From NCBI GenBank assembly GCA_050230475.1, contig JBFLGF010000116.1, positions 1-64,000 on the forward strand: a DNA stretch of 64,000 nucleotides, written 5' to 3'. Origin of the DNA: Ancylonema sp. Its lineage: Eukaryota. A model generated the notes under the pieces. It was not told the DNA's origin. It worked only from the letters and a program-made list of their open reading frames with translations, and ran no database searches. This document shows positions 1 through 64,000 of the stretch, in pieces. The translations under genes were made by a program, and so were the position numbers. Position 1 is the first letter of the stretch. The number at the start of each line of letters is the position of its first letter.

Positions 1-1746
1 ATATAAGCCTTGAGGGTAGCCAGCTCCGGCTCTGACAGGGAGTAGATCGGGCCCCAAGGGGGTTCCTTGCCAGGCATGAGTGGGATTTTTTGGTCGTAGG
101 GTTTGTGGGTGGGGAGGGTATTGGCTGCTTGCTCGGAGAACACGTTTGCAAAGTCGTGATACTCTGGGGGGGGCTTGGCTAACAGGGCAGGGTCTGGGGG
201 GTTATGAACAGCGGCTAAAATTGCAAGTTTTGGCGGGGGATCGGGAAGGGGAGGGGAGGGGGGGGGGGGAGGAACTAGAGTGCAGGCACTGGGCAGCACA
301 CTTGGAACTCGTGAAGGACAGGGTGCGTGTCTGCTAGTTGATAGTGGGGTGGTGCTTGTGCAGCCAGGGGAAGCCCAGAACGACCGGGCAGTGGGAAGGG
401 CGGGTGACATCCAAGGTAACGGTTTCTATATGGTTGCCTGGGGATCGGAGCTAGGTTAGGAAATAACAGGTGATCGGGCCGGCAACCGGAGGGCTGCCAT
501 CGATGCGTTCGACCTGGATAGGGTGGGGATAGGGGTGAGTTGGGGGATTGTTGTTTGCCAGGATCTGGGGGTTGATGAAGTTGTCCGACGCCCCGGAGTC
601 GATCAACACCGTGACAGGTATGCGGGGAAGGGGATATCGGAGTATCTGGCAAGCTAGCAAGAGCTGGCGGGGTTGGAGAAAGGGGGAGGGTAGGGAAAGG
701 GGACCCGCACAGAGTTCCTCCTAGGACTGTGTGGGGGGATCGTTTTTTGGCTCCGCGGGTTGCAGGTTCAGGAAGCGCACCGTGTGGGCCTTGCCTTTGT
801 TGGGACAAGTCCGTGTGACGTGACCTAGCAGACCGCAGTAGTGGCACAGGTTACCGGCAACGCGGCGAGCCATCTCAGATGGTTCCACTATCAGGACTTG
901 GCGGCGGGTTCCATCGATGTCCATGGGGACGATTTGCAAGTGAGAGGGGATCGGCTGGGGAGACTCATCAGCAACTCTGGCCTGGGGGGGGGTGTATGCA
1001 GGTTTGGAGGGCCGATCTAGACTGCTGGCAGCCATACTGTTCTCCACCTTCTTGACAAAGGTAACGTACTCAGAGAAAGTCTCAAGGGGATCCAGCACCT
1101 TGAAGATCTCCCTACGAAGCTCAGGTTTGAGTTTCTAAAAGAAGGTGTAGATACAGGGGTGGTCAGGCCAGCGGAGAAAGGTCTTGACACTGGGTCTGAG
1201 CTGGACGGTGAAGTCTGACACTGAGCCTGTCTGTCTGAGGTCGCGTAGATGGTGTTCTTTGGTGAGGCGAGTATCCCCCTCCCCAAAGCAGTCGTGAAGG
1301 TTCTTCAAGAGCCTGGTTGCACCAAACTGTGCCGGGAGGTCACCATTCTCGTCGGGGTAGTTAGAGAACCACTCATAGGCAGGTTCAGTAAGGAGGTTGC
1401 CCACGTAGTGGATTGTCTGGACAAGGTTGCTAAACCGCTTAGGAGGCAGCCTGATCATGGATTTGACCTGGTTGCAGAAGGTATATAGATATTTGGGTGT
1501 ACCATCGAACTTAGGGGGATCAGCTGGAACCAGGTCCTGAAGAGTAGGGGTATTTTGGGGTGCGGGAGCGGCTGGATCAGGGGTAGAAGCCATGTAATTA
1601 GCTTCATAAGCTACCTGTTCAGAAAGCTCCGTAAATTTGCTTTTAATATCCTTGTTTTCATCCGCCAAAATTCCGATTTTTTCATCCTGAGATTGTTGCA
1701 TCTGGCGTAAAGCTTCCATGACTTCTTGTAAATTGGGAGAAGACAT
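1..1746 (-). pseudogene. Gypsy gag-protease-RT(start), with several in-frame TAG codons
   Basis: ORFs 1135-1746, 721-1098 and 451-660 are in one frame, separated by TAG codons at 1135, 721 and 451; a conserved W (P.I.W) has also become TAG. Confidence 0.85.
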
Positions 1747-1839
1747 GGTGGAATGATGAGGAGATGAAAAAGAAGGCTGATGAATGAGGTTCAGATCCAG
1801 AATACCCTAAAAAAAAACTCCAAAAAAGTCCTATCAAAG

Positions 1840-2301
1840 GGTTAGGGACGGATGCAAAGACGTCCCTAGCAAGCAAGTTGCGATATGCACACAAGCAACA
1901 AGATGGCGAAATGCCGGATAGGATGAGATGGCATGAGCCGATGGAATGGTTATGGTAATATAATGACAATCGAAATGGGGCAAATACATGAGTTGATAGG
2001 AATGCTCTAAAGGCATTCCTATCGACTAGATATAGGAAAGTCGGCCCTAGTCTGACTCTAGGATCAAGTGGGATAACTCACTCTGAATATGATAAGGACA
2101 CATCAAGTCTGGCTAACGGCACAACTGCCTTAGCTAAGGACACATCAGAATCCTCCCTAGGGGCCAGGCGGCCGCGAGGGACACAACTCCCACTCTATAG
2201 GGACAGAACTCGCTGTAGGGAAAACTGAGCTAGTAGCGCTCTAGCGCTAAGTGTGGGAACCTCGCTAAGGAGCCCTAGTGACTGTAGCGAGGGTCCTAAC
2301 A
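1840..2301 (-). repeat. 5' LTR of the Gypsy element
   Basis: Starts TGTTAGG and ends CCCTAAC(C); homologous to 30692-30933, which ends CCCTAACA; followed by non-tRNA PBS CTTTGATAGGA. Confidence 0.85.
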
Positions 2302-3095
2302 TTCAGACAATGTGTTATGGATACTTGCATCTACACAAGGGGGGAGGGAAACATTCGCATCATTCTAGGTATCCACGTAGATGATCAGGTGATTACGGGC
2401 CCTAACCCCATGGTGATCAAAGCATTCAAAACTGAGATGGCAACTGAATTTAAGATGAAAGACTTGGGTCCCCTAACCCATATCTTGGGGGTGGAAGGGC
2501 ATCGCAACACACACAGAAGAATTCTAACGTTAATTTAGGGGGCATACATCAGACATGTATCGGAACAATACGGAATGGAAAAATGCAACCCCACTAAACT
2601 CCCCCTAGCCCTAGGCACATGGTTAAGTCAAGATGATGAACCCCTCATTCCCCCTACCCCCGACCAGATCACAGAATATAGGGCTAGGATAGGGTCACTG
2701 ATCTACGCCATGAAACAGACTAGAATAGATATTGCATACACGGTGGGGATATTGGCCAAACACATGGGTAATCCTGAGGAAGCTCGCATTAAAGCCCTAC
2801 ACCAACTGTTCAGATACCTAAAAGGAACAACAGACCACGGACTGGCGTATGTGGGGAAGGAGAGGCTGGAAACTAGGGGGTATTGTGATGCAAGTTGGAA
2901 CAGTTGTAGCATGACAATGAAGTGAGTCACTGGCTAAGTAACAACACTTGGGGGGACAACTCTTAGCTGGAAGTCGCAGAAATAATCAACACTTGCACAG
3001 TCCACTGCAGAGCGAGAATACATCGCTGCATGTAGTGTGTCTAAAGAATGTTGCTACTTGAAGTCGCTACTACATGAGGTGAAGGTCCCGAATGA
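2302..3095 (+). pseudogene. Ty1/Copia RT-RNase H remnant
   Basis: IHVDDQVITG (YVDD-like), FKMKDLG, TRIDIAYTVG, RYLKGT, GYCDASW, STAEREYIA; contains stops. Confidence 0.9.
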
Positions 3096-4751
3096 AATTA
3101 TTGGACAGAACTGGACAAAACAAGAAGTTTGTAGGATGTTTTTGGATGCCTTGCCATGCTTGGCAGGGGGTGTGTTTGTTTTGGCCTGTATTTTGGGGGG
3201 CCAGGACACATATGGAGGGCTCAGGACTCCTCCACCATCCAGCTAAGTCCATCAGCAACCTATTATACCCCTAAAACACCTTTACGTCAAGTTAAAAAGG
3301 GCAGCAAATTCTGCAGATTTTGCAGATTTCAAAAAGTTGTTAGAACAACTTCGTTTTCGGTTTGTACGTATTCTTTGCTATGTTGAACATGATGACAAAA
3401 TTTCAGATCGTACGGACATGTTTTGAAAAAGTTATGCAAGTTTAAAATTTTCAGACTGCATGGGTTAAAAAGTCAAAGAAGTCAAAAAGTAAAAAATGTG
3501 TTTTTTTGTTTTTTGTGTTTCACTAACTTGTGGTATTTGTATGTATGTTCAGGGCTTCGGCCCGAAAAACGACCAAGGAGCGGGAGCGATCGGCTTCGGG
3601 AGCTCCGATCGGATACTTTGTAGATATGGCCCCCCTAGCACGTCTATATGCTAGGGTAGACCAAACTACCTCATGGGCTATGCAATGGTTATGCCATGAT
3701 TTAGCTGTAACTCGGGTAGTAACTTGGGTGCCTAGCAAAATGCCAATCAAGGCATGGCATCCGAGGGGGTGTGTTAGAATAAGTCGGATAGCCATGCTTT
3801 GTGCGCTAGTCCGGACTCCACCCGGGCGTTTATAGCCGGGTGTGATTGTAATAGAGGGGTCGGTGACGTTTGTATCCGGGCACCCGACTCGCTTTGCTAG
3901 GTACGTGCCATGTCGACATAATTGGGTTTTCAAAAAAAAACCCTTCCATTCCAATGACTCGGATGGACAAGGTTGCTCAGCTCTGTTATGAGGGTGGTTT
4001 AATGGAACTGGGTAGGATGAATGATTCACATTTGTTCCCGTGAGAAGTCCATTGTGCAGGGAGTTTCTGGGCTCTCTTGCTAGTAGGATAATGTACATAA
4101 TCTGGAATACGTTCTAGTACCCGCAGTTTGGGGCTGCCAAATAGCTTGTAAGTCCACCGGTGGTATGAGTTCCAGTGAATATCTCACCGGATATCAAGCC
4201 ATGTCGCATACTGTTTTAGCCAAGCATGTTGTGAGGTTGGTATTGATCGCATATGTAAGCCCCAGTCAATCCTAGACGTTTTGATTCTATATTCAACGAT
4301 AGGATGTATGGTTCCCACACCTCGAGAGAACATACTTTTACAAGTGCTATACCGAGATATTCAGATCTCCGACTCACAGTTTGACTCAAAGTTTCCGTAC
4401 GCAACAATATCTTTCAACGAATCTCAAAGGGACAAAAACGTGATAAACGATAATACAAAAGCGTCGACGGAAATGAGTAATGAATTATGAGCGGCATCGG
4501 GTTGATAATACCCGATGCACGTTACATTGAGCACTATGCCGACGGTCGGAATATCGACCGTTGGCCTACCATAATTCGCCAACTCAGCGATCATGTCGGT
4601 TGCTGATGCTCATGCTCATACAACAATGTACATTGCCTTAACATATTCATGATTCACTATAAAAGTAATGTTTTTTTTTTATTTTCTTCAATGTGATTAT
4701 GTTTGTTTTATTCAAGATTATGACAGTTCGGACTTCTGTCCTCTTATGTAG

Positions 4752-5432
4752 GTTGAACCTGGCGAAAATAAAGCGCAAGCAATTCAGGATATTCGCGAAG
4801 AACCGGTGGAGATGCAACGTGAACTCCTGCAGGTCTTCACCACTCAGTTCAACGCACTTTTGGAGATGTTGCGAGAGATGGCTAGAGTGGCATTAGGGGC
4901 CCCGACCAACCAGTGCTGCTGCGGGGGTAACTCAGCTGCTGCTGGTGCTGCAACTGCTACTGCTGCTGCTGGTGCTGCAACTGCTACTGCTGCAGCTCCT
5001 GCTGCTGCTGCTGCCAATGGTGATGAAAGGGGCCTTTCTTCCAATGATAGTCGGCTTTCGGCAGAGCAAGTCTTGCTCTTGATGGACGCCGACGGGTCAT
5101 TATTTGACCACCTCTCCAACCAGATCGAATCCCCCCGCGACCTGCTGATGGCTTGGGAGGACGGATTCGCAGGCTGTCCTCCCATTGAGGTTATTGATGA
5201 CAAGCGAAGCAAGTACAAGAGGAAATGGAGAGCTGGGGGTGACCGCCACAAGAAGTTCTACGGTTGGCAGGTTGTCTACAAAGACATTCGAAGTGCAGGA
5301 GACAAAGAGGATCGGATCAAATACTCCGAGGCCATGCACGTGACGTATGGTGCGAAGCGTGGAGGGGCCATTTCATCACTGTCGAAATTGATCCAGAAGA
5401 GCAAGGCAAACACAAGGAGTGCTGCCAATTGA
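4752..5432 (+). CDS. GCR1_C-like DNA-binding domain protein (Crypton-type), probably a terminal exon
   Basis: LSNQIESPRDLLMAWEDGFAGCPPIEVIDDKRSKYKRKWR...RHKKFYGWQVVY fits the GCR1_C pattern (DL..EW..G..G.P.I......KWR). Ala-rich linker; in-frame acceptor TAG at 4749-4751; TGA stop. Confidence 0.6.
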   Translation, partial: VEPGENKAQAIQDIREEPVEMQRELLQVFTTQFNALLEMLREMARVALGAPTNQCCCGGNSAAAGAATATAAAGAATATAAAPAAAAANGDERGLSSNDSRLSAEQVLLLMDADGSLFDHLSNQIESPRDLLMAWEDGFAGCPPIEVIDDKRSKYKRKWRAGGDRHKKFYGWQVVYKDIRSAGDKEDRIKYSEAMHVTYGAKRGGAISSLSKLIQKSKANTRSAAN

Positions 5433-7149
5433 GGTACATGATGCTCACCCATGTGACCTGTACTTGAAGTACAAGTGTTATATTTTTCTCATTATCGGGG
5501 GGGTAGGGAAATGGATGTACATGTACATTGCACTTCTGGCTTCGGAATTTACACCTACACCTTCCAAAAAATGACATGTTTCTTATGGTATTGGGGACCC
5601 GCAGGTCCCACTACTGAAGGTGCGGAGAGTGCGGGAGCCATGGTGGACAAGGAGGTGGTGGTACATTGACGGTGACGTGACGTGATACTTGATGCAACAA
5701 GATCCGGCTAAGTCAATGGAATCTGTTGTTTGCTGGGACTTCCAGAAAGGCTATATGGCTATAGGCGATAGGGTTGTTCATGTGTGAACAAAGTAGAGTG
5801 GTAATAGTAGTAGGGTGCATCCTTTTGTGGGAGCATAAGACACATTATTCATGATTGAAATCATTCATGTAGATACATGATTCAAGAAACTAGATAAACT
5901 AGATATCTTTGGGGGCAAGAAAGGAACAAATTGTGCAATATAAACAACATTGTAACGAGAGACAATTGTGCAGTATAAACTATTCGAGGCTTTTTGGTAA
6001 CTCTCTACAACATTGGTGTTGGTCTTTTGTATTGCTTCCATTATATATTAAATAATAAAAAAAGAGACCATAGCTTGGTTGTATCGCCATGGGAGGTGAT
6101 GACATGATGAAAGCCACTAAATGGCATACGTACATCATCACATTCATGCTACCTTTTGATGGATGTTCAATTCTCAACAAATGAATGTTCCACAATATAA
6201 CGTGTCGCGGATTCAATCAAGGGTTGGGGAGTGAGATATGTCCATGACACATACATTTCTGAAAATATAATCTAAATAGCATATGTGTCCATCCGTTTAC
6301 AATGGCACCTTGCACAACAATTCGTGGAAATAAAACAAATGTAGGCACAAGTCTCCATCACACAATCACTCAAATCCTACTTTCAATGAGATGATACTAA
6401 AAAGAGGGGTGATGGTTTGAACACATGTAAACCGAGGTGTCCTTTGCCGAACACATTTCAAGTTCATGTAAAAATAATTACACGAATTTCGAACACTTTA
6501 CTCCAATCTTGGCGTATTTACCTGCAAGCATATCACGCAAATGATATAAGTACCCACGAACATAAACAAACATTGAATTCTGGTCGTGGTGATAAATTAT
6601 CCTCTTCACATCGTGTGGTTCATAGGGGGCACGTGTTTCAAAAAGGTTATTTAAGCCATTAGGATATGCCGGGGGATGGGTGGGGGAGGGAGGGGGAGGC
6701 ATCATAATCACGTTGGGGGGGGACATAGGGGTGGGAGTGGAGTACATATCAATATTAAAAAAAACTACGGGGGAAAGGGTATGTATGGTAGGTGTGTCAC
6801 GTTTTTCTGAAACTCAAATCCATCCTCACGAAACTTGCCTCTCTTATCTCTGCTTCCTCCTACACACATTATATGTTCAAAATAGCTCCCTCTATCTCTT
6901 CACTAGCCACATCAATCCTACACCGAATTGTGTACAAATCAGGCATACATGTTGACTTCAGAACGCAATTGACGTTCGTGAAGTTCATACAACCTCGTCG
7001 GATAGTAGGCACACTCTTTGAAGTAATTCATCACTGAATTTCAAATAAAACGCGCCTCATCTTATGCTCACTGACCACGTGTAACATCTCCGACCTCCAG
7101 CTCTATGAACTTTACTCATCACTCGGATCAGCCACAATTTATCCTTCAA

Positions 7150-8100
7150 CATGCTGGATTTATTTACGGCTTGCATGTTGATTCAAAATGATGAGGATTT
7201 CAGAATGCATGCTGGATGCTCGTGGTGAGCACATTAGTCCTTCAGCGAGGCCACCCAGACCCTACCTCACATCAGAGCTTGCGGAATCAGAATCGCTTCG
7301 GAGTCCATTTACTGCGGAATTCAATGCTGGTTCGAAATCATCGCTATTGACATGCCGGAATGCCCGCAGTGACGCCCGACATAGATTCCATGCAGTTCAG
7401 CGCCGTAAGTCTCACGTGCAGCGGGGAGACACCGAGGGGCATGGCGAGTCTCTAAAGTCCAGAGTGTGCACATGCCAGTATGATTTCTGGCCTATGAGAG
7501 CTTTCCTTGTCACTCGGACCACGTCGTCACCGGCCACATCTATCCTAAACTACCGGAATTTAATCCAGGCATGCAAGTTGATATCAGAATGCATGTTGAT
7601 TTCACAATACACATGTTGAATATCAAAAATATGGTAAAGCGCATGCGACCTTCGGCAACACCTTAAGCAAGACCCACACCCCTACCGCTAACTCACGTAG
7701 GAGCTCGCAGAAACAGATTGATAGCAGAATCGCTTCGAATCGCTTCTGGGAGTCCATTGCTGCTTCGAAATCACCGCCATCGGCCGCCATGCCGCTATGC
7801 CCGCAATGATGCCGCGTGTGTCTCGCACTGCACATCGCGAGTCCCTACAGGCAATCCGCACTCGCCAGTATGAATTCCTGGCCGGCCTCCGTTCCCGTAG
7901 ACGCAGCTGGGAACGGCGCGGGGCGACATCCGCGGACGCACGGCGCAATTCCAAGTCCCCGGACACACGTCCGACGGGAGTCGGAACCCACCGGGAGGCG
8001 TGTCCGAAAAGCCGGGACAGGGTCCGAAAACCGCCGGTCGGACGTCCGAAAATGGTTCGTCGGGTCCGAAAAATGCCCGAGATAGGGGTTCATGAGGGTA
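7150..8100. repeat. Degenerate ~400-bp tandem duplication followed by a GTCCGAAAA repeat cluster (probable DNA-transposon end)
   Basis: Blocks CAGAATCGCTTCG...GAGTCCATT and GCCAGTATGA.T.CTGGCC occur at ~7290/7480 and ~7725/7865; GTCCGAAAA occurs 4 times in 8002-8072. Confidence 0.45.
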
Positions 8101-8609
8101 ATGGGTATGTATGGTGGTGGTTATCATTGTTATTTCAGGGTTCATAGACAACCGGAACTGAGGCGTTGACTCTCGGCGCGGTCAATTCCGATGTTTACGC
8201 AGCAACGCTGACACGTGACATTTGCAGGGTTTAGAATCTTTACCGAAGCTTCAGTACCCGCAGTTCGGATGGACAGTCGGGTGAGAGTCGACTTCACCAG
8301 CGAAGTGGGAAGAATCATGCGACCGGCATTGCACGACTTGTCGTCATTTGGATGCTCCTTTCCATCTACCTTGGGCGCCCCCTCTCGAGTTTTTCACCTC
8401 TTGCCCTTAGACATGCCTGTTTCTTTTCCCACGTTTTGCAATTTTCGGGTCGCACATCCACCGGTTTTTTTTTTGCCAAAGCTGATCTCCTCAAAGACCA
8501 CCCTCTAGCTCCTCGAATTCGAAATTATTTTGTATTACGCCGGCCCCCGCGATTTGAATCTTATTCGTCTGCTCCCGTAGTTAGCCAATCTCGATTCGCC
8601 GAGTCGTGC

Positions 8610-10608
<1,999 letters not shown>

Positions 10609-12827
10609 TGTAGGTTGTAGGGTGAACGTGAAGGTTCTCCTTGTCGCTGCTCCGTTGTCGCGATGTGTGTTCAAGGCATGAGGCAAGAGGTTGCACGTGG
10701 TGTACTTTATAGTGGGCAATTGGAGGTGAGGTTCAAGAAAGTTGTACATGCGTTGTTAAGTCACCTTGCCCTTGGTGTAGGGGAAGTCGTGAACCATTTG
10801 CGACAAAGATAGGCCCATCAGCATGGTTAAGGCACTCCCACAATAGCTAGTCAGCACCCAATTGGGTATGTTGAGGATTATAGTAAACGTTCGCAAATGA
10901 CATCAACCTTGCCACAAAATGACTTGTTTCAAGCATCTATCTATCAAATGGGCTCACGTGTGTGCGGGGACACACTAGAATATTTAGATGATTCAGAGTC
11001 TTTGTCGGGTACGTAAGTTTGTATTTTAAAATCTGGAGGACGAGGTCGAATCCGTGCGTGTACGAATGGCAAAGACCCTCTCGACCATCTGGGGCCATCC
11101 AATCAAGTGTGCAGGAGCTTGGTGGTGGTTGGAAAAATCGTAATGCGGGTTCCTCTTGTCCGAGTCCTTATCCCTATTTGACTACTCCGTGGTTTGTTGT
11201 GCAATAGTGACGTGATTCGAACGGTTTTCGCTTTCTCGTATTCGGAATTATTTCGATGTGACTTGGTTGGGCCAACCATAGGCATTTCGTGCTCGTGAAT
11301 AACCAACCTTTTATGTTGGCCGTCAACCACCCATTCAATCGAATACTTACTACCCGGCGGGAACGATTAGCGAATTGGAGTTCACTCGCGTTTATGGAGC
11401 ACATAATACATTAAATAATTTTGATCCTACCCCGTGTCCATACAAATATTTGTGCATTATATGCTTTTTCGTAGCAAATGATATTATTTGAGATCGTAGG
11501 TGGCCCCAGACCGTGTTTACGTTATTTGAGATCATAGTTATCTGATTATGGTTATTTGAGATCATAGGTGGCCCTAGATCGTTTGGGAGTTTGCCTTGAA
11601 TCACTCTCGTCCCGGATCCGGACGCCCCACTCAAAACAAAATGCTTTAAAAACGGCTTTAGGATTGTGCTAGGCGCGAACTATCGTGTGGATGCCATATT
11701 TTTAGCAATTGATGTAATGAGACTCCACAAGTTGATTGTTTTGACCCTGAAATGACATATTTGCATGGTAAACAAATGCTTATGCAGGTCATAGTCACAA
11801 AGCGTTTCACCTCTCAAAATGTGCACGTTCAAACAATCATGAAATATATATAATTCTTTCAGCCTTCATTCTTTTGAGAATGTACAATTGTTAATTCTCT
11901 TTGGAAAGGATGCACCCGATGAGTATCCCGGGTGTTCATGTGTACAAGCACACGAGTTGTGTTTGTGTGATGAAATTCGACAAAAGCGGATAAGATGATT
12001 TGCGGGTATGTGTGCTTGTGTGTGGTGTCTTCAAGGATGTGCATCCGCATGTGTATGTGCAGTATATTTTGAATTTTATCTATACATAAAAATGTGTCTA
12101 CATGTTTATTGCATCATATATAGAACATACATTTTTGGATACCTCTAGTGAATGTCATGTCATGGACATCGAGGTGTTTCACTATATCGAGGTGGATTTA
12201 TACACCGTATAACAACATTTCATGGTGGAGTTATAAATTTGTGAAGGGACTTCATAGAGGGACATATATCGATAGTTGTATCTAGGAACTTCATAGAGTG
12301 AACAACCAAATGTGTTGTTACCTTGTTGCCTAGAATGGGTTGCCTTGTAATCATCACACAATCACCGTATATGTTGTGATATAAGCTATACAAGTGGGTA
12401 ATGAGATCAATACATGGCGACCACGGAACATATTTAAACAACTTGATGAGGAGAGTTAGGGAAGTATTGAGAGTCGTACGAGGCAACAATGTACGCACAT
12501 GTCTTCTTGGACATGGGAAAAACGATGGACATGCACGCCAGGAACAATTTCTTGTTCTATACTCTATATTCTAGATTCTGTATTCTAGATTATAGGTTCA
12601 TGGATTCATGGTCCGAATTTAGTATTATCGATATTTCCATGCAACGTTACCTGCAATAAATAGCGTTTTGTACACCGTATAGAATATTCAGATGTGATTT
12701 TCTATAACAATTTGTCTTTGTAAAGAGTGTCGTGAAGCTTACATCGAGGGAGTTTTTATGTTGATTTTGAATATCGAGGGAGCACTATAACGAACTTTGA
12801 GTAGAAGTCATGCCTGCTTTTGTCTAG

Positions 12828-13750
12828 CATAGTTGCACGAACCGGCTGTGTTTTTTTTTTGGAACCGGTTCCGAGATGGAACCGTTTCGGAACCGGACAA
12901 ACCGGAGGATTTTTAGGGTTTTTATCCTTCTTGCGGTAGAACATCTTTTCCCTCCTAAAAAATGTAAGCGGGGGAAATATATCATTGTACATGGTCATGT
13001 TGATGACTCCCCGTCACTTCTAGACATTAAAATTGTTAAATATTTAATCGGAAAAATATGGCACGGCCATTGCAAGTTTTAATTCGCTTTATTTCGCGCC
13101 ATGGCAGGACGTGGTGCAATTTCATTGGCAGAAAACAACACTCGGCCTTCCACTTTGACAGACACATCCAGCTTTGGAGAAGCAAGGGATGTGGAACAGA
13201 GAGGAGAAGATTATAACTATAAAAGTAGTGTTAAATCTTTGAAAGAAAGATTTGCAAGAGAAAATACATGGACGGTTGAAGCATATGTCAAGTACCATTA
13301 GATTACGGGTAAAACATCTTCTCGTAACATTTTCACTTGGAGGTATAACACGGACGTGGGAATGAGGGAATATATATGGAACGGAGATGAGCATAGGATT
13401 ATCTTAAAACGACATAACCATTTCGTTTAACTACTTGTACATAAATAGAAACATAGTTTGCAGAGAAGCGAGCAAAACATACAAATGCACCAAAAATCAT
13501 GAGGGTGTACTCATGCGGAAAATGGATTTGAGTATTTTTACAATGGGTGTCATTTGTTTGATTTTTTTGTTGGTGACGAGGTGCACCCAAAAAATACTAT
13601 TTTTCGATTTAGTCTGTGCCATATTACCCCTCAAAATGACGATGAAGTGAAAAAAACCTAAATCTTCCGGTTCCGAACCGCTGCCAATTTTGTCGGAACC
13701 GGTTCCATCTTAAATCCGGTTCGGAAACGGTTCGGTTTAAGACAACTATG
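12828..13750. mobile_element. Non-autonomous hAT element, CATAGTTG-TIR family (opposite orientation to the copies at 32318 and 40434)
   Basis: TIR CATAGTTG...CAACTATG; 8-bp TSD TTGTCTAG/TTATCTAG; subterminal GAACCGGTTCC repeats; internal homology to the other copies. Confidence 0.88.
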
Positions 13751-13755
13751 TTATC

Positions 13756-14013
13756 TAGGGATTGGCGAGCGCAGATCCCGGCGAGCGCATGATCGCATGA
13801 TCGCATGATCATTCGCTCATTGCCCAAAATCGGCAATGAGCTCATGGGATTGCGCTCATGCGCTCATTCTGCGCTGTCATACGCTATGCGCTGCTGCGCA
13901 CAATTTTGTTGTACTAATGCCCTCATGAGCGCATTCTGTGCTCATGAGCGTGACCTTGAGCTCGCAGAACGCAGATCGCATCGGGTTCCACTGCGCTCGC
14001 AGTTCTGTCCCTG
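13756..14013. mobile_element. Degenerate hAT-like MITE
   Basis: Ends TAGGGA..GCGAGCGCAG / CTGCGCTCGC..TCCCTG with internal GCGCTCAT repeats; no TSD found. Confidence 0.4.
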
Positions 14014-14805
14014 GGAGCAGTGTCAGAGTGTCAGAGCTCTCGTGGAATTTTGGAAACCTGATGAGTCATCATGACCATGGCCATGGAGTGTCATTAGTGA
14101 TGACAGAATGACAGCGACGGGACAGACGTGCCACTGACGGGCTCGTGGGTGGGGGACATTATCCTTCTGGCGCCATGTGATGGGCTTATGGATGGGGTGT
14201 TTGAAGCTATCGATGCAAAATGGCCCTGGTACGTCGTACAGTGATTGTGTCACGAAGTCGTCGAGCAGTCTTTGTACCCTTTACGTGACATTGTCCGAAT
14301 TCGGAACTCTTTGAACCTGGAACCACTTTTCGGCGAAGAAGTCTGTCGCATGCGTGTGTTGCAAAAAGATTTCCGCTAAAAGTCAGTTTTGCTCCGCAAT
14401 TTGTTAATGAACGATAATTCTGTTCGACACTATCATGTAGACAGCAACAATCAATACCTCGATCATATTTCTGCACGGACTCGTAACATGATAGAGTAAC
14501 AGACAAACTTCAACAACAACTGGCCACACAAAACAGACAACACACTCTGCCTGATGGTATTGATAGCTGGTATTCTAGTATCCTTTGACATCAACCGGTT
14601 CGTGCAACCCTACATCTATAGTACAGTATGTCCCCACATATGTACATCTTAGTCGTGGTCATCTTCGGCCAGGTGAGAAGGCAGTGTTTAGCTGACTCCC
14701 ATCCTTTCCACGATGTGGATGGACAGCTTCTCTCAGAAGGTTCCCTTTTCTAATGCTTGCACATCAGTGTCCGTGCAGGCTTTTCCTCAGAAGTACAGCT
14801 GTCCT

Positions 14806-17110
14806 ATGTTCTTAACACCGCTCCTTTCAAACCGACCTGATTCTCCGTTAACCACAGATTCAGCTTCAGCGCCAGACTTTCCTGCCCCCGATAGCCCCTA
14901 CCCTCTCCGTAAGCCTGCCACCTTCGCCTTCGGGCCCTGGGAGAGGAGCCACACCAAGAAAGAGGAGGAGGAGGAGGAGGGGAATCACGTGAACCCAGGG
15001 GCGGAATTGTCCCCTCCACACTCTTCTTATGTCTCTCGAAGCGACCCTACCATTCTGCCCCCGACGACATTCATACCTCCCCGAGCGATCAAGCCCGCTA
15101 TCCTTTACCGCTCAGTTCTGCCGTCGGATTACGGCACTCTCAAAGCCATCCACGAAGCTTTGTTCCCCATCAAGTACGACCCCTCCATCTCCTTTCCCCT
15201 CCGTACCTCCGTACCTCCGTACCTCCGTACCTCCGTACCTCCGTACCTCCGTACCTCCGTACCTCCGTACCTCCGTACCTCCGTACCTCCGTACCTCCGT
15301 AACGTACTCACTCCTCCCTGCCCTCTGCCTCTCCTCTCCAGGTATGAAGACGACTTTTTTGGTGCGGTGGTGTCGGGGTCTGGCATCACTTCGTGGGCGG
15401 CCGTCGACACGGCGGCAGAAGAGGGAGGTAGAGTGGTGGGGTTTGTCACCTCGAGAGCGGTGCGGGTGGCGGATCTGGAGGTGAGGGGGGGGGGAGGTAC
15501 ACCAACTGCTTATCAAGGATAACAAGCACTCAAATACGAAGTCACACTTTCGTGTGCATGTATGGTTGTATCCATATACATGTATGGTAATGTGTATATG
15601 TATACATAGTTATATACATGCTTTGTGTACACAATGAATGTTTTGATGGGCTGTTGACCAGAGATTTCCACCCCACCTTTGTGTGTTCCTCTCCGTATTT
15701 ATCTTTGACTACGACAGGCGAATGATATTTTGCGTCACGACGCAACCCCGAACTGCTTCCTCATGTACATCATGACGCTGGGGGTGACCAAGGCGTATCG
15801 TCACATGGGCATAGGTACACAACCCGAACCTCAAATGGCGGTTGGCTATATTCTCTTTTTCTGACTGCAGACACGACCCTGTGACTATTTCATCCCCTCC
15901 AGCGTCTACGCTGATCGATAAAGTGAGGGAGTAGGCCCTCGCCTCCCCCCTTTGTCGCGGTGTGTACCTCCACGTCATCTCCTACAACGCCACCGCCATC
16001 CTGTTGTACGCCAAAAAGGCATTCCGATGCCTGCGCCGCCTACCTCGCTTCTATGCCATTGGTGCCACGGATTACGACGCCTTCCTTTTCGTTCACTATT
16101 GCAACGGAGGCAGGCCACAGTGCTCCACACTATTGTCCGTACACCAACACCAACCCCGTCCTAATGACAAACCGTCACAATCCAATCACGTGTGTTCTGA
16201 TGATCAAAAAATAGGTCAAAAAGCCATTCTTGATTCGTCAAAAATCCGATGTGAATACAATAAAACCTGTCTTAATTGATAATGTTGGGACGGAAAATAT
16301 TGTTAATTAAGATAGGTTATTACCTTAGACAGGATCGGTCCCAAATGACGTGCAACCAGTTTCTATGGGGATACGAGGGGCAACGTATTGATATCCATGT
16401 CGGAATCAACCCAAACGTGTATATTCACATAGTCATAATGATATAAACGTAGTTCTTAACATGAGCCAACCATCCATATTTGTGCCCCGCATAACTCTAC
16501 AAATAATCATGAACCATTTTTTTTTCCAAAGTTTTTTTTTTTTTTTTTTTCCCCCCCTCCCCCACGTTTTTGAACCCTCATCTGTACAAATATTGTGTAC
16601 AAATATGTACAATTTCCGTACATTATTAATTAGCATGTTAATTAGCATATTGGCAGGACAGGGAAAAAATATTAGTGATTACGTTTGAGAGGTTTCTTAA
16701 AATTGCACTCGCCCAAGGTCGGGACCGGGAAAAAATAGCAATTAAAACAGGCTATTAATTAAGGCAGTATTAATAAAGACAGGTTTTGTTGGAGCGGATA
16801 TGAGCCACACGAGCTCAGTGCATGTTTGGTGGTCTCGCTTCTTTTTTGTTTTTTTTTCAGAGAATCTGCGTACGCCGCCAGCTTGTTTGTTTGGCACGGC
16901 ATTGCGGTGAGATGGAAGGCGATGGTAGGAGAGGCGGAGGGAGATGGTAGGGCAACCCACGTGGCGTCACGGGGATGGGGAGGGGGGTGGTGGCAAAGCG
17001 GGAGGTGGAGTCGGGCCATGCGTTTTTTTGTCTCCTTTCGTCCTTCCTTGTCTCAACGGAGTGAGATTCAGAGTGGGGATGCGTATGCCCACTCTCTTGA
17101 CATCGCGTGA
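14806..17110 (+). CDS. NAA60: NAA60/MCC1-like GNAT acetyltransferase; exons ~14806-15173, 15342-15480, 15718-15814, 15903-16134, 16861-17110; in-frame TAG at 15932-15934
   Basis: LKAIHEALFPIKYEDDFF, YIMTLGVTKAYRHMGIAS, CRGVYLHVISYN.TAI.LY, YDAFLFVHYCNGGR match plant MCC1/NAA60; splice phases are consistent; start codon uncertain. Confidence 0.88.
15198..15301. repeat. Intronic microsatellite (CCTCCGTA)13
   Basis: Direct reading of the sequence. Confidence 0.95.
16258..16791. mobile_element. Degenerate Tc1/mariner-pogo-like MITE in a NAA60 intron
   Basis: Imperfect TIR CAATAAAACCTGTCTTAATT / AATAAAGACAGGTTTTGTTG; TA on the left flank only. Confidence 0.5.
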
Positions 17111-17774
17111 TAGTTTTGACAATCGACTTTATTTGTCAACAACATTAAAATAGCGTTTGACAACACGTTAATACACTTTCTCCCCTCGTGCTGAGGCTGG
17201 TGTACGTTTGGGTCATGAGTTTGGAAGTTTCACCAGTGCAATGGCCTAGGAAACCAATCTCATTATTTTGTTGTTGCTTCATGTCGATGTCATTGGTTTG
17301 TGTTGCGCACATTGTAGCTGTCTGTAATTATTTTGGCCGTAAGTTTTTAGATAGGGAAATTTTTATGTATGTTATATTATCAAGGAGAACGGAACGGATA
17401 AAGTGGACAATTTTTGCAAGTTAAATTGCAGGTTGTCCATTTGCATGTTAGATTGCAACCATCGCAATGATTTTTTTTGATCTTGTGGTTCCCTACAAGT
17501 CGTAGGCTACAAATTGTAGATTTCCTAATTTCGAAATTGTTTCAGAATGGTCATGCCATCCTTTGGATCACAACCTGAGCAAGCAACGTTGCGGCAAACC
17601 TCTGTCTCATCTTGCACTTGTGTCAAATGAGATGTGAATGCGGGATTGCAAATAATTTTTACCATATATAACGTTATAATTTTTCATGTCGGACCTTCAA
17701 TATATGGGAATGATTGTAAACGTAAATAAAGATGAAAATCGGACAATACAATATGCATGTGATCCCTCTTAGTG

Positions 17775-18178
17775 CTTTCTTCTGCCACGAATGCAAGAAT
17801 AAAGCACAACTCTCTTAATACACTCTTGAATCGACAGATCACGTCATTACAAGCGTAGACAAACCAAAAGTGCAAGCTTGAAGTAGGACGGCTGATTACA
17901 GAATCTTGCGTGCAAGTCCACACCTAGTACACAGTGATCGATCGAACATCTGAGTCAAACTATCGACACTACTCTAGTCAACACCAATCACAACTGAGCA
18001 TTGTGCCACATCAGCTAATCTTATCGACACGGGTGCTGCCTGGCCACAACTTGTCGACACAATCATTACTTGCGTGTTCGGCAGGCATTTGCTGAATTAC
18101 AACAAAACTTAAAGCTAGAACGAAGAGATATCATAAATCGATATAACAACAAAAGTTCACAGCCCCTAAAAACTAACA
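17775..18178 (-). repeat. LTR fragment of the Copia family at 33552-36066
   Basis: Colinear similarity with 33552-33969 (CAGATCACGTCATTACAA, CAAAAGTGCAAG.TTGAAGTAG, ACCTAGTACA); both start TGTTAGTTTTT.GGGGCTGTG on the minus strand. Confidence 0.8.
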
Positions 18179-18446
18179 ATCTCACGACATAGCTACGTGA
18201 ACAAGCTACGTAGCTACGTTTACTCCTAACGAGCAAGCTACGTAGCTACGTGAACATAGCTACGTTTACTCCCCTCCGTCGTAGTAAAACTCTCGCTCGT
18301 CCGCGTTGTAGTGTAGCGCGAAGAACTCCACTGGCAAGCGCAAAGCAACTTGCTCGTTCCTGTCCTCTTCTTCCCCCCCCCAATCCCGGTCACCCCCCCC
18401 TCTGAGCCTGCCCCGCAGACGTGAGGCCAAGGGTGGGGTCCGAGCC

Positions 18447-19450
18447 CTATCGGGGGTGAAGGAAGGAGAGGATGCCACCAAACAAGCGCAGCACGTGGCG
18501 GTCGATAGCCTGGCCAATCATCTGGTGGCGGGAGGCGAGGGAGACAGTGGGGCCACCGTCGGTGTCGTCTGTCTCGAAGCCCGTAAGGCGCTCCTTCTCG
18601 GCAATAGTTGGCCCTTCCTAGACGTGGTTGTAGAGGTGGCTAGGGCCCGGGCGGTTGCCAGAAGGTCGAAGCGCATGGCTGTTAGGGAACGAGACAAGGG
18701 TGGGCAGAGCGCGACGCTCTTGCCCTAGCACGTTGACGATCCTATGTGGCGGACTGTCGGTAAAGTGCAGAGCTGTGGTGTGGAACTCCTCCAGCACGGT
18801 GGTGAGGCTGGTCAAGGGGTGGTTAGGGGGAAAGAGACGACGCAGGTTTGCTGGAGACATCATGTTAGTCCAGAACCGTCGGTAACGGTGTGACAGTCCT
18901 CCTACCACGCAAGCATGAAAGGGAATACTCGGCTCACCCAAAATAACTTTGATCAATGCATCAGCATCACGCACAGCCCTTGGGGCATCATCACGAATGC
19001 ACACATTCTCAAGCAAATACAACACGGGTCTACCATCTTGACAGTCTTGAAACCACTTGAGCAAACGCACGACTTCAAGAAAGACCTAGAACCTAGCATC
19101 CTGAATGCCACGGTTGGGTCCAGCAGCACTGAACGGCTAGCATGGGAAGCCGGCCCCGAACATGTCAACGGGGCCATGATGTGCCACAAAGTTGGCCAAT
19201 TGGGTGTTAGAAATGAGACGCACTTCCTGTGGAAAACGTGTATCAAAACCAAGCAGGGTCGAAGTAGGCAAGAGATGGGGTTAGCGAAGACGAAGCTTTT
19301 GGACAAACACTTGAACAACAACAAGCACATTTGGATCTACCGTATATCAATGAAAGTATACTTGTACACCAGCAGACCTGCTTCTATTGCTTCCACCAGT
19401 TTGGGGCACCCTACCCCCCTACACACCTCTATGATATGGACACCACGAGA
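18447..19450 (-). pseudogene. C5-cytosine DNA methyltransferase domain (retroelement-borne, inactivated)
   Basis: Motif I IIEVCRGVG; IV DMFGAGFPC*PFS (Cys 19140-19142, TAG 19137-19139); VI YLLENV; VIII HRYRRFWTN; IX EKERLTGF; X MIGQAID; one frameshift near 19340 and several stops. Confidence 0.9.
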
Positions 19451-20060
19451 CTGTTGCTGAGGTGTGAGGTGTTGGACGGTGATAGTGATGGGTTGCACCC
19501 GATGAGCTTCAGGTCCAGTCCATGGAGGTAAAGGGGGAAGTGGCTCCCCTGTTGGGATGGGTGGCTGCTCAGCATCCAGGCGTTTGATGAGCTACCGGTT
19601 TACCTTTGTCTGCCGAAAGGCCCATGTGACGTTAAGTCGGGCAAGGTCCTGCGCTTCCGGACTGAGGTGGCTGGGGCTCTGGAATGAGAACCCGGGCACG
19701 TCGGGCAATTTCTTCAGCGACAGTCTGGTTGGCGACGTCGAGATCGAGCTGTTCGAGAAATGGTAGAGGTGCACGGAAGACTTGGTTGCGACGAGCAAAT
19801 AACAACGGCAAAGGTCCTACACGGTTGCCCATGTTATGACGGGACAACCGGTTCACATTTGCACAACCTGCATCTTGACCAGATCACGATGCTGCACAAG
19901 ATCCTCAAGAGGCTGACGAGCAAGAGGCATAGCACGAGTGGCAAGCACCCAGGTGGTAAGATGCTCTGTGGACTCGGCAACAACGATATCACCACGAGCA
20001 TCCTCTAGCAGATTTGCGTGAGCTTGCCACTGATCGGCTAAGTTGCGCATGACATCGACC

Positions 20061-20756
20061 TCACCTCTGACCGAAGTGACTCCCTGCGTCACCTGCATAG
20101 TTATGTAGCAAACCTGCATCCACACGTTCTCTTAGCTGGTCTGGAGTGACATAGAGGTCAAGAGGAATCCGAGCCTTGAGCTTGGCTCGCGTGTTCCAAT
20201 CAGGGACAATCTCCCAGTAGGAGTCAATGAAGTTGATGCAAGCGGTCACCCTATTGACAAAATGGGCTCCTAATAGTACATCATAGCTAGTAGCGTTGTC
20301 CACCAGCACATGCAAGAAAGCTTTGACTTCATGAATAGTTCCTAGTAAGATGATGGCTACCTTCTTTTTTAAGACACCACGGCACTTAGCTGATGCACCT
20401 AAAGCTACCGTGTACGTGATGCCTTCATTCATATCCGCATTTGTCAACCCCGTTTGGTCTGCGACCCGTTTACCTAGCATGACGAAGTTTGCACCTGTGT
20501 CCAGCACTACGCCATCCTTGGGGACCACTCCGTTGATGGTGACCACATCAGCCTCATTTGGAATGGTAAGATGCTTCCACATAACAAGGCCTCTCAGGTT
20601 CGGAGGTACAAGAGCAACATATCCATCGTCTAGTTGCAAGTGTTGCAGAGCATGGACGAGGTCGGGAAGTGTACTTGACTTACTCTTGCTGGTTGTGTGC
20701 TGTCCTAACTGACTAGAGAGAAGAGTGCGGATTTCCTCCACAAAAGCGAAGTCCAC
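20061..20756 (-). pseudogene. Retroviral-like aspartic protease region
   Basis: VVLDTGANFVML catalytic motif and YDVLLG closing motif. Confidence 0.85.
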
Positions 20757-22132
20757 CTCAACAGAATCCCAGATGAATGAAGAAACCTTGTTGAGGGGAT
20801 CGCAGGCTCAGGAGAGAAAACCTGCGGCACCCATGTCGACAGGTGGAGGAAGAGGACCGAAGTCAAGGGAACAAGTAAGATTAGGCATCCCCTCATATCC
20901 TTCATATTTTACAGATGGAAGCGTTCTTTTGACTGGGGCTCTAGGTGGAGACGGGAAAGGTGTGATTTCTCCAAAGTCAGGGAGCACAGCAAGCGCCGAA
21001 TCCCCAACACGTTTTCTCCCTTGGCCCAGACAGCTAGACACCGCTGCCCTTCCTCCTTGGTTTAGGTCTAAGGGGGTTCCTATATGCTGGCAAGATTGCT
21101 GCCCACTTGTAACAGACTATGCCTGGGACAAAATTGGACTCACGGACTCCTGAGGACAGACGCGACGAACCTATTCCTAGACTTGAGAGCAGATGTGGTG
21201 AGTGTGAAGACTTCACATTCTGTCCTTCTATTGCCGTACCGAGGGAGACTAACTGGCAAGGCATTTGAAACCTAACCTTGGCTGCTGATCTGACTGGAAA
21301 CTTGCTAGGAAAACTAGTGGCAGACTCTCTAGCTAGCATGCAAGGTTGGGGCCTATCCAAATCCCTATACATCATGCTACTAGAAGTCAGAGTGGTGCCA
21401 GCCAACTCTTCCTTCCCTACCTCTGGCAAAATGGAATGCATCTGGTCACAAGGGGACGGAGTCAGAAAGACCGGGAAGAGAGTACCATCCGATGTTGAGA
21501 GGGAGGGACTACTATGTGATGGCTGCTCATTTACTTTTCTCCCTAAGTTTAGCAGGTTGGGCACCGCTTGCTCAAATTTCCTTCCCGTGGGATTTTGGCT
21601 GAGAGAAGAGTTGCACCCCCAGTGTGAGCGGTGGAACTGCTTCGTGTCATACGAGCCTGGGCACTGGAGCACAAGTTGTTAGACACTCCCTGCTCAGGTT
21701 CTACAGGAGTTGGGCATACAGTTGCCCCGGCCTTATCTAACACTCTCGGCTAACCTGCCAGATGTTGTACAATGATGACTGAATTACCTTAGCTGCTGCG
21801 TGTGCACTCTTCACATGATCTGCAATCTCACTCAATGCAAATATGCCTGGTTCTTTTGGCAAAACATTTGACGGAGGTTCATCTTCTAGCGTAGTACCTG
21901 GCTCTAGATCACCAAAATCCCTGTGACGAAAGCTGAGGAGAAACTTGGTTGTATCACCTGATCTGCCGTAGTCTGGCCCCTGACCCCGTCCGCTGGAGGT
22001 GGTCACAGCTGCCGGTAGATGTTGGTACCGGCTGAGCGTCGACAGCGTCAGATTTTGGCTCTGGCGTCCGGGTCCGAGACGCGTCCTGGACGGTCCGGGA
22101 CGCAACTATGGTCAAAACACTTGGTATAATTA

Positions 22133-22870
22133 CAGTAAACCCTTGATATAGTGACACTTGATATAGTAACAATCACGATATAGTGACATTTTTTCTGCCC
22201 TTTTTCTAATCCTATATAAAAACCCACTCGATATAGTGACAATCGCTATAGTGACACTAGGGTGGGCACCCAGCCGCCAACCGCCAATCGCCAACTGCCC
22301 AACTGCCAGTGGGCCAACCGCCATTTCAACGGACCTCTGTCCTACCGGGATACCGCCACCCAACCGCGACCGCCAACCGTTGGCCGACCGCCAACCGTTG
22401 GGATTCTGGCGGTTGGGTCCCACCCTAAGTGACACACTGTACAATGACTCAATTTTCCCAGATTTTACTATTGAGATGTCACTACAGAGTGAAACTTGCC
22501 TAAATTAACGTTGTGAAAATTAATAACCGCCCAAATCTAATAGAAAATGATTAATGATAAATTAATAACCTGTCTGAATTAATATTTTATACATGTCCTG
22601 GCATTATTACTTCAATGAGGTTTTAATGTAGCGAGTGGATATTAGAACAAACGCCATATAGATGACTTCCCTTCTTCAATTAAAACCTCTGCGCACCCGA
22701 TCTGGTTGCTCAAAATGACCTAAAATTCACTTTCCTTCGATATAGTGACATTAGCTCAATGTCGCCCTATCAAATGTCACTATGTAGTGTATAGTGACAC
22801 CCCTGGCATTCGATATAGTGACATTATTTTCCAGTGTCTATAAAATTGTCACTATATCAAGGGTTTACTG
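22133..22870. mobile_element. Tc1/mariner (pogo-like) MITE
   Basis: Perfect 24-bp TIR CAGTAAACCCTTGATATAGTGACA; TA TSD on both sides; internal GATATAGTGAC repeats. Confidence 0.93.
22258..22427. mobile_element. 170-bp hAT MITE nested in the pogo-like MITE
   Basis: TIR TAGGGTGGG(C)ACCCA.CCGCC; perfect 8-bp TSD AGTGACAC; internal CCAACCG repeats. Confidence 0.9.
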
Positions 22871-23921
22871 TATTGATGGTCAACTGGGATAATTATTAAT
22901 TATACCATTTGCGACGAAAGAACAATGTGTGAGTTTACGATTAGTTGCCTCTTTTGGACAATTGGACCATTTTCATAATCTATGATTGGTGTCGCATTCC
23001 TCATTTGCTTCTTGTGACATATGAGAATTTCTTGGCGTCTGGTCGACGCAGTACACATTGTGTTCGTAAGCGATATATGGCCATCAACATCCCCTTCACG
23101 AGCTTTCACCAACGCAAAGTTGTCTAATGGTGACCCAACTATGATCGCTGAAATCGCTAAGCCTCCCTAGTTCGCCCTCCGATTATGCCACGTGTGCACA
23201 TCGTGATGGCCTCGGGAAAGGATGGATTAAATGACCAAATCGGCACGAATGAAATCCGCCATTTCCCTTTGTTTTTTGCCCATTATCTTTTTTTTGAATA
23301 TATCAATGAATGTTTTTTGTGAATTTTTTTTTGTGGGTGTTTTTCATCAGATACTCTGGTTACCCGGAACAAAACACGCTCAACATATGAAAGGTGGAGA
23401 TGCGTTATATGCGTCTTGTGTGGATGACGGGGGGCGTGAAATGAAATCGTGTGGTGTTCCAAGGAAAATCACGATAGCAAAGCTCGATCAAACCACACAA
23501 CCACGTTTAATTCACAACAAAACCACGGTTTTCTTACAACATAATCACGGTCAATTTACCTTTCTCGGTCAAACCCGTCTTTAAAAACGCTGCCGGGACG
23601 GAATGCTTTTGCGAGAAGCCAATAACAAACGGAAGTTCGATTTCTATTTTATTTTATTATATTTATGAACGTCCGACGGGTATTTTTCACATTAGGTCCA
23701 ACCACTATCCAGTTCGGCACGTTCTACCGTAGAGGAATTCACTCCCAAAACTTTGTGTGTTCACTAACTTTCTACGGTCGCCGGTACAAGGTGTGTAAGT
23801 GATAATGTGATACCGTGACGTCATGTAATTCTGACATCGTAAGCTAAGTGAGTGTGCAGTAAATCTGAGCGGCTTCAGAAGTAACTTACGTGTAGTTCAC
23901 AACCCTAGGGAGTGGTCAAAC

Positions 23922-24091
23922 CATAGTTGGGTCCCGGACCGTCCGGGAATCTCCGGACCCGGACCCGGATGCCACTGCCAAAATCTGACATCCATATCTT
24001 TGGAACCTCCAGATTTGAGTAAGTTCCGATTTTTTGTTTCTCTTCTGCATCTTTGTTGGGTCCCGATTCTCGCTTCCCGGACCCAACGATG
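23922..24091. mobile_element. 170-bp hAT MITE (CATAGTTG TIR); a related one-end fragment lies at ~22047-22110
   Basis: TIR CATAGTTGGGTCC / GGACCCAACGATG; perfect 8-bp TSD GGTCAAAC. Confidence 0.88.
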
Positions 24092-24380
24092 GGTCAAACC
24101 CATCATCATTCACACCCAATCCCGTCCACTCTACTCTCACTCGTGGGCATCATATTAGCAAGACACAAGTCGAGGGGCAGTGAGATTGAAAAGTGGTCCG
24201 CAATCACACATGCTAACACTACCGCACGTACGGATGGACAACTCCCGTTTCGTACAAGTCCGTTCAAACATCCCTCGACTTTTTCTAACTTCACTATTTG
24301 ATCTATCTGAAAAAAAGGGGGAATGTGCGTGCACTTCATTCGGTTACATATAACGAAAACTCCTATCATGATGATTGTAA

Positions 24381-27300
24381 TCATGACAACGTCCAATATC
24401 TTTTCACACAAACCAGCAGCACCTTGTCGTCCCCCTCCACTTCATCGTCCACCATTCGCACATCCCATCGCATTGCGGACAGTAGGGGGGAGATCGCCTC
24501 CAGTGTCGCTTTATCATCACGAATAATGGCCGCTCCCTCTGGCCGCGTGATTCGGTCCATTTCGAGCAATACGGTCTCCGGGGAGCACCTAGGGAACGGA
24601 GGGGGGAGGGGGGGAGCGGAAGGGACCAAAACGAAAGTTTGGGCGACCACCATCGACCACCTTCAAGAGGGACCCTCGGACCATCTTGCGTCCTTGATTG
24701 TGGGACTCGATTCCCGTTTGCTTTGTTCCCCTCCCGGCTTACTTGCACTCATTTTACGGGTGTGGCAAGAGGCGTGAGGCAAGGGAGATAAAGTCGGACG
24801 GATTCCCATCATGTCTTTCCCTCTTTGCTCTTTTATGACCTTTTCTCTCACCCTGCCCGCCTCCATACTCTTTAAGTATGGAAGTATGGAGGCAGAAAGG
24901 GGACGCGAGTCGGACCCGCACAGGAGGGCGCCACACCATCGGTGGGAGTGGAACATTGGAAACGAGGAGGCACGAGTTTGCCAAAATCGGTGGTGCGCAT
25001 CTCGTGGGTGTGCATTGGACAGAGCAACAAAGAACGAGGAACGATGAAGAATGCAGAGTGATCATATTGGTTCGCCCCCCCCCTCTCCCCTCACCTCTTG
25101 TTCAGTTGCGAGAACACGGTGTCGCAGTGAAGGAAGTCGTAGGTACGAGGGTACGTAGAAAAGGATTCACACCTGAAAAAGAAAACAGAAGAAAAGGAAA
25201 TGAAGGGGGGTGAAACATAGCGTATTACCTCATATCCACAACCTGCCATCCCCCACCCCCATCCTGCCCTCCTGCCCTCCTGTGCTACCCCCGATGACGA
25301 TCCACCCCCCCAACCGAAACCGTGGAACCGTACAGAGGTGGACCCTGAAAATGGGTAGGAAGGTGGAGAGTGTGGGGCACACAGTGGGAATCTCCCCCCC
25401 CATTCTGACATTCTGCCATTCTACCTTCTGCCATTCTGCCATTCTGCCATTCTGCCTTCTGCCCACCGGACCGACATACACCACCCGCTATCCTCGTGGA
25501 TGGGTCTGTCCCCCTTCCCCCAACTCCCTCCCTCCCTCCCTCCCGCCCCATTCTTCCCTTCTTCCCACCAACCACTCCCTGCCCCCTCACCAGTCGTGAT
25601 AGATTCCGATGAGCCCCCTCTCGAAAATGAGCCCCAACGTGTCCACTGCGTTGTAGGGCGGCATGACGTTCATCACCCAAACAGGGTCCTCCAAAAGGGT
25701 AACCGCAAACGCACCCTGTCCCGCGTTCATGTCCATGATGTTGCGATACTCCCCCTTGCCGAACTTGGGCAGAAGGTGCGCCTTGTAGAACTTCACACAC
25801 CCCGCCCACCTCTTGTCCTCCGCCAGGAAGTGGTCCACGGTTAACCCCTTCTGGTGACCGGATCGTACCCGTGGGGGCACCACATGCGCGCGTTTCGGCC
25901 AGGGTGCGATTTCCCCCCCCGAGGTATCGCCATCTCCCCCCACTGGCTCAGGCATGCGGGTCTGGCAGTCCTTCAGGGGGGTGTACCTGGGACAGGGACA
26001 GGGACAGGGGAAATGGGAAAGGGGAAGGGGAAAGGGAGGACCTGGTGTCACCTCATAGCCGTAGCGGTCTGTCGGATGCCCTTCCCTTGTCAGAACTGAA
26101 GCCCCTTCACCCCCCCCCCCTCCTCACCACGCCAGATCCGCGTCCTCCTTTCCGTCGCAGAACTGTGGGTGCTCCCCCTCCTTTCTTTCTGCCACCTCAT
26201 CGTGGTTCCACGGTTTCTGCCACACAGCAGACTTGCGCCACTCGTCCACCTTCTTCCAACCCAACGCCTTCGCCATCCCCGTGATCCCGTCATACTCCTC
26301 CTTATACTCCTCCTTGCTCTTATCCCACCCCTTCCACATGGACTCGTAGCGGATGGGCGGACCGCTGAGCACCCAATACCCGCCCGGCCTCAATACCCGG
26401 TCCAGCTCGATGAGGAACCGCCCCCCGTCCGCGTGCCAGGGGATGAGGCAGCGCGAGCACTGCGCCAGGTCGAAGGATCGAGCCGGGTACGGTTGGCGTA
26501 CGGATGCGAATATTCCGAGTACAGCTGGCAGCCCTCTCTCCAGCGCGAACTGCACCTGCGCCTCGTGCTCGTCGCGCGGCGCCATACTCATCGTCAGAAT
26601 GTCGCGGTTTATGAGGTAGCCGCCCCAGCTCGCCACCTGGCGGAGAGGGAAGGGGGACACGTGGCGGTTGTGAGGGCCAGCCAGATGGCAATGATGACGT
26701 GGCGGGATGGATGGTTGGGTGACGACGATGAGCAGAGCACAGGGTAGTCGAGGTGAACAATGGATGGTGATTAGGCTGGGAGGATGGAGGGTTGGGGGTT
26801 GGGATTCATTCTACTTTGGAGACAGAAATGTGTTTTCACACTTCAGAAAGTGTGTCTTCACGAAGTTTTTGTGGTGGTTGCTGTTCCCAACCTTACCCCG
26901 CATCCCGTGTCGAAAGCGGTACGGATGCCTCCCCCTTCTAAAGGAAAATGGTCTGCCATGAAATCAGAGCAAGTTCAAATGAGAGGACTCGTTGTTGTAT
27001 CAGCCTTCATGGGCTTCTGCCCCACGGAGTGCTTGCCATGAAAGCTGCAGACCTGCACAGGTTTGGCCCGAACCCCTTCCTGCTACCTCCGCTACTGGCC
27101 GCTTCTGAACGACAGTGGGAACTGTGGATAGACGGTAACTGAATCCGATAAGAGCACAAGCACGCAACTGAGCTTCATGATCTGAGTCACTGCCTGACAT
27201 GATGGTGACAGAGAGAATTGACTTTCAGGGCCCCTCAAAAGTGATAACAATGTTGAGAGCAGGAGTTGGTGGAGCAGCAGTGAAATGATTGCAACCCTCA

Positions 27301-28314
27301 AAGACAAGTACAGGAAGTCGACCGTGAGTATACTGAAAATTGATACCTTCGAGAAACGGTTCGTTGCAATCAAGCTGCTTAGCGCTGAATGTAGTAAACT
27401 GTTTACCTTTAAGCTCGTCCAAGTACGTCTCCGCTCCTCCTTTCGACCCAAACTGAGTCCCTCCTCCAGGAAAAATAAACCTTTCGGTCGCCTCGTCATA
27501 TTGCACCCAGTTCTGCACAGTTGATGGAGAAATTCTACCAATTACTTTGAGGCAGCAAATTATATTGCCTATGGCCATCGATTTATGGCACCCAATGCGA
27601 TTGAGATAGGGAGCTAGGAGCAGTAAAAAGTAAAAGTGGGTGACCACTATGTAATGATTGATAGGCAGGCTTATAGAACATCCGCTAGTGTCAATAGCAA
27701 GCTCTTATTATTGAAGTATAAAACTAGACGAAAAAATTACAGAAGAAGTAGCTGGGTTGGTAGAATGTGCCTATGGTATGATAGGGAGGAGAATGTCAGA
27801 CCTGCTTCGCCTTATATTCCGCCAGCTGCTTGTTGGGAATGTTGGCATACCAGCACTCGTCTCTTGATGCCGGCCATGGCACCGGAGATTTGTATCCGGG
27901 TGGGGGAGGGATGAGGCAGTTCAGAGTTTCGTTGGGGGCTGGGCAGTGGCGTTCTCGGAATATCATTTTTTCACGAGGGAACGCGTTCCACCTGTTGGGA
28001 TCCTCACAGGGAGTGTGGTCGATGTACTTCCGTCCACACGGGGAGTACTCGGGGATCGAACTCACTTTCTCTGTTTTTACGCCTGTCTTTATGGGTGAAG
28101 TGAAATCTTGCCGATCTTTGGTCTCAGAGTCAACAAAAGATAATGAGCGGCTGGCGATTCGGCCATCGGCGCCTATGAAAGGATTTAGAAGATGCAAAGA
28201 CAGTAGAAAGATGAGAAAACACGTACAAATGTTCAATGCGTTAGCCATCTGGACTCGCATGTTGAGTGAGTCAGGAGATCGATGGGAAGTATGGTGATCA
28301 ACAAGATCGCGCAT
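24381..28314 (-). CDS. PMT/DUF248 (Methyltransf_29) Golgi SAM-dependent methyltransferase, putative pectin methyltransferase; exons 28314-27802, 27512-27407, 26952-26897, 26636-26128, 25986-25591, 25172-25095, 24588-24381
   Basis: N-terminal TM; RERHCP, FPGGGTQF, IRTAFDTGCGVASWG, APRDEHEAQVQFALERG, ELDRVLRPGGYW, RNIMDMNAG, CESFSTYPRTYD, LLEMDRITRPEG; TGA stop. Confidence 0.95.
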
Positions 28315-29254
28315 GAGCTGAAGTCATTTGCCAGATCCCTGTGCTTGCAGGGTGGGGAATCAGGGCTGCGCGGAGTACATCGCCATCAATTCAAATTTGA
28401 ACTCCGGTCCGCCATGATGCGACGTGGACCCTCTCCCCATTTCCCACCCTCCTAGGCAACTCCGGTCCTCCGCGACTTCTGCCCAATCTCGAGCACCCTT
28501 GTCCCCGATGGCGCGAGATTTCGATGTTCGGACCAAGCTCCACCCCAGCTCCACCCCAGCTCCACCCCAGCTCCACCCACGGGCAGTGTGGGAAGAAATG
28601 TCAACGTTGCCAAGGTCGTTTCTCGCCGGGAAACGCATTGAGGCTCTTCGATCGGGCTGCGAGCGCATCTGGGCTGTGGAATGCGAGCAAAGGACTCCTG
28701 CGATCCCGCAGCCCAGGCGTGTGGGTGGGCTATCGGACGGGTGGGCGGGGAACGGATAGCCGCTATCCGTTCCCGCAGCCTTCCAGGCGCTCCAGCAGGG
28801 GAGAGGCGACTTTAAGACGATTGACGAATCAGAATCGGCACTGCAATAATTGTTTGCTACTACGTCACAATTTGTGAGTGACAACATCGTTTACTGAATT
28901 ACCATGTGGGCAGAGTGGGCGTACGAATGGGGAAACCGATAACGTTTCCCGAAAAACTTCGGTCAGTTCAAGCGAGGCACGTCGATATGTTGCAAGCAAC
29001 GGGCTTTCGACCCTAGGGAAAACGGCTGACTTTCGATGCTCAGAAATTATCGGCGTCTCTCGACTAAGCACCGCGTGCTGTTGTCTGTAAACTCTTTAAA
29101 AATAGAGACCAGTATCAAAAGCATATTACCTATTACCTACAATTTTAGTCTGTCAGGAGCCCCGCATCAATCAGTCTAGTTTAGTCTGTCAGATAGTCAT
29201 TCTTTGTTTATTAATTTCTTGGGGGTTGTTCCGTATTCAACCGCATTTGCCCTC

Positions 29255-29746
29255 ATGGAGTTTTTGCTTGGCACCTGGGAAATCTCACTGGGAATGGCAG
29301 ACGGTCAAGTTTTCCAGTTTCCAGCAAACCATCCTGAGTATCACTTTCAAGCACATCTCGCGGCGCCCTCCACGGGCCCATCCCCGCCTTTCCGCCCTGT
29401 TGCGCCGCTGGATGGCGTGTCGAACAAATATCCATGGCAGACTGCTACAGGTCAGTACCACTTCTCCACCGCGCTTCGCGGAAAGTTATTGGCGGTCGCC
29501 GACCTTGTAGAACCAGGGACTTCGTCACCCTCAAATGAAAAACCAGACAAGGAGGGAGAGGACCAGGACCAGGAGCCGCTTGCTGCATTTATGTTTGAAG
29601 GAGAGGGGGACCAATTTAGGGGCGAGTTCCAGTTGGCAAAGGGATACAAAGTGGGTGAGGATGAGATTGAGGTGGTCATGTACCATCCAAGGGATGGCTT
29701 GTACTGTAGAGCACTGAAAGTGGCGGCAACAACTAACTCAACTTGA
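29255..29746 (+). CDS. Hypothetical intronless protein (163 aa)
   Basis: Open ATG-TGA frame with protein-like composition, divergent from PMT; N-terminal LLGTWEI resembles a lipocalin/calycin GxW motif; family not recognised. Confidence 0.5.
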   Translation: MEFLLGTWEISLGMADGQVFQFPANHPEYHFQAHLAAPSTGPSPPFRPVAPLDGVSNKYPWQTATGQYHFSTALRGKLLAVADLVEPGTSSPSNEKPDKEGEDQDQEPLAAFMFEGEGDQFRGEFQLAKGYKVGEDEIEVVMYHPRDGLYCRALKVAATTNST

Positions 29747-30691
29747 TGTGATGCCAACTTGAACACCTCGTCCGTGTGAATAATCTCATTCGTGTTGAAA
29801 AGTGGAAAATTTGACATTTGCTTCTTCTCACGCTCAGTGATCGTCCTAGCCCTCCACAAACTATACAAAGTCAATGATTGTAATATTACGAAACCTCGAG
29901 GTCGATGGTGCAGAGCGAGCACTAGAGTTATCACCTGACAAGAAAATGCTTTTATGTCTCCTACATAGTGGCCCGTCCTTCATAACCATGAACTGTTAGA
30001 CAAAATTAAGTTCTGAAATAAAACCCGGAAAATTAGGAAGAGGCATGGGAGTTGTTCGAGGGGTTTGTAATTTTTCTATTGTATGTAAAGATTCATAGAC
30101 GTGTGAAGAAGAGTATGGTTGGTGAAGTTGTAAGCAATTACCGTCCTGGCCTTATGAAAAGGGTGGGTCGGGTCAAATCATGAATAAATTATTAAAAAAA
30201 AGGGTCATTCTATAATGTAGGAGAATAAATATTTTTCAGGATTTTGGGGAATTTACTATTGGGTGCCCGGGTTGGGTCAAGTGTTGGTTTATCAATTAAA
30301 TTAATCCAATTTTAAAAACCCGGGTCATTATGTATGGCCACTATGATATTCTATTTCAATGATTAACGTAAATGCACGCCGTGTAGGGTTTTGACGACTT
30401 CAAGGCTACTTGTAGAACAATCAAAAATTTGAGGGAAACGAGTCTCTCTTGTTTAGCACGTTATAGAGCATGTCCTGTCTAAATGAATATAGTTCAAAAT
30501 GTTTTCTTGTCTAATAGAGCAGATAATGAACCCCGCGATGTTGCCGGAGGGGGATTATTTCAAAACATACATAATTGTCTAAAACCCCCCAGTGATATGC
30601 GTGTCGGATATTTTTATGTACATTGTGGTATTCTCCTTTGGATTTTAAGCATAAGAATCTCCTTTAAATCACAGGAGATTATATCTCTTTT

Positions 30692-30946
30692 TTTCACATT
30701 GACCCTAGAGTCGACTAGGGTCGATTTTCCTATATCTAGTCCATAGGAATGCGTCAAGAGCATTCCTATCAAATAATGTACTTGCACTCAATTCGAGTTG
30801 TCGTTATATCAACACAACCATTCCATCCGGCTCATGCCATCTTGTCCTATCCGGCATTTCGCCATTTCGCCATGTTGCTTGTGTGTATTTCGCAACTTGC
30901 TTGCTAGGGACCCCTTTGCATCCGCCCCTAACACTTTGATAGGAAT
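30692..30946 (+). repeat. LTR fragment plus PBS of the Gypsy family at 1-2301; a further degenerate copy at ~31149-31282
   Basis: Reverse-complement homology to ~1830-2070; ends CCCTAACA then CTTTGATAGGAAT. Confidence 0.82.
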
Positions 30947-32317
30947 TAAAACATTGGAGTTCACATTAATAGAGTTTCTTTTGTGTGACTCCATCCTTGG
31001 AATTTTGTCTCCTTCACACCCGGTGATAAATTGTCACCATCAAAATTGGGCATTTTTGGCTTCGCCTTATGCCATTTAGACTTTTATTATGCCCCCATGG
31101 ACGCGAGTAACATGCATATATTTGAAAATCAAGTTCTTCTTTTCAAGCTCATGTACTTGCGCTCCTAGGGAGTTGCCATTATACATCAAACCAACCATTC
31201 AATCCGGCTCATGCCATCATAACCATTCTGGCCATTTCGCCATCATACTCTTGAAGTGCACTTGCAATTAATATTGCTAGAGCCGTCCTTTCGAGGGCCA
31301 TACAGTGAAACATGTCCTAATCAATACTGTGCTAATTAATAACCTTTTTTGTATTGTAGAAAATATTTCGCCCGATATAGGGTTTTTACTCAAGACCTGA
31401 CGTGTTAAGACCTGTTAATCAATAGTTTTTTTCTTCCCGGCTGTATCTATCGGTTAAGGACAGGCATTACTATATCCATCGCCTTAAGAAAGCCATTCCC
31501 TCGCACTAAAAAAAATCCGTGGGTGGTAGAGGTCGTACGTTTTGCGCTTGCTAGTTCGGAGGCGGAACTTCGCTATCCCTTCCATATGTGTAGGATGTCA
31601 AGAACCAGAGGGTGGCCGCTTGGGGGAAGAGATTCGCTGCACCCCGTAGGTATGTATTTAAAAAAACACACACATCTCAAACACTATTATTAAGTGATTT
31701 CAAAACGACGACATGCACCGAAGCGAGTGATTGATCGGGCTCATGATGGGTTCATGATGGGCTCATCTTGGGTTTATGATGGACATCTCCGGATACCACG
31801 GAATTCTGTTGAAAAAAATGAATTAGTACTCGAAGGTTCCCCGATGTACTTTGTACATCGTTTCTCCTTAGTCCAGTTGGATCCGATTCCGAGTGGGTCT
31901 TTCTCCAATCGGGATCAATTTGGAGATGTCTGATTTAGATCAGTGTTCGGAATTCCGAGGATTGGAAAACTAATGTGTATACCCTCATCATCTAGCTCCC
32001 GATTGGAGAGTTGCATCGTTGATTGCATTGATGAACGCCTGTAGTTCGTGTGGTTCTGGTTGACTCGGTGGCTGTGGTTCGGTCATGCCATCACCTCGAC
32101 CATGAAGTGTGTAATAAAATTTATTGATACAGTAATCTCGCCATTTTTCACGTAATTTTGTGGTGTTGACGTCTCCTTCATTATCTTTCCTAAAACTTTG
32201 TCATTCTCGTTCACCCTCTCCCTCACAATAAGCTCCTGGGTTTCGAACTAAATACATCTCTACATAGCTAGTTCGTTTCTCCCTTTTAAGGATTTCGTGC
32301 TGACTTAGTACTGAGAT

Positions 32318-33253
32318 CATAGTTGCACGAACTCCGAACCGTTTCCGAACCGGATCTTAGATGGAACCGGTTCCGACAAAAGTGGCCGCGGTTTGGAACC
32401 GCGGGATTTAGGGTTTTTTCACTCAAACGGCATTTTGAGGGGCTATATAGCTCGGAAAAATCGACGAACAGTTTTTTTTTTGTCCCACTTCATTGTCTAT
32501 CCAAAAAAAAAAAAAAAACAATTGATATACATCGTGAAAAAACTCAAAACGGTTTTTTTCATGAGTGTATCTACCTGCTTTTGGTGCATTTTTCTGTTTT
32601 TCTCAATTTTGTGCACACTTTCTTGCAATTTATGTAAAAGTAGTTCTATAACAAGTTCCACTTTCAGTTTCAATCTTTTTTCAACCATCCATAAACTCCA
32701 TTCCATATATCTTTCTTCATTCCCATTCCGTGTTTTAATTCCCATGTGAAAATGTTGCGACATAATGTTGTTACCCGTTTTGTATTGCCACTCGAATTTT
32801 ATTTAACTTTCCATGTTTCTTTTATTTTCAATCGTCTACTCAAAGCTGCGGCAATCCACTGCGGCAATCCATTTATATCCACTCTCTTCCTACTCAATTC
32901 TCCTACCTTTCACATAAAGTGCTGTTTTCTGCCAACCAAAATGCACCACGTCCTGCCATGGCGCGAAATAAAGCAAATTGAAACTAACAATGGCCGCGCC
33001 ATATTTTTCCGATATTTTTTTTCACAATTTTAGCGTAAAAAATTCACAATTTTAGCGTCTCAAAATGACGTAGAGTCATCAACATGAACATTTACAACGA
33101 TTTATTTCCCCCGCGTACGTTCTTTGGGAGGGAAAAAATGTTATGCCGCGGTAAGGAGTAAAACCCTAAAAATCTCCCGGTTCGTCCGGTTCCGAAACGG
33201 TTCCATCTCGGAACCGGTTCCAAAAAAAAAAAACAGCCGTTCGTGCAACTATG
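32318..33253. mobile_element. Non-autonomous hAT element, CATAGTTG family
   Basis: TIR CATAGTTGCACGAAC / GTTCGTGCAACTATG; TSD ACTGAGAT/AGTGAGAT. Confidence 0.9.
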
Positions 33254-33551
33254 AGTGAGATAATGAATTCATCCTGAGTAGTGCCCAATGCTCCGTGGTA
33301 CGGTGTGATAGGCGGTAAAGCTGTCATATTGTCTCCCCAAATTATATGATTTCTTTGATACGTCGGTACTGCTAGAGTTGGTGACGGTGGAGTTGGTGAC
33401 GGTGGAGTCGGTGGTGGTATCGGTGTGGGTAACGGTATTTCACGGTTTGGGAGTACATGACTTTCAGGGTTGTGTGAACTTGATCGTGAGGATGGGCTGG
33501 TTGCCCTAGTAATAGGTGTTGCTCCGAATAATCGTCTAGATGGTGTGCGAA

Positions 33552-36066
33552 CTTTCTTCTGCCATCGATGCAAGAATAAAGTTCACTTCTTCTTAATCTC
33601 TTTGAATCAAACAGAATCAAGCAGATCACGTCATTACAAACGTTGACGCAACAAAAGTGCAAGTTTGAAGTAGAAAATATTGATTTAAAGAATTCAGCAT
33701 GCAAGCCCAGACCTAGTACAATCGATTGCTGCCTGGTCAAAGGATCTACTGCTATCGAAACTACTTCAATCATATCTAAGCATTCTGCCACATCAACTTG
33801 TTCTTATCGACACTTGTGCCAGATGGCCAAGTAATCATTGAAACAAGGACATCGGCCTGCAGCCGGGCTGCAACCTGCATTTGCTGAACAACGACAAAAC
33901 TAAAGCTAAATCCCCGGTATCGCTAAAATCGATGTAACGACAAAAGTACACAGCCCCCAAAAACTAACACCCCCTCCCTGGGTACTTCCGTATTCCCCCT
34001 CTAAAAACGATAACCAAAACGATATCGATTTTACAAACAACTCGCAACAAAAACTCACAAAACTTACGAACCTCTGCAAAGTATGAACCATCTACAATTA
34101 TTTTTCATACACCAACCCCACCAGATCACAATTCTTCTTCAACACCTTGACAGACAGTGGTTTTGTCAACATATCAACAGCCTGGTCTTCACTCTTGACA
34201 AACTGGAGACTTGTCTTTTTCTTGGACACCCTCTCTCGAATGGACTGATACTTGATCTCGATGTGTTTGGAGCGCTTGTGAAAAACAGGGTTCTCAGCAA
34301 GTTTCGATGAACTCTCATTGTCTCCCAGCAACAGCACACTCCCCCCACCAATACCCAACTCCTTTTGCATCTGGCTCAAATAAATGGCCTCATTTCGAGC
34401 AGCACTCAATGCCAAATACTCACTCTCACAGCTTGAGTGTGTGACTGTCTCCAGCAGACCTTCCAACTCACAGCAGCTCCTCCACTAAGAAAGACATAGC
34501 CAGTTCTCCCCTTCCTAGTGTCGACGTCGTCACCATGACTAGCATCTGAGTAACCCATGACTGGAAAATCACTACCTTTCTTATACATCAGCCCCAAATC
34601 GACAGTCCCCTTGAGGTAGCGCAAAACTCTCTTCACCCCCTCCCAATGCTTGTCGCCTGGCTTGACTGTATCGACACAAGGAGTTAACAGCAGCTGTCAG
34701 ATCAGGTCTTGTGCCAGAAGTCAGATTCAACAAACTGCCCATTGCAGACTTGTATCCCACACCCTCGATTCTAGCAGATTCAGAAGGAGATTCACAGTTT
34801 TCAAAAAAAAAAACACCCAGCTCTAGAGGAGTAGAAGCAAAATTGCAGTCTTGCATCCCAAACTTCGTGAGGAGATCTCTGGCATATTTCTCTTGCACCA
34901 AAAACACGTTGCCATCAGACTGCCGTCGAATCTCAAGCCCCAGCAAGAACTTTGCTTCCCCTAGATCTTTCATGTTATACCGCTTTCCCAGCCCTCTTTT
35001 CACCCCAAAAATAGTTCGCCAGCCTGATGCATAGGAGAAACACATCATCCACATATAGCGCCAAGTAAGTGCTTCTGGCCCTTCTCCCATAGCATAAAGG
35101 CCAAAATCTGAAGCCAGACGATGAAATTGCAAGCCTTTCAGCACGTCGTCGATGTGCTGATTCCATCCTCTCGGTGCCTGCTTGAGGCCATACAAGCACC
35201 AGAGCAGCCACACCAAATCTGCTTCACCACGCCCACACGTGCCGTCACGGGCCTCCATGTACACTTCCTCTTCCAGGGGTGCATAGAGAAAAGCTGTTGT
35301 TACATCCATCTGGTGCATGTGTAGACCCCTGGAAGCTCCCATGGCCACAAGTTGACGAATGCTCTCAAAACGAACAGTTGGAGAAAAGGTCTGATCGTAG
35401 TCCTCTCCCTCTACTTGACTGAATCCCTTAGCCACAATTCTTGCTTTGTATTTTTCTACAGAACCATCTGCATTGAATTTGATCCTGAACACCCACTTTG
35501 ACTCCACAACTTTCTTCCCCTTCGGCCTTGGCACAAGTCGATAGACATGGTTTTCTTCTTGTAGACTTGCCATTTTTGCAGCCATTGCATCTTTCCACTC
35601 AACTGCTTGTGAACTGTTAAGAGCTTCCTCCACAGTCGTTGGTGTCTTTATCTCACTTTCCAAGTTGGCAACAAAAGCAGCAGCAAATTTGTTGAGATGC
35701 ATTCCTCTGTTCTCCCTTGCAGATCGACGAACGGGCTCACGATCATCGATAGAAGTTTCTGAAAAGTTGTCGTTCACGCCAAGTGGATTAAGAGGAGTAG
35801 CATCATCTGGATACCATTCTGGACCATCTTCCAGGTGATCTTCGTCCTCATCGTCTCCACTAGAATTGCTGACAAGTTTTGGACGATCCGCACTCTGAGG
35901 AAGAGGAGATCTCGGAAGTTGTGGTAATGGATTTCCCAGAGCATCAGAGATCTCTTCATCGACAGAATTTGGATCGCCATAAGTAGGTTGCCCACCTCCA
36001 AAATTGCCCCCTCCGAGACCAACACTACTCCCTTCTGCTCCTTGATCTCTTCCATCCTTGCATTCT
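33552..36066 (-). mobile_element. Ty1/Copia 3' half: RT, RNase H, PPT and partial 3' LTR
   Basis: KWVFRIK, YKARIVAKGFSQ, QMDVTTAFL, LYGLKQAPRGW, YVDD, GYSDAS, DNESS, KRSKHIEIKY; PPT GGGAGGGGG directly before LTR start TG at 33969; frameshifts present. Confidence 0.93.
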
Positions 36067-36069
36067 GAA

Positions 36070-38513
36070 TGGCAGTGAATACCAATTCGAGACGCGGTTC
36101 CAATCACCCCTCGGTACGACATTCGTTTTAACCCTGGTGCATTGCAACGTGGACTTAACGCGTGGGTTCCTTTTGGAGGAACCAATTGTGCAGGGCTGAT
36201 AATCGTCGTGAACGCAATTACAACTGCGGTGCCTACATCAACAATGACATCAACGTCGACGCACGATCAGTGACACGAGCATTGTTGCCGAAGATTCAAG
36301 CACGTCATCCAAGACAACTTCCTTCCAGTGCAATTCGAGGATTTGACACTAGATTTCCTCATGACATTTCACAAATTTCGAATGCTCATCTTGACAGGTT
36401 CATCGGAGACAAAGGACCTATCGAGTTTATTTTTGCACGATGGGAGTGCCAAATGGTAAGCAAGGTGGGTAACCAGCAGGGGTACAAAGACGAACGGTTC
36501 CCATACTTCTTCATGTCGGGGCGTCGAAGGACTGGTTCCGAGCAAAGACGTTTCTTGAGGTCGTCGAAGCTTTGTTATTGCGGTTCGGACCAGTGCCACT
36601 TCACGTCGCCTTTGAGGAGGGCTTTGAGGAGCGCTACAATGCACGAAAGCTGAGGGACAAACTTGCGATAGTAAGAGAAAAGACCGAGTACAACACGGAG
36701 TTGATGAACATCCTTGGGTGGTGGCATGTCGCGAATGGCCCTGGTTTTCTCGTCTTGTGGAGTGATGCCTTCCGGGGTGAGTTTTTCGTCCCAGGAACTC
36801 CATTTCTTTGGCAAAGAAAAGACATTTACCAGGATGACGCTTGAGTTTGTATTGACGAAGTCTATTGAAGACTTTTTGCAGATGCATGAGATGATTTTTA
36901 AAAGTTTTACTCCAATTGGTGATGTCGTCGATGTAACATCGTGCATTGGTGAGACCATTGAGAATAGCGTCCATGGTACGCTGAAAGAAAGGTGGTGCAT
37001 TTTTTAGACCATAGGGTACCACATTCCACTCCCAGAGTTTTCGGTTAGCCCCCCAAAATGCTGTCTTTGGCTTATCCTCTTCTTTGACGGGGATCTGGTG
37101 ATATCCTTGTCGTAGGTCCATTTTGCTGAAGATTTTGGCATCATCCATCTCAACAAAAATATTTTCAAGTTTGGGTAAGGGGTACCTATCCGATGCAGTG
37201 TGACTGTTGATAGGTCGGTAGTCTCCACATTCACGAAAGTTTGTGTATTGTCCGTCTTCGTCGTTCTTGCGAACTACCACTGTTGCAGATGCATACTTTG
37301 TGTTACATGAACTAGGCCGAATCATACCAAGGTCATGCAATTTTTTACAGTTGGTTTCCACAAAGTCCCACTCTGTTTGACTGAGCTTGTGAGACCCTTG
37401 AAAGATGGAACCCGTGGTGTCAAGGGGTAACTCCATTGGTGTGTTGTTAGAAGTTCCCAGTTCTTCAAGGCTAAATGCAAAGCAATCTCGATTTGATTCA
37501 AGCAATGCTATCACTTCTGCCTTTTCTGTCGGGGTGAGATGTTCACCAATCTTCCATTGGAACTCTGTCGCCGCGGTTGTAGGTGGTAATTCCTCAGAAG
37601 GATCAAAAAGGTCATTCTCGATCCATGGCAAGGTATCCTTTGTGGTTGCAAGTAGTGCCTGACTGAGGGGAATTGCTTCATGCCGATAACGTTTCTGAGC
37701 AGAGTCAATGGTGAAAGCTGAATCCTTGTTTTCGTAAAACTCGTGCTCTTTGGTGTCGTAGTGCAGTGTATGGTACTGCTCGGGGATTTTGTAGGTGCCC
37801 CCCCCCCGCTCAATGCTCTGAGTGGTGGGGTCCGTTTCCTAACGAGGGTGTGTTGGAACCGACATAGATAGGGTGTCGATGTACGAGGGTAAATTGTGAG
37901 ATGCCATGAGAATGTCACCTACCCAGACTAACATATTTTTGTCCATGGTGCGACCAATAAGTTGACAGCGTGCACTAATGGTGATGCCTGGTGCAGCCGT
38001 GTCGCCATCCTCAAATCCCATGAGGCGTTCTCTTTCCCAAATGTTTGGTGTCTCCCATATTGCTCTGAATGCAGATTGTATACCATACCTGGTCCGGGTG
38101 AATCTCCCTCGAATCGGTACTGAATTGCCAGGGTAAGACACAATGGTTGGCATAGCTATTCGTGGTTGCCCAATCTTGTCGACCAATGCCCGGGGTGGCG
38201 TGTCATTTGTGGTGACAACTGTTGGTTTGTGGTGCAAATCAAGGATCTCAGTCAAGGGTTTCAACGGTGGAGTGGCCGGGAGTTCCAACTCTAGAATATG
38301 AGGTGGTATGAAGTTCGTCCAGAGACATCGTACTCGGTGAGCATTACGGCCGATACTGCATGCATCGACAACTGCAGGGTATCCGAGAAATGTCTTGATG
38401 AGAACTGTGGTGTCTTGGATCTCCTTCGGAAACTCGTCCGCTGCATTAAACACTTGATCAAAGTCCAGCCTTACCCACCCATCTCCGTCTTGGAGAACAC
38501 TTACCCTCACGGC
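36070..38513. mobile_element. Rearranged DNMT-bearing Gypsy element (copy 2): DNMT N-part on + (36070-36512 and 38430-38513); DNMT C-part, linker and RT inverted on - (38429-36513)
   Basis: + strand: VPFGGTNC, GFDTRFPHDIS, IFARWECQ, ERFPYFF then KLVRCIKHL...SVLENTYP. - strand: HRVRCLWTN, ERERLMGF, LIGRTMD, then RT. All segments align with copy 1. Confidence 0.88.
36513..37838 (-). pseudogene. Gypsy reverse transcriptase with upstream linker, in frame with the DNMT C-half
   Basis: DYRPIN, DRYPLP, KMDLRQGYHQI, KTAF, PYGLKNAP, YIDD; one frameshift near 36790; truncated at PVLRRPD. Confidence 0.92.
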
Positions 38514-39990
38514 TGTTAACCTTAATATTATGCACGAGACTATCTTGTTTGTGTTGCATTTTCTACGAATTCAGTGTTGTAGTACATCTGTCAGCTTGCC
38601 CTCAACGTTAAACATTGAAATTCACCAGACTGCAGAGTTGTGTGATAGATATAATATTGATATCTGAGTAGAGTAGAGAGTCAATCTGCAATACTACTTC
38701 ATTCCGACAGCGGAAGACCTTTAGTTTTCAACAATTTAAAGTCAGATTAAGGTAACTTGACCGGCAGAGTTAACTAGAGTTAGTCTATCGAAGATTACGA
38801 CAGACTCGCTCTTATAACTTTCAAATCAATCTCGACGCTACAATGAAACGGCGCGAAATATTACTCTAGTTCTACAGCTGGATTTATCGCGGGGAGTATC
38901 GATAAAGTCGAAAGTGACTTGTCGAGAATACAAAAATCGACACAATCGACAATCGACAATCGACACGCAGCTATTTGTTGAAACTGTTGGATTCTAGACT
39001 TCGGAAAATACGCCACGCGTTATTTTCGAGTCGTGCGAAATCGTACTTAACTATTTTTATTGTAAAGTACTACTACTAGATATCGTTGTATCGAATACTC
39101 TCGTCATAGAGAAATATTAATCTATAGGGGTTTTTTATCAATTCAGAGAGGTTTTCTCCTTAGCGATCTCCAGGGTCATGACAATGTTTTTCTTTTGTGT
39201 AACTTTATGGAGAAGTCTTCCGCCGTTGAATTCTAGTATATATGCAATCAATTCATTTCCCGAGCATGTCGGCAAATTAATATGGTATCAGATCGAGTGA
39301 AGGTGGCGTGAGATCCGGCGTGATCTTGACCAAAACATACTCAGCCCCATGGTTGGGGGGACTGAAAACCGGTCTTTCGGTCAATGGAGTCCTAGATATT
39401 GTGGAAAGGACGCGTGTCCGTCCAGGCCCCGTGCCCGGTGCCGTTCATGACGCATATGGCGTCATCGGAAACCAAGGTGAAATGGATGCGGCGAGAAAAG
39501 CGATATCATATTTCGATAAGGAGGCAGCAAAGGCAGCCAACATGAGTGTGCAAGCATTGAGTGACGACATCTACATGGTTGTCAACACCGTGAGCACGGA
39601 TCCTCGAAATAGCACGGATCCTCGAAGCTAACCGAGCGGAGTCATCTTTCGAGCACGAGCGTGGAGAAGAGGCTGATGACACAATCACTCGATGGGATGT
39701 TATCGAGAAAAGAGCCATTACGTAGGGGTGTAATTTGAGCGCCGGGACTCTCACACGTGCGTTGCTCGCTAGGTGTTTGGAACATTGCAAAGGCATAAGA
39801 AGTGCCGTGAATAATTACATTGGTCCTGCGGGGTATGGGTATGGCTCCCGCCATCGATTGTATCAAAGGCTGGATTCGGGACAACGATTTCGAGTTTCGT
39901 GGTCAAAATGGTTCGAGTTTTGACACGTTGGAATGGGAAGCAGTACAGGCACAAATGGAAGCACTTGGCACCAAACTCACGGAGGCGGGG
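38514..39990 (+). mobile_element. LTR retrotransposon 5' end (LTR 38514-39282, tRNA-iMet PBS, Copia-like gag remnant) inserted in the DNMT
   Basis: TGTTAA...TTAATA ends; PBS TGGTATCAGA at 39283-39292; KAANMSVQALSDDIY resembles Copia gag (UBN2-type). Confidence 0.75.
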
Positions 39991-40433
39991 GCAACAGTGA
40001 ACACAGTATTTATATACTTATATGAACAATATTTATATTATTTTGGTATGTTGCAATGTATGAAATATTGCTATTGTTATTTTACTTTGTTTGCGGTTCA
40101 CGAATTGGAAACAATGTAGTTCTTTTCATGACACGTGTTGGTGTGTCTTGCCCTCCAAAAAAAATCTTTTTAAAAAAAATTATTATTCTTGTGTTTACAT
40201 CATGTCCAACAATGATTACGATTACTTTGTTGCTTCGGAAGACCTTAATAATTCCCTAACTCTCATAGTAAAGTCGTTCGTATACAGTTTGCTAGTCGCC
40301 ATGTATTGATCTCATGACGCACTTGTATAGCTTGTAACACACATGCTGAATCGGATGATGATGCCAAGGTAATGTACTATAGGCAACCTAAATGAGCGGT
40401 TCGGACATAAACATATAGGCACATAAATCTAGG

Positions 40434-41356
40434 CATAGTTGCACGAACTCCAAACCGTTTCCGAACCGGATATTAGGTCAAACCGGTTCCGCCAAAAGTG
40501 GCCGTGGTTCGGAACCGGAGGATTTAGGTTTTTTTTTTACTAACGTCATTTTGAGGGGTTATATGGCACGGAAAAACCAAAAAATGTTTTTTTCAAGTGT
40601 AGCTCGTCATGCTATATCCAACAAAAACATCAATCAAATCATATACTTTGTAAAAAACCCCAAAACGATTTCCCGCATGATTACACCTTCATGATTTTTG
40701 GTGTATTTACGTGTTTTGCTCTATCTTATGGAAACTGTGTTTCTATTCATGTACAAGTAGAAAAATGAAATGGTTATATATTTTTACGATCATCTTATGA
40801 TCATCTCCGTTCCACATATCTTTCGTCATTCCCATTGTCGTGTTGTACTTCTATGTGAAAATGTTGCGGGAAGATGTTTTACCCGTAATCAAATGGCACT
40901 TGACATAAGCTTTGATCTTCCATGTATTTCAAATCGTGCTCTCAAAGCTCTAACACTACTTCTATATCTTTACTCTTCTCCTCTACCTTAAACATCCCTT
41001 GCTTATCCAAATCCAGATATGTGTGCCAGAGTGGAAGGTCGAATGTTGTTTTCGGCCAATGAAATTGCACCACGTCCTGCCATGGCGCGAAAGAAAGCAA
41101 ATTAAAAGTTGCAATGGCCACGCCATGTTTTCCCGATAAAATATTTATCAATTTTAGCGTCTAAAAGTGACGTGGGGTCACCAACATGAACATGTACAAC
41201 GATATTATTGTCCCCGCGTATATTTTTTGGGAGGGAAAAAATGTTATACCGCGGGAAGGAGGAAACCCTTAAAGGCGCCTGGTTCCTCCGGTTCCGAAAC
41301 GGTTCCATCTCGGAACAGGTTCCAAAACAAAAACACAGCCGGTTCGTGCAACTATG
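40434..41356. mobile_element. Non-autonomous hAT element, CATAGTTG family
   Basis: 15-bp TIR CATAGTTGCACGAAC; perfect 8-bp TSD AATCTAGG. Confidence 0.93.
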
Positions 41357-41374
41357 AATCTAGGCACGAAAGTG

Positions 41375-42024
41375 AACACACCCTCATGATTTTTGGTGCA
41401 GTTGTATGTTTTGCTCGCTTCTATGCAACCTATGTTTATATTTATACACAATTAGTTCAACGAAATGTGTATATATTTTTGTGATCATCCTATTCTCATC
41501 TCCGTTCCATATGCCTTCCCTCCTTCCCATTTCCGTGTTACACTTCCATGTGAAAATATTGCTAGAATATATTTTACTCGTAATCTAATGGCACTTGACA
41601 CATGCTTCAACTTTTATGTATATTCTCTTTCAAATCGTGCTCGCAAAGCTCTAACTCTACTTCTTTAATTGTACTCTTCTCCTCTACCTTGTACATCCCT
41701 TGCTTCTCCAAAGGCAGATGTGTGTGCGAGAGTGGAAGGTCGGGTGCTGTTTTCGGCCAATGAAATTGCACCACGTCCTGCCATGGCGCAAAAGAAAGCA
41801 AATTAAAACTTCCAATGGCCGCGCCACATTTTCTCGAAAAAAATATTAAATGTATGAAAGTGACGTGGAGTCACCAACACGAACATGTACAACGATATAT
41901 ATTCCCCGCGTACATGTTTTGGGTTGGAAAAAAGGTTATACCGCGGGAAGGAGGAGAACCCTAAAATCACCCAATCTCGGAACCGGTTCCACTTGGAGAA
42001 AAAAAGCCGGTTCGTGCAATTATG
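41375..42024. mobile_element. Left-truncated copy of the same hAT family
   Basis: Colinear with ~40680-41356; ends GTTCGTGCAATTATG. Confidence 0.85.
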
Positions 42025-42552
42025 CGGTTTTTAGATCAAAATATGTTACTTTTGTGTGTCTTTTTTTTTCATAATAGACAGTTTTGGTCGCCAATGAGTT
42101 CAGCGATATGACTTGACCCCGAAAACATCTCTTTTGTAAATTATTAAGAAATTGGTTTTGAGTTTTAATTGTCGGGGGAGGTTATTAATGATCGTGGGAG
42201 GTTGTAAATCCTTAAAACCCAACCCTCGGATTATTAATGGTGGGGGTTTTTAAGGGGGGTTTTTAGATCCCGCATTTCGGAAAGACACCACGTGTCAGGG
42301 AGATACCAACGGCGAACTGTTCGACACCCTGTCTTTTCGTGGATTGCCAATGAAACGCGGTTTGTCTTGCAAAAATTCTGGCGCTGTTAACTACCTCTGA
42401 GGTAGATCCGTATTCATATATCAGTCTAACGTGAAAACGACATCGATTGATATTTGTACTCAGGACATTTATAGATTGTAAGCTTTTGCCTGTTTCAAGT
42501 CCCGCACCATTCTTTCTTATTCTCTTTTTGTTTCGTTTGAAAGGACGCCAAC

Positions 42553-43913
42553 ATGGTTAGTGTGGAATCTCAGTTAGAGGGTCCGCAAGCTTCCGCTACC
42601 GCTCCAGAAGGTACTGCCAGCTCTTCAACATCGGAAAGGAAAATCGCACCCGGTTATCAGGCTGATGTTCCCACCAATTCCGCATATGGGCACCCCATAT
42701 ACCCCAGCGTCCCACCTCCCGGACCCGGAGGGGGCCAGCAGTATGGCGGTTATCCATCTTCCCAGTATCCCATGCTCCCCTCTGGCGTCCCCTCGGTGCC
42801 CATGGGTACATCCCTGGGCCAGAATATCCCTGGAGGTGACTCTGCGTGGAAAGGGAGTGTCCCCCCTGGTGGAATCTCTGGCGGACTGCCCCCTGTGAGC
42901 GTGCCCCCTTCGCACTATGCGGCGAGTCGACCCGCCATGTCAAACCAGCGAATATTTTCTCCTGCGGAACTTCTCCTGCTCCTGATCCTGGCCGTTCTTC
43001 TACCTCCGGCGGCAGTTGCAATCAAGTATTCCTGCAATTTCAGATTTTGGATTTGCCTTCTTTTGACCATCCTCGGCCACATACCAGGTATCACGGGTTT
43101 TGAATTCGATAATACACGAGGAGTGGGTATGTGTTTTTGGTAAGTAAGACATCATGTGCACATACGTTAACTGAGTATGTAGTGTGCTTGCTCTCTTAGC
43201 TGCCGTCACTTTTCTACCGAAGTTCAAATTGACACTCGTTTCATCGCTGAATTCTATCAGCCTCCTTCCATGCGTGAGCGTATTTTCTACCAGTAGCGAC
43301 ATAAAATGATGCGTTTCCGTACTTGCAACAAATGTCCTTTGAGATGGTCGGGACCCAAGAATCATGTATCATGTAACAAACGTCCTTTGAGATGGTCGGG
43401 ACCCAAGAATCATGTATCATGTATCATGTATCATGTATCATGTATCATGTATCATGTATCATGTATCATGTATCATGTATCATGTATCATGTATCATGCC
43501 TTTCAAGGCACGCTCCCTCCAATTGTAGCATACTCTTACCGTTGTGAAAGGCCTATGGAGTTCACATGAACTTCCGAGGACACTAGATCTGACTTTGAAA
43601 AAGAAAGGGATCTAGTTCCGAGACGTTCTAGTATTCACTCACACGGTTGTGGGAAAACAAAAGCCCTCCATGCCTAGGTTCCCATCTGCCATCTAAAACA
43701 TAGTTTTGTCATGTAGGAAACTAGATGTTGGAATTCGACTACGATTGAACTACAGGGGACGAGTCATTAAAAATGTAAATACATGTGCATGGTGTGTGGG
43801 AAGCAAACACATTTGTGTTCATGGAAAGTCGAGCACTTTTTGCCAACATCGATTTTGTGTCATTGTTTGCAGGTGCTATATATGCTGTGTGCATCATCGT
43901 CCTTGACTCATAA
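42553..43913 (+). CDS. PMP3/RCI2 (UPF0057) proteolipid-domain protein with a long Pro/Gly-rich N-terminus; exons 42553-43087, 43873-43913
   Basis: ILAVLLPPAAV...FWICLLLTILGHIPG|AIYAVCII is the Pmp3 signature; phase-1 GT-AG intron; TAA stop. Confidence 0.85.
43409..43498. repeat. Intronic (TCATGTA)n microsatellite after a ~48-bp direct duplication
   Basis: Direct reading of the sequence. Confidence 0.9.
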
Positions 43914-44413
43914 CGATGACAGTGGTGCGACTTCACCTCGAGGAGAGCTTGAGTGCACAATTCATTCTCAACCTTATTGAGCATGAATCAATTTTGTTAC
44001 CCTCATCAGTAAAACATACGAAATGGACAACGGGTCAATGGGTTGACGAGTGGCACAAGGTCCAAGAAGAGGGAGGTCCATTGTATGTCCATTGTATGAG
44101 GGAGGTATAGGTTCTTGACTCTCGCCAAAACTCTAGGTCGTCCGTAATTTGTAAATATTGGCTCCGCCAAGATTGTGTACATATATAGCTGACTACTTCG
44201 AAGCACTATACAATTTTGACTTGTAAAGAAAATCGTGTGTGGTGGAAATTTTGTTGACCGCCTTGTCTAGCAAGAATTCACACCACTTTGAGATAACTGC
44301 TCTCATTTTACTCATTTTGCTCATCTTGCTTCTTCTTATACGAAACGACAAAGATCATTAACTTGCTCCTTACATAGATGACACTCTGACCTTTGTAACA
44401 CACACAAACGACA

Positions 44414-44800
44414 TGTTAGGGTTGAATAATACGCAATCCGCTAACAATACGCTTGGACGCCGTTTTTTGCGTATTGAAATTTGAAGTAATTTGAACGCGA
44501 TTTGAGCGATATGTACGCATATTGTCACGTAACTTGTATTTTCACGGATTTCCTCCCCACACTAAGATGGCGAGAGATGTCTTCACGGCGCAATCTGACA
44601 ACGGTACCATTTTCTTCCATCACAAAAGTTGTTGCGCGGCAACCGACAAAGTTAACTAGAGTTAAATTATCGAATGGCTACCAAGTGACAGGCTGGCTTC
44701 TAGAATTTTCACCTGAATATCGACGCTACGATGATAAGCATCAAACTTGTATTTAAATCTGCGGCTGGATTTATCGCAGAAATTATCGACTATATTTTCG
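44414..44800 (+). repeat. LTR fragment related to 38514-39282
   Basis: Shared AGTTAACTAGAGTTA, TCGACGCTAC.ATGA and GCTGGATTTATCGC blocks; starts TGTTAG. Confidence 0.6.
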
Positions 44801-46006
44801 ATTTAACAAAAATGACGCGCAAAAAATGATCCCGTAGTTGCAATGCGGGATCGGCCATGGTGGACCGAAATTGCCTCTATCTAGAATTCAAAAATCAAAG
44901 CATAAAACTATACAACCTCGCAATACCTTCCTATATATGCATCACTGTGTCAGAACCACACAAAACATCATGAAAAACCTTTGCGAAAAAACAAAGAGGA
45001 AGTGGTTTTTAAACCCTGAAGCTTCGCAACTATCCAATGACCGATAAAAAGGTTGATGTCCGAGTTTTGTCGTGAATACCTGCCTTGGCAAAAATTTATT
45101 ATTTTGAGACTTAATGGCCAAACCCTGTTAGGGAAAATATGACCGTTGTATGTTTTACTACAAGGTCCAGCAATCCAGCAATCCGGTCATGACATGGGAA
45201 GTGTCCACAAAAAAGTTCAATCGCAAAGGTATATATTCGCTGAATCGAAGGTCATATCAACATCTAGACGGCAAGATGAAGAGCAAACGTAATTGCGGCG
45301 AAATATTTCCCTCCATAAAAACGGGATGGACCTCGCCAATGTTTACACAAACGTCATATTTTTCGTACCTAACCTATCATACCAAGAGATGGTACATATT
45401 CGAAATTTAACGTACTTCAGCGTATTAATACGTTGGGAGCACAGTACGTCGATTTAGCGTATGGTAACTTCGCATACTGTGCGTAATTTACGACCCTGCG
45501 ACATATTTTTGTCCAAGAACTTCGGCTCCTATTCCGCACCAATGTATTTTCCTCGAAATTGCCTCCATCTCTTACTTCTTATGATTATTTGACAAGTACA
45601 TGAAAGGGAAGATATCAGCATAAGGCTACAAGTAATCTATTACAAGTCCGGAAAAGTACATGTGGACAAAAAAGTATGCACCCCACCTCGCCTCCGCAAC
45701 GTACTCTCCACTAGTTTCAACACATGTTTTTGCTCTCAATCTGGTTGTGCTCGTGAAAATTTACAAGGAAATAGCATGCCCTTTCCTCGTGTGACATAAG
45801 GAGTGCAAAATTTGAGGGTGCCCAGGTTTCTTGAGAAGGAATTGATGAATATCCACTTTACGCCAACTCCATATCATACGTGTTTTAAATTCTCATGAAA
45901 TCATTGCCTTGGGAACATATCCCTTCTGAAAGGCCATGTCTTATGACATCGAAGTCAAGGTTGCTGGCATAGAAGCTCGTGGATTGGGGGGGGGGCTGCC
46001 TCCGGT

Positions 46007-46617
46007 TCAACCCCCTCCTTTCGCATCTTCTCCCTCTGCAAAATCCTCCCTGCGTATGCGATGGCGTCCGAAATATAGGAAGGGCCGCATGGTAGGGACA
46101 GCTGCTCCAGGGTGCTCCTCCCAAAACGCTTCCTGTGGCCCAATGACACAAGGGTTGGAGTGACTGTCGAACACGGCACCCATCCCAGATGACTGTGGCT
46201 GAAAGGGTACGATGATTACACCAATGTTTTAACAGATTGATAGATGATGTGTGCATTCGTGTGTGCCAGCGAGTCGCTGAGAATGGAAGAGGGATTGTTG
46301 TCAGAACTTGAAAAGCCTTAGAGAGTATGTATATATTTAAGATACCTGTCATATACATAACAAGATTCAAGGAACCATGCCCTGCTTCGTAAAACATGCC
46401 GATGGACTGCATTCTTAGATGAGGAAGCATGGCGGGCCTTTACCTTGTAAGTCTGCTCATTGATGGCAGCAAGGACCACTCCGCTGTAAAATCCAATGAC
46501 GTTCACTGCCAAGAAACGTACGATGGAAGGCGGTCGGCTGTAGCGGTCGATAACCTGAAATAGGACAGTACTGCGACGAATGCTGGCACGAGTCTCGGGA
46601 GAACGAAAGAAATCCAT
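46007..46617 (-). CDS. EMB2752: EMB2752-like small plant protein; exons 46617-46444, 46132-46007
   Basis: VIDRYSRP...GFYSGVVLAAINEQTYK|EAFWEEHPGAAVPTMRPFLYFG matches remembered Arabidopsis EMB2752 (FYTGVIGAAVTEQLYKEKFWEEHPG); TGA stop. Confidence 0.8.
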
Positions 46618-47908
46618 CCGGCCAGACCCCCACGGTCTGATCGGTGACGGATTTCAAGAAGAGGCAGAGTGAGTAGACAATTCATTCATACACATCGCTG
46701 GAGCAGGGTATGGCGCGGAATCGTGTGTGGCCACAGCGCTTTTTCGAGGAAGACATGCCTACCCCGACCGCTTGCTTAGAGCATAGCTTATGGGACTGAC
46801 TCTTCGTCGACTTTATGAGACCCCCTAAATTAATCGAATCCCCAACCAACATGAAAATAAATCGTCAAATCGCTGCTTATCGGAACCAAAGTGATTTGAA
46901 ATTACAATTTATCAGTGTGATTTTCCTGAGGATTTGGGGCCTGAATCCTCAGAAAAATCACTCTGGGAATTTCGTGTGAGGAATTTTGAGCCAATCACAG
47001 CACAGTCGACCAGCTGAAAAAGGACGCTGTCCCTACGTCTAATTTTAGTCGTAAAATGAAAGCGTAGCTCCCGTAACCAATAGGAGACGGTTATTCCCGT
47101 AGAATATCTACAGAATCTAGGGACCTTAATTTTGACGCGTTGGATGCGGTATTCCGGTCACGAAAGTTAATCCGAACCGCCCGATGGATTGTATGATAAT
47201 GATTGTTCGAGATACGATGCGTCGTCGTGTGCCACCGTGGCACTGAATTCGCGAGATCGGCGGAGCTCCCATAAGCAGTACGAAGAGGCATACCGTACAA
47301 ATTCACTTTTCAGGTTGGGGATGTTGAAAAAGCCGTACAATATTTGTCCATTTCTCCCCAACCGAATCCTCAGTCCCATAAGCTCTGCTCTTAGAGCAGG
47401 TAGCGGCTGGGAACAACGGCTGGCCTTTCCCAGCCACAATTCCCGGCCGGGAGAGGCCGGGTAATTCGACGGCAAGTTTTTGACGGCCAAATCACCAGCC
47501 GGTACCATAGATGTACACGCCCGTCAAAACCTCCGCCAGGCGGCGTCCGCGAGCGGTGCCTCCTGCGGGCAAAACGCAGATTAAGGGTACCGGCCCGGTA
47601 CCCTTAGTCTGCGCGCAGTTGCTACGGTAGTCTGCGCGTAACATCTCCCCGCAAGATAACTCCCGCCCGGTCGACCGAGCCGCACCCGGCTGAAATGCGG
47701 CCGGGACGAATGGGAAGCGCATTCAAGTTACAAGTCCGCCAGGACAGAACTTGAGTGCACATGAGTTCATGTGACATGACATATTTTGTGTTGATGGTGC
47801 AAAGGTTCCGTCCTGATACTGGAGGGTAGAGTTTGGTACAAGATTCGTCCATCAAAATATACAGCTACATCGGTCACATCACGTTATGCTAGATGTGGCA
47901 GCATAAAA

Positions 47909-50900
47909 ATGCCGGAAACTGTTTTCCGGCGTGAAAGTCACATTCGGTACTTCGTGGAAGCGTTGAAGAAGCTTCCTCGTGGATAGTCCGCTCAGGAAAG
48001 CCTTCGGCTGACTCTGTGTTACTTTTCGGTCGCGGGACTCGACCTTTTAGATGCTCTGGATCAGGTGCTGCTCTCCCCCTTTTTATATTCATGAATTATA
48101 TTCAGTTTCAAGGAACAGAAATTGAATCTAAGGGTAGAAGAGTCTGAATGATAAATTGATACATTACTTCACTGAATACTATCCCTGCTCGCAATATTTA
48201 CTTCGTGTCAATATGAGTCTTTGGTCACGAAGACTCCTTTTCTGACAATTTATGTCGCACATTTCCTAGTGGCCTTCGTTCAAGTTTTCAAAATTCATTT
48301 CGCTTCTTTGTCTGCAGGTGAATAAAGCAGAGATTGTGTCCTGGGTGTACTCGCTGCAAGTCGTCCCCAACACACGAGGATATCAATCACGAAGTGTTGA
48401 GCTGGCAACGAACCAGTTACAGAGTCGTGCCGTGGCAGCATCACAGCTGGCAGTCCCCCACACGGAGTCCGTGGATTTGGGAGCCAATCAATCCGAGTGG
48501 GGGGAGCTGGCATCAGGAGATGGCGGAGTGACAGACATGAGGCCTGGTGTGTTCATCATATAACACTACTGGATACGGGCATCAAATTTCTTACCTACTT
48601 CCATATTTTTTTATGGGACTCGCAGTGGATGATGACCAGTTTTGCGTGGTCGAACTAAGTGATGTGAAAATAAAAGTAGTGTTCATGCGAATTTACACAA
48701 GGAAAACGGAATATGGTTGCACCAAATTTGGTAGGCGCGACAGAAGCTTTAAATGTCGTCCTCAGTTGCTCGGCCTTCTTGAGTGAAGGCGGAGAAGGAT
48801 TGAGGACGTCTTTCCATTTCAGATTCCAGCTGTCTGTTTGGATTCCGTGGATCAACCTCGGCTGGAGGGCGGTTTTCGCCTGAAGGAGTAAGACATAAGA
48901 CATAGAACATAGAACGGGCTGTAGGAGGCAATGTATCAACTGCAGCTTGATCTTCAGAAGAGGACATTTCAAGGAATGGGATGACAAGGGAATGCATGCG
49001 TGGAAGATCACATGCCTGTCTTGTGCGAGTCTGAATATGATAATTCGTCGTTTCAGATGAGTAGAAGTAGGGAAGAATACTCATCGAAAACGCGGTCTCG
49101 ACTCATGCACCGATTCCTGGCTGTGTGCGATGCAGGACACCAGTCTCTTTTCGAGTAGGTTTATCATACTTACTTACCGCATTTTGGAAAGTGATGCACT
49201 CCTTTCCAAGTGCTCATCTTTCTGTTCCTCTATATCATTATGATGGCTACTGCGCTGATCAACGAACTATCCCCTTCTTCTTTTATATTTTTTCAAAGCT
49301 CAGTCTCCACCTGTCGCGTTTGAGGGTGGCCACCTGGCGCACACCTACGTGGCGTTGGCGATTCTGAAGGTGTTGGGGGATGACTATGGGCGGGTGGAGC
49401 GAGAGGGCATTGTGGGGACGATGAAAGCACTCCAACAGGAAGACGGGAGGTGAGGAGTCGTTGGGGGGTACTCCTTCTGGTCGACTTGTTGTTCTCAACT
49501 CTCTCCTCCCTCCCAGTTTCGGTGCCGCCGTGGCGGATGGGCAAGCGGACATCAGATTCCTCTTTTGTGCAGGTCAGTTATCAGCTTTTGATGTTCAAAT
49601 CTTCCCTGAGACATCCCTATAGAAGTTTCTCTTGCGTACAGTGTACGGTTCACCATCACATGAGCGGGGGGAAAGGGAAGGTTTCAATCATGGTGTAACG
49701 GAGATTTACTGACGTCATCACGGCTTCCTCCCTGTCTGTCAGCCGCCATCAGCCGCTTGTTGGTGGACTGGAGGGGGATCTGCACCCCCGCTGCGCAGCA
49801 ATTCACATTCAGGAGTCAGGTGAGAGGAAACGAATAAAGAGAGAGGGGTAGGGAGGGAGAGGAGAGAGAGATGGAGTAACGCGGATTGTGTGCCTGAGGT
49901 GTGTGCAGAACTATGATGGTGGATTCGGTCTGTCTCCGGGCCTGGAATCTCACGGTAACAAATCTCTCTTGTGCTGTTGGAAGCACAGCAGTGAAGGGGG
50001 CAGTGCATCCCACCATGGACCATAAACTAATGACCATTGACCGTTGACCGTTGACCATTGACCATTGACCATTGACCGTTGACCATTGACCGTTTACCGT
50101 TGATCATGGGGGAATGGTTTTGGTTCCAGGAGGTGCTACCTACTGTGCGCTGGCTGCTCTTAGTCTCATGGAGGGGGGAGGGGGGCAGTGGGAGAGGAGG
50201 GAGGAGGCGCAGAGGTGGTGTGCGCAGGTAAACTAGTTGCGCCTTGCGCATCTGAACAGGGACGTGAAGGGGAAGGGGAGGCTTCGTCCTAGGATGCTGT
50301 TCGACCCTTGTTCCTCTCTCCTCTCCTCTTCTTGGTTTCAGCGTCAATGTGTGGATGGAGGTGTGCAAGGCAGGGGCAATAAGGAGGGGGACGCGTGCTA
50401 CTCGTTCTGGTGAGGACCACAGGACACTGGGGATCGAAGTCCATCATCATTAGTTTTGAATATTTTTCTCAATATATGTCCTACTGCAGGGTAGGGGCGT
50501 CTCTACGCATGCTGGGGGGCTCGGATTGGCTGCATGCGCCTGCGCTGCGTCACTTCCTGTTGACGTGTCAATATGGGGTCAGCTTTTTCACACCCTCTCC
50601 CAGTTGTGGCAACAGTAGTTTGCAAAGGCGTGGGGGGTATTTGAAATGTAGTAACTTCAATTTTGTAGTAAGCGGTTCAGGCAAGGAAGATAATGTTCCT
50701 CATCCTTACGTGTGGTGTTTGGAAGTGTGTTGAAAAAACATTGCCTGTTGTGGTCCGTCTGCTGCTCTATTTGTTTGAAAGAAGTTGACCTCCTTCTCTC
50801 CACCATGAAGTAGAGGTGGAAGGTCGCGTGGATCCCACTTCGGATGCAATGTCGACAATTTGAGTCACTGAAGCGTGAATCCTTGAGCACGTGCGTAGAA

Positions 50901-51187
50901 GAGATGTTGTTCACTTTTTTGAAACGATGGAGGTGAATGACGGCTTGTGATATCGTTCTTTGGAAAATCAGATCGGCGGTTTGAGTAAACGTCCGAGTGA
51001 TTATCCCGACCTTCTCCACTCCTTCTACGGAATTTGCGGTTTGAGTTTATTGGGAGAACACGGACTTCTCCCGCTCGATTGTGCACTTGGAATATCGGAA
51101 CGAGCTGTGAAGGGGGTAGATGTCTTGATGAAAGCATCTTCAGTTTTCGATGATGTTGACTAGGAGAGCAGTGGTGTCAATGAGTAA
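47909..51187 (+). CDS. PGGT1B: Geranylgeranyltransferase type-I beta subunit, 11 exons; in-frame TAG at 47984-47986; ends at TAG 51161-51163 or TAA 51185-51187
   Basis: HIRYF..LP..*S.QE..RLTL.YF..AGLDLL, WVYSLQ, GFRGS, GHLAHTYVAL, DIRFLFCA, YDGGFG..PGLESHGGATYCA, GRGNKEGDACYSFW, PDLLHSFYG; GT-AG phases consistent. Confidence 0.93.
50031..50105. repeat. Intronic heptamer repeat (TGACCRT)n
   Basis: Direct reading of the sequence. Confidence 0.9.
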
Positions 51188-52091
51188 GATGTTTTTTTTT
51201 TGGCTAGTGGGTGACCTTCTTATCCCGCTTCATCGATAATGACATGATCGGAACAAGTTTGAAAGTGCTTCATAATGGTTCATCCTATTACTTGTTTGCT
51301 CTTCTTAGTTGTAGAATGGTGTCTCACTAGTAGTGACTTACCACTACTGAGTCATTAACTACAACGTTAATAATGTATTTTATAGCTTTAAGTCATTGAA
51401 CTGCACCGAGCAATGATGTACAATCCATTTGGTAGGGTATCCTTGATATCATTTTCGAACTTTTGTACGTTACGTTGAATGACGGCGTTGTTAGGGCACG
51501 GAGTCAAATTATAAATCACGTCATATTCACAACAAAGTGAGTGTTACCTTCATGATAAAAAGTTACTACATAATATATAGTATATATTACCATGTAATTG
51601 ATATGGTATCTCATGGTATACATGGTATTTCTCGTGTTTGTTATGTCGAATACATTTCACTTCTAGCGAACAAACGCGGGGAGAGTCTTTAGTGGTACGG
51701 GTACAAAACCTGGAACGGTACCTCCGATTCGGATCGGCCATGAACGGACCCTACCGAATCGGAGAACGAGGGATCAACCAACTATGCTTGTGCCAAGACA
51801 AGTAACTACATTTGCTACATTCGTAAGTCAAATATTTTGAATCCTAGTGAATGTAATCATAGTTGGGCCCGATCCATCCCGGTCGTCGAGCCGGATTGGC
51901 GTCAAATTAGAAATGTGTCGATGTGAGGAGGCCCAACAAGCATAAGAAGAAGAAAAAACAATTTTTGGGGAGTTTTGTGTTGGGATGTTCTGCCCGTTGG
52001 TCAACCGGTCAGCGGTCGCGACGGGTGAGCATGCCGCGCAGGAATTAACTCTGTGCTGAAGTGTTAGATTCGTGCCATTGAACACGTTACG

Positions 52092-52162
52092 GACCAGGTG
52101 GCGCAGTGGCAAGCGCAGTCCCGCATACGGACAGGTCCCGGGCTTGATCCCCGGCCTGGTCA
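52092..52162 (+). pseudogene. tRNA-like sequence (degenerate, CAT in the anticodon position); tRNA pseudogene or SINE head
   Basis: Acceptor GACCAGG/CCTGGTC; D-arm GCGC-AGTGGCAA-GCGC with A-box TGGCGCAGTGG; T-stem CCGGG/CCCGG; aberrant T-loop CTTGATC and only a 4-bp anticodon stem. Confidence 0.6.
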
Positions 52163-52963
52163 TCATTTTCTCCCCACATTTTACGCCACAATGGGTACAT
52201 ACGAAGTTTGTTTCCCATCAAATTGTACATTCTGCAACTCCGAACTGGATTGGTGCTATATCGGACATTCCCCGATCGGGTTGGGCCCAAGGTAAAGGTT
52301 TTGTTAAGACCATAGAAAATAAATATTCAAACATTTAGGTGCGTGAAACATCACCAACATTCGAAGATTATTTGCGAACTAGTGATGGATTAGGAAGGTT
52401 CAATCAATTATGAACTTCATTATGTGAGTCAACGGCCAAAATGCATATTTGCCTACAACAACGATAGTGACACATCACATAACATAGCAATATGCGCAAT
52501 CGTGCAATATGCGCAATTTGTAGAAAAGCACAACACCAACTCTTTTGTTGAATAATGTGCCCATTAAAGTCTCTTTCATAACACAATTGTGCACGGCAAT
52601 TTCGCAACAAAACTATCTCCCTCGGTGAGGCAATACATTTTACTGTGTTGCACATGCAATACATTTCTGAACTACCAGTAAGAATCTTGAAGGACATGTA
52701 CACCTGTACAATACTTTCATCTGCCATGGCAAAGTCTCCCAAATTTATATTTATCCATGCGAAGTGCTCATAATCGAACAAAGTGCTTACCTTCGGCACC
52801 ATCACCATCGCAAAAGTTTCATCGTCCCTCGTTGCACATCGTTGTACAATTGCACATTTGATCCCTTTGGATCCCTTTTGGTGGAACGAGCAAACATTTG
52901 ACTACTTCCCTCCCACACGAGTCTAGTGTGCGGAAACTTTCATCCACGCGGCTCTACCACCCC

Positions 52964-55900
52964 TCACTCGTTCAACAAGTTCCGAAGCACGTAATGCAAG
53001 ATTCCTCCGTTTTGGAAGTACGTCAACTCCACCTGCACACCACGCAACATGACATACAAACCCAAACACATCATAAACATCACCGCCTCCCTCCTCCCCC
53101 CTCCCTCCCCCCACCTCCCCCTTCTCCTCCTTACCTGTGTGTCAAACCGTAGCGTGGTCACAAACGACTTCCCGTTGTCGGTGGTGACGGTGATATCCAT
53201 TCCCGGGGAGATATTCTCGGGCAGGTCGATGGTGAACTTCTCAAACCCGTTGAGCCCCAGCGAGTCCGCATCCTCCCCCGCCTTGAAGCACAGCGGGATG
53301 ACCCCCATCCCCACCAGATTGCTCCTGTGGATTCGCTCAAATGATTTGGCGATGACTGCCTTGACCCCCTGCAGGTAGGGCCCCTTGGCAGCCCAGTCGC
53401 GGGAGCTGCCGCTGCCGTACTCGGCACCCGCGAGGATGATGGTGGGGACGCCAGACTCGCGGTATTTCTGGGAAGGAAATGGGGGGAGAGGTGGGGGGGG
53501 GGAGGCGGGCAGGAATGTAAGGGTTTATGAATTGACATGCGCATGTGGAAGTACATCAGTGTTCATGTACATGTGTAGCTGCATGTTTTCATATGCAACT
53601 CTGGTTGCAGGAATGTGATACATTCAGATACTTACAGACCGAAATGTGCAGGTATGTAACTAGAAGTATACGCAGACATACACATATCCACGAATGCTCC
53701 ATATCTATAAGAACATGTATGGTTGGTGATACACAGCTAAGGTACAAGTTTGTACTATATGAACTAAAGTAACTTATGAACTGTATAAAGTCTATGTCTC
53801 TGTTTATACGAATTATATGAACTTCATGAACTATATGTCTATGGGTACACACAAATACATGTACATAAGTCCCTATGTCCGTACACTTCAATGCATGTTC
53901 CATGACACCAGTCCAGTCCTTACCACTGCTGCCTCGTAGATGAGCATCTTCTCCTTGGTGGGGATGTAGACCGTCTGCGGCCCCACCTCGCCCTCCAGAA
54001 ACTTGTTCACGATGCGGATGTTTGCAAACGTGCCACGTGTCATGATCTCGTCGTTCCCCCTCCGACTCCCGTACGAGTTGAAGTCCTTCCTCTCCACCCC
54101 CTTGGACAGCAAGTACTTGGCTGCCGCGCTGTCCTTGTGGATGCTGCCAGCTGGCGAGATGTGGTCGGTGGTGATGCTGTCCCCCAGGTTGAGGAGCACG
54201 CTCGCGTCCTTGATCCCCGTACCGCCTGGGGGTGCCTTGGGCATGCCCTTGAAGTAGGGGGGGTCGTGGACGTAGGTCGACTTGGGGTCCCACGCGTACA
54301 GACTGCCCTCGGAAGCTTCCAGGCTGTTCCACAGCGCGTTGCCCTGGGTGATGGCCTTGTACGTGTCCACAAAAAACTCGGGGAGGACAGACTGCTCCAC
54401 CACCGCCTTCACTTCTTCCGTGGAGGGCCAGATGTCGGCCAAGAACACGGGCTTGCCGTCCTTGCCGGTGCCAATGGGCTCTGTGGCGAAGTCAATGTCC
54501 ACCTGGACACATTATTCACCGGACAAAGTAAGTGAGACCGTACAAAAATGAGGTGTGGTAATGGCTGTTGTTGCACTACTCTTTCCTGAAAAGAACCCAT
54601 TCTGACCAATATCCACTCCTAGATCCTGGATAGATTCGAGTGGATGCGTCGCATGAGTAGTGATGTGGCCATTCATATTTTGATCAGCTCTACAACCTTA
54701 GGACGCGTTGGATCTTCATCGCCTATTACAACATTCACATTGTGAAAGTCGACGCCTGAGGGTAGAGGAAAGGTTACAGACACACGGACAGGAAGACGGG
54801 AGATGAGGTTTTTCCTCATCTTTGTGAGGGCTGTTCCTTGGGTGGTGGTTGTTGGTGTGCTTACGGTTCCTGCGAGTGCATAGGCCACCACGAGGGGGGG
54901 GGATGCCAAGTAGTTGGCGCGGGTGAGAGGGTGGACGCGACCCTCAAAGTTACGGTTGCCAGAGAGGACGGCAGACGCCAGCAAGTCTGAACCCCAACCC
55001 CAACACCAACCCAGTCTTCAGATTCCCCTCCCCTCCTCCCATCCCCTCCCCTGTCTTCCCCTCCCCTCTTCCCCCTCCGCCCTCACCATTCTCCGTGATG
55101 ACTTGTCCCACCAGCGGATCCAGCTCCCCGGAGTTCCCGATGCAGGTGGTGCACCCATACCCCACGGTTGCAAACCCCTGCTGCTCAAGATAGGGCAGCA
55201 GACCGCTCTTCTCAAGGTAACGGGTGACCACTCCGCTGCCGGGGGCGAGGGAGGTCTTCACCCAGGGGGCCACCAGCAGGCCAGCCTCGGTCGCCTTTGT
55301 CGCCACCAGCCCCGCCCCCAACATGACGGAGGGGTTGGAGGTGTTGGTGCAGCTGGTGATGGCGGCTATGACCACCGACCCCTGTTTCAACTCCGCCTGC
55401 TGGCCGTGGAAGTCGAACTTGACGCTCTTGCTCTGCTCCGCTTTGGGGATGGCGAACCCCTTAAACCCCACCTTGCTGTCCAGGCACGACTGCCAGTCCT
55501 CCTTCATGTCGCGCAGGTTCACCCGGTCGTGGGGGCGTTTGGGGCCCGAAATGCAAGGCTCCACCGTGTCCAGGTCCAGCTCCATGTAGGAAGAGTAGAC
55601 GCGCTCGGGTTGCGGCTCGTCGTAGTCGATGAACAGCTTGTTGGCGCGAAGGTACGCCTCAATCTGCTGCACCTTCTCCTCCTCCCTCCCCGTGTTCCTC
55701 AGGTACCCCAGGGTGACTTGGTCCACGGGGAAGAACCCCATGGTGGCCCCGTACTCGGGAGACATGTTGGCGATGGTCGCCCGGTCCGCCAGGGACAGGT
55801 GCTGCATCCCGTCCCCATAGAATTCCACGAACTTCCCCACCACCCCGTGCTTGCGCAGCATCTGCGTGCAGGTGAGCACGAGATCCGTGGCGGTCACGCC

Positions 55901-57849
55901 CGTCTTCATGCTCCCCATGAGCTTAAACCCCACCACCCCGGGGAGGACCATGCTCATGGGCTGCCCCAGCATGGCGGCCTCCGCCTCAATGCCCCCAACC
56001 CCCCACCCCGCCACACCCAGCCCGTCGATCATGGTCGTGTGGGAGTCCGTCCCCACCACGCTGTCGGGGTAGAGCACGTTCTTGTTGTTGAACACCACAC
56101 GTGCCAAGTACTCCAGGTTCACCTGAACCCCACGAGCCTGCTCAGGACCACCCCTGTGGACGGAATTCTGATGCAGGTTTTTGTTCAGTGTACCTGATGG
56201 ACGATCCCGGAGCCCGGAGGCACGACGAGCATGTTCTCAAACGCCTTGGCGCCCCATTTCAGGAACCCGAAGCGCTCCTTGTTCCTTCCGAACTCGAATG
56301 CCATGTTTTGATCCACGGCGTCAGCAGTTCGCGTCACGTCTACCTGGACTGAGTGATCGATGACAAGGTCCACAGGAATCTGTGGACACAGGCGGGGGGA
56401 GGGGACGATATTATCTGGTTGAACAAAAGATGTCGTATTGCGGCTCGTCTGTCTCTTCTCTGCTGCGACCTGAATTCGGATGCAGAAACCCTGCCATGCA
56501 ACCCGTAGCTTTCCGGCTACGCTCCCTGATTACTTCGCATTTTCGTACCTGGGGGTTGATTTTGGAAGGATCTCCTCCCAGGTCTTTCATTGCATCGCGC
56601 ATAGCAGCCAAGTCCACGACCACGGGCACCCCAGTAAAGTCCTGCAAGTGTCCGACACATCAACTTTAAAGACTCTCGGTACCGAATCAAGCCACAGACA
56701 GCTACATGGCAATACCACGTGACTTCCTCAAAGCTTGAAAACTCAGTCAGACCATCAGAAACTCCCTGCTCCCTGAAAATAATGATCGCCTCTGGGCCCG
56801 TAAATCAGCTTCACTAAAACTATCAAGTGACAGCACACGAGTGATGCCCTTGTCTAGCCATCATCCCAAATCACACGCATTAGAAAAAAAACGGCTCTGA
56901 AATGCCACGATGTCTGGCCTCACCTGCAACAGGACTCGCGCTGGCTTGAAAGCAATTTCCACCTGCTGGGGAGAAGTCTTTTCCCAGTCCAAAATTTTCT
57001 CCACATCCTTCTCATTTACTTCAAAGTTGTCACAGTTCCGGACAGCAGATTCCAGGAGGTAGAGAATGGAAATTGGTAGTTTCTCTGCAACATCGAACCG
57101 CTGCCAGTTCTGAGCGCGGCGACTCTGAGAGTGACGACTTGCAGATGACAGTGTCCTCGGGTGCAAACAAATGTAATAGCTGATTTTAATTGTTCAGACT
57201 TCTGCGTCGCTTGCGTCTCTACTCAAAGACATGTGTTGCCCACCTGCTCTCGAATCCTTTAATCCAGGGAGGCTGTAGTATTTCCCATAGACACCACCGG
57301 CAGGATTCGGCAAGTCCGTCAGAAGCTCCTTGAAAGGGTTCTCAGCTGGCCGATAAACAATACAAAGTGAGGACAATCTTAAGAAGTCCACTCCCGTTTT
57401 GCGACAAGGCTACTCCAAACGGCAAAATGGATATATCGCCAGCGCTTGCGCACCACAGGTGTGCAAACTAGACGTAATCGCCGAACCAAAAACACACAAA
57501 AGATAACAAAAACAAAAACAAACAAAAAAAAGAGCTTACCTTTAGTGGACGCCATTCTTGAGCGCGAAACGAACTTTGATTCTACCGCAGACACTGATCG
57601 ATGCTGATAGTTAACAAAAGATGGTCCGCTGCGGATGCTGGTTGAAAAGGAATGTGTTTGGGAGACGGACAGGCGAGGTACTTCCCTGACGGCAAGGTTT
57701 CCGTAAAAAGCGGAAGAAGCGAGAGCTGGAGATTCAGCTTCAGTCGCAAGACACTTAGTTCCGCTAGCACCTTTCTGGTTAAACGCGAAGGTCTGCGATA
57801 AAGTAGGCACCGCAGACTTCACTGTACGAGCGACTCGCATAACAGACAT
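52964..57849 (-). CDS. ACO: Aconitate hydratase (plant ACO/AcnA type) with N-terminal organellar transit peptide; multi-exon
   Basis: [94 protein letters not shown] stop. Confidence 0.98.
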
Positions 57850-60615
57850 TTTCCTGCTTTATAAATTGCCCAGGCTATCTATGGCGACAGGTTTGCCACT
57901 CCACTACTGCCCGCAAGACGCTCACGATCAATCACTTTCCGGGCGAGATCCCGCTGGCATTCGCGCTCGTCGTTCGTAATTGTTGGCCCCCCGCCAGCAG
58001 GAAAGTGGTCCCTGCCGTATCAGCAGCATTGGTATCAGTACCTCACACAGTAGCTATATTGTCGTGGGTAATCATTGCGACGTACGGTGTCAGATCTCTC
58101 TATGCCCCCAAGTCTGGGCCCATGGGCACCACTGGCACCACTGGCACCACTTAACGGAAAGATCCCGCGTGGTACAGTCTTCTGCGCCAATCAGAGTGAA
58201 GCAGCACACTCCATAAACTGCTTGAAAAGCTCACATTTGGACCCTTGATGAGTCCACATGTGCGGCGGCTTGTGGATATTGCGGCAGTTCTCTCTCCCGT
58301 GGAGTCATGTAGTGCCAACCGCCTGACAGGGTGGGTAGACCTCCAACTGCCCCCCCGCTCTTACTGCCCCCCCCCGTACGACTACTCGACCTAACGACAA
58401 TTTTCAAGTTTTGTTGTCATTATATCGAGGTTTTTATGTAGGTGGATTTTAATTTGTTTTTAACCCAAGTTGACCCAAGGTGCCGGAGTGGAACCTTGAA
58501 TGGACCCCGTTTTGATTGTCGCGGCGAATTTGCCCGAAGTGAAACTAGAGGGCGAGATTTGCATGATGTACACTTCTTGAAGGGGTAACTTCCGACCGTC
58601 GAATTTCGGGGTAGTCCTCGTAAACGTAGCATGAGATCAAAGGGTCAGATTCAACCAACGTGTTTGCTGATGACGGTAGATGACCTCGGGACAAAAAATG
58701 CACCCTTCTTGGCCGCCATCGGATAACCGGGCGAAAACGCGGGCCCCCGGGCGAAAAATAATCCGCCCGGGGCGGGGCCAATGAGGTTTTGTAAGTTTTT
58801 CGTAAAACCCCAAGACCACGTAGATCATGTTCATCTCTTAAAAATACAGATTCGACAAGTATTCAAGATTTTATAACACTAAGTACGCCTGTCATCTTTA
58901 CCCGTGTAATATACTTTTGTATATCTCAAGTTGTAATATTTTGGTTTTTATTGTCATCCCATTATACCAGGCCACGCCACGGAGTCGAACTCATGGTGAC
59001 ATTAGATGATGTCGGACTTGTGGCGTATGGTGCACATTGTGCAAAAAGTCGGTTTTAAAGAAAACCAACCATATCTCCGCATCGCGATTTTTTTTTTTGT
59101 TGTAGTCTTTTTTTCCCCCTAGTTGTTTTGTATGTTGGCCCATGGCCCCGCCCAACTAATTCCGCCCCGCTTTCCGCCCCTGGTGGGCCCGCCCCGGGCG
59201 GGGCCAACTAGCCATAAATCTCACGTTGTGCTACGTTGACGAGGAGTCCTGAAATAGAAATTTTTAGGCCCCCCTAAACTACTCTGTGGAGGGTTATTGA
59301 CCTTAAAACCCCAATTAGGGGGTTGCACTTGAATTTGTAAAATGCCAAGGTAGACATGCATTTCGGGTCTTTTGGTAGTTTAAACACAATGGTGCCCCTA
59401 AAAACTTGCCAATCCACTGGAGAGATGTATTGGAAGCATAATTTCGACAAAACGGGACTCACCACCTTCGAAAGAGCCCATGTGCAACCAGATTCACTAT
59501 ATAATGCATGTTTGATCTCCTACATCATATTGATAAAGCAAAAAGTATTGTTTTCCCAACACCTCTTTGAGCATATGGTACATTTAGAAAACTTGGATCG
59601 AGAATCAGACAATATGTGTATAGAATGGTGAGAAAAACCTAAGCATCGAAGTGACAAACAACGAATGAACCACTGGAAGCATCGCTAGTTGCGTAGCCAT
59701 TTTATAAGGTAATCCATCGCCATAGTTTCTCTACACACTGGCACCTACTTTCTAATCTCCAACCACAAACGTGGACAAATATATTAATAAGAACATTTTT
59801 TCGTCACAACTTGGAGGGGAAAGAAACATGCTTAAGGTAACGGTTGTGCAAGGAAATTGATGGCATTTACAAAATTGTCCAAACAAAACTTATATCGCTT
59901 CATCATCATCTCCCGAAAAAGTGATGCGTATTTCATCACTTAGGATCACAAAGTGCCGACAAAAATATTTCCGAAAGCTTTCCTTTCATTCAAGGCGAGG
60001 CGCGCTTTGAGATGCCACATTCACTCTCTCTTCACCAAAAGTGTCAGGTTATAACGTTGTGGTAAGAGGCAGCCTTTTTTTTTTTTTTCTCTCTCTTCCT
60101 GGCAGATCGACTTAGGCCCCAAATTGAGGTGGGAAATGCCCCTTTAATTTCCCCGAATTGAAATTTATATTTAGGGGTTTTTAGGGGTGCTTTCTCGTCG
60201 CACCCTTATTATGTTTCTGTTATTACGGCCTAAATACCCTTAGACTTGCCTTCCCTGACCAGGACCAAGACCAGGACTACCCAAAAATTTGACGGCCGGA
60301 AGTTACCCCCCCAAGGATACCGGTAAACGCCGCCAAATGTGTCAGCGTGGGGTCTCTCTAATGATGCTCTTCCTTCCATGTACTTCAGGTGTTCAGGCAC
60401 GTAAAGCATTGCAGCAATGCCCGGTAGTCCAAATATCGTACATCTTTGCAGCGTGCTTTGTATTTTTGGTGCGTCCGGCACGACAATATAGTTACTGCTT
60501 TGCATACGCATGGTCATCAATTTGGGAAGTCCTGGACACCGGTGTCACAAGGTTCTTCTATTTCCCGTGAGTAAGAACGAATCATTGCTATGTTTACATG
60601 AGCACGCGCTGAACT

Positions 60616-63600
60616 ATGACGCAATCTGCTCTCCTGGTCCCCTCCATGCTGGAAGGGGTAGCAGCCGCACTTCTGGCCTATGCTTGTTGGAACTATTTGA
60701 CGGCGGATAAAACATACAGCTCAGCGAAAAGAAGACCAAAAGCTGGGACGAGGGCTCCTGAAGACGTTTCATCCGCCCTTAACCTGTCCCAAGCATGTTG
60801 TGGTGGCATTGGGGACTCGCGACCTCAGTGTAGTTGTGGACCCTCGTTTCCGGAACCAAATCTAGACAACGAGGATATGCTTGCACGTGGCGTGAACGAC
60901 CCTGATGTGGCTCTCATGGCAACATCCAGTGGTTGCGCTGAGGGCTGCGGGGCATGCAGCTCCAGTTCTGCAAAGCACATGAGCAAGAGTGCAGAAATAC
61001 GGAGTGCCTCACTCGTAGCCCGCTTATGCGAAGACAGACCTGCTAAAGTTCTGTACTTAACACAAACGGGAATGTCAAGAAGACTGGCGGAGGAGCTTGG
61101 GGTGGCCTTGAGGGATGCGCAGATGCCTGTTCAGGTGGGGTGCTCTGGGTAAGATAGGGTCATCTCGAGTTCAATGCGCATGCTGGAGCGAGGGGTGGGG
61201 GGGTAGGTTTAGCCCCTTCCAACTTCTCAGATTTCTCACTGTCTGAACCCCAAAGACAATGGGACGTTAATCGTAGAGAATGGAGAGGATATTTATTACT
61301 TTAGAGTGACATAATCAGCAAACGGAAAGCATGTATACTAGTATTCTTGGTCAGACTTCGTACCTTTACATGTAAATATCGTTGTGTAGATCCGCATTTG
61401 TCTACTTTTACTCCGGCTGGTCACTTTAATTCCGGTTTTCTGATATTTCTAAGCGAAAGTCAGCAAACACCCCGAATCTTGGGTTCAAAATTCAACCCTG
61501 ATCCAGCCAATCTGGGGTGAATCAGTCCTACAGCAGTTGCTAAAAAATGCGTTTGAAACTTTACTGTCGTTCAGGATATCTCGATGGTACTGCGGATGAC
61601 CTGACCCCCCCCCTTCGCAAACAGACATTCTTCTCAACTTCACAGACGATTTAAAATTACTACAACATATTGTGTATATATACTGCTTCACATCCTGCGA
61701 TGTAAACATTTGGAAGTGATTGGAGCTTCTTTTGAGGCTACTTGGTACACACCTCTCGGAGAAAGAAGAATAAGAAAAAGAAGAAGGCGTCAGTCTCCTG
61801 GCTGTACGTCTTCCAGTTTAGGGTTTCTGTACGGTTCGGTTTGGGTCATTGGGACCGATCCAGATCCGGAATAGTCTCTCTCCATACCCCAGAATTCGGT
61901 GTCATTGGCTGCATGTGCTGAGCTGTCACCTCTTCATTCGTCCAGGTCCTAGATGCTACCACGTACGAACCCGAAGATCTCACCAAGGAAAAACTCGTGG
62001 TCTTCATTGCCTCCACGTGGCAGGACGGCAAGCCGCCACCTGGCACTGAATTTCTGTGCCAGTGGTTAGAAGACAGTGCCTCCGACTTCCGGGTCGGTTC
62101 AGGGCTGTTGCAGGGGGTGAGGTATGCGGTGTTCGGGGTGGGAAGCTCCGCATACGAGGACAACTACTGCGCAGTGTCACGGGGGATTGCGCGTCAGATG
62201 GCGGGGTTGGGCGCGTCAGAAGTTGGGGTGGGGGAGGGGGATGTGGAGGGGGGGGAGGAGGTGAATGACGCGTTTCACGAGTGGGGGGAGAATCTGGTAC
62301 TCAGTCTCACAGGGGCCGACAAACATGCAGGGGCAGGGAGGGACAGCTCAGGAGATAGGAACAATGGCATATCAGGAGAGTACGGCAGAGATCAGGAGGA
62401 AGAGCGTGGGAGTGAAGGGGAGGAGGGGGAGGAAGAGGAGGAGGAGGAGGAACGGAAGGGGGGAGGTGGTCTGCCAGATTTGGAGGACCTGGCAGGAGCA
62501 GTAAGGGTCGGGGAGGACTGGGGGTCCGGTGGGGAGGCACAGGAGGGTGGGGGGGCAGGGGGGGAGGGGAAGGGCGGGGAGGTGAGGGGCCGAATGGGCG
62601 TGAAAAAGAAATTTTTCATAAGAAAGGGCGGCCCAAAGAGGGAGCGGTCCAACGGGGGCCCGCCAGGTGGCAGTCGAGGGCAATGGCAGACCGGGAAGTT
62701 GAGTGGGGCTGAGTACGAGGCAGGCGCCAAGGAGATGGTGACACCTGTCCTGCGCGCCAACCTTGAGAAGCAGGGGTACAAACTGATCGGCAGCCACAGC
62801 GGGGTGAAGCTGTGCAGGTGGACCAAGTCCCAGCTGCGCGGCTGGGGGGGGTGCTACAAGCACTCCTTCTATGGCATCGCCTCCCACCTCTGCATGGAAA
62901 CCACCCCCTCCCTGGCCTGCGCTAACAAGTGCGTGTTCTGCTGGAGGCACCACACCAACCCGGTGGGGAAGAGGTGGAGGTGGGCCATGGACCCCCCAAC
63001 CGCCATCGTGGAGGGGGCGCTGGATCTGCACCGTCGGATGATACGGCAGATGAGGGGGGTGCCGGGGGTGAGGGAGGAGAGGCTGGAGGAGGGGATGACG
63101 CCACGTCACTGCGCGCTATCGCTGGTGGGGGAGCCGATCATGTACCCGGAAATCAACGTGCTGGTGGGGGAGCTGCACCGACGACAGCTGTCCACATTCC
63201 TGGTCACAAACGCGCAATTCCCGGAGAAAATTCGGGCCCTGGACCCAATCACGCAGGTGGGGCCCGCAGGGAGGGAGGGGACCAGGGGGGGGGGGTGCAG
63301 GATCAGGATTGACAGCTGGAGCTGACGTGGGCTGTTCATCTGGACCCCGCAGCTGTACGTGAGCGTGGATGCTGCCACCAAGGACAGCCTGAAGGCCATC
63401 GACCGACCGCTGTTTGGAGACTTTTGGGAGCGGTTCACGGTGAGTGCCCAGACGCAGGGGGGGGGGGGGGGGGGGGTGGAGTTTGCTGTAGAAGGAGGTT
63501 GATACATGGCTGTGGCGGGGGTGGGGGATTGCTGTGGTTGGGGTTGTGGTTGTGGTTGTGGTTGTGGTTGTGGTTGTGGTTTTCTGGCAGGATTCTCTTC

Positions 63601-64000
63601 GTTCTCTTCGTGAGAAGCGTCAGCGTACGGTGTACCGCCTCACGTTGGTGAAGGGGTGGAACATGGCGGAAGTGGACGACTACTGCACGCTGCTTGAGTT
63701 GGGGAGACCAGACTTTATCGAAATCAAAGGGGTCACGTACTGTGGAAGGTGGGGGGGTGGGGGGAGAGTCGCTTGAATAAGTCATAAGTCATCAAGGCAA
63801 GAAAAACGGTCCCTATCAACAAATGGCATATGAAGGGCTTGCCTTCCCTGACATTTTCCTTCCAGAGGTACACTTGCAAAGTCTTTCTCTCACTGGGTGG
63901 TAGGAGCGCGAAGCAAGCGATGAAAACTGACACGGGTCCTCTCTCATATTTTGTGGATGGGCCCTTTTCCTTTCCCAGCACCTCCACCTCCTCGCTGACG
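60616..64000 (+). CDS. TYW1: tRNA wybutosine-synthesizing protein 1 (flavodoxin plus radical SAM), 3'-incomplete; last recognised exon ends ~63748
   Basis: N-terminal TM; LYLTQTG, YAVFGVG, KQGYKLIGSHSGVKLCRWTK, CANKCVFCWR (CxxxCxxC), HCALSLVGEP, FLVTNAQFP, YVSVDA, DFIEIKGVTYCG. Confidence 0.96.

Follow-up and report, generated by a model that had tools for sequence, protein, structure and literature searches.

The two Gypsy-type relics found in the window (the whole stretch of 64,000 nucleotides that was analysed) share an in-frame stop at the boundary between the C5 methyltransferase (DNMT) and the reverse transcriptase (RT), and we consider it likely that this stop was a programmed readthrough site. 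Both copies are dead, diverged members of a DNMT3-carrying Ty3/Gypsy lineage. The observation of an earlier note on this DNA, namely the protease and C5 methyltransferase of a Gypsy element, was confirmed, and the kind of element, in which the methyltransferase sits between protease and RT as in the Gypsy-Dnmt3 of de Mendoza et al. 2018, is supported. The note had rightly pointed out that retrotransposon-encoded DNMTs were already described (de Mendoza et al. 2018); the kind of element is known from the Gypsy-Dnmt3 of Klebsormidium, and a conserved in-frame stop between methyltransferase and RT was not found in print. As judged from the sequences, readthrough is highly probable in the related families in which CAR-YYA follows the stop, and fairly probable in the two subfamilies of the window.

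Retroelements need Gag far above Pol, at about 20:1, and some of them use an in-frame stop for this (PMC2194720). In the active ancestors of the window copies, most ribosomes would have stopped after Gag-protease-methyltransferase and a minority would have read on into RT-RNase H-integrase-PHD. The stop would take the role of the gag-pol recoding site, with protease and methyltransferase on the abundant side. Each particle would contain many copies of the methyltransferase, which would most likely methylate new cDNA before or at integration.

Structure of the window copies

Copy 1 was read on the minus strand (20807-18266) as protease and C5 methyltransferase across three frameshifts (Table 1). 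The protease with LDTGA, claimed in the earlier note, was borne out by the Pfam families PF13975 (gag-asp_proteas) and PF13650, and the PF00145 match of the methyltransferase reached 39.5 bits with a cut-off of 22. In addition, a profile built from relatives gave 208 bits on copy 1 versus a best score of 0 on 20 shuffles of the window. The C5 methyltransferase motif set given in the earlier note was recovered: motifs I to X follow one another in the normal, non-permuted order, but motif I is degenerate and lies in another frame. The motifs are I-like EVCRGVGC (19429-19406), IV GAGFPC (19157-19140), VI LLENV (19016-19002), VIII HRYRRFWTN (18890-18864), IX EKERLTGF (18599-18576) and X MIGQAI (18521-18504). 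Decay of this copy amounts to 7 stops and 3 frameshifts, with 3 of the stops in the protease-DNMT linker and 4 in the DNMT, one stop being immediately 3' of the catalytic PC.

Table 1. Coordinates of the features of both copies and of the adjoining LTR
Feature	Position	Strand	Evidence or content
Upstream part of copy 1	20810..22047	-	likely decayed gag / gag-protease spacer
Copy 1 aspartic protease	20238..20552	-	LDTGA 20504-20490; PF13975 E 1.5e-6, PF13650 E 6.6e-6
Copy 1 DNMT3-type C5 methyltransferase (predicted)	18450..19435	-	PF00145 E 6e-10; 4 stops, frameshift near 19346
Copy 1 candidate readthrough stop TAG	18447..18449	-	CAC CCC CGA TAG GGC TCG GAC CCC ACC
Copy 1 start of methyltransferase-RT linker with G-run	18266..18446	-	42% over 19 aa with copy 2 linker
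Copia-type LTR adjoining the truncation	17760..18178	-	70% identical to LTR after Copia purine tract, 33969-33552
Copy 2 DNMT piece A, motifs I-V, motif IV WECQ	36080..36512	+	tblastn to copy 1 E 6e-13; profile 57.5 bits
Copy 2 DNMT piece B, motif VI VLENT	38433..38507	+	contig joints; collinear in P0056
Copy 2 DNMT piece C, motifs VIII-X	37842..38438	-	38% identity to copy 1, E 1e-35; profile 115 bits
Copy 2 in-frame TAG	37839..37841	-	CAC CCT CGT TAG GAA ACG GAC CCC ACC
Copy 2 linker, Gypsy RT and tether	36513..37838	-	PF00078 E 6e-27; CGDYR 37229-37215, YIDD 36935-36924

Many related contigs cover the upstream part of copy 1, about as deeply as the rest of the element, and this part is cut at 22047 by an inverted-repeat element; no Pfam or zinc-knuckle match was obtained and no gag motif was recognised in this part. 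At the other end, copy 1 is truncated at about 18266, about 60 codons into the linker, and no RT is present, as the element ends before it. The truncation is followed on the 3' side by short repetitive TAGCTACG-type filler and then by the Copia-type LTR, where loose contig ends at 18178 continue into the purine tract in other copies. That this LTR belongs to the Gypsy element itself was ruled out by its match to the Copia 3' LTR (Table 1). No contig of the RNA run X5 matched copy 1, and the Copia was matched by 2 short pieces; the run was uninformative on expression.

In copy 2, the entire methyltransferase is present within 36080-38507, in pieces on both strands. In the contigs of runs X1 and X2, 36512 is continued by 38433-38437, and 38506/7 by 38438 on the opposite strand; pieces A, B and C are collinear in the protein P0056. 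Since these joints and P0056 hold the pieces in line, the other copies are collinear and it is copy 2 that is scrambled. One simple inversion was ruled out, because the contig joints give three pieces; the scrambling is due either to a genomic rearrangement or to an assembly error, and no contig piece spanning the scrambled region was found among the pieces listed. Copy 2 is cut before RNase H. As regards terminal repeats, both window copies have lost their ends.

The proteins of the two copies are 36-38% identical, and contigs at least 80% alike were counted in thousands on the regions of both (2540 in run X1 and 5356 in X2 for the region of copy 1). Hence, both copies belong to multi-copy families, although the summed contig depth does not give the number of copies and supports just many related copies. 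The two strongly diverged subfamilies proposed earlier are thus supported, and the proposed homology of their linkers also held, with 18313-18272 matching 37763-37725. The earlier note had overlooked the shared in-frame stop, the scrambled N-half of copy 2 and the absence of RT in copy 1.

Relatives, enzyme type and proposed substrate

An HMMER scan of 1.84 billion representatives gave 716 matches, the best 150 of which are listed, and a word-index search for longer DNMT relatives gave none among 3112 candidates. Pfam was run on 29 relatives, from which local profiles were seeded and applied to the remainder. Among the matches listed, the DNMT was present in 164 of 167 proteins examined, and these 164 were sorted by layout: 17 have layout A (protease before or RT after the DNMT), with K. 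nitens GAQ93235.1 and Closterium as named members; 83 have layout B (DNMT between RNase H and integrase), as in Scenedesmus and Haematococcus; 3 have the LINE-like layout C, and 61 were too short to class. In chlorophytes, layout B is RT-RH-DNMT-IN-PHD, and the LINE layout is APE-RT-PHD-PCIF1-DNMT-RNase H. A search with the RT of copy 2 retrieved 26 proteins, including P0302 and P0303, which are intact from protease through DNMT, RT, RNase H and integrase to PHD; these two and P0087 are intact PR-DNMT-RT-RH-IN proteins encoded by a single ORF. No DNMT was detected in the gene models of the Chara, Calypogeia and Coleochaete RT proteins.

A clade-specific RT pattern led to 35 loci, 33 of which encode RT; the other two, L004 and L022, were chance matches to the pattern with no domain and were left out. 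The loci represent about five families, as several insertions were each retrieved from two assemblies. The DNMT lies upstream of RT in 27 of the 33, and the other 6 have less than 900 nt upstream. The linkage of DNMT to protease and RT in other genomic copies, which the earlier note had set as a check, was therefore found in 27/27 informative loci. Its reading of a Gypsy element with the DNMT between protease and RT stood in these loci and in the intact proteins, but not in copy 1 itself, which has no RT. An assembly artefact behind the DNMT-RT link was ruled out by the same loci and proteins. In viral contigs, there were just 2 generic RT loci and 0 pattern matches. Gag is in frame with protease-DNMT in the relatives GAQ93235.1 and P0048 (zinc knuckle), and L003 and L012 have long first ORFs, which are consistent with Gag-PR-DNMT in one frame.

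Trees were built for both domains, leaving out host DNMT3 and the standard Gypsy clades. In the DNMT tree (54-row subset; a quick tree of 131 rows was also built), layout B forms one side of a 95/95 branch and the window copies are on the Klebsormidium side, where they pair weakly (81/78) within a 99/97 clade that also contains ENA proteins, the backbone being poorly resolved. In the RT tree, rooted on six layout-B RTs, copy 2 joins that ENA group (100/96), which is nested in a 100/99 group of layout-A RTs.

By sequence and modelled fold, the methyltransferase is of the DNMT3 type. DNMT3 came first in the PDB ranking by single sequence, by profile and by fold, and the profile search of PDB gave 77 bits for DNMT3A versus 47.6 for the best match outside DNMT3. 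The fold model of the copy 1 DNMT, made without motif I, which lies in another frame, has a pLDDT of 91.5 and its top Foldseek matches are DNMT3C, 3B and 3A. Furthermore, purifying selection on the DNMT is seen in the relatives L003, L012 and L029, with pN of 0.12-0.17 versus pS of 0.67-0.83.

The cDNA was proposed as the substrate of such enzymes by de Mendoza et al. (PMC5890265), and for the present lineage we hold this proposal tentatively. The methyltransferase could instead be a non-catalytic or trans-acting module, which binds DNA or RNA in the particle or methylates host or integrated DNA and not cDNA, and we regard such a role as rather doubtful. The catalytic Cys, the Glu of ENV and the first Arg of motif VIII are invariant in 17/17 layout-A proteins among the matches listed, and the related Dnmt3 domains of Symbiodinium DIRS elements methylate CG in yeast (PMC5890265), both of which argue against it. 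The points that speak for it are the ECQ instead of PCQ in motif IV, seen in 12/17 layout-A proteins among the matches listed and in copy 2; the Klebsormidium domain, for which no methylation was obtained in yeast, a result deemed inconclusive by its authors (PMC5890265); and the dose, which at Gag level would exceed the need of one cDNA. The CpG and CHG ratios of the window elements gave no self-methylation signal: the CpG ratios of the elements (0.68 and 0.81) are not below those of the Copia neighbour (0.48) or of 2 of 4 host exons, and thus there is no sign of extra self-methylation.

The in-frame stop at the DNMT-RT boundary

After motif X, both window copies read HPR-stop-xxDPT and then a G-run. 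Around the TAG, 23/30 nt are identical between the copies, whereas 185 windows of the aligned DNMT C-halves have a mean identity of 49% and a maximum of 21/30. The junction TAG is the sole stop of copy 2 in 548 codons, from the methyltransferase to the end of RT. Decay stops of copy 1 occur at about one per 110 codons, and by calculation from this rate, a chance coincidence of the stops of copy 1 and copy 2 would be expected at about 1%. In addition, P0106, which differs by one residue, terminates at the same HPR.

Viral readthrough signals are described in three classes, UAG-CAR-YYA, UGA-CGG and UAG-G with a 3' structure (PMC3542737). In both copies, the base after TAG is G, a type III feature, and purines make up 7/8 in copy 2 and 5/8 in copy 1; CAR-YYA is absent after the window stops (TAG GGC TCG; TAG GAA ACG). 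A hairpin was predicted in both copies, in which the CCCCACC run pairs with the G-run, and its z scores against shuffles (-0.3 and +0.9 in copy 1, -1.9 and -2.6 in copy 2) are not clearly better. The window junction only resembles the loose type III readthrough class.

In the relatives, intact elements have a single stop in about 2,200-2,400 codons, and it stands at the DNMT-RT boundary: L003 has 1162 open codons, one TAG and 1047 further open codons, and L012 has 1369 open codons, one stop and then 1047. DNMT and RT lie in the same frame but are split by TAG in copy 2, L003, L012, L029, L035 and L037. The stops of L003, L012, L029 and L035 fall in one alignment column and are followed by CAA TCA, CAG TTA, CAA TCA and CAA CCA, respectively; L037 and L010 have TAG CAA CCA, and TAG-CAR-YYA (type I) is present in all six of these related loci. 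The background of CARYYA is 0.2-0.35% of positions in four of them. Between L003, L012 and L029, 49-83% of the synonymous sites differ, which is near saturation, yet CAR-YYA was kept. In the family close to the Calypogeia protein, the stop was found in 12/12 regex-matched loci (10 TAG and 2 TAA), which include the same locus in two assemblies, and CAA CCC follows it in 11/12.

Another type of junction was observed in the Klebsormidium-type L005, where the DNMT frame ends FFAD and TGA CGG follows 13 codons after the domain. K. nitens GAQ93235.1 (FFSD), which itself ends 13 residues past the DNMT domain, and P0023, P0036 and P0166 end where L005 has TGA CGG; L005 is a decayed copy, since a second stop lies inside its RT. 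The stop is within about 30 codons behind the DNMT in the window copies and L005, and at 85-120 codons in the CAR-YYA families. RNA folding 3' of the stop clearly beats shuffles in L003 (z -3.7 and -3.2), and was not clear beyond shuffles for L005, L012, L029, L037 and L014.

Other members, namely L032, P0087, P0300-P0303, P0305, P0306 and three Closterium proteins, have DNMT and RT fused, with no stop between them; therefore, the stop is not required throughout the lineage. At least 2 changes between the stop and the fused state are needed on the RT tree. P0130 and P0134 end 10 residues after the DNMT, and they were not counted as stop cases because they are placed among the fused Closterium proteins.

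The fused members lead to a further explanation, in which the window copies are ordinary Gypsy-Dnmt3 relics with a continuous polyprotein, their TAGs arose when CAG or TGG decayed by coincidence within a conserved motif of the linker, and only the CAR-YYA families use readthrough. Coincidental decay would agree with three observations: among full-length relatives, those closest to the window copies (P0300-P0303 and P0306) are fused, and the nearest ones are so in both trees; TAG is the commonest decay stop in copy 1 (5/7); and strong RNA structure is lacking at the window junctions. We nevertheless find it unlikely, because the sole stop of copy 2 falls at the homologous codon and P0106 ends at the same residue, with P0002, P0004, P0016, P0077 and P0118 ending within a few residues, where contig ends are possible. 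A hint in the same direction is that 37842, the position adjoining the stop, varies in almost all contigs and the stop bases do not appear among the 40 of 672 rows listed.

A genuine stop that was bypassed, with RT-RH-IN produced by splicing, from an internal promoter or by reinitiation at an AUG further downstream, is quite improbable. In its favour, the in-frame gag stop of Candida Tca2 has a MuLV-like context and gave no readthrough in yeast (PMC2194720), and gene callers place the start of the downstream ORF at a Met that lies 125-216 residues ahead of the RT core. Against it, all intact loci preserve the frame through the stop, and CAR-YYA is kept although the residue that it encodes varies (Ser, Leu, Pro), which fits readthrough and is not required for splicing or reinitiation.

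Comparison with known systems

The closest known system is KnitGypsy-Dnmt3, which shares with the present element the Gypsy RT lineage, an intronless, non-permuted domain of DNMT3 type and a streptophyte host (PMC5890265). K. nitens GAQ93235.1 (zinc knuckle-protease-DNMT) was among the top matches with about 36% DNMT identity, and the relative L032 has A-coding-B-A-B repeats as described for KnitGypsy-Dnmt3 (PMC5890265). DNMT and RT are placed in one ORF in PMC5890265, whereas here they are separated by an in-frame stop and the relatives have a terminal PHD finger; the words readthrough, read-through, frameshift and PHD do not occur in the main text of that paper. The streptophyte Gypsy-DNMT3 is named again in bioRxiv 10.64898/2026.05.21.726589, and the kind also appears in PMC12344493. 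In the available text of REXdb (PMC6317226), there is no occurrence of methyltransferase or PHD. A literature search of papers accessible without subscription found no published readthrough in DNMT-bearing retrotransposons and no report of layouts B or C.

Other retrotransposons with a cytosine methyltransferase differ in several respects. The EpiLTRs (Fernandez-Moreno et al., bioRxiv 10.64898/2026.05.21.726589) are likewise LTR retrotransposons with such an enzyme, but with an adenine methyltransferase, chromodomain and DNMT4-sister domain, and their authors separate them from Gypsy-DNMT3; none of the EpiLTR domains was found in the Pfam results of 29 relatives or in the precomputed domains of 26 RT relatives. 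SymbioDIRS-Dnmt3 and SymbioLINE-Dnmt also carry a cytosine methyltransferase, of DNMT3 type in the DIRS elements, and, compared by description only, they differ in retrotransposon class and host (PMC5890265).

As for the stop itself, MuLV gag-pol, tobamoviruses, alphaviruses and tobraviruses, Tca2, SIRE1 and RIRE2 have a single in-frame stop upstream of the polymerase, with UAG-CAR-YYA, UGA-CGG or UAG-G (PMC3542737, PMC2194720, PMC2754532, PMC2829016). Known readthrough in the retroelements covered there is located at gag/pol or pol/env, while the present stop follows the protease and an enzyme captured from a host. All three classes of signal are found here among subfamilies of one lineage, beside fused subfamilies. 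In a broader reading, which we put forward with some hesitation, the recoding site would have moved more than once, with all three viral signals, to behind the captured methyltransferase in green-lineage DNMT3-Gypsy elements, placing the enzyme at Gag level as a bulk particle component; together with the chlorophyte and LINE layouts, this would describe one mobile DNMT3 module which, across green plants, was shifted from one position to another and from one class of element to another.

The stop bears on why retrotransposons retain a methyltransferase. If readthrough is true, the enzyme dose would be fixed, with many copies per particle instead of one per RT, and the published picture of an enzyme in the same ORF that acts in cis would change, the roles to be considered being dense cDNA marking or action in trans. 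The stop also accounts for the division of such elements, in annotation, into one gene for the DNMT and another for the RT, which masks their frequency. Furthermore, the lineage offers natural type I, II and III-like candidate readthrough sites.

The window element also differs from KnitGypsy-Dnmt3 in its host, as the neighbouring aconitase is close to neither Klebsormidium nor Closterium, and the host is probably a different streptophyte alga from K. nitens and Closterium. This adjacent aconitase shares 76-83% identity with proteins of Closterium, EukProt and land plants; its tree places it apart from the land-plant groups, together with Closterium on a branch of weak support.

A second domain order and other carriers

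Among the 164 DNMT-bearing proteins examined, 83 have a second domain order, in which the methyltransferase lies between RNase H and integrase (RT-RNase H-DNMT-integrase-PHD; for example, the database proteins P0006, P0011, P0012 and P0031), and Scenedesmus sp. PABB004 and Haematococcus lacustris are named carriers. We found no description of this layout in the literature searched. The catalytic Cys and the ENV Glu are kept in 83/83 of these proteins, which form one side of a branch with 95/95 support in the DNMT tree (54-row subset). The same DNMT family is also borne by three LINE-type proteins (P0096, P0147 and P0150), whose methyltransferases are placed on the PR-DNMT-RT side; the order in P0096 is endonuclease-RT-PHD-PCIF1-DNMT-RNase H. 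An intact DNMT-Gypsy contig (L003, 1-9285) was found inside a cyanobacterial genome bin, most likely as eukaryotic contamination of the bin.

Arrangement and motif IV of copy 2

In copy 2, one of the two dead Gypsy relics, the DNMT pieces run A (motifs I-V, plus strand), C (VIII-X, minus strand) and B (VI, plus strand), while other copies are collinear (A-B-C). Its motif IV reads ECQ in place of PCQ, as in 47 of the 83 proteins described above and 12 of the 17 with protease before or RT after the DNMT.

Surroundings of the relics

The same Copia family adjoins both relics. In a further Gypsy element (1-1806), the protease (DSGA) is followed directly by the pre-RT region, and no methyltransferase was seen within the element.

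Features of the window
Feature	Position	Remark
Gypsy element	1-1806	gag, zinc knuckle, protease
PRMT1-like host gene	9304-10208	by eye or search
Repeat family, ~900 bp	12828-13735, 32318-33254, 40434-41966	72-82% identical; both orientations
Lone LTR	17760-18178	related to Copia at 33552-36070; abuts copy 1
Inverted-repeat element	22047-23990	~70-bp termini, 81%; cuts copy 1
GATATAGTGAC-rich repeats	22131-22870	nested in the preceding element
Plant PMT-type methyltransferase-like host gene	25285-28323	by eye or search
Copia element, 3' half	33552-36070	high-copy; PF07727, purine tract, LTR
Copy 2 DNMT pieces	36080-38507	
Motif IV ECQ	36435-36452	copy 2 DNMT
Aconitase host gene	52964-57858	sequence search
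TYW1-like host gene	60613-63325	by eye or search

Follow-up and report, generated by a model that had tools for sequence, protein, structure and literature searches.

What DNA methyltransferases (DNMTs) carried by retrotransposons do is an open question, and one published idea, as set out in PMC5890265, holds that a DNMT fused to Pol methylates cDNA during reverse transcription. In the 64,000-nucleotide stretch of DNA analysed here (the window), two retrotransposon remnants each have a TAG directly after the DNMT, and in one of them (copy 2) the reverse transcriptase (RT) follows in the same frame. We asked whether this stop reflects the decay of a once continuous open reading frame (ORF) or is a kept feature of the elements and, if it is kept, how the Pol region behind it could be expressed.

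Two decayed methyltransferase-bearing elements

Both copies are dead, decayed fragments of DNMT3-bearing Ty3/Gypsy retrotransposons (Table 1), and no flanking repeats (LTRs) were found for either within the window. The protease (PR) precedes the DNMT in copy 1 and the DNMT precedes the RT in copy 2. Relatives of these DNMTs match PF00145, and the elements are akin to proteins of Klebsormidium, Closterium and Mesostigma, a kinship that points to a streptophyte host. The DNMT3-type label is putative and reflects kinship with Klebsormidium nitens proteins, in trees that comprise no host DNMTs. The nearest clusters in the ESM Atlas are unnamed; the best of these is eukaryotic, with Streptophyta most frequent, which we treat as a lead only.

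The junction of copy 2 reads HPR-TAG-ETDPT on the minus strand (TAG at 37841-37839). Behind the TAG the frame remains open for 489 codons, in which Pfam places RVT_1 at residues 199-350 (E = 6e-27). Apart from this TAG, the copy has no stop in 196 + 345 codons (541) and keeps six CAGs. The peptide behind the TAG is conserved from codon 12 on, yet the frame holds no ATG before codon 135, the first in-frame Met, which is downstream of the conserved pre-RT peptide. Copy 2 is missing gag and protease as well as the first half of its DNMT, and the DNMT is garbled near 38057-38125, with 2-nt indels in contigs of relatives. Next to the broken RT end is part of this DNMT's N-terminal half in inverted orientation (36186-36512, plus strand), which marks copy 2 as a rearranged fragment. 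Immediately behind copy 2 lies a Ty1/Copia RT fragment (34581-36266, minus strand; RVT_2, E = 3e-60).

The junction of copy 1 reads HPR-TAG-GSDPT, also on the minus strand (TAG at 18449-18447). Its DNMT holds three further in-frame TAGs (within 18450-19280) as against four CAGs in 277 codons, the downstream motif beyond the G8 run is in the other (+1) frame, and the copy ends near 18,270 without an RT.

Table 1. Features of the two element copies, with positions in the window.
Feature	Positions	Strand	Evidence
Copy 2 DNMT, C-terminal half (C5 cytosine methyltransferase, putative DNMT3-type cargo)	37842..38462	-	tblastn with related DNMTs; alignments
Copy 2 in-frame TAG, then G	37839..37841	-	sequence
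Copy 2 spacer GAAACGGA, 8 nt, purine-rich, predicted unpaired	37831..37838	-	folding
Copy 2 hairpin, predicted to start at +12: CCCCACC / G10 run, inner CUCA/UGAG	37798..37830	-	folding
Copy 2 pre-RT peptide YKIP..Y..LHY....EFY, conserved	37734..37793	-	comparison with copy 1 and relatives
Copy 2 Ty3/Gypsy RT core, same frame as DNMT and TAG	36789..37244	-	Pfam RVT_1, E = 6e-27
Copy 1 aspartic protease	20250..20543	-	Pfam gag-asp_proteas, E = 1.5e-6
Copy 1 DNMT, decayed, upstream frame breaks	18450..19373	-	tblastn with related DNMTs
Copy 1 TAG at position homologous to that of copy 2, then G	18447..18449	-	alignment
Copy 1 spacer GGCTCGGA and longer predicted hairpin: CCCCACC / G8 run, inner GGCCU/AGGCU	18393..18446	-	folding
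Copy 1 pre-RT peptide homolog (LRLPVEFFALHY....EFY), different frame	18281..18343	-	comparison with copy 2

Conservation and predicted folding of the junction

The initial annotation of this locus had described a UAG followed by G, an 8-nt spacer and the motif CCCCACC at the end of both DNMTs, and had claimed that CCCCACC can pair with a G-run around inner stems that differ between the copies. The motifs are present as described at both ends, on the minus strand, and the stems form on folding, as predicted structures. Over the aligned parts, the two DNMTs are about 40% identical in protein (39%) and 50% identical in DNA. Of 128 ungapped windows, the nine-codon one that spans the TAG is the best, with 22/27 nt identical against a median of 13, and this junction window is more conserved between the copies than the DNMT motifs.

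Counting the U of UAG as +1, the outer stem of each copy's strongest fold starts at +12, where CCCC(A)CC begins to pair with the G-run; the pair probabilities of this C-run/G-run stem are 0.92-0.99 for copy 2 and 0.69-0.80 for copy 1. The predicted structure 8 nt past the stop is clear in copy 2; in copy 1 the stem enters the spacer, reaching 3 nt into it with a probability of 0.7-0.8. The most stable local folds sit at the junction (top 11 of 526 windows in copy 2, top 5 of 815 in copy 1), a ranking that is partly due to C/G content. Against dinucleotide shuffles, the fold of copy 2 is modestly better (z = -1.4 and -2.2; 19/200 and 6/200) and that of copy 1 no better (z = -0.55 and +0.09; 49/200 and 105/200). 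Under synonymous recoding, copy 2 stands out (12/2000 and 2/2000) and copy 1 does not (184/2000 and 734/2000). In a comparison of two sequences only, the outer C:G pairs are invariant, the inner stems cannot be aligned and no pair is changed on both sides. No loop pairing of at least 4 bp that would make a pseudoknot was found within 60 nt in copy 2; the same check gave a separate 9-bp pairing option in copy 1 only. A search of Rfam returned nothing at gathering score, with just two weak miRNA-type matches, at copy 1.

Reading frames of relatives end and begin at the junction

To place the two copies, we took the best 150 of the 2132 proteins returned by a profile search and built trees with FastTree (SH-like support, midpoint-rooted), the DNMT tree having 154 rows. 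Both copies fall in one DNMT clade of 19 rows (SH-like support 100), 17 of which are database members. Nine of these 17 end before motif X, and all eight that reach motif X end 9-29 residues past it, with none running through. These database relatives are known as proteins only, and single proteins from short contigs may stop at contig ends; in the P0003 cluster, 10/10 members end at the same residue on contigs of 573-2274 nt. The HPR ahead of the stop in the window copies is absent from the other members of their clade in the alignment. P0003, P0160, P0163 and P0164 (272 aa) share a common start Met and their DNMT N-terminus looks shortened. As judged from these proteins, the P0003-type family may have a second ORF break or a deletion upstream.

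A Klebsormidium clade, separate from the clade of the window copies, also ends right past the DNMT. Four of its five tree rows, including GAQ93235.1 of K. nitens, a Gag-PR-DNMT protein of 1160 aa, end 13-14 residues after motif X, and among 13 further cluster members 10 have the same end, 2 are divergent in the tail and 1 stops short. In the fifth row, the gene model GAQ80425.1, the last DNMT helix is followed by a PP..GGG peptide and the RT N-terminus. When 159 proteins were classed by the surroundings of their DNMT, 51 had RT/RNase H upstream of it, 23 had integrase next and 8 had RT downstream in the same ORF; 42 ended within 30 residues and 35 ran on without a recognised domain. GG after the DNMT is slightly enriched in run-on proteins (26/107 versus a background of 18%). 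No related DNA was found in the viral contigs, metagenome contigs, prokaryote genomes or plasmids scanned, and ten pattern matches in the DNA scans proved on translation to be chance.

The Pol side was approached with the 200 residues behind the copy 2 stop as query, which returned four proteins, to which cluster members were added. In the RT tree, copy 2 groups (support 100) with six Pol proteins, each an ORF without DNMT and protease. The comparison of these Pol relatives was one of proteins. P0171 and P0175, encoded on 7.5-kb contigs, are complete ORFs of the RT-RH-IN-PHD type and start 6-7 residues before a GGG motif, and P0166 starts 14 residues before it; the background for GGG is 76/8189 20-residue windows. 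The PHD finger of P0171 and P0175 is C-terminal of the integrase. The sister clade of this RT group (support 97) has DNMT and RT within a single ORF.

The ORF break between DNMT and RT is real and conserved in Gypsy-DNMT3 lineages. That the stop is, as had been proposed from the window alone, a kept feature rather than a product of CHG decay is well supported by where the ORFs of relatives end and begin and by the TAG in the sequencing run described below.

The stop codon in a related many-copy family

Run X1 is from an organism whose many-copy family is related to copy 2 (shared words 0.17); X1 and X2 come from one sample, and the junction is not covered by the contigs of X3 and X4. The six runs listed as carrying related sequence included none of RNA, which does not bear on expression. 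At the junction, X1 has a summed depth of about 18,000-21,000 in 21-27 contigs. It carries near-fixed synonymous differences at 37842 (the base before the TAG, 21 contigs) and at 37833 (in the spacer, 27 contigs). Among the 40 of 239 X1 differences listed, none changes the TAG at 37839-37841, and the only indel is a +1 in the G-run, at 362/30,255 (~1%). Since a majority change at 37841 would share contigs with the change at 37842, most X1 copies probably keep the in-frame TAG, a statement at majority level to which minority variants are invisible.

A 3-bp mini-stem around the UAG (37833-37844 and 18441-18452, minus strand), with one compensatory change between the copies (CGU/ACG versus CGA/UCG), was rejected as a candidate element because the two near-fixed X1 differences break it.

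How the region behind the stop could be expressed

Programmed UAG readthrough, giving Gag-PR-DNMT and a minor Gag-PR-DNMT-Pol product, is the best reading of this break and, in our judgement, a rather probable one. Because the peptide is conserved from codon 12 on and the first Met is at codon 135, Pol would have to be reached across this point, and a readthrough site would account for one stop in frame, the fixed G at +4, the 8-nt spacer and the predicted structure at +12. Most ribosomes would stop at the UAG and release Gag-protease-DNMT, and the hairpin beginning 8 nt behind it would allow a small fraction to continue into RT-RNase H-integrase, so that the DNMT would be made at the level of capsid protein and the polymerase as a minor fusion. 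The stop, its frame in copy 2, the nucleotide conservation around it and the ends and starts of relatives' ORFs at this point are observed, whereas the formation of the hairpin, the readthrough and the stoichiometry are what we infer. An unbroken Gag-PR-DNMT frame is presumed for the clade of the window copies; it is seen whole only in the Klebsormidium clade. A single in-frame UAG joining two coding regions is found in copy 2, and copy 1 breaks off without RT. Type III readthrough contexts are given in PMC13517186 as UAG-GGV, -GUA or -GAU; UAG-GGC of copy 1 fits UAG-GGV, and UAG-GAA of copy 2 is not an exact type III hexamer. Readthrough had been put forward in the initial annotation, and the geometry agrees with that of known signals in having a structure from +12, but that annotation had overlooked that the same site can be read as a splice acceptor.

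In that reading, Gag-PR-DNMT would end at TAG/G, which would double as a 3' splice acceptor, and Pol would come from a spliced RNA with an upstream donor, Ogre-like and possibly skipping the DNMT. We consider this unlikely. The pyrimidine-rich stretch before the TAG is free of AG for 80 and 63 nt in the two copies, lengths that are matched or exceeded by 2/42 and 4/78 YAG sites (the site itself included), but with the peptide held fixed the signal is weak, both for the AG-free length (P = 0.036 and 0.074) and for the pyrimidine share of 20 nt (P = 0.49 and 0.10), by acceptor scoring that is generic and not host-trained. The last seven residues imply a pyrimidine share of 0.62 in 11 terminating proteins versus 0.50-0.52 at that offset in 106 run-on proteins. 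Copy 2 has an in-frame donor, TGG/GTAGGT, 84 nt upstream; copy 1 lacks an equivalent, and relatives vary at the aligned residue. The K. nitens model GAQ80425.1 does pass directly from the final helix of the DNMT to the peptide behind the stop, but it also omits part of the DNMT core, which suggests an artefact of the predictor. None of the nine joints listed ends at 37838, a weak argument as these are DNA contigs. Splicing further leaves the hairpin at +12 and the conserved GACCCCACC unexplained, and the ORFs of Ogre are ~274 bp apart versus one codon here.

Less likely still, the UAG could be a true terminator, with Pol started by reinitiation, internally or at a non-AUG codon, or else reached through a frameshift at or near the stop in some families, and with the hairpin or G-run serving that step or an RNA role such as packaging or priming. 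The called starts of the database Pol ORFs close before the GGG motif would suit such a mechanism, but they may be GTG or TTG, and neither window copy has an in-frame ATG from the stop to the conserved motif. A frameshift would agree with the +1 position of the downstream motif in copy 1 as it stands; this offset, however, lies within a homopolymer of an element that has decayed, the frame of copy 2 is unshifted, and the length of the G-run is near constant among related contigs. Finally, both TAGs could have arisen from CAG by independent or inherited decay, with the hairpin a by-product of Pro-Thr and Gly-run codons. Both copies are fragmentary, copy 1 has its other TAGs, and other DNMT-Gypsy clades are continuous (the 8 proteins in which RT follows the DNMT without an ORF break), all of which would agree with decay. 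Against it stand the lack of any other stop in copy 2 with its CAGs kept, the clustering of relatives' ORF ends at this point in two clades with no run-through member, and the unchanged TAG in the X1 differences listed, and we regard decay as largely refuted and very improbable.

Comparison with known elements

The closest published element is KnitGypsy-Dnmt3 of K. nitens, likewise a Ty3/Gypsy with a DNMT3-type domain after the protease, and K. nitens proteins fall in the same set of profile matches and the same tree. The paper assigns the DNMT to the Pol polyprotein ORF, which it shares with RT according to the authors' reply (PMC5890265); in contrast to this single DNMT-RT ORF, the ORF ends after the DNMT in the window copies and in GAQ93235.1, and the DNMT clade of the window copies differs from the Klebsormidium clade. 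An uninterrupted DNMT-RT ORF as published occurs here only in the sister clade, not in the window copies. The text of de Mendoza et al. 2018 (PMC5890265) available to us makes no mention of readthrough, and in the available part of a 2026 preprint on methyltransferase-bearing elements the terms 'stop codon' and 'readthrough' are absent. Within the openly accessible text covered, no paper was found that describes a stop or readthrough separating DNMT from RT. The conserved break between DNMT and RT was not found in print, which applies under the splicing reading as well.

Among readthrough systems, the structures of MoMLV, VEEV and CTFV are described as beginning at +12 (PMC13517186). The gag-pol junction of MoMLV resembles the present one in having G behind the UAG, a spacer of 8 nt, a structure that begins at +12 and pol in frame (PMC13517186, PMC3159437), but it has an H-type pseudoknot and a stop before the protease, whereas the structure predicted here is a simple hairpin and the stop lies behind protease and DNMT. 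By the features examined, the junction falls outside the gammaretroviral pseudoknot class. Ty3/Gypsy elements with an in-frame stop at the Gag-protease boundary have been described (10.1101/2022.12.06.519325; PMC5009743). Tj1, Tosmo and Tcry1 of fission yeast, as described in 10.1101/2022.12.06.519325, are likewise Ty3/Gypsy elements of single-ORF ancestry with a conserved in-frame stop above Pol, but theirs is TGA-CT between Gag and PR, with no cargo enzyme and no hairpin described. Ogre shares an ORF break after the protease, with GAG-PROT as ORF1 and RT-RH-INT as ORF2, and differs in the distance between its ORFs, bridged by partial splicing, and in having no DNMT (PMC6317226).

It is possible, although we would put it at somewhat less than an even chance, that several streptophyte Gypsy lineages moved their Gag/Pol switch behind a captured DNMT by means of retrovirus-like UAG readthrough, leaving the DNMT as abundant as the capsid and able to methylate new cDNA, with RT and integrase rare. 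If so, the readthrough site would lie after the protease and a cargo enzyme, whereas the compared retroelements, as described, have it at the Gag/protease position. A DNMT that ends an abundant Gag-PR ORF could be separated from RT, and each particle would contain many copies of it, which would change the range of its possible action in a directly testable way. Annotations that call such elements 'broken' or splice over the stop would then miss a regulatory signal.

Host genes and other features of the window

According to Pfam matches, the window is eukaryotic and holds intron-containing host genes among transposon remnants, namely PRMT1, a Methyltransf_29 protein, Pmp3, aconitase and a flavodoxin/radical-SAM protein. 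The initial annotation had raised the possibility that the host reads UAG as Tyr, which would alter the proposed switch. The host PRMT1 gene ends in ATG AGA TAG at 10597-10605, the point that corresponds to the C-terminal residue of PRMT1 chains of solved structure; judging by this gene end, the host uses UAG as a stop, and a Tyr code can be set aside. All 41 Tyr codons among 1118 Pfam-matched host codons are TAY, a biased count since the ORFs had been picked as stop-free.

A dispersed repeat family of ~900 nt, 72-86% alike and in both orientations, occurs at 12828-13735, 32318-33254 and 40434-41966. Elsewhere in the window, GCR1_C and Ty3 capsid gave weak matches that stay under the Pfam cut-offs, and there is one tRNA-Met (4752-5432, plus strand; 1135-1806, minus strand; 52092-52162, plus strand).
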